This document shows, piece by piece, positions 1-20,691 of a stretch of DNA of 20,691 nt. The DNA comes from Candidatus Heimdallarchaeota archaeon. GTDB taxonomy: Archaea; Asgardarchaeota; Heimdallarchaeia; Heimdallarchaeales; Heimdallarchaeaceae. The translations under genes and the position numbers were made by a program. Numbering within the stretch: position 1 is the first letter of the stretch; every line of letters begins with the position of its first letter. The stretch lies in the NCBI GenBank assembly GCA_030668875.1, contig DAOVER010000050.1:1-20691 (forward strand). Reading direction: 5' to 3'. Below the pieces are notes generated by a model, which worked only from the letters and a program-made list of their open reading frames with translations, made no database searches and had not been told where the DNA came from.

Positions 1-842
1 CCTCTTTCCACCCATACATCAACCAAATATTTGGTTAACTTGTGGATACCATCTTTCAGTTTCCTCCTCCATTTCTCTTTAAGCTTGTAGTAAGCTTGAC
101 CGTATTGTAACTTGTTTCTTGATTGCAGCGATTTCTTCTGCTGTTGACTATACTGTAGTTGTAATTTTTTCTGTTCTTTCAAATAATATTGTGTTATTGA
201 TTTTATCCCTTTCCCTGCATCTTTGATAACAATCGGTTTTCCTCCTTGGTTATCCACAAAAGCTGCAAGGTTGTCCATCCCTAAATCTACCCCTCCTTTT
301 CTGATCCTCTTTTTAATAATCTTAGGCAAGGTCTTCCTATAGACTAATTCGAGTGTATATCCTGGTCTCCTTGGAACAATCCTCACTTCTCTCAGATCTA
401 CCTGTTCCGTTAATCTTGTCTTATACCTATATCCTGCTTTCTTTGGTAAAACTAACCAACCATTAACTATCCTTGCTTGTTGATTGCTGAAGATGGCTAT
501 TATTTCTCCATTTTTTCTTTTGTAATTAGGTGATTGAGGTTTAGCAAAAAACAACGTTTGATCTTTTTTCCATTCTTTTTTCGCTCGAAAGTATCCTTTC
601 CAATCCCCACACAGACGTTTGATTGTGTGTTGTGCTGTGTGAGCAGGAAGGACACGATAACAGTCTTCCTTCTTCAGCAATCTATCTAAATCTTCATAAA
701 ACAAGAGTTTGTTTTTCTTCCTCAGAGATTCTTTAATCAGAAAATTTGTTCGATTATAGAGATTCTTCGCTAGATGACAAAGCTTGCTTAACTGTGGATG
801 AAAGTCTACTTCTATACATTCAGCACGTAAGACCTTGGTCAT
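1..842 (-). CDS. tnpB: TnpB, IS200/IS605-family RNA-guided endonuclease; N-terminal 280 codons, C-terminus runs off the window edge
   Basis: Manual translation from ATG at 842 gives an open frame to base 3: MTKVLRAECIEVDFHPQLSKLCHLAKNLYN...REVRIVPRRPGYTLELVY...KGGVDLGMDNLAAFVDNQG...KLKDGIHKLTKYLVDVWVER. The LCHLAKNLYN helix, RuvC-I motif GVDLG and later 'D.IHK.T..LV' helix are typical of TnpB. Not in the ORF track because no stop codon lies in the window. Confidence 0.92.
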   Translation of the reverse strand, partial: MTKVLRAECIEVDFHPQLSKLCHLAKNLYNRTNFLIKESLRKKNKLLFYEDLDRLLKKEDCYRVLPAHTAQHTIKRLCGDWKGYFRAKKEWKKDQTLFFAKPQSPNYKRKNGEIIAIFSNQQARIVNGWLVLPKKAGYRYKTRLTEQVDLREVRIVPRRPGYTLELVYRKTLPKIIKKRIRKGGVDLGMDNLAAFVDNQGGKPIVIKDAGKGIKSITQYYLKEQKKLQLQYSQQQKKSLQSRNKLQYGQAYYKLKEKWRRKLKDGIHKLTKYLVDVWVER

Positions 843-863
843 CGCTTTTTTAGTCTGATTTTC

Positions 864-872
864 TTATAAAAA
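864..872 (-). promoter_or_regulatory. TATA-like box (TTTTTATAA) for a probably leaderless tnpB transcript
   Basis: On the minus strand, ...ACGGGGG-TTTTTATAA lies 22 nt upstream of the tnpB ATG, with no SD sequence. Confidence 0.4.
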
Positions 873-941
873 CCCCCGTAATATCTCTCTGTGGCACTCT
901 TGTTAAACTGATTAACAATACACTTAATATGACTATATGAC

Positions 942-957
942 AAAAAGATTTTATAAA
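942..957 (+). promoter_or_regulatory. BRE/TATA-like promoter of the permease cluster
   Basis: AAAAAGA-TTTTATAAA, about 36 nt upstream of the ATG at 993. Confidence 0.4.
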
Positions 958-992
958 TCGACCATTAAATTTGATTTGCCAATGGGATTCAG

Positions 993-2324
993 ATGCCGAA
1001 CGAAAATAGCAACAATATTGAACAAGATGTTGAGTTATCCAAAGAGCTTGGGCTAAAAGAAGCTCTTGGTATTGCCGTTGGTGCTCTAATTGGAGGGGGA
1101 GTCTTCAGTGTCCTTGGATTAGTCATATATGAATCAGGTCCAGCTGCTTTCTTGGCATTTTTATTAGCTGGTGTAGTTAGTACTTTTACAGCTTACAGTT
1201 ACGTTCATTTAGCACTCAAGCATCCAAGAGCAGGAGGGGCTTTCATCTATGTTCAAGAAGCTTTCAAGAAGAAATGGTTATCAGGTTCTCTTGGTATTCT
1301 CCTTTGGTTTGGTTATAGCTTTTCTGTGGGTCTCTATGCTATGACATTTGGTAGATATTTAGGTGCTGTGTGGCCTCTTTTTGGAGGATATGGTCATAGT
1401 TTTTCTTCAAATCTCTATGCAATGACTTTTGGTAGAGCCTTAAGCGAGGTATCCTTTTTTGGAGAACAATTATTGCCATTTTTTGGAATTACTATTTCTG
1501 CTTTTATTTTTCAGATTCTTAGTATTTTAATTTTCATTGGATTAAATATGATTGGAGTAAAGGAATCCAGCCGAGCTCAAAACATATTAGTTCTCATCAA
1601 AGTTGCAATATTAGTTCTTTATATCATAGTAGGCTTTTTTGCAATTGAAAGTTCAAACTTCGTTCCCTTCTTACCTAAAGGTGCTTTTCCTCTAATCGCA
1701 AGTTCTGTTCTTATTTTTGTTTCAATGGAAGGTTTTGAGATTTTATCCAATTCTGTTGAAGAAATGAAAAATCCAGAAAGAGACCTCAAGCTAGGCATGT
1801 ACATCTCAATAATTATAGTTCTAATCCTATACATCGCTGTAGCAGTAATAACGGTTGGAGTATTAGGTAAAGATGATAATTTGAAGGATATTGGAGAGGT
1901 TATTCTTACATATTCAGCTAGTAAGTTTTTAGGGGTTGCAGGAGCTGGTATCATGGCTTTTGCAGCTATTATCTCCGCAGCTTCAGCTATAAATGCAACA
2001 TTACTAGGGTCTTCTAGACTTTCTTACATGCTTTCTCATGAAAGAATTATACCTAAGGCAATTGCAAAAATCAGCCCAAAAACTCGAGTTCCAATGAGAG
2101 CTATAGCTCTTTCAGGAATAATGAGTATTATCATTGTGTTCCTATTCCAACTAGATGTCGTAGCAATGGTCGCAAGTATAATTTTCATGGCAATTTTTGC
2201 AGCTGTAAATATATCAGCAATAAAACTACTAGAAAAGAAGAAGAAAATTCCTAGCATAATTGGCGTCGTTTTAATAATCATTTACTGGGGGATTTGGATC
2301 TCAAATCTAATAATGACTGGATGA
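993..2324 (+). CDS. APC-family amino acid/polyamine permease
   Basis: About 12 hydrophobic segments; TM1 motif GALIGGGVF, HPRAGGAFIY loop, TM6 FVSMEGFE..SNSVEEMKNPERD. Confidence 0.9.
   Translation: MPNENSNNIEQDVELSKELGLKEALGIAVGALIGGGVFSVLGLVIYESGPAAFLAFLLAGVVSTFTAYSYVHLALKHPRAGGAFIYVQEAFKKKWLSGSLGILLWFGYSFSVGLYAMTFGRYLGAVWPLFGGYGHSFSSNLYAMTFGRALSEVSFFGEQLLPFFGITISAFIFQILSILIFIGLNMIGVKESSRAQNILVLIKVAILVLYIIVGFFAIESSNFVPFLPKGAFPLIASSVLIFVSMEGFEILSNSVEEMKNPERDLKLGMYISIIIVLILYIAVAVITVGVLGKDDNLKDIGEVILTYSASKFLGVAGAGIMAFAAIISAASAINATLLGSSRLSYMLSHERIIPKAIAKISPKTRVPMRAIALSGIMSIIIVFLFQLDVVAMVASIIFMAIFAAVNISAIKLLEKKKKIPSIIGVVLIIIYWGIWISNLIMTG
1311..1472 (+). repeat. In-frame 81-nt (27-aa) tandem duplication inside the permease
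   Basis: GYSFSVGLYAMTFGRYLGAVWPLFGGY (1311-1391) is followed by GHSFSSNLYAMTFGRALSEVSFFGEQL (1392-1472). DNA ctctatgc.atgac.tttggtaga recurs at 1332 and 1413. Confidence 0.85.
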
Positions 2325-2382
2325 ATCCTAAATTTTCCTTTTATTGGGATATTTTAAATATTTGAGACCTCTCCGTTCACTA

Positions 2383-2886
2383 ATGTTTAACCTATCAGAA
2401 TATTACAAATTAATTGAAAAAGATAGAAATGATTACTTTAAACTGTTCAAATTAGCACCGAAGGAAGTCTTTCACAAATCTTTTACTGAAGACACGTGGT
2501 CTGTTGAACTCATTTTTCGACATAATCTTTCAGTTCTAAATTGGTTCAAAACTCTTGTTCCTAACATCGATTTCGAAGAAAGTACGTTGGCAACTAAATA
2601 TGGTGAAAAAGCTGAAGATTCTTTTTCTTTAGAGGAAATTGAGAAAGAATTCCACAGATTATCATCCGTCATCGCTGAAGGTATCGCAAAAATGACTGCT
2701 GAGGAAGAAGATGAAATTTTCAAATCACCCTATGGAGACAGTCCAAGATACAAGAGAATCTCTGGATTATTAAATCATGAAAGTAACCATTTGGGCCAAG
2801 TTGCGTGGATTTTCAAGAGATTAACCGGATGGACAGATCAAGATATTAGAGAGAAATTATACGGAGTTCCTAAGAAAGAAGATTAA
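2383..2886 (+). CDS. DinB-superfamily protein
   Basis: WSVELIFRH and LNHESNHLGQ give the three-His metal site of DinB/YfiT-like proteins. ATG 2383 is preferred over TTG 2344 in the ORF track. Confidence 0.75.
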   Translation: MFNLSEYYKLIEKDRNDYFKLFKLAPKEVFHKSFTEDTWSVELIFRHNLSVLNWFKTLVPNIDFEESTLATKYGEKAEDSFSLEEIEKEFHRLSSVIAEGIAKMTAEEEDEIFKSPYGDSPRYKRISGLLNHESNHLGQVAWIFKRLTGWTDQDIREKLYGVPKKED

Positions 2887-2898
2887 GGTTGAAATATC

Positions 2899-3165
2899 AT
2901 GTCTAGAAAACAGAAAGTAACGATAGAAGTGGTTGACATTTTGCTTACTGAGAAATGCAATTATGACCATAAAATAGGCGATAAATTTGATTATCCAATT
3001 GAAACAGGGAAGATATGTACTGCAGCTTTGCATTCAATTTATCCATATGCTTTAGGTATACAATTTGGTGGAAGCTTTCCTTGGGAAGAAGATTCTGATA
3101 GTGTTACTGTTTGCTGTCCTGACTATAAAAATCCGGTAGTTTTTAAAATTACAAGAGAGACATAG
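2899..3165 (+). CDS. TIGR04076-family small Cys-containing protein
   Basis: 88 aa with pattern C.YDHKIGDKF...KIC..AL.SIYP...GG.FPW......VCCPD..NPVVFKI.R, recognised from memory as this family. Confidence 0.75.
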   Translation: MSRKQKVTIEVVDILLTEKCNYDHKIGDKFDYPIETGKICTAALHSIYPYALGIQFGGSFPWEEDSDSVTVCCPDYKNPVVFKITRET

Positions 3166-3230
3166 AAATCTTTAGTAATTGTTTCATTAGATGGTTTACA
3201 ATAATTTATACAGAATCAGGAAAGATACGA

Positions 3231-3845
3231 ATGAATATTGATTACAGAACCCTTCCAGTAATCATTCTAGCAGCTGGAGACTCAAAAAGAATGGGAGAGC
3301 CGAAAGGGCTCCTTAACTATCAAGGCAAACCTTTCCTCGTCCATCAAATCGAACAATTGTCTGAGATAGGTTTATCTGAGATTATCGTTGTACTTGGAAA
3401 AGATTTCAAACTCTACCACGATAAGTTCCCTGAACTTATTGAAGTAGAATTTACAACAAATCCATCTCCTGAGAAAGGACAATTTTCATCCTTACAATGT
3501 GGATTGCAAAAGATACAGTCTAGAGAAGTATCAGGAGTTTTCATTTTTCCAATTGATGTTCCTTGCCCAGACAGAGAAGTATGGGAAGAGCTAGTAAATG
3601 AATTGAGTTTATCAGATAGTGCAGTCACAATCCCTGAATATCAGGGTAAAAAGGGTCATCCTGTTCTTATTTCAAGGGAGTTTATGCAGCATCTTATTTC
3701 CTGTGGATCTGATTCTCGTCTAGATTTCGAAATCTATAAACAAATTGACCTTAAGAAAGCAAAGATTATATCTGTAAATGATAAAAATATTACACGGAAC
3801 CTCAATACACCTGAAGATTGGAAAGAATATGAGGAATTAAAATGA
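3231..3845 (+). CDS. mocA: Molybdenum cofactor cytidylyltransferase (MocA-like nucleotidyltransferase)
   Basis: ILAAG.SKRMG..KGLL, GQFSSLQCGL, GHPVL, NLNTPEDW. Its stop overlaps the xdh start (ATGA at 3842-3845). Confidence 0.8.
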   Translation: MNIDYRTLPVIILAAGDSKRMGEPKGLLNYQGKPFLVHQIEQLSEIGLSEIIVVLGKDFKLYHDKFPELIEVEFTTNPSPEKGQFSSLQCGLQKIQSREVSGVFIFPIDVPCPDREVWEELVNELSLSDSAVTIPEYQGKKGHPVLISREFMQHLISCGSDSRLDFEIYKQIDLKKAKIISVNDKNITRNLNTPEDWKEYEELK

Positions 3846-6475
3846 ATGTAACATTTACTCTCAATGGGAAAGAAACCACTGTTAGTTATGAAGAAGGAAT
3901 GAGTGTCCTTGATTTACTTAGAGAGGTTTGTCATATTAAAAGTTGTAAGGATGGTTGTTCAGGTCAAGGTACTTGTGGAGCTTGTACTGTTTTAATTAAT
4001 GGTAGAGCAATGGTCTCCTGTAGGCAGAAACCAGCATCTATTGAGGGTAAAGAAATAATCACTGTTGAAGGACTTGACAAAATTGAACAAGACATTCTAT
4101 CAAAATCTTTTGTTAAAGAAGGAGCTATACAATGTGGATTTTGTACTCCTGGACTTGTTCTTCGAATTAAATCTTTTCTTGATCAACATCCTACATCTAC
4201 AAGAGAGGAAAAAGCTAAAGCTATAACTGGAAATCTCTGCAGATGTACTGGTTACCAACGAATTCTTGATGCTATGAAAACAGCTGAAGAACATTGGAAT
4301 CCAAAGGACGATGACATATCAGGACCACCTCGAAGAAGCGAATTCTTTGGAGAAAAATATGGTCTAAAAAGGGAGTATGAACCGAAAAAGAATGGAGTAG
4401 GTTCTAATGCTCATCGTTATCGTGGAGTGGATATGGCTCTAGGTAGAAAACCCTATATCGCAGATATGGAAATGGATGAAATGCTTCATGGAGCTTTGTT
4501 GCTAAGTGAGCATCCACGTTCCAAAGTAATCAAAATTGACACATCAAAAGCTAAGGAAGCTTGTGGAGTGATAGAGACATTTACAGCAAAAGATGTACCC
4601 GGGAAACGGATGATTGGTCATATCATACCAGATTGGCCCATTTTTGTTTCTGAAGGTGAATCTACAAGATATGTAGGTGATGTGCTTGCAATGATTGTAG
4701 CTGATTCCATGGTTCATGCCCGAGCAGCTCTTGAGAAAATAAAGGTTGATTATGAAATACTTGAACCAATAATTGATCCAGAAAAAGCTCTATTACCTAC
4801 TACAGAAAAAATACATGAAAAAGGCAATTTACTAGGTCACACATTCTTTGGAAGAGGAGATGTTAAGAGTGCTTTGGAGAAATCCAAATACGTGATAAAA
4901 CAGCGTTTTAAAACTCAACGAATTGAACATGCTTACATGGAAGTAGAAAGTTGCTTAGCATTCCCAACAGAAAAGGGGGTTCATCTATATAGTCAGGGAC
5001 AAGGAGTTCATGAAGATCAAAGACAGATTGCAGAAGCACTCGGATTAAAAAAAGAACTAGTTATCGTTGAACTTGTTTCTAATGGTGGTGCTTTTGGTGG
5101 AAAGGAGGATCTTACATGTCAAGCACAGACAGCTATGGCTTCCATGATTTTGAAGAAACCTGTAAAAACAGTTCTTACAAGAGAACAGTCTCTTCTCATG
5201 AGCGTTAAGAGACACCCAATGACTATGGATTATGAAGTAGGAGCAGATGAAAATGGAAAGCTAACAGCTGTAAAACTCCGTTTAATAGCTGATTCAGGAG
5301 CTTATGCATCTGTTGGAGCAAAAGTTGCAGAACGCGCAGCAGGACATTGTTGTGGGCCATACTTCGTTCCTAATGTTGATGTAGATGCAAAAGCTGTTTA
5401 TACAAATAATCCCGCTTGTGGAGCGATGCGAGGTTTCGGAGTCAATCAAACCTCCTTTGCAATTGAAACATGTCTTAATATGATTGTCGAGAAGATGAAG
5501 AAAGATGGGATTAAAATTGATGATTATGATATAAGAGAAAAAAATATTCTTAGAGAAGGTCAAAGGTTTGCAACAGGTCAAAAGATGACAAAGACCATCA
5601 ATGGAATGCAACAATGTCTAGATGCTGTTAAAGACATCTATAAGAATTCTAAAGATCCAATTGGGATAGCTTGTGGGATAAAAAATACAGGAATTGGTAA
5701 CGGTTTGGAGGATACTGGGAGGGTTCTCATAAAAGTCCTTGAAAATGAACAACTTGAAATCTTAACGGGATTTACAGAGATGGGACAAGGATTGTTTACT
5801 GTTCTTACCCAAGTTGTAACAGAAGTTACTGACATCTCCCCCAAACAGATGAATGTCAAATCAATTAGCTATCCAAAAACCAAATGTGGAATGACAACTG
5901 CTTCTAGAGGTACAGCTTTGGATACTATGGCAGCAAAATTTGCAGCAGAAAAACTTGCAATTGCTCTTCAAACAAAGCCCCTAAAAGATTTAGCAGGTAA
6001 AGAGTTCCATGGAGAATATATTAGTAATTTTACAGTCAAACCAGGTACACAAACTGATAATCCTATAACGCATTTAGCGTTCAGTCACGCTGTTCAAATG
6101 GCTATCTTAAATGAAGAAGGTAAAATTACAAAAATGATAGCGGCTCATGATGTTGGAAAAGCTATCAACCCCATGGCATGTGCTGGACAGTTTGAGGGGG
6201 GAATTCACATGGGTCTAGGGCATACACTTTCGGAAGATTTCCCAACAACAAATGGAGTGCCAGACTCACTAAGAATGGGAGATATTCAAATAATCAAAGC
6301 AAAGGATATGCCAGAGGTTGAGGTAATTCTAATAGAAGAACCTGAGGAAGTAGGAGGGTTTGGATCAAAAGGAGTGGGAGAAATTGGTCTTGTACCAACA
6401 GCTGGAGCAGTTGCAGGAGCTCTATACCAATATGATGGTAAATGGCGTTTCGAGCTACCAATAGCAAGAAAATAA
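3842..6475 (+). CDS. xdh: Xanthine-oxidase-family molybdopterin oxidoreductase with fused 2x[2Fe-2S] domain; resembles the selenium-dependent xanthine dehydrogenase family
   Basis: Fe-S motifs CKDGCSGQGTCGAC, QCGFC, NLCRCTGY. Mo-domain motifs GGAFGGKED, GAMRGFG, TTASR, GQFEGG, KGVGE (catalytic Glu). The length (877 aa) and segments such as CGIKNTGIGNGLEDTGR and NPITHLAFS match the single-chain Se-XDH type. Confidence 0.85.
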   Translation: MNVTFTLNGKETTVSYEEGMSVLDLLREVCHIKSCKDGCSGQGTCGACTVLINGRAMVSCRQKPASIEGKEIITVEGLDKIEQDILSKSFVKEGAIQCGFCTPGLVLRIKSFLDQHPTSTREEKAKAITGNLCRCTGYQRILDAMKTAEEHWNPKDDDISGPPRRSEFFGEKYGLKREYEPKKNGVGSNAHRYRGVDMALGRKPYIADMEMDEMLHGALLLSEHPRSKVIKIDTSKAKEACGVIETFTAKDVPGKRMIGHIIPDWPIFVSEGESTRYVGDVLAMIVADSMVHARAALEKIKVDYEILEPIIDPEKALLPTTEKIHEKGNLLGHTFFGRGDVKSALEKSKYVIKQRFKTQRIEHAYMEVESCLAFPTEKGVHLYSQGQGVHEDQRQIAEALGLKKELVIVELVSNGGAFGGKEDLTCQAQTAMASMILKKPVKTVLTREQSLLMSVKRHPMTMDYEVGADENGKLTAVKLRLIADSGAYASVGAKVAERAAGHCCGPYFVPNVDVDAKAVYTNNPACGAMRGFGVNQTSFAIETCLNMIVEKMKKDGIKIDDYDIREKNILREGQRFATGQKMTKTINGMQQCLDAVKDIYKNSKDPIGIACGIKNTGIGNGLEDTGRVLIKVLENEQLEILTGFTEMGQGLFTVLTQVVTEVTDISPKQMNVKSISYPKTKCGMTTASRGTALDTMAAKFAAEKLAIALQTKPLKDLAGKEFHGEYISNFTVKPGTQTDNPITHLAFSHAVQMAILNEEGKITKMIAAHDVGKAINPMACAGQFEGGIHMGLGHTLSEDFPTTNGVPDSLRMGDIQIIKAKDMPEVEVILIEEPEEVGGFGSKGVGEIGLVPTAGAVAGALYQYDGKWRFELPIARK

Positions 6476-6512
6476 TTAAGATGATAAAAAGAAAGAAGAA
6501 ATAGTAAAAAAG

Positions 6513-6550
6513 TTAAGGAACAAACCTTGTTCCTGTTTCACCCTTTAAAG
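6513..6550 (-). repeat. Distal copy of the carbamate kinase 3' end (LKGETGTRFVP*)
   Basis: 6514-6550 matches 9922-9958 at 36/37 nt and the live gene (11649-11685) at 33/37 nt. It ends in TAA 38 bp from the xdh stop. Confidence 0.9.
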
Positions 6551-6814
6551 GTCGTTTGTTGATCGTTTAAGATCTAGGTAAAACCATCATAGTGTGTTGA
6601 GAGCGAATTAGTCACTCTTACTTATTATAAACTTAAACTTACAAAATCAACTAATAAACATTATAAAAACACAACAAAATGCTAATTACTAATGGAAGTG
6701 AGGTTTTGTACAATATCACTTTAAGTATATTTTAAAGTTAAATAGTTAAAAGAATTCATTGTAAATAAGTAAAGGAGCTAGCTCAACCTTAAACTAAATT
6801 CATAAGTGATAAAA

Positions 6815-7924
6815 ATGAATGTAAAGAAAAACGGAAAAATAAATGTATTATTAATTCTCGTAATACTAACACTTTCCTTAATCCCAATCACGAATTATGT
6901 CTCTGCCCGTTACAACTGGGTTGAATGGGATGGATTTGTATACAACGATTGGGGTAATGGTACGGCTGGTGTTACAGTGAGATTAAAATATGGTAGTACT
7001 ACATTAGATTCTGATGTTACAGGCTCAAATGGTTATTACTATATTAAGGAATATGTAGATAACGCCTACAGGTACACATTAACAGCTTCAATGAACTCAA
7101 ATTGGACAACTCAACAATATGATAATCTAATAGGAAGACCCGAAGGTAGTGGTCCTTGGAGATATAATTTTGATCTATATTATGTCGTAAAATGGGCAGT
7201 CATTGTTGGAATTGAAGATTACTATCCTCTTGGTAACGCACAATTTAGTGATAACGATGCTGATACGTGAAATGCCCACTTCACAAACGAAACTGGTTTA
7301 GATTTTGACAATGTAGAAGTCTTGAAAAATAATGCTGCTACAGAAAGTGCAATAAAAACCAAACTAAATACAATGGTTTCTGGTGCAGATGGTGGAGACA
7401 TTATAGCTTTCATCTTCTCAGGTCATGGTTATAAGTATGATGAAGGAGAAAGTTACGCCCTAAGTGCCTACGAAGCAGATCCTGGTAATCCAGACAACGA
7501 GGGATTTTTCAATGATACAGAATTAGCAACGATAATGGAAAACTCAATCGCAGAAAGAGTGTTTTTCTTCTTTGATTGCTGTAATGCTTCTGGCATGTAT
7601 AACGAACTAGAATTACTTAATAACTCAGATACCTTTTTCCTAGCCGCAGCTACTCGCGACGATGAAACCTCATGGTGGGATGTTGATAAAGAATTTAGAT
7701 GCTGGACACAGTGTTTTCTGCACTATTCTTGGAATGGAAATTCTGAACGTGGATCTTCAGGTTCAATAACTGCAGATTTCATAGATATTTTCGATGATGC
7801 ATTGTTTTGGTATAATTATTATGTAGGGTCAGTTAATTACTACAACGCAAACCAAACTCCAACAAAATTGAGTGACTATGGAAATGGATTCTGTTTATCA
7901 ATAGAGGGCATCACACCACAATAA
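6815..7924 (+). pseudogene. Secreted caspase/metacaspase-like (peptidase C14) protein interrupted by an in-frame TGA at 7268-7270
   Basis: ORF-track ORFs 6806-7270 and 7322-7924 share a frame, and the sequence between them is open. The joined product has a signal peptide, a beta-rich N-terminal domain, KWAVIVGIEDY, FIFSGHG (His) and FFDCCNASG (Cys). Confidence 0.8.
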
Positions 7925-7952
7925 ATAAAATAACAAAGGGGATAAGTATGCA

Positions 7953-9617
7953 ATGAATAAATTATATCAAATGTTTGTTTTAGTTATATTAATAAGCTCA
8001 ACTGAGATTACTGTTCAGAATATAATTGTTTCAGAAAGTACTACTTATCCCTATTCTCTTTCTTACTTAGACTCATTACCAATTATAATAACAAATGATT
8101 CAAATTTCACAGATTATGGATTTCCAGGTAATGGAACTCCTCTTGATCCATATAGGATTGAAAATTTAAATATTACAACTACAGAAGAAAAAGGAATTTA
8201 TGTTTTCAATACAACTAAACATTTTATAATTCAGAATTGTTTTGTAGATGCTTATAGGGGCGGTATAGTTATAGATTCTGTAAGGAAAGAAACAACTATA
8301 ATAGAAGACAACATTTGTGTGGGAAATTTTGCAACAGGCATTCGAATCAATCATTCACCAGGCACGAAAATAATTAACAATACTTGCAACTTTAATAGCT
8401 TTGTTGGTATTCATGTTAGGAACTCTTATGAATCACAAATTGAAAACAATCGGTGTATTCAGGATGTTTTAGGGATATTTGTAGACCGAAGTGAAGCGTG
8501 TTTGATTAATAATAACACTTGCAATTCAAATAGTAGGGGGGGGATTGTTGTGGAAGAATCACCTTTATCGTACGTAGCTGATAATAGATGTTATGAAAAT
8601 ACTTACCATGGGGGCATAAGTTTATATCAATCTAACAAATCAGTTGTAGTAAATAACTTGTGTATTGACAATGTGCAGAACAATATAGCGCTTCATGAAT
8701 CCAATGATTCTTATGTACTAAACAACTATTGTTCAGGTAGAGGAGTTGGAATTGTTGTAGCAGATGGAGGGAATGTAACTATTGATTGCAATAATTGTTC
8801 TGGAAATGCAATTGGTATTCTTATAAATGATGCTGAAAAGTCTAAAATCACCAATAATATTCTGTATAGAAGTGGTTTTATATTCTATGAACTCAACAAA
8901 AATGACTATAATACTTACATCGTCTTAAATAACACAGTAAATGACAAAAAGTTTGGCTATTTTGCAAGTTTAAAAGACCTAACAATTACTAAGTCAATTT
9001 ATGGTCAACTTTTCTTTGCAGATTGTTCTAATGTTCGAATAAAGAATCAATATCTTTGTGATACAATTACAGGAATCACTATGTTTTATTGCTCTAATAG
9101 TTTGATTCAGAGTAGTGTCTGTTCTAATAATTGGAATTATGGAATCAATATAGTTGGTTCCACAAACATTGAGATTATTAATAATAATTGTAGTTTAAAC
9201 TATGTAGGAATAGTATTAGAAAACTCTGACAAAAATGAACTTAGCTATAATTTTCTACAAAACAACATTGTTTGGGGTGTAGTTTTAGACGCATACTCAT
9301 CTAACAACTCTGTTCATCATAATTCTTTCTACGATAATAATCAGCATTTTGGAACATCTCAAGCTAAAGATGATGGTCAAAATAACAAATGGTACGATGA
9401 AGAAACAAAAGAGGGTAACTACTGGTCTGACTATTCTACTGTAGTTGGTAGTTATTATATAGATGGATTTGCGGGTTCACAAGATCTCTATCCTCTCTCT
9501 GAACCCCCAATCTACAAGAACAATTTAGTTTATTATTCATATCTTGCTTTAGTACTAGTAATTCCTTTAGCACTATATGGTTATTTCAAGTTTATATCTA
9601 GACGAAAAAGAAAATGA
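7953..9617 (+). CDS. NosD/right-handed parallel beta-helix surface protein with C-terminal membrane anchor
   Basis: N-terminal hydrophobic stretch, many GI.(I/V)..S....I.NN.C repeats, GNYWSDY, and C-terminal TM helix followed by RRKRK. Confidence 0.88.
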   Translation: MNKLYQMFVLVILISSTEITVQNIIVSESTTYPYSLSYLDSLPIIITNDSNFTDYGFPGNGTPLDPYRIENLNITTTEEKGIYVFNTTKHFIIQNCFVDAYRGGIVIDSVRKETTIIEDNICVGNFATGIRINHSPGTKIINNTCNFNSFVGIHVRNSYESQIENNRCIQDVLGIFVDRSEACLINNNTCNSNSRGGIVVEESPLSYVADNRCYENTYHGGISLYQSNKSVVVNNLCIDNVQNNIALHESNDSYVLNNYCSGRGVGIVVADGGNVTIDCNNCSGNAIGILINDAEKSKITNNILYRSGFIFYELNKNDYNTYIVLNNTVNDKKFGYFASLKDLTITKSIYGQLFFADCSNVRIKNQYLCDTITGITMFYCSNSLIQSSVCSNNWNYGINIVGSTNIEIINNNCSLNYVGIVLENSDKNELSYNFLQNNIVWGVVLDAYSSNNSVHHNSFYDNNQHFGTSQAKDDGQNNKWYDEETKEGNYWSDYSTVVGSYYIDGFAGSQDLYPLSEPPIYKNNLVYYSYLALVLVIPLALYGYFKFISRRKRK

Positions 9618-9797
9618 TTCTAATTTATGGGACTATAGGATTAATTAGATTTCGGTAAAGAGCTTAGTTCTAGTTTAGAACTTTCAATGCCCAATACTAG
9701 CAGCATTCCATCAAACCTATTACTTTGTTTCTATGTGATTAGGAATAAAATAGTTCATAGTGCTTATAAAGAAAAGATGATGGATGTAGTTAAACAA

Positions 9798-10011
9798 ATC
9801 ATGGGAAAATGTTCAAACAAATGCTTTTATTCTTTCTGAAAGAAGGCGTCAATTATCTTTTATCTCTCTATCCACAGTTTCTTTTCCTTTTATAGTAACT
9901 TGCTGCATATTAATACTGCACTAAGGAACAAACCTAGTTCCTGTTTCACCCTTTAAAGCCCGACCGATGTTTTCAGGATTGGTAACTAAGGCTTCTTTAC
10001 CACCCTGCTCT
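9798..10011. repeat. 214-bp direct repeat, copy 2: displaced carbamate kinase 3' end (9921-10011) plus 123-bp downstream arm
   Basis: Ungapped alignment to 11525-11738 (offset 1727) shows 20 mismatches in 214 nt by manual count. The minus strand reads EQGGKEALVTNPENIGRALKGETGTRFVP*. Confidence 0.95.
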
Positions 10012-10150
10012 GGAAAACGATTTACAATAAAAGAATCTAGTAAGAAGGTTTTATTATAACATAAATAAGAAAAGGAATTATTAGTAAATCCACAATGTTA
10101 TGGTCTCACACACTCCAACTCAGCTTACAGCTGAAATGTTCTGTCTTTTA

Positions 10151-11299
10151 CTAACTAGTTCTTTTTCTCTTTAATACAATTGCCACAACAGTTAACATCA
10201 CGATACTAAGTAAGTAACTAATGGAAAAGGATGTGTCTGTTGGGGTTCCATTTGTAGGAATGATTACATTATTGAAAGTCAAGGAATAAATATTCAATGA
10301 AGTTAGGTTGAAGAAGTCCGTTACAATTATTTCTAACGTATGAACTCCATTAGAGTATTTAGTTGTATCTATTGAAATGGCTAACAAACCAGTAAAATCA
10401 CCTATATTATTTTCTTCATAAGATAATATTTCCTCTCCATCCAGGTAAACAGAAATACTGGTTAAATTGGATATTGACCGCCAAACCTCAAAGTATCCCA
10501 TAATTTGACCTGAATGAGTTCCACCTACAAAATTCGCATAAGGATCTGGCACAACTGTAGGAGGATTAATGGCTCTATAGAAATAGAACAGTATTGTATT
10601 TGAACCATTTGGAAGAGTGGAATTGATATCTAATCTGACCCTATGTACAGTGAAATTTTCACTTAATGGATTTATAAGGATACTAAAAGTGTTAGTATCT
10701 ATCCAAGTTATATTTGTGGGTCCTAGATCATAAGTTGTATATGAAGGTCCAACAAGTGCTTCATAGCTAGCATTTAAGGTGAAAGTATCATTTAATTCAT
10801 TTATTTTGAATTGTAATAAAACTGGATCATCGTGTTTATAACATGGTGTTGGATAATTGGATGCACTAGTATGTGTCAACCAATAATTGAGAAGTATTGC
10901 ATTGTATGAAAAGTCTGCATTTACAATAGGGTAAAAACTAAAGATAGCTGTTTCAGTGATTTCAGTATTGTTAAAGGAGGCTACTCCAGTTAGGTTATAC
11001 TTTCCTCTTCTGGTCAGAGGTAAGATTGTATTATTTTGAATGTCAGAGATTACTGAATCATTTAAGTAAAATGTTAGGGATGCAGATAGTTCTGATAAAT
11101 AATAACTCAAAGTTATGTTTTCATCATAAATCGAATTATTTTCAGGAGAAATAAAATAGAAACTAAAATCATTATTTATTGTATTTACTCCTACTTGTTC
11201 AACTCCACAATACGATTCCTTATTACTGTTAATTAGAGTAGATGCACAAAACAATACTGCAATTAACCATACAAATTTTTTCTTAAATTGTACCCTCAT
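10151..11299 (-). CDS. Secreted/surface protein with Ig-like beta domains and C-terminal TM anchor
   Basis: Signal peptide (KKKFVWLIAVLFCAST); FISPENNS and IDTTKYSNGVHTLEIIVTD are Big-like motifs; many N-x-S/T sequons; Thr/Pro linker, TM helix, KRKR tail. Confidence 0.75.
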   Translation of the reverse strand: MRVQFKKKFVWLIAVLFCASTLINSNKESYCGVEQVGVNTINNDFSFYFISPENNSIYDENITLSYYLSELSASLTFYLNDSVISDIQNNTILPLTRRGKYNLTGVASFNNTEITETAIFSFYPIVNADFSYNAILLNYWLTHTSASNYPTPCYKHDDPVLLQFKINELNDTFTLNASYEALVGPSYTTYDLGPTNITWIDTNTFSILINPLSENFTVHRVRLDINSTLPNGSNTILFYFYRAINPPTVVPDPYANFVGGTHSGQIMGYFEVWRSISNLTSISVYLDGEEILSYEENNIGDFTGLLAISIDTTKYSNGVHTLEIIVTDFFNLTSLNIYSLTFNNVIIPTNGTPTDTSFSISYLLSIVMLTVVAIVLKRKRTS

Positions 11300-11524
11300 T
11301 CTATTAAAAAATAAACACTTTTTTATATTTAAACTTATTTAAATAAATTAAAAATCATAAGATATATCATAATAGTAAACATTAGAAAGTCCTTTTATCA
11401 CATATGAAGTTATTTGTTTGATATTGATATGTTCTATGAGCTTTAATTAGCTCTTTCAAAGTCTCATTTAAATGACATTTCTACTTTATCACAATTAAGA
11501 GCTTATAATTGCGCATTAATCAAG

Positions 11525-11738
11525 ATCATGGAAAAATGTTTAAACAGATGCTTTTTTTCTTTCTGAAAGAAGGTGTCAATTAACTATTATCTCTCTATCC
11601 ACAGTTTATTTTCCTTTTATAGTAACTTGCTGCATATTAATACTGCACTAAGGAACAATCCTGGTTCCTGTTTTACCCTTCAAAGCCCGACTGATGTTTT
11701 CAGGATTAGTGATCAGAGCTTCTTTACCACCCTGTTCT
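11525..11738. repeat. 214-bp direct repeat, copy 1: live carbamate kinase 3' end plus 123-bp downstream arm
   Basis: Homologous to 9798-10011 as described for copy 2. Confidence 0.95.
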
Positions 11739-12604
11739 AAAAATTGAACGATAGCTTTAATTTTCGGTTCCATCGAACCTTTGGCAAAGTGAGTTCCTTC
11801 CTCCAGGTACTTTTTTGCCTCAGCAACGGTGAGCTGATCTAACTCCACTTGATCAGGTTTACCAAAATTTAAAGAAACTTTTTCAACAGCAGTTGAAATT
11901 AAAAGCATATCCGCGTTAATTTCATTGGCCAGGAACGCAGATGCAAAATCTTTGTCAATTACCGCTGCAGTCCCCTCTACTCCTTGATCGGTCTCAATAA
12001 CTGGTATTCCTCCACCACCCACAGTAATTGTAACTGTTCCGGAATCAATTAGCGTTTTGATTGCTTCCAATTCCATTATTTCCACAGGTAACGGGGAAGC
12101 TACCACTCGACGCCATCCGCGACCAGCATCTTCAACTACATTCCAACCTAATTCCTCTTTCCTTTTTTCCGCCTCTTTTACTTCCATGAATGTTCCAATA
12201 GGTTTAGCAGGTTTCTGGAAAGCAGGATCATTCGGGTCTACCCGGACTTGGGTAATCACTGTCGCGGCCGGTTTGTTAATTCCCCTTTTTTTAAGCTCAT
12301 TTTGGATATTCTGCTGTAGAGCATAACCGATAGCGCCCTGGCTGTCAGCTCCGCAAACATCAAGGGGTAGTTCATGCATACCTTCCACCTTATGGGCAAT
12401 TTCACTTCGTCGTAAAATGAATCCAACTTGGGGTCCATTGCCATGTCCTATTGCAATATCCCAGCCTTCTTCAATCATATCTACCAGATGAATTGCAGTT
12501 TCCTGGGTAGCTTTGTATTGATCTTGTACAGTTTGATGCTGCTTGGATTTGATGAGTGAGTTTCCACCAATTGCAACAACTGCTACTTTTTTCTGTTTTG
12601 ACAT
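11648..12604 (-). CDS. arcC: Carbamate kinase
   Basis: VVAIGGNSL, HGNGPQVG, KPIG, RRVVASPLP, GGGGIPV, AVIDKD, FAKGSMEPKI. Confidence 0.97.
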   Translation of the reverse strand: MSKQKKVAVVAIGGNSLIKSKQHQTVQDQYKATQETAIHLVDMIEEGWDIAIGHGNGPQVGFILRRSEIAHKVEGMHELPLDVCGADSQGAIGYALQQNIQNELKKRGINKPAATVITQVRVDPNDPAFQKPAKPIGTFMEVKEAEKRKEELGWNVVEDAGRGWRRVVASPLPVEIMELEAIKTLIDSGTVTITVGGGGIPVIETDQGVEGTAAVIDKDFASAFLANEINADMLLISTAVEKVSLNFGKPDQVELDQLTVAEAKKYLEEGTHFAKGSMEPKIKAIVQFLEQGGKEALITNPENISRALKGKTGTRIVP

Positions 12605-12613
12605 TTGTATCGC

Positions 12614-13594
12614 CTACCACATTGTTAGCGCCATTATTGCTTTCTGCGCATGCATCCTATTTTCAGCTTGATCAAAAACCACTGATTGGGGACCATCCAT
12701 CACCTGACTGGTGACCTCTACATCGCGATCAGCAGGAAGAGGGTGCATATAAATCGCATCCTTGTCAGCTAGGGCCATTTTATTCGAATCAGTAATCCAA
12801 TGCTTATATTGGTCTTGGATCTTTTTACCTTCTTCTGGATCTTTTGTTGTGAGCAAGGGTCCCCAAGATTTCGCGTAAACGATATCCGCGTCTTTGAAAC
12901 CTTCTTCCATAGAGTCGACAACCTCAAATTTGCTGCCAAATTTGTCAGCTTGTTCTTGGGCTTGTTTCATGATTTCCGGCATCAACTTAAATTCAGGTGG
13001 ATGTGCTAGTGTGACGTCCAACCCAAACCGAGGCATCTGTAGAATCAAAGACTGTGGGACAGAAATTGGTTTCAGGTACGAGGAAGCATACGCCCAACTA
13101 ACTACCATCTTCTTTCCTCTTAAATCCCGACCTTTTTTCTCCATTATAGTCATTATATCAGCCAGACATTGGTGAGGATGATAAATATCGCACTGCATAT
13201 TTAAAACAGGTGAGCGTGAGGCTGATGCCACGTTGTTTATGTACTTGTTTCCTATTCCCCAATCACAATGTCGAATGGCAATACCATCATAATACCTTCC
13301 AAGGATTTCTCCTAATTCTTTTTCTGTGTCTCCATGAGAAACCTGTGTTGTGCGGCTCTCCAAAAATGTGGCTTGTCCTCCCAGCTGCGCCATTCCTGAC
13401 TCAAAAGAAGCCCGAGTACGTGTGCTGGAGAAGAAGAATAGCATACAGAGAGTTTTATCCAGAAGCAAAGCGTGTCTTTCACCCAGTGCTCGTTTTTTCT
13501 TAAGATCCCAGGCTACTTCTAAGACAGTTTCCACTTCTTCTTTTGTAAAATCTAGGTCGCCGATTAAGTCACGACCTCGTAAATCAGATATCAT
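12614..13594 (-). CDS. Transcarbamylase of the YgeW/N-acetylornithine carbamoyltransferase class (not a canonical OTCase)
   Basis: Carbamoyl-phosphate motifs SSTRTR and HPHQ; SWAYASSYLKPISVPQS loop and YAKSWG resemble YgeW/AOTCase; MHPLPADR. The OTCase SMG motif is absent. Confidence 0.8.
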   Translation of the reverse strand: MISDLRGRDLIGDLDFTKEEVETVLEVAWDLKKKRALGERHALLLDKTLCMLFFFSSTRTRASFESGMAQLGGQATFLESRTTQVSHGDTEKELGEILGRYYDGIAIRHCDWGIGNKYINNVASASRSPVLNMQCDIYHPHQCLADIMTIMEKKGRDLRGKKMVVSWAYASSYLKPISVPQSLILQMPRFGLDVTLAHPPEFKLMPEIMKQAQEQADKFGSKFEVVDSMEEGFKDADIVYAKSWGPLLTTKDPEEGKKIQDQYKHWITDSNKMALADKDAIYMHPLPADRDVEVTSQVMDGPQSVVFDQAENRMHAQKAIMALTMW

Positions 13595-13603
13595 TATGAT
13601 CTC

Positions 13604-14557
13604 CTACTCCTCTGCACCTAAAACCAGAGCTAGAAGGGCCATGCGCATTACAACGCCGTTGTGACCTTCCTTCCAGTAACGCGCCCATCGGGTCTGATCC
13701 ACATCGGGAGGAATTTCATCCATTCTGGGTAAGGAGTGGAGTAATACTGCGTCTGATTTTGCTTTGGTTTCTAAAAGTTCTTTGGTGATTTGGAATTCGG
13801 GGGGGGTTAGTGCAACGTCACCATCTCTTTCATCACGTGATTTGGTGTAGTCAGGCTGGACTACCGGCTCAACTAGGATCACATCAGCATCTGCGATAAC
13901 TGTGCGAACATCATCACCTTCGGTAAAGTTCAGACCGTTACGTTTGAAATCTTCCCGGTATTCATCAGGAAGTTCCATGTCTTTTGGTGATATGAAAGTG
14001 ATTGGGCAGTCGAATTGTGTTAAAGCATGACCAAGGGAGTGCATGGTACGCATTCTCATATCACCTACAGCTACCCACTTTAATCCGTCTAAGTGACCTT
14101 TTTCTTTATAAATAGTATAGAGATCAGTGAGGATTTGTGTAGGATGCTCTCCCCAACCATCTCCACCATTAATAATAGGGACACTTACCCATTTAGCAGC
14201 TTCTTTGGGAGCGCCTTTCTGGAAATGCCTCATAACGATGACGTCTCCGTAATTTTCGAGCATCTTAAAGGTGTCCTTGATGGATTCCATATAGAAGTCA
14301 CCTGCGCGGGTCATTTTAGCGTCAGAAAATCCTGTCACCTTACCACCCAATCGAAGCATGGCTGTTTCGTGGGCTAAACGAGTCCTGGTTGAAGGCTGGT
14401 AAAAAGCAGTTACCATTACTTTTTCTTTCAATAAATCTACATTTTTTCTATTGCGAGCTATTGGGGCTAATTTATCTGCAACCTCAAATATTCGCTCAAA
14501 TTCATGGCGTTCAAAATCCTTTAATGATATAATGTCACGCCCTACAAAACTTCTCAT
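13604..14557 (-). CDS. Aspartate-carbamoyltransferase-like transcarbamylase with altered acceptor site
   Basis: FYQPSTRTRL, MRH, NGGDGWGEHPTQ, RTMHSL, HSLPRMDEI. SD AAGGAG lies upstream, and 9-nt gaps separate it from the next two genes. Confidence 0.8.
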   Translation of the reverse strand: MRSFVGRDIISLKDFERHEFERIFEVADKLAPIARNRKNVDLLKEKVMVTAFYQPSTRTRLAHETAMLRLGGKVTGFSDAKMTRAGDFYMESIKDTFKMLENYGDVIVMRHFQKGAPKEAAKWVSVPIINGGDGWGEHPTQILTDLYTIYKEKGHLDGLKWVAVGDMRMRTMHSLGHALTQFDCPITFISPKDMELPDEYREDFKRNGLNFTEGDDVRTVIADADVILVEPVVQPDYTKSRDERDGDVALTPPEFQITKELLETKAKSDAVLLHSLPRMDEIPPDVDQTRWARYWKEGHNGVVMRMALLALVLGAEE

Positions 14558-14830
14558 AATCTTTCTCCTTTATAGTTTTGACTAATTTCTTTAAAACTAA
14601 TCTTATTGCTCTGCCAATACTAATTTTTCTTTTTAAACCTTTTTTTATAATAATATTTTATCCTGTTGTCATATAAACTACAATTGTATTAGTTTAATTG
14701 GACAGTCTTGAGTAAATATTACGGGAGTTTTATTAGAATCTCTAGTTAATGATGCTAATCATGGAATAAGTTTAGTTGTGAACAATCATAACCTGTTATG
14801 GAGCACATTGAAAGACTCAAAGAACTCCTT

Positions 14831-15364
14831 TCAGGTTTCGATTACATCACCAACATATCTAAATTGTTTAGGCCAGAACAGGAATGCTTTTGACCGATCA
14901 TAATCTTTAGCTAAATGAGCAGTTACTACTTCACCAACAAACCACGTATGCGTTCCCCCTAAATCAAGAGTATGAACAACCTTACATTCTAGATTAACAG
15001 GACATTCTTTTATTAGATATGAACTTATTTTTGAAGCTTTTACAGGTGTAAGACCTGTTGCTTTAAATTTATCTTCAACATCTCTACCGGAAATTTTTCC
15101 GATATGCTTCACATCATCTATAAGTTCAGTTGTGGGGATATTTATTGAATAGTCCTTTACTTCTTTTATCAGTTCAAATGAATATCTTTTGGGAACAATT
15201 CCAATCATAATTAAAGGAGGATTATCAAATGAAACCATACTAATTGCAGCTATAGTTATAAGATTTTTACCAATACACCCAATAACAATAGGAAAGCCTG
15301 GTAAAGATAAAATACCCTTCTTACCTGAAACAATTTCTTTGTTAGAATTATCCATTTCATTCAT
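14831..15364 (-). CDS. Flavin reductase family protein (DIM6/NTAB)
   Basis: SMVSFDNPPLIMIGI, IKECPVNLECKV, GTHTWFVGEV. Confidence 0.88.
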   Translation of the reverse strand: MNEMDNSNKEIVSGKKGILSLPGFPIVIGCIGKNLITIAAISMVSFDNPPLIMIGIVPKRYSFELIKEVKDYSINIPTTELIDDVKHIGKISGRDVEDKFKATGLTPVKASKISSYLIKECPVNLECKVVHTLDLGGTHTWFVGEVVTAHLAKDYDRSKAFLFWPKQFRYVGDVIET

Positions 15365-15430
15365 TATGAACCCTTTTCTTTTGTGTTAATAAGTATATTC
15401 TCAAAAAAAATTTGTTTTATTTCTTTTCTA

Positions 15431-15452
15431 AAAAGTCAATATTAATATGAGA
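15431..15452 (+). promoter_or_regulatory. Copy of a recurrent promoter-like motif (AAAAGTCAATATTAATATGAGA)
   Basis: 19/22 match to the motif at 16217-16238; about 70 nt upstream of the gene starting at 15521. Confidence 0.5.
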
Positions 15453-15520
15453 ATATCCATTACAAAAAATTTATTTTTGTAATCATTTATAAGTAGATTA
15501 ATATAAATTGGTAGATAGTA

Positions 15521-15952
15521 ATGAGTTCTGAGAATCTGACTGAAAAACCAACAAAAAAAAGGAATATCAAGAGAATACTACTTAAGGCATTTATTATTTT
15601 AGAAATTCTTGCTTTCATATCTGTATTTGTTATGTTTATCCTTGCTGTGGCTACACCTGATTTCGATCAAAGCTTTGTTTTTGCAGAGATAGGTGGGATT
15701 ATAATTGGAAGTATGGTAGGTTCTTTAATGCTATTTATGGCAATATTTGGTATACGTTCCATTTTAAAAGCAAAAAATTTAGGATTTGGTACCAATATTA
15801 CCACGTCTGATTTTTCCCAAACTGATAAACTTGAACCATATAAAACTACCAAACAAAGGAATTGGTATTGTGAGTATTGTGGATATGAAGTAACAAGAAA
15901 AGAAAGAGAATGCCCTAAATGTGGAGGACCAATAATAAGAGATAAAAAATAA
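15521..15952 (+). CDS. Two-TM membrane protein with C-terminal zinc ribbon
   Basis: Two hydrophobic helices followed by WYCEYC...ECPKCG. Confidence 0.75.
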   Translation: MSSENLTEKPTKKRNIKRILLKAFIILEILAFISVFVMFILAVATPDFDQSFVFAEIGGIIIGSMVGSLMLFMAIFGIRSILKAKNLGFGTNITTSDFSQTDKLEPYKTTKQRNWYCEYCGYEVTRKERECPKCGGPIIRDKK

Positions 15953-16110
15953 AATTAACTCTTAACTATTTCTCGTTTCTTGACTATTTACTCTTCTAAT
16001 TATACCTGACAATTAGGGAAAAACTAATTTTTCTATATTGAATATACTCACAATAAATTGGAATTACATGATTGAAACTAAAAAGACTAGATGATAGCTT
16101 CTTATAGTAA

Positions 16111-16142
16111 TAAACTAAACGTTTTCTTTAGAGTTTAGTTTA
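16111..16142. repeat. Inverted repeat with 10-bp arms (TAAACTAAAC-N12-GTTTAGTTTA); operator or terminator-like
   Basis: Perfect arms at 16111-16120 and 16133-16142, followed by T-rich sequence. Confidence 0.5.
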
Positions 16143-16216
16143 CTTTTTAATGATTTATTAACTTTTTTTCGAATTTTTGATTTGTTTAGAAACAAGTTTT
16201 AAAAAAAACATTCTAA

Positions 16217-16238
16217 AAAAGACAATGTTAATATGAAA
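16217..16238 (+). promoter_or_regulatory. Promoter-like motif AAAAGACAATGTTAATATGAAA upstream of the amidohydrolase
   Basis: The TTAATAT core lies about 23-29 nt before ATG 16257, consistent with a leaderless transcript. A 19-nt exact copy occurs at 19978-19996. Confidence 0.55.
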
Positions 16239-16256
16239 GTATGATATAATCAAACC

Positions 16257-17588
16257 ATGAGAGGTGATTTAAAGTATTCCTTGGGTCTTGTAAAAGGATC
16301 AGTATACCGTAATGGACAATTTTATCTCGAAGACATATATATATCTGATCAAAAAATCACCAAAATTATTCCTTCTGGAAGAAACCTTCCATGCAAAAAA
16401 ATTGTAGACTGTTCAAATAAACTAATTTTACCTGGTTTTATTGATCCCCATGTTCATATCAACCTTGATTTGGGTGAATTCAAATCAAGTGATAATTATG
16501 AAAGTGCTTCTACAGCGGCTGCTTTTGGTGGAATTACTACTTTCATCGATTTCCTTGAACCGATTATTACTGTGGATAAATTCAATGAAAAACTTCAGCA
16601 GAAACATAAAGAAGCTGAAACATCATTTATAGACTATAGTTTCCATACAACTGTTGGTAATTTCAAAGATGATGTAGAAAAACTCGTAAAATTATCGATT
16701 GATAATGGTATTCCTTCAATCAAATTATTTACAACATATTCTGAATCAAATCGCAGATGCACATATGAAAAAATCAGAGAGTTTATTGAAATTTCAAGTT
16801 TAACTGACAGTCTTATCCTAATACATACTGAAAATGATGAAATAATAATAAATTCAAATGTAGAAGACCAAATAGCTGTATATGAAAGCTCAAGACCTGC
16901 TAATGCAGAAATCGAAGAAATAGATAAATTAGCAAAAATCGTTTCAGAACTTAAAGGAAGAATCTACTTCGTACATGTCACTTGTGGGTCTTCAATAGAT
17001 CTTCTAAAAGAGAAATACTCTGAGCTTCTGCAACATAATATTTTCATTGAAAGCTGTCCCCAGTATTTCTACCTTACCAAAGAAGTTTACTCTACTGAAA
17101 ATGGGAACTTATTCCTTCTTGCGCCTCCTCTCCGTTCTATAGATGAGCAAGAAAAACTGAAGAAAAATATAGGAATAATAAACACTATTGGAACAGATCA
17201 TGCTCCTTTTACAAAAGAAGAGAAATTAAGATACTCAAAACCGAGCCAAATCCCTAAAGGGCTTGGAAGTTTGGAATATAGTTTTTCACTTATGTATAAT
17301 CTATTTGGGGAAAGTATTATTCCGAAATATACAATCAATCCTGCTGTCATCCACAGTTTATTCCCTAGGAAAGGGATTATCCAAGAAGGATCAGATGCAG
17401 ATTTAGTCATTTTTGACCCAAAGAAGCAATTAATTATTGATTCAGGACATTCTAAATCTGATTATAGTCCTTATGAAGGATCAAAAATAACTGGAGTAGT
17501 TGATTCAACAATACTTAGAGGAGAGTTCCTCGTAGAGAATGGCAAATTTGTTGCATCAAAAAGAGGAATGTTTATCAAAAGAAACTGA
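16257..17588 (+). CDS. Cyclic amidohydrolase, dihydropyrimidinase/D-hydantoinase-like
   Basis: PGFIDPHVH, AAFGGITTFIDF, SIKLFTTY (carboxylated Lys), HTEN, VHVT, ESCPQY, PPLR, GTDHAPF, GSDADLVIFDP, SDYSPYEG. Confidence 0.8.
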   Translation: MRGDLKYSLGLVKGSVYRNGQFYLEDIYISDQKITKIIPSGRNLPCKKIVDCSNKLILPGFIDPHVHINLDLGEFKSSDNYESASTAAAFGGITTFIDFLEPIITVDKFNEKLQQKHKEAETSFIDYSFHTTVGNFKDDVEKLVKLSIDNGIPSIKLFTTYSESNRRCTYEKIREFIEISSLTDSLILIHTENDEIIINSNVEDQIAVYESSRPANAEIEEIDKLAKIVSELKGRIYFVHVTCGSSIDLLKEKYSELLQHNIFIESCPQYFYLTKEVYSTENGNLFLLAPPLRSIDEQEKLKKNIGIINTIGTDHAPFTKEEKLRYSKPSQIPKGLGSLEYSFSLMYNLFGESIIPKYTINPAVIHSLFPRKGIIQEGSDADLVIFDPKKQLIIDSGHSKSDYSPYEGSKITGVVDSTILRGEFLVENGKFVASKRGMFIKRN

Positions 17589-17601
17589 ATTAAATTGTTT
17601 G

Positions 17602-18237
17602 ATGTCATCTGAAGAGGTTAAAGGTTCAATTATACTATTAAATGGAGTCTCGAGTTCAGGGAAGTCAATGATAGCAAATTCATTGCAAGAAATTATGGAT
17701 GAACCTTATCTGATAGTTGGACTAGATAAGTTTTTTCAGTTATACAAAGATGCATTTCCCAAGCGTTTTAACCCAACACCTATTCCAGAAGACATTTCAC
17801 CAGACGAAGGATATGCTTTACTTGAAAAATGCAGTGTTAGGAATAGAAGAAGTTCTACCTTTCACCATTTTTTAGCTGCTTTTTCTAAAGCAGGAAATAA
17901 CATAATTGCTGATACAGTACTTGATACAGAGAATGTATTAAAACAATGTATCAACATTCTAGGTGAGTTTCCAGTTGTATTTGTAGGTGTTCATTGCACT
18001 CTTGAAGAACTAGAAAAAAGAGAACAAGAACGAGGGGATAGAAAACTTGGTTTAGCTAAGATACATTATGATAGAGTTCATGCCCATACCATCTATGATA
18101 TAGAAGTAGATACAACCAACTCCAGTCCAATGGAATGTGCTCAAAAAATTAAAGAAGCTATACTGACAAATCCTGAAGAACTTTCCTTAAAAGCATTGAA
18201 TCAATTAAGAGAAAAGTTGTCTTTTACTAATGGCTAA
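17602..18237 (+). CDS. Chloramphenicol phosphotransferase-like P-loop kinase
   Basis: IILLNGVSSSGKS, VGLDKF, FVGVHC.LEELEKRE..RGDR..GLA, YDIEVDT. ATG 17602 is preferred because the track start at 17539 overlaps the upstream gene. Confidence 0.85.
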   Translation: MSSEEVKGSIILLNGVSSSGKSMIANSLQEIMDEPYLIVGLDKFFQLYKDAFPKRFNPTPIPEDISPDEGYALLEKCSVRNRRSSTFHHFLAAFSKAGNNIIADTVLDTENVLKQCINILGEFPVVFVGVHCTLEELEKREQERGDRKLGLAKIHYDRVHAHTIYDIEVDTTNSSPMECAQKIKEAILTNPEELSLKALNQLREKLSFTNG

Positions 18238-18280
18238 CTTCTCTAAAGTTATACGAGATAGTACATCAGAAGAAGAAGGA

Positions 18281-19306
18281 CTAAGGTTTAATTATAGTTC
18301 TGAAATCAGCATTAAACTCCTTCAACCGATGATGTACTTCATTGATAGCATCAGCTTCTAGAGGAACTGTTTTCGTCACTACTTTACTTAAATCTAATTT
18401 TCCTTGTTCTGCAAGATTAAACAAAAATGGTAGTTCAGATAATAAGTGATCAGAAACGCCAATTATCTCCTTTTCTCTGCAAATTATTTCATATGAGTTG
18501 ATATCAAATGTATCTTTAGTAATGCCTACAAGACCTAATCTACCAAATCTGGCTAAAGATCTTACTCCTTGTTCCATAGTTATTGAGAGACCAATAAGCT
18601 CCAAAGCAACATCAACCCCTTCTCCAGCTGTTAATTCCATTATTTTCTTTACTGGATCATTCTTCTTTGCATTTATTGGAACTGCTCCCATTTCTTTTGC
18701 CGTCTTAAGTTTTCTTGAATCAATATCTATTGCATAAATTACCCTTGCACCAAATATCTTAGCTAATTGCATAGCTGATATTCCTAACCCTCCTAAACCG
18801 AAAATGGCTATGGTTTCTCCTGGTTTGAAGCGAGTTTTTTTAAGAGCATGGAGCGAAGTTGCTGATGAGCACATCATAACAGAAGCATGTTCAAATGAAA
18901 TAGAATCAGGTATTCTGTATATTCCTCTTATAGGCACAGCAATATATTCTGCATACCCTCCATCTACATCTTTCCCTATCATTTTTCCTTGTTCGCAAAA
19001 TTGTTCAGATCCTCTGACACAATATTGACACTTCCCGCATGTAATCATATAATTAAGACAAACTCTTTCACCTAACTGGAAATCAAGCACACATGAACCT
19101 AATTTTTCTATTACACCTGAAACCTCATGTCCCAAAGAGATAGGGCGATAACCGACTGAGGAAACTCCATCTCGATAATGAATATCAGAATGACATATAC
19201 CCGCTGCTTTAATTTTAATTAAGACCTCGTCAGGTTTAGGTACTGGAATTGGTATTTCTCGATTTTCTAAATCTTTGCCGATTTCAATTAACTGAACAGC
19301 TTTCAT
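18281..19306 (-). CDS. Zinc-dependent alcohol dehydrogenase (MDR family)
   Basis: GICHSD, GHE, structural-Zn CGKCQYC...C, GLGGLG. ATG 19306 (MKAVQL) is preferred. Confidence 0.93.
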   Translation of the reverse strand: MKAVQLIEIGKDLENREIPIPVPKPDEVLIKIKAAGICHSDIHYRDGVSSVGYRPISLGHEVSGVIEKLGSCVLDFQLGERVCLNYMITCGKCQYCVRGSEQFCEQGKMIGKDVDGGYAEYIAVPIRGIYRIPDSISFEHASVMMCSSATSLHALKKTRFKPGETIAIFGLGGLGISAMQLAKIFGARVIYAIDIDSRKLKTAKEMGAVPINAKKNDPVKKIMELTAGEGVDVALELIGLSITMEQGVRSLARFGRLGLVGITKDTFDINSYEIICREKEIIGVSDHLLSELPFLFNLAEQGKLDLSKVVTKTVPLEADAINEVHHRLKEFNADFRTIIKP

Positions 19307-19590
19307 GATTCGACCAAACATCTCCCCAAATTAAAGTTTTTTCCCACTTAGAGTTACCTTTCATGAAATGAAACGCAAAAAAAGTAATTCTTAGGATTAT
19401 TTGCTATCAAATTTATCAAGAACTGAGTATTTATTAATAGGTTCCACAATTTTCTATATAAGTTAAAAATTTAAGCGATTGGAGTTTTATTTAATCTTAA
19501 AAAGAGTTAGTAATTTCTGATTGGTATTTTTAATTTGGGTTGAATACACAAAGTATCTCAACCGAACACATAAAATTGGAGTTAATCCAA

Positions 19591-19788
19591 ATGAAAGGAA
19601 CAGTTAAAAGAATAATGTATGAAAAAAACTTTGGTTTTATCAGCATTGAAGGAGAAGAAAAAGACACCTTCTTCCATCGTTCTGGAGTTAAAGAAGACTT
19701 TAATGACATAAGAGATGGAGACGAGGTAGAATTCGATCTTGAAGATACTGACAGAGGACCACAAGCTACAAATATTGTGAAAGTTTAA
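19591..19788 (+). CDS. Cold-shock protein (CspA family)
   Basis: 65 aa: MKGTVKRIM...NFGFI (RNP1), FFHRS (RNP2), VEF.LE...RGPQATNI. GGAG SD lies just upstream of ATG 19591. Confidence 0.95.
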   Translation: MKGTVKRIMYEKNFGFISIEGEEKDTFFHRSGVKEDFNDIRDGDEVEFDLEDTDRGPQATNIVKV

Positions 19789-19818
19789 GATTTCCAATCA
19801 GAATTTTCCCAAGAAACA

Positions 19819-19882
19819 AACTTCAAAGTATCTTTGAAGTTATTAATTGAAACAAAGAATTTTGTTTCATTCCTATTTTTTC
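19819..19882 (+). terminator. Two tandem hairpins plus T-tract downstream of the csp gene
   Basis: AACTTCAAAG-TAT-CTTTGAAGTT (19819-19841), TGAAACAAA-GAAT-TTTGTTTCA (19848-19869), then TTTTTT (19877-19882). Confidence 0.55.
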
Positions 19883-19977
19883 TAGATTTATAGTTTTAGT
19901 GAAATTACTTCTGAAATATATAAAAGGTACCGAATCAACTGAAAAATTAAAAGAATTTTAAATGGATTCATTAAAAT

Positions 19978-19996
19978 AGACAATGTTAATATGAAA
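19978..19996 (+). promoter_or_regulatory. Orphan copy of the promoter-like motif AGACAATGTTAATATGAAA
   Basis: Identical to 16220-16238, but no + strand gene follows it. Confidence 0.45.
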
Positions 19997-20055
19997 TTGC
20001 GATAGAGTCAAATTATAAAAGAGGTAAAATCAAAAAAAGTAAGAACTAGTGAAAA

Positions 20056-20691
20056 CTAGTTCACTTTGGAATTTTTCTTACGAATTCTCATAACCACAAA
20101 CACTAAAACAGAAGTAGCAAGTATCAAACTTGAAACAATAACGAATTCGTGTAATATCGGAAGTTTATATTCAATGTATTCACAGTTTGAATGAGTGCTG
20201 TTTCTTAACCCATCACTAGCTACAATCACATAGAAGTAGCAACCTTCTGAGGGAAGGATGTCGTCATAGGAAATTAAGCCAACTGTGGAAATTGGAGTTA
20301 ACCCTTCAACTGACCAGATATACGAAGTTGAACGGTAGATATAATATTCTGTCGCCCCATTAACACTATCCCATACTAAAGAGATACTGCTTATCTCTGT
20401 AGGATTAGGTAGAATAGGGGATAGTTCAGGAGAATCAAGGTCAGGAACACTCACTTCTACGTATTGACAATTAGAATGTGAACTGTTCCCTGCAAAATTT
20501 TCAGCAATAACAACATAGTAGTAGAATCCTTCAGAAGGCAAAGTATCGACATAGTCACTAGAAGAAACAGTAGCAAGGAGTAAGAGTCCTTCAACAGACC
20601 AGATGTAAGAGGTTGAACGATAAACATAGTAAGTGGTTGCTCCAAGTACATTATTCCAATCTAGATTTACAGTATCAAGTTCAGTTGGATT
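20056..20691 (-). CDS. Fibronectin type III repeat surface protein with C-terminal TM anchor; 5'-partial
   Basis: The frame is open from the window edge: NPTELDTVNLDWNNVLGATTYYVYRSTSYIWSVEG... repeats with a 285-nt (95-aa) period as NPTEISSISLVWDSVNGATEYYIYRSTSYIWSVEG. It ends in a TM helix plus RIRKK. The track start at 20541 is an internal TTG. Confidence 0.88.
   Translation of the reverse strand, partial: NPTELDTVNLDWNNVLGATTYYVYRSTSYIWSVEGLLLLATVSSSDYVDTLPSEGFYYYVVIAENFAGNSSHSNCQYVEVSVPDLDSPELSPILPNPTEISSISLVWDSVNGATEYYIYRSTSYIWSVEGLTPISTVGLISYDDILPSEGCYFYVIVASDGLRNSTHSNCEYIEYKLPILHEFVIVSSLILATSVLVFVVMRIRKKNSKVN

Follow-up and report, generated by a model that had tools for sequence, protein, structure and literature searches.

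Repeated arcC gene ends around stacked surface-protein genes at the xdh-arcC junction of a Heimdallarchaeaceae archaeon

How does the 3' end of one carbamate kinase gene, arcC, come to stand three times at a single place on an archaeal chromosome, with surface-protein genes lying between the copies and no integrase among them? The question is raised by a 20,691-nt stretch of DNA, here called the window, from Candidatus Heimdallarchaeota archaeon (Heimdallarchaeaceae; assembly GCA_030668875.1, contig DAOVER010000050.1, positions 1-20,691 of the forward strand), whose host genome, denoted G000, is an uncultured-archaeon MAG of 3.23 Mb and 92% completeness. An earlier note on this DNA had suggested two successive insertions at the end of arcC and, perhaps, a homology-guided or trans-mobilised system for exchanging cell-surface genes. 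We propose that ordinary homologous recombination, and not an integrase, probably adds accessory genes between xdh and arcC, since each cassette came with a foreign arcC end of its own.

Three arcC ends and the DNA between them

The triplicate arcC end is a real feature of the window, and a repeat search recovered the three copies claimed before, all in the same, minus-strand sense: the live end (11648-11743) and two displaced ones (Table 1). The coordinates first given hold to within a few bases, except that the middle tail has 96 nt and not 91, and that the repeat runs 123 nt past the stop codon. We call these 123 nt D where they lie 3' of the live arcC, and D' where they lie beside the middle tail. 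Together with the final 96 nt of arcC, stop codon included, they form a direct repeat of 219 nt (9798-10016 vs. 11525-11743) with 90% identity and 22 differences, 8 of them in the 123 nt of D and 14 in the 96 nt of the tail, and a genome-wide search with this repeat found no further occurrence in the 3.23 Mb outside the window. The third copy lies 38 nt from the xdh stop (6475) and is 97% identical to the middle copy over 6514-6550; the stop codon extends its span to 6513-6550, over which it is 94.7% identical to the middle copy and 86.8% identical both to the live tail and to the arcC end of the closest relative, G021. The tail copies are mutually 85-95% identical, with differences throughout, and the arcC end also holds a small palindrome, GGAAC...GTTCC.

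Table 1. Features of the xdh-arcC region, in window coordinates
Feature	Position	Strand	Basis or remark
Left flanking gene, conserved and convergent with arcC: xdh-type molybdopterin oxidoreductase, 877 aa	3842-6475	+	Pfam Fer2_2, Ald_Xan_dh_C, MoCoBD_1, MoCoBD_2
Native xdh-arcC spacer of the empty site	6476-6512	.	Colinear with G021 junction; window 6323-6550 95.6% identical
Displaced arcC end, copy 3, 38 nt, TAA stop	6513-6550	-	3' end and flank native-type, 5' part like copy 2
Cassette A, with a 3' flank after its last gene	6551-9797	+	Pfam, translations
Stretch of 143 nt in cassette A, missing from L111 allele	6551-6693		
Cassette A, signal-peptide/beta-sandwich/caspase-like gene	6806-7924	+	Pfam
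Cassette A, NosD/beta-helix protein with C-terminal membrane anchor	7953-9617	+	Pfam
D', copy of the 123 nt after the arcC stop	9798-9920	-	Repeat comparison
Displaced arcC end, copy 2, 96 nt, TAG stop, of foreign origin	9921-10016	-	Synonymous-site analysis
Cassette B	10017-11524	-	
Cassette B, 3' spacer	10017-10150		
Cassette B, gene of membrane-anchored tandem Ig/FN3-like protein, 382 aa	10151-11299	-	AlphaFold2 model, Foldseek
Cassette B, AT-rich promoter region	11300-11524		
D, 123 nt 3' of live arcC, arrived with inserted DNA	11525-11647	-	Missing from empty-site genomes
Live carbamate kinase arcC, 318 aa, intact	11648-12604	-	Pfam AA_kinase
Pair of carbamoyltransferase paralogues, in the conserved right-hand context upstream of arcC and outside the insertion	12614-14557	-	Pfam OTCace_N, OTCace

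The inserts measure 3.2 kb (A) and 1.5 kb (B). Pfam agrees with the caspase-like and NosD genes first noticed in cassette A, a gene pair that is present as two tandem copies in G019:C22. The caspase-like gene of the window is broken by a change of TGG to TGA at 7268-7270. The protein of cassette B had been described as an Ig-like surface protein, and AlphaFold2 modelling with Foldseek comparison likewise gave tandem Ig/FN3-like beta-sandwiches, with a predicted N-terminal helix and a predicted C-terminal membrane helix. Its promoter-plus-gene unit of ~1.2 kb recurs at 88-93% identity in unrelated contexts (G010:C179 and G010:C23). TnpB-like ORFs adjoin homologues of B only in other contexts (L082, L108).

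The junction in related genomes

In 16 same-genus genomes, xdh orthologues adjoin arcC, and in 12 of the 16 the two genes are convergent with a gap of 19-113 nt; they are adjacent in contig L109 too. The window, therefore, holds an insertion, of 5,135 bp, both sides of which are matched by G021 with a 37-nt overlap to both window copies. This agrees with the convergent, near-adjacent xdh and arcC that had been taken as the ancestral state. Upstream of arcC, the carbamoyltransferase pair is syntenic in G021, G001, G023, and G019.

Comparison of this junction across genomes and metagenome contigs gave at least seven alleles, which contradicts the outcome that the earlier note had named as fatal to its reading, namely relatives with one and the same arrangement, no empty site, and no variation in cargo. 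One allele carries A only (L111, with xdh, 11 nt, then cassette A, and no copy 3) and another B only (L106, with xdh, an arcC tail of ~63 nt, then B, at a tail junction unlike the 96-nt one of the window), while further alleles carry unrelated cargo, such as a nucleotidyltransferase (G020), a membrane protein (G014), an SBP_bac_5 protein (G007), and a GNAT-like protein (G009, L112, and L113). The xdh end, instead of the arcC end, is used in G007 and L109, and the G007 cargo is flanked by a 109-nt duplicate of the xdh tail with 91.7% identity and differences mostly in third positions. In this Heimdallarchaeaceae genus, the xdh-arcC gap is thus a hot spot of gene gain. Over 1,818 nt, cassette A and its copy in L111 share 97% identity, against just 88.8% in the flanking xdh region, and this disparity shows that the cassette has crossed between species.

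Could the array itself be an assembly chimera, with an A-bearing strain and a B-bearing strain joined at the D/tail repeat that they share? The source is a MAG, the A-only and B-only alleles exist elsewhere, and both repeats share an identical 50 nt (9882-9931 = 11609-11658) at which every unitig breaks, leaving a graph in which B as a free circle of 1,727 bp looks the same as integrated B. We nevertheless give such a chimera very little credence, because contigs assembled independently from single runs cross xdh/copy 3/A, A/D', and D'/copy 2/B/D without differences; three runs cover the xdh/copy 3/A junction, and the path from D' through copy 2, the spacer junction, and B to D is contiguous in three runs, again with no differences, so that the displaced tail of B precedes D-type DNA and not the xdh spacer that stands there in the B-only L106. 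Even with a wrong A-B link, a copy of the arcC tail would still bracket each cassette.

Origin of the arcC ends

A block free of mobility genes, lying between direct repeats and facing a one-copy empty site in relatives, resembles the insertion with long target duplication (Nobusato et al. 2000, Gene 259:99; Furuta et al. 2010, PMC2853133). Its definition asks for a one-copy empty site, direct repeats of >30 bp, an insert of <20 kb, and no mobility gene; the class was described for bacterial restriction-modification genes, with no archaeal case passing the screen, and its repeats hardly differ from one another or from the target, often overlapping a gene 3' end (Furuta et al. 2010, PMC2853133). 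The layout of the window, with its empty site in relatives, repeats of 38 and 219 nt, inserts below 20 kb, and no mobility gene, falls within that operational definition, as it would if the tail copies had been made in place from the resident target. Copies made in this way would, however, start identical, and the dead one would decay neutrally, whereas the middle and live tails are separated by 8.5 synonymous and 5.5 non-synonymous differences (pS 0.375, pN/pS 0.2; P=0.007 for the synonymous excess). This pS of 0.375 is that of the G000-G001 or G000-G012 distance, and the empty-site relative G021 stands at only 0.10. Differences that are mostly synonymous and at a between-species level show that the middle tail came from the working arcC of another lineage, rather than being copied in place, and the same purifying-selection pattern of the diverged repeats, which are 85-93% identical, means that the second copy was imported.

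The live arcC is chimeric. It shares 98% amino acid identity with G021 and is G021-like until ~20 nt before its end, where a G009-like end, a TAG stop, and G009-like downstream DNA take over, and copy 3 changes from a foreign-like to a native sequence, its 5' part resembling the middle copy and its TAA stop and downstream flank matching G021. The arcC-proximal 61 nt of D and D' are common to the arcC flank of G009 (95% identity for the D stretch); significant matches to D outside the window lie only beside arcC in G009, and D is not present in the empty-site genomes. The exact limit of the 38-nt repeat is the stop codon, where TAA and native spacer stand against TAG and D, and the repeat limits, whether the stop codon or the end of D, coincide with the loss of homology between alleles. 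Duplication in place is hard to reconcile with a live TAG stop and G009-like end against the TAA of copy 3 and G021, or with a repeat that ends precisely where donor-recipient homology ends, and we consider it highly improbable. The locus is best read as a heterologous form of insertion with long target duplication in an archaeon, unlike the described class in its diverged repeats, its stacked cassettes, and its surface-protein cargo.

No single simple reciprocal crossover point accounts for the informative sites of the 38-nt copies, and their pattern needs a conversion tract or an unsampled parent. As for the two successive insertions with arcC restored, the chimeric live gene supports the restoration, but the array may stem from recombination between existing A-type and B-type alleles, and not from two fresh insertions.

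Homologous crossover and competing routes

Campbell-type single-crossover integration (insertion-duplication, as with non-replicating plasmids) proceeds from circular DNA carrying a chromosomal segment. It would account for all the structural traits of the present locus, namely the duplication of exactly the segment shared by donor and recipient, the hybrid copies, and the target gene left intact where the segment takes in its end, and it further predicts reversibility through the repeats. The differences are that no plasmid or circle was observed here, that the homology is of 38-219 nt and ~10% diverged, and that the source would be chromosome fragments of a relative.

We put at roughly 65% the probability that imported fragments with a flank-gene end integrate at xdh-arcC by homologous crossover. 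Accessory genes, mostly encoding membrane-anchored surface proteins and each with its own promoter, would come on DNA of a related lineage that already bears cargo beside arcC, including a short donor arcC 3' end and the donor D where present. A single homologous, in-frame crossover inside the arcC stretch would join this DNA to the chromosome, either by Campbell-type integration of a circularised fragment or by unequal crossover between the displaced tail of one allele and the live tail of another. The product would be an intact arcC with a chimeric end, cargo added and not swapped, and a non-identical second tail behind the cargo. Repetition with further alleles would stack the cassettes, B and then A going away from arcC, and the direct repeats may later delete or excise a cassette, so that its presence or absence can vary. 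Crossover, circular intermediate, and order of events are the parts that we infer, and further points count against the crossover: a homology of 37 nt is short for homologous recombination, neither a circular nor a linear intermediate was observed, and the donor allele to be expected (arcC-D-B lacking the duplicate) was not found among the compared alleles.

Gene-end duplication is not specific to arcC. In G000, at least ten further loci show a second copy of a gene end, 0.7-9 kb from the first and 81-97% identical to it, and a comparison of 11 duplicated ends gave no common k-mer motif beyond chance. The G000:C10 insert includes part of the opposite-flank gene directly beside the near-flank duplicate, G010 and G021 having the simple allele without it, and this layout fits a fragment cut from another allele. 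Since the same signature recurs at these further loci and, elsewhere in the genus, on the xdh side, there is probably no dedicated system. Of the homology-guided or trans-mobilised exchange imagined before, the homology-guided option is favoured.

The repeated use of the arcC end, with tails of 38, ~63, and 96 nt, could also mean targeting. The repeat-flanked cassettes of Heimdallarchaeaceae might be enzyme-less mobile units, a homology-addressed system, that loop out as small circles (B, for example, as 1,727 bp), pass from cell to cell and between species, and re-insert at a homologue of the gene end they carry, possibly helped by an unrecognised host or trans factor. We regard this as unlikely, if conceivable; were it true, surface-protein repertoires would be kept in flux genus-wide.

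Tandem accretion of the ICE/CIME kind, as in the ICESt1/ICESt3 family at fda of Streptococcus thermophilus, needs a tyrosine integrase and identical att cores. The present locus is like it in its tandem elements, the att-like repeats between them, and the 3' end of a housekeeping gene, and some ICE/CIME elements are without an integrase; cassettes A and B could be such remnants or satellites, moved through an arcC 3' att site by a recombinase encoded elsewhere. A gene 3' end is what is duplicated at classical att sites, the arcC end was used at least three times and holds the palindrome, and G000, itself incomplete, has five serine recombinase genes (PF00239) elsewhere. We think this explanation improbable, however. 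The earlier observation that the cassettes carry no integrase was borne out by Pfam and an ORF survey, with no recombinase among ORFs of at least 40 aa in 6476-11650 and no transposase domain in either cassette. At the genome scale, the tyrosine type (PF00589) gave no match in G000, in three of five occupied-site genomes (G000, G007, and G009), or in 16 of 30 family genomes, one of them closed, and none of the serine recombinase genes lies inside or beside any of the inserts in G000. Repeat lengths and 5' boundaries vary (tails of 38, ~63, and 96 nt, the last with a further 123 nt) among copies only 85-95% identical, with no common core or fixed crossover point; G007 and L109 use the xdh end instead, and the other loci duplicate unrelated gene ends.

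Integron cassette arrays, including the integrase-less CALINs, stack promoter-poor or single-gene cassettes in one place, as cassettes are stacked here. Unlike those, the cassettes here have promoter regions of their own and are set apart by copies of the end of a host gene, and no inverted repeats at the cassette ends, attC-type imperfect palindromes, or IntI were found. Neither a TnpB or TnpA ORF nor an Rfam match, as sought for IS200/IS605-TnpB elements, was present in 6476-11650.

No known prokaryotes are more closely related to eukaryotes than the Heimdall-group Asgard archaea, and the xdh-arcC junction offers a dated, multi-allele example of foreign-gene uptake among Asgard archaea, with one slot and at least seven contents, where the scars (imported, codon-conserved ends of flank genes) record the route by which DNA entered. 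López-Pérez et al. 2014 (PMC4033161) describe how flexible genomic islands diversify in aquatic prokaryotes: homology in the conserved flanks drives a recombinational exchange of strain-varying, often cell-surface genes in a fixed slot between conserved genes, much as here, with the difference that a double crossover there replaces the allele, whereas at xdh-arcC a single or unequal crossover would add in tandem and leave flank-end scars. The scars at no fewer than ten other loci suggest a general, enzyme-independent way of gaining genes, often for the cell surface, by adding and not by swapping. If this general route holds true, duplicated gene ends could be used to count and date acquisitions in archaeal MAGs.

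The arcC end repeats and their assembly

In the window, which is an entire 20.7-kb contig of a 3.23-Mb MAG (G000; 92% complete, 99 contigs), a repeat search found a 219-nt direct repeat composed of the final 96 nt of the carbamate kinase gene arcC and of the 123 nt lying 3' of its stop (D), together with a third, short copy of the arcC end. Near-identical public proteins carry names that assign the MAG to Candidatus Heimdallarchaeaceae. The second copies of the tail and of D are called tail' and D', and the blocks between the copies cassettes A and B (see the table). No copy of the arcC-tail or D sequences was found elsewhere in the 3.23-Mb genome, and beyond the window D had a significant match only at the arcC of a related genome, G009, so that D was rejected as the end of a dispersed element. 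Rfam at E ≤ 0.1 gave no RNA family in the cassettes, and structured RNA was rejected there on this result; blastn and tblastx of the spacers (6551-6805, 9618-9797, 10017-10150 and 11300-11524) against the genome and all fetched loci were uninformative on their origin.

Features of the window and loci of G000 with duplicated gene ends (in a few cases gene starts)
Feature	Position	Strand	Remarks
xdh-type gene	3842-6475		convergent with arcC
Copy 3	6513-6550		last 38 nt of arcC, TAA stop; 38 nt from xdh stop; 6514-6550 in the repeat search
Cassette A	6551-9797		signal-peptide/beta-sandwich/caspase-like gene; NosD/beta-helix protein with C-terminal membrane anchor
D' and tail'	9798-9920, 9921-10016		219-nt repeat, 9798-10016
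Cassette B	10017-11524		single gene, 382-aa protein: N-terminal helix, tandem Ig/FN3-like beta-sandwiches, C-terminal membrane helix
D and live tail	11525-11647, 11648-11743		219-nt repeat, 11525-11743; 90% identity to the other copy
arcC, carbamate kinase	11648-12604	-	318 aa, full-length, C-terminus conserved
Conserved block	993-6475, 11648-14557		xdh-type oxidoreductase, carbamate kinase, two different carbamoyltransferases
G000 repeats, 81-92%	C15:12265-13119; C57:5350-6390; C66:3860-6557, 10266-11131
G000 repeats, 81-92%	C91:59412-63768; C95:82715-85014, 87834-97154; C29:23282-24480; C4:3542-7695

The assembly was compared with Logan contigs of one study, taken from three runs that include two possible source runs. 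These contigs run without differences over xdh, copy 3 and A (5737-7847), over A and D' (9028-9889), and over D', tail', spacer, B and D (9902-11638), and because they break only within a 50-nt stretch identical in both repeats (9882-9931 and 11609-11658), one link is unproven by unitigs and a free 1,727-bp circle of B is also compatible with them. The depth of the B contig is about 0.5-0.7 of that of its neighbours in the three runs (22.9 against 36-41, 9.5 against 17-20, and 20.7 against 25-33), a deficit taken as a hint only, given that contig depth is not copy number; some cells could be without B, or B could also be present as a circle. In sequencing run X3, a short contig joins 6511 to 11649 with the TAA-type stop, with only 30 letters on one side and 90% likeness; this joint would be an empty site, but its source may be a close relative instead of the same population, and it counts as a weak hint and not as primary evidence. 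A run of a second study gave, as a weak hint, the joint 6481 to 6694 that is also present in metagenome contig L111, while run X5 had no cover over B, which is not counted as evidence. Scanning JGI metagenomes with a pattern across the D/tail junction, chosen to tell D'-tail', D-live, D'-live and D-tail' apart, yielded 0 matches.

Empty sites, alternative cargo and mobile cassettes

The earlier note had proposed that cassettes were stacked at the 3' end of arcC on an ancestral arrangement in which xdh and arcC lay close and convergent. Orthologous xdh and arcC are adjacent and convergent in 16 genomes of the same genus, and the ancestral closeness is borne out by 12 of them, where the gap is just 19-113 nt and empty, and by the empty site of metagenome contig L109. 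The nearest relative is G021 (arcC 98% identical in amino acids, pS 0.10), whose junction aligns to window positions 6323-6550 (95.6%) and 11649-11801 (97.4%); since it matches both sides with an overlap of 37 nt, we read the window as holding a 5,135-bp insertion bracketed by the duplicated arcC end. The junctions of the remaining four genomes carry a 108-aa nucleotidyltransferase (G020), a 344-aa membrane protein (G014), a membrane-anchored SBP_bac_5 protein of 626 aa (G007), or a GNAT-like protein (G009, with a G009-like allele in metagenome contigs L112 and L113). In contig L111, xdh is followed after 11 nt by cassette A, and no arcC-tail copy is present; in contig L106, a spacer of 60 nt and about 63 nt of copied arcC tail separate xdh from cassette B. 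The opposite picture of a fixed arrangement, with neither empty sites nor variation in cargo, clearly fails, both having been found across genomes and contigs. A public look-up of the exact arcC protein returned only a 2.2-kb contig ending at arcC.

Two other explanations of the repeats were dropped. Leftover tandem arcC paralogues do not agree with the existence of empty sites and of single-cassette alleles, nor with the sharing of D downstream, and a C-terminal displacement of the Rhs/CDI type does not agree with displaced pieces that are a conserved gene end and not variable toxin tips with immunity genes.

The cassettes themselves have moved, to judge from their identities. Cassette A is 97% identical to that of L111 over 1,818 nt but the xdh regions only 88.8% over 5,095 nt, which indicates that A probably moved recently between species at the same locus; its gene pair is also present as two tandem copies in G019 and as a single copy at a different locus of G009. 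The B unit consists of a promoter region and a gene, about 1.2 kb in all, with homology extending from about 65 nt before the ATG to about 20 nt past the stop, and G010 has this unit in two unrelated contexts, at 88-93% identity. Because the xdh of L106 is 97.6% identical to that of the window and its B 89.6%, and because the arcC-tail junction beside B differs (about 63 nt in L106 vs. 96 nt in the window), the L106 allele points to an independent integration of B.

Several further observations concern the surroundings and the contents of this site. The junction upstream of arcC, towards the carbamoyltransferase gene, is variable too, with gaps of 0.7-2.3 kb in G004, G005, G008 and G015 (loci L045, L047, L048 and L088), and the G015 gap (L088, G015:C24, 2624-4949) contains a fragment related to the cassette B protein. 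Beyond arcC in the "empty" allele of L109, a G012-like ENA contig, lies a 193-nt copy (11935-12127, 89.6%) of the sequence that runs from the xdh end through the spacer into the first bases of the arcC end, and an ORF with an AbiJ_NTD4 domain extends into this copy, terminating at the stop codon copied from xdh. In cassette A, the caspase-like gene (6806-7924) is one frame with a signal peptide, a beta-sandwich and Peptidase_C14, cut by an in-frame TGA at 7268-7270, and its L111 copy (97% identical) has TGG (Trp) at that position and lacks the N-terminal part, so that decay of the gene seems to be under way in the two genomes; an intact 369-aa paralogue is found in G019. Homologues of the cassette B gene in two non-arcC contexts (L082:7451-9388, G010:C23; L108:2230-2520) are followed, about 85 nt past the stop, by a convergent ORF with a TnpB-type (Cas12f1-like TNB) domain, which is absent from the window. 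NosD/beta-helix surface proteins are greatly expanded in the family (62 matches in G000, up to 82 in G040) and are a repeated cargo of variable slots.

Origin of the tail copies and the recombinase census

Between the middle and live tails, 14 of 96 positions are different (8.5 changes synonymous, 5.5 non-synonymous), with pS 0.375, pN/pS 0.2 and a synonymous excess over neutral expectation (P=0.007), a divergence equal to that of whole arcC genes between species (pS 0.35-0.38 for G000 vs. G001 or G012, and only 0.10 for G021). Neither the extent of this divergence nor its codon-conserving pattern would be seen in a copy decaying in place, and it is because of both features that we infer a past of the middle tail inside the working arcC of another lineage, the tail copies having been imported, a result central to the mechanism. 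The live arcC is a mosaic, G021-like until about 20 nt before its end and then as at the G009 arcC, which shares its final 16 nt, the TAG stop and the next 61 nt downstream. Copy 3 is the opposite mosaic, with a 5' part like the middle copy and a TAA stop and flank that correspond to the native G021-type spacer. The stop codon is the exact boundary of the 38-nt repeat, as the far end of D is that of the 219-nt repeat, and at these points the likeness of donor and recipient stops. The same signature is seen on the xdh side in G007, where a copy of the last part of xdh, 109 nt long and 91.7% identical with most differences at third positions, brackets the cargo and stops just past the stop codon.

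Elsewhere in the genome, between gyrB and a MiaB-like radical-SAM gene, a free-standing 67-aa ORF (G000:C15:63062-63220; L011:1498-1701) has 43% identity to the C-terminal 54 residues of carbamate kinase, and at least 8 further genomes of the genus have similar fragments; the ORF may represent a small protein or a tail displaced long ago.

That the cassettes carry no integrase, as the earlier note had it, agrees with our census: domain and ORF searches found no recombinase- or transposase-like ORF in the insert region, and PF00589 (tyrosine recombinase) had no match in G000 (92% complete), the same search having matched 14 of 14 control genomes. PF00589 was likewise missing from 16 of 30 family genomes, among them one closed genome as well as G007 and G009, both with occupied sites, and none of the five serine recombinase genes of G000 adjoins an insert. 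As PF00589 is sporadic in the family (14 of 30 genomes) and one of two closed genomes is without it, a Xer-type core recombinase appears to be missing or too divergent for detection.

Gene-end duplications across the genome and the proposed route

Self-comparison of the whole G000 genome gave at least 10 more loci in which the last 36-240 nt of a gene are duplicated, 0.7-9 kb apart and at 81-97% identity, most repeats stopping no more than a few tens of nt from the stop codon. Several of the small inserts at the tabulated loci encode signal-peptide or membrane-anchored proteins or PIN/toxin-antitoxin-like genes. Among 11 duplicated gene ends, no k-mer rose above shuffled controls, and a common recombination motif was rejected. 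Contig C10 of G000 has a second stacked hot spot (11040-17076, L100), with an alpha/beta-hydrolase and a NosD/beta-helix surface protein of 663 aa as cargo. One conserved gene there ends at 12158, and its last 70 nt are found again at 14550-14619 (97%); immediately before this duplicate stand 67 nt copied from the end of the convergent gene opposite, and the NosD-type gene lies between the live tail and the duplicate copies. G010 and G021 have a simple allele there, with neither the NosD-type gene nor the duplicates. Such a far-flank piece beside a near-flank duplicate is expected if a circularised fragment of another allele crossed in through one flank, and it would equally come from two alleles joined end to end.

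As for known systems, the layout of the window falls under the operational definition of "insertion with long target duplication" (Nobusato 2000; Furuta 2010, PMC2853133). This class was set up on restriction-modification genes of bacteria whose repeats are near-identical, its mechanism was given as unknown, and no archaeal case survived its screen. The repeats are near-identical in that class and heterologous in the window, a difference that argues for homologous capture and not fill-in. The locus would work much like a Campbell-type insertion-duplication, whereas the likeness to ICE/CIME accretion and integron arrays is in outline only, because the recombinases and sites that define them were tested for and not found. 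Aloposons, elements with tandem giant genes at tRNA sites, were rejected as an explanation, since they are unrelated to the layout of the window; like the other Heimdallarchaeum elements of Wu et al. (2022, PMC8813620), they make use of tRNA sites and integrases. Our literature search found no description of such gene-end cassette capture in Asgard archaea.

We propose that DNA from a related lineage, already bearing cargo next to arcC and carrying the donor's arcC end, would enter the cell, where a single homologous in-frame crossover inside the arcC end would put the cargo behind a still full-length arcC. The incoming piece could be a circularised fragment, or the event could be an unequal crossover of the displaced tail of one allele with the live tail of another; under either route, a second, foreign tail would remain behind the cargo. 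The array of the window could be derived by more than one route: a B-type unit (96-nt tail, D, B and spacer) would cross into an A-bearing chromosome, or two alleles would recombine, one of B type such as L106 through its displaced tail and one of A type such as L111 through its live tail. The informative sites of the 38-nt copies are incompatible with one reciprocal crossover point; either a short conversion tract or a parent outside the sampled genomes has to be assumed for them.

In summary, the array is real and well documented, and its reading as cassette accretion at the 3' end of arcC, first put forward in the earlier note, is upheld. The duplicated-end signature is not specific to arcC, and its mechanism is most likely general recombination, not a new machine.

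Follow-up and report, generated by a model that had tools for sequence, protein, structure and literature searches.

A pseudo-ATCase of a Heimdallarchaeota archaeon and its possible role in a variant of the reductive urate pathway

Which reaction is catalyzed by an ATCase-like protein that has lost the binding site for the aspartate side chain? The question is raised by a gene of a Candidatus Heimdallarchaeota archaeon, located on a stretch of 20,691 nt that was analysed at its full length (“the window”, contig C61) and that belongs to an assembly of 99 contigs and 3.23 Mb. The sources name the encoded protein ATCase. An earlier note, made from the sequence alone, had suggested a candidate new transcarbamylase for an acceptor with a neutral side chain, which together with a YgeW-like enzyme and carbamate kinase could cleave a diureidopropionate-type intermediate. 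The genes of the window that are relevant for this question are compiled in Table 1; the pseudo-ATCase, the YgeW-like transcarbamylase (“partner”), and carbamate kinase are referred to as the trio.

Table 1. Selected genes of the window, with positions counted from its first nucleotide
Feature	Position	Strand	Remarks
Pseudo-ATCase	13604..14557	-	317 aa, ATG start; ORF with Pfam, NCBIfam, and structure matches
Compact YgeW-like knotted transcarbamylase (partner)	12614..13594	-	326 aa; 9 bp downstream of the pseudo-ATCase gene
Carbamate kinase	11648..12604	-	318 aa; 9 bp downstream of the partner gene; passes TIGR00746 and NF009007
Flavin reductase-like protein	14831..15364	-	177 aa; upstream of the pseudo-ATCase gene, same strand
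Hydantoinase/dihydropyrimidinase-family amidohydrolase	16257..17588	+	443 aa; 31% identical to E. coli HyuA
XdhD-type selenium-dependent molybdenum hydroxylase	3842..6475	+	877 aa; TIGR03311, 865 bits (cutoff 830)
MocA/YgfJ-like molybdenum cofactor cytidylyltransferase	3231..3845	+	below the family cutoff
APC-family permease	993..2324	+	443 aa

Fold and active site

The proposed open reading frame exists on the minus strand, and its product consists of the Pfam domains OTCace_N and OTCace. Among the NCBIfam models, it narrowly passes TIGR00670 (ATCase; 259 bits, cutoff 237), remains below the cutoff of NF002032 (229 versus 263 bits), and is far below the cutoffs of all other ATCase, OTCase, and YgeW models, e.g. 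with 31–33 bits for the YgeW models TIGR03316 and NF005538 (cutoffs 500 and 453). Of the solved structures, the catalytic chain of the ATCase from Pyrococcus abyssi is closest (1ML4, E 6e-71). With 28 relatives as input, AlphaFold yielded a model with a pLDDT of 91.9 and a pTM of 0.91, in which the 80s and 240s loops are the only low-confidence parts (pLDDT about 63–65). The top Foldseek matches of the model are exclusively ATCases, with TM values of 0.88/0.91 to 1ML4, and the protein is thus confidently predicted to have the ATCase fold. It shares fold, length, carbamoyl-phosphate site, R167, and the C-terminal helix with PyrB of P. abyssi (1ML4) and E. coli (1D09), at 36–41% identity and a TM of about 0.9. 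In contrast to PyrB, it lacks the RxQxER motif, S80, and K84, has an 80s loop with a D-F-Y insert and a 240s loop that is elongated by about 8 residues, and carries a changed E50/R234 closure pair. Furthermore, it has no pyrI partner and is encoded in a catabolic operon.

The active site was compared in three alignments. The first (MAFFT) contained the pseudo-ATCase, E. coli PyrB (NC_000913), PyrB of the archaeon itself, and about 100 representatives (50% identity level) of the matches of an exhaustive search. The second (also MAFFT) compared 187 members of the family of the pseudo-ATCase with 56 canonical ATCases, and the third (hhalign) repeated the residue correspondence with E. coli PyrB. 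All specificity positions were computed from sequences. The sequence strings that the earlier note had listed were all found, i.e. STRT (residues 56–59), R110-H111, HPTQ (138–141), RTMHSL (170–175), and HSLP (274–277), as well as TRAGDFYME (83–91) and ILVEPVVQPDY (227–237).

S52, T53, R54, T55, R105, H134, Q137, R167, P268, and R296 are invariant in the 187 family members as well as in the canonical ATCases. In contrast, S80, R229, Q231, E233, and R234, which are 96–100% conserved in the 56 canonical ATCases, are replaced in the family. The replacements at the canonical aspartate-site positions are 94–100% invariant among the 187 members, and this pattern is therefore not due to chance. The motif R229-x-Q231-x-E233-R234 has become P-V-V-Q-P-D, invariant across the family, and the S80/K84 loop has become T-R-A-G-D-F-Y. 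The family invariants are Arg84, Pro231, Val233 (94%), Pro235, and Asp236, together with the D-F-Y insert of the 80s loop. Further family-specific changes are E50Q, S58A, F59H, L140T, G166M, Y226L, T228E, P266S (in HSLP), F286W, and Q288E, and the elongation of the 240s loop by about 8 residues is also common to the family.

The three comparisons agree with the earlier conclusion that the site for the aspartate side chain is lost, in contrast to R167 and the carbamoyl-phosphate site, which have been retained. The underlying hand alignment, which had R229 replaced by Val and Q231 retained, was one residue out of register. The loss of R229 holds in any register, but MAFFT and hhalign both place Pro231 at R229, Val233 at Q231, Asp236 at R234, Arg84 at S80, and Tyr89 at K84. 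The assignment of K84 to the side-chain carboxylate of aspartate was only partly right, because a review of transcarbamylases from 2015 assigns S80 and K84 to carbamoyl-phosphate binding and the second substrate to R167, R229, Q231, and L267 (PMC4581275). Arg84 may replace the lost phosphate contact.

Pseudo-ATCases and the separate pyrimidine enzyme

ATCase paralogs without R-x-Q were named pseudo-ATCases by Barba et al. 2013, who described three subgroups that have retained STRT and HPTQ and have an altered HPLP motif (PMC4016543). Subgroup 1 has HPLA and AIA, AIS, or SIA, and its genes adjoin genes for carbamate kinase and allantoinase. It includes Rxyl_2847 of Rubrobacter xylanophilus, the sole characterised pseudo-ATCase, which cleaves allantoate in vitro with phosphate or arsenate, yielding ureidoglycine and, by phosphorolysis, carbamoyl phosphate (PMC4016543). 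Subgroup 2, which was defined from a single genome (Nocardioides sp. JS614) and given no function, has H[ST]LP and G-x-[SC] and adjoins a ygeW homolog, xdhABC, and hyuA. Subgroup 3 has HSLP and V-x-P and is found in marine bacteria together with a symporter, an asparaginase, and HyuC (both PMC4016543).

The protein of the window contains STRT, HPTQ, and HSLP and lacks R-x-Q, and it is thus a pseudo-ATCase that branches outside the genuine ATCases and coexists with a genuine pyrBI. Therefore, the designation as a candidate new transcarbamylase cannot be upheld, as the class was published in 2013 and one of its members has been characterised (PMC4016543). The motifs HSLP and PVV differ from HPLA and AIA/AIS/SIA of subgroup 1 and thus of Rxyl_2847. 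The two proteins have in common that they adjoin carbamate kinase, and the proposed role described below would share the logic of Rxyl_2847, i.e. the catabolism of a diureido acid from purine breakdown with a phosphorylase in place of a hydrolase. Rxyl_2847 is part of an oxidative route via allantoin, together with uricase and allantoinase, and no second transcarbamylase is involved. A greater similarity exists to subgroup 2, an ATCase paralog with STRT, HPTQ, and H[ST]LP that has lost R-x-Q, coexists with a genuine ATCase, and has the same kind of neighbourhood (ygeW homolog, xdhABC, and hyuA). The difference is G-x-[SC] versus P-V-V, with the comparison being based on the published description of motif and context.

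In a quick IQ-TREE phylogeny with SH-aLRT support, 40 representatives without R229 form one clade beside the canonical ATCases (support 93), and the family of the pseudo-ATCase is a tight subclade therein (support 99). The sister clades occupy other gene contexts, and the clade is therefore functionally diverse. One sister clade is seemingly biosynthetic, one is accompanied by PydA-like and M20 genes, and an HPLA-type clade has genes for a DHOase-like amidohydrolase, a TRAP transporter, and an amino-acid kinase nearby.

The genome contains four transcarbamylase genes, i.e. those of the pseudo-ATCase, the compact YgeW-like partner, pyrB, and argF. Contig C34 encodes a PyrB of 305 aa with the canonical motif, directly followed by a PyrI-type regulatory chain, and pyrB-pyrI adjoins a gene that, judged by eye, resembles the one for OMP decarboxylase. 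The OTCase is encoded on contig C96. The pseudo-ATCase, which according to the earlier note should not be the only PyrB of the genome, is therefore not the only one. Its neighbours are catabolic, and no pyr genes adjoin it. A canonical ATCase was thus rejected because of the motifs, the operon context, and the existence of a separate pyrBI.

The module and its link to the reductive urate pathway

To our knowledge, the reductive urate pathway was still unknown in 2013. In E. coli, YgeW and YqeA generate ATP from a diureido acid (10.1101/2025.04.24.650524), and the ureido group that remains after their action on 2,3-diureidopropionate is hydrolysed by YgeY (10.1101/2025.04.24.650524; PMC12990295). 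Two studies from 2025 are in conflict about which of the two ureido groups is cleaved by YgeW. Li et al. used SsnA as a marker of uricolytic clusters, reported that UacX replaces YgfK in C. difficile, and already noted the cluster variant of the Chloroflexota. They counted any PF00185 protein as “YgeW”, and therefore a second, ATCase-type enzyme would go hidden in their analysis.

The earlier note had described the neighbour of the pseudo-ATCase as YgeW-like, and this agrees with the residues. The partner is 36% identical to E. coli YgeW, shares five of the six second-substrate residues in the review's list (Q160, S200, K203, K270, and L331), and carries the proline-rich knot loop WAYxxSYxKPxSVPQ and the KSW motif, which are common to YgeW. 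According to the family alignment, it is devoid of the terminal helices and the 240s insert of YgeW, and its 210 bits are below the cutoff of the YgeW model. The best interpretation of these sequence features is a compact YgeW, and the pseudo-ATCase would therefore be left as an additional ureido-cleaving enzyme. Unlike YgeW, the latter is ATCase-derived and unknotted, without the knot loop, and scores only 31 bits with the YgeW model.

At least 578 confirmed matches of the pseudo-ATCase family were found in species-representative genomes. The 80 loci that were kept encode proteins with 75–93% identity to the pseudo-ATCase of the window and a constant length of about 317 aa. Nearly all carriers are Chloroflexota (Anaerolineae, Caldilineae, and Ardenticatenaceae); a few carrier MAGs are labelled otherwise, and Heimdallarchaeaceae is the name given by at least one source. 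ORFs were called and clustered in the 80 loci. The gene counts per locus are lower bounds, because the ORF caller chose antisense ORFs in some high-GC loci, and ORF cluster 11 is such an artefact. The core operon is comprised of genes for a GntR/UTRA regulator, the pseudo-ATCase, a second transcarbamylase that is 65–92% identical to the partner, and carbamate kinase. The order of the trio in the window, where the gaps are 9 bp, is also found in most of the 80 loci. Upstream genes encode an 8-oxoguanine-deaminase-family amidohydrolase (39 of 80 loci; 664 bits, cutoff 532) and an adenine deaminase above the cutoff (34 of 80). Downstream are genes for a Bmp-type ABC transporter (28–36 of 80 loci), a ThrC-like PALP enzyme (32 of 80), and a second, distant PALP enzyme (18 of 80).

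A tie to the reductive urate pathway is apparent from the gene content of the loci and of the carrier genomes. At one locus (L091), the trio is accompanied by hydantoinase, XDH, an SsnA-like protein, both PALP enzymes, and a true YgfK (951 bits, cutoff 835), and no YgeW, YgeY, or YgeX is present there. Three further loci (L090, L077, and L100) contain XDH subunits, an SsnA-like protein, and a hydantoinase that passes TIGR02033. SsnA is above the cutoff in 38 of the 42 carrier genomes and in 40 of them at E <= 1e-90; among 14 control genomes, only E. coli has SsnA above the cutoff. None of the 42 carrier genomes has a true YgeW or a YgeX above the cutoff, with one near miss of 488 bits for YgeX. 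YgeY is above the cutoff in 14 carrier genomes and absent at this level from the other 28. On the basis of these values, two transcarbamylases appear to stand for YgeW and YgeY in the carrier genomes, and PALP enzymes for YgeX.

The predicted anti-correlation with ygeY is only partially borne out. Two thirds of the carriers are devoid of YgeY, but a true YgeY (455 bits, cutoff 321.5) is encoded directly upstream of the pseudo-ATCase in 12 of the 80 loci, and both transcarbamylases are kept there. A clean anti-correlation was thus rejected. On a short contig, a relative with 64% identity is encoded between adenine deaminase and YgeY, and the latter follows it in the usual place of the partner.

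In the genome of the archaeon, no YgfK, YgeY, or YgeX is above the cutoff, none of the four transcarbamylases is a true YgeW, and a full E. coli-type pathway was therefore rejected in favour of a UacX-type variant. A tight operon on contig C7 encodes an SsnA-like amidohydrolase, a UacX-like protein, a ThrC-like PALP enzyme that is 42% identical to that of the Chloroflexota, and two XDH subunits. The SsnA-like protein is the best SsnA match of the genome (342 bits, cutoff 444), and the UacX-like one is a PF01180 dihydroorotate-dehydrogenase-type protein with two 4Fe-4S motifs (Fer4). A homolog of the second PALP enzyme (63% identity) is encoded on contig C58. An XdhD-type hydroxylase, a reductase, a HyuA-type enzyme, and carbamate kinase are present, with the reductase and the hydantoinase assigned by family only. 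The hydantoinase of the window is a candidate for the ring-opening step that yields the diureido acid, and the permease is a possible substrate transporter, linked by position only. Because the C7 operon, the PALP homolog on C58, and the genes of the window complement each other, a complete variant pathway is plausible in this genome, with several steps resting on sub-cutoff family matches. Like E. coli and C. sporogenes with YgeW, YqeA, and YgeY, the archaeon has an XdhD-type enzyme, a hydantoinase, and carbamate kinase, with the sub-cutoff SsnA-like protein as its closest match to their SsnA, and the coupling of ureido phosphorolysis to ATP in these bacteria is the chemistry proposed for the trio. 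The known pathway has one transcarbamylase and one hydrolase and yields one ATP, whereas the module of the window contains two transcarbamylases.

Proposed role, alternatives, and origin

We regard it as fairly probable that the pseudo-ATCase is a catalytically competent catabolic transcarbamylase and that the trio removes both ureido groups of a 2,3-diureidopropionate-type intermediate. The trio would represent a three-gene module of the reductive (2,8-dioxopurine) urate pathway, in which both groups would be cleaved by phosphorolysis and each carbamoyl phosphate would be used for ATP formation. The partner would perform the YgeW step, and the pseudo-ATCase would take over the step of the hydrolase YgeY in E. 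coli and provide a second carbamoyl phosphate. The direction of the reaction, its regiochemistry, and the identity of the substrate are inferred as follows. The pseudo-ATCase would most likely act on the 2-ureido (N-alpha-carbamoyl) group, with the alpha-carboxylate held by the equivalents of R167 and R105. With Pro, Val, Asp, and Tyr in the places of R229, Q231, R234, and K84, respectively, the substrate would be expected to have a neutral or cationic side chain. Since the arginines for the alpha-carboxylate are kept, and the cationic residues for a distal carboxylate have given way to Pro, Val, Asp, and aromatic residues, the pattern favours an N-alpha-carbamoyl substrate with a ureidomethyl or aminomethyl side chain. 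This argument assumes an ATCase-like binding geometry and leaves aside the proposed R configuration of the intermediate. The pattern fits the order of Liu et al., with YgeW-type enzymes acting on the 3-ureido group, better than that of Li et al. A more specific assignment, i.e. a 2,3-diaminopropionate N-alpha-carbamoyltransferase that operates in reverse (3-amino-2-ureidopropionate or 2,3-diureidopropionate phosphorylase), is tentative and has somewhat less than an even chance.

The residue pattern, the fixed operon, the co-occurrence values, and the separate pyrBI are in favour of the proposed role. Several observations are against it. True YgeY is found in a third of the carriers, and since it shares the operon with both transcarbamylases in 12 loci, the pseudo-ATCase is not simply a replacement of YgeY. 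The complementary assignment to the 2-ureido group is uncertain, because the two studies from 2025 disagree on the group attacked by YgeW. The intermediate has been proposed to be R (D-type), whereas ATCase uses L-aspartate, and the SsnA-like, hydantoinase, and MocA-like proteins of the archaeon are below their family cutoffs. In addition, the characterised pseudo-ATCase acts on allantoate (PMC4016543).

The latter fact is the basis for one alternative, i.e. a ureidoglycine carbamoyltransferase like Rxyl_2847 that phosphorolyses allantoate (diureidoacetate) supplied by an allantoin-type route and leaves the remaining ureido group to the partner. The location of Rxyl_2847 next to carbamate kinase and allantoinase, the 199 bits of the window's amidohydrolase with the allantoinase model, and the common clade of all R229-less proteins are compatible with this function. 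The motifs are those of another subgroup, however, no allantoinase above the cutoff is encoded in the window, and the HPLA-type sister clade has its own, different context. Moreover, SsnA co-occurs in 38 of the 42 genomes, and the nearby genes for YgfK or UacX-like proteins, XdhD-type enzymes, and hydantoinases indicate the reductive route, so that we consider allantoate distinctly improbable. A cleavage of the 3-ureido group of albizziin (2-amino-3-ureidopropionate), after a YgeW-type attack on the 2-ureido group as in the order of Li et al., is unlikely. These authors detected albizziin after incubation with HyuA and YgeW and found that YgeY and YgeX convert it to pyruvate, and if the partner is YgeW, the substrate of YgeY falls to the pseudo-ATCase. 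Viewed from the ureido nitrogen of albizziin, the carboxylate is located one carbon beyond the adjacent carbon, which itself carries none. Inferred from the geometry of ATCase, such a substrate would require that R229 and Q231 are kept and R167 is lost, and the family shows the opposite.

The same discrepancy applies to a transcarbamylase of reductive pyrimidine catabolism acting on N-carbamoyl-beta-alanine or N-carbamoyl-beta-aminoisobutyrate. These compounds have a distal carboxylate and no alpha-carboxylate, which does not fit the retention of R167 and the loss of R229 and Q231. The dihydropyrimidinase-family enzyme of the window and a PydA/PreA-like reductase on C7 are suggestive of such a route, but genes of purine metabolism are conserved in the neighbourhood (adenine deaminase, 8-oxoguanine-deaminase-family enzyme, XDH, and SsnA), which makes it very improbable. 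Hardly any credence is left for an ordinary or divergent ATCase, as annotated in the databases, or a non-catalytic pseudoenzyme partner. Apart from the name, an ATCase is indicated by the narrow pass of TIGR00670; NF002032 is failed, R229, Q231, E233, R234, S80, and K84 are all missing, the protein branches outside the genuine ATCases in the quick tree, and the canonical pyrB-pyrI is encoded elsewhere. A pseudoenzyme is at odds with the invariance of every carbamoyl-phosphate and catalytic residue and with the very strong purifying selection on the family.

Returning to the cleavage of both ureido groups by the trio, both the enzyme class and the pathway have been published (in 2013 and 2025, respectively), and the present finding extends this work. 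A full-text literature search retrieved no paper that links pseudo-ATCases with the reductive urate pathway, and a module of two transcarbamylases with an ATCase-derived enzyme in the position of YgeY was not found in the searchable literature, suggesting a new variant. The database label aspartate carbamoyltransferase is almost certainly wrong in hundreds of genomes. If the proposed role holds, this variant of anaerobic urate fermentation would save both ureido groups as ATP, and the yield per urate would rise from one to two ATP in the Chloroflexota and, via gene transfer, in a Heimdall-group archaeon. This would change the energetics of purine fermentation in the Chloroflexota, a phylum with a high abundance in sediments and digesters. 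It would also provide an independent handle on the ureido group that is attacked by each enzyme of the gut uricolytic pathway: the residue pattern would indicate that YgeW-type enzymes cleave the 3-ureido group, and the conflict between the two studies from 2025 would be settled.

The module probably entered the Asgard archaeon through gene transfer, because the GC content, the divergence at codon positions, and the tree agree on an origin from Chloroflexota. The three genes of the trio have a GC content of 43–44%, compared to 30–38% in the adjacent genes and 34.7% in the window, and form a GC island that was probably acquired from that phylum. In the quick tree, the sequence of the window and one labelled Heimdallarchaeaceae nest within sequences of Chloroflexota. 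The pseudo-ATCase is 93% identical to an Anaerolineales homolog at the protein level, whereas the third codon positions are only 52% identical. Taken together, these observations suggest that the genes were transferred long ago and have since ameliorated under strong purifying selection.

A compact YgeW in a trio of higher GC content

The transcarbamylase gene next to the pseudo-ATCase gene would be expected to be annotated as OTCase or AOTCase, and every one of its scores is below the cutoff. The protein shares with YgeW the substrate residues, the knot loop and the KSW motif, but lacks the terminal helices and the 240s insert. Judged by these sequence features, it is a compact YgeW.

The trio of carbamate kinase, YgeW-like enzyme and pseudo-ATCase forms a GC island (42.9-43.9% GC; window, 34.7%; flanking genes, 30-38%). 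The pseudo-ATCase has 93% protein identity with its Anaerolineales homologs, while only about 52% of third codon positions are identical. Together, these values suggest an old transfer of the trio from Chloroflexota to the archaeal genome.

Features in the window, the own genome (L106, contig C7; L107, contig C58) and trio loci of relatives (L026 to L100)
Feature	Location	Remarks
Trio	window 11648-14557	minus strand
Compact YgeW	window 12614-13594	minus strand
Upstream neighbours, representatives	L026:5954-7339; L033:7364-9160	
Operon with SsnA-like amidohydrolase	L106:2484-9668	PydA/UacX-like reductase (PF01180, two 4Fe-4S motifs); ThrC-like PLP enzyme; two XDH subunits
ThrC-like PALP enzyme, representative	L100:13497-14765	
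CysK-like PALP enzyme, representative	L065:15011-16480	
671-697 aa ORF family	L094:13671-15713 and 15631-17724	also L044, L059, L061, L074, L079, L082, L085, L092, L093
TnpB/Cas12f-like genes	L107:9831-11057	confirmed by family scan
Putative TnpB/Cas12f-like ORF	window 3-842	judged by eye

Upstream steps

Among the genes upstream of the trio, conservation is highest for an 8-oxoguanine-deaminase-family enzyme, of which some loci contain a second, divergently transcribed copy, and an adenine deaminase. This suggests that the trio operon accepts several purine bases. A tight operon on a separate contig of the own genome, C7, has the appearance of the urate pathway's missing upstream half. Contig C58 has TnpB/Cas12f-like transposon-associated genes close to pathway genes, and an ORF at the window start is, by eye, putatively of a similar kind.

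Genes downstream of the trio

True YgeX was found in none of the 42 genomes tested. The trio is followed by a ThrC-like PALP enzyme in 32 of the 80 loci and by a distant CysK-like PALP enzyme in 18; both are candidate enzymes for a non-orthologous diaminopropionate ammonia-lyase step.

ORFs of a family without any match in Pfam or NCBIfam are located 3′ of the carbamate kinase gene in some ten loci from Chloroflexota. Most of these loci also contain YgeY, and in some the family is present as a tandem pair.
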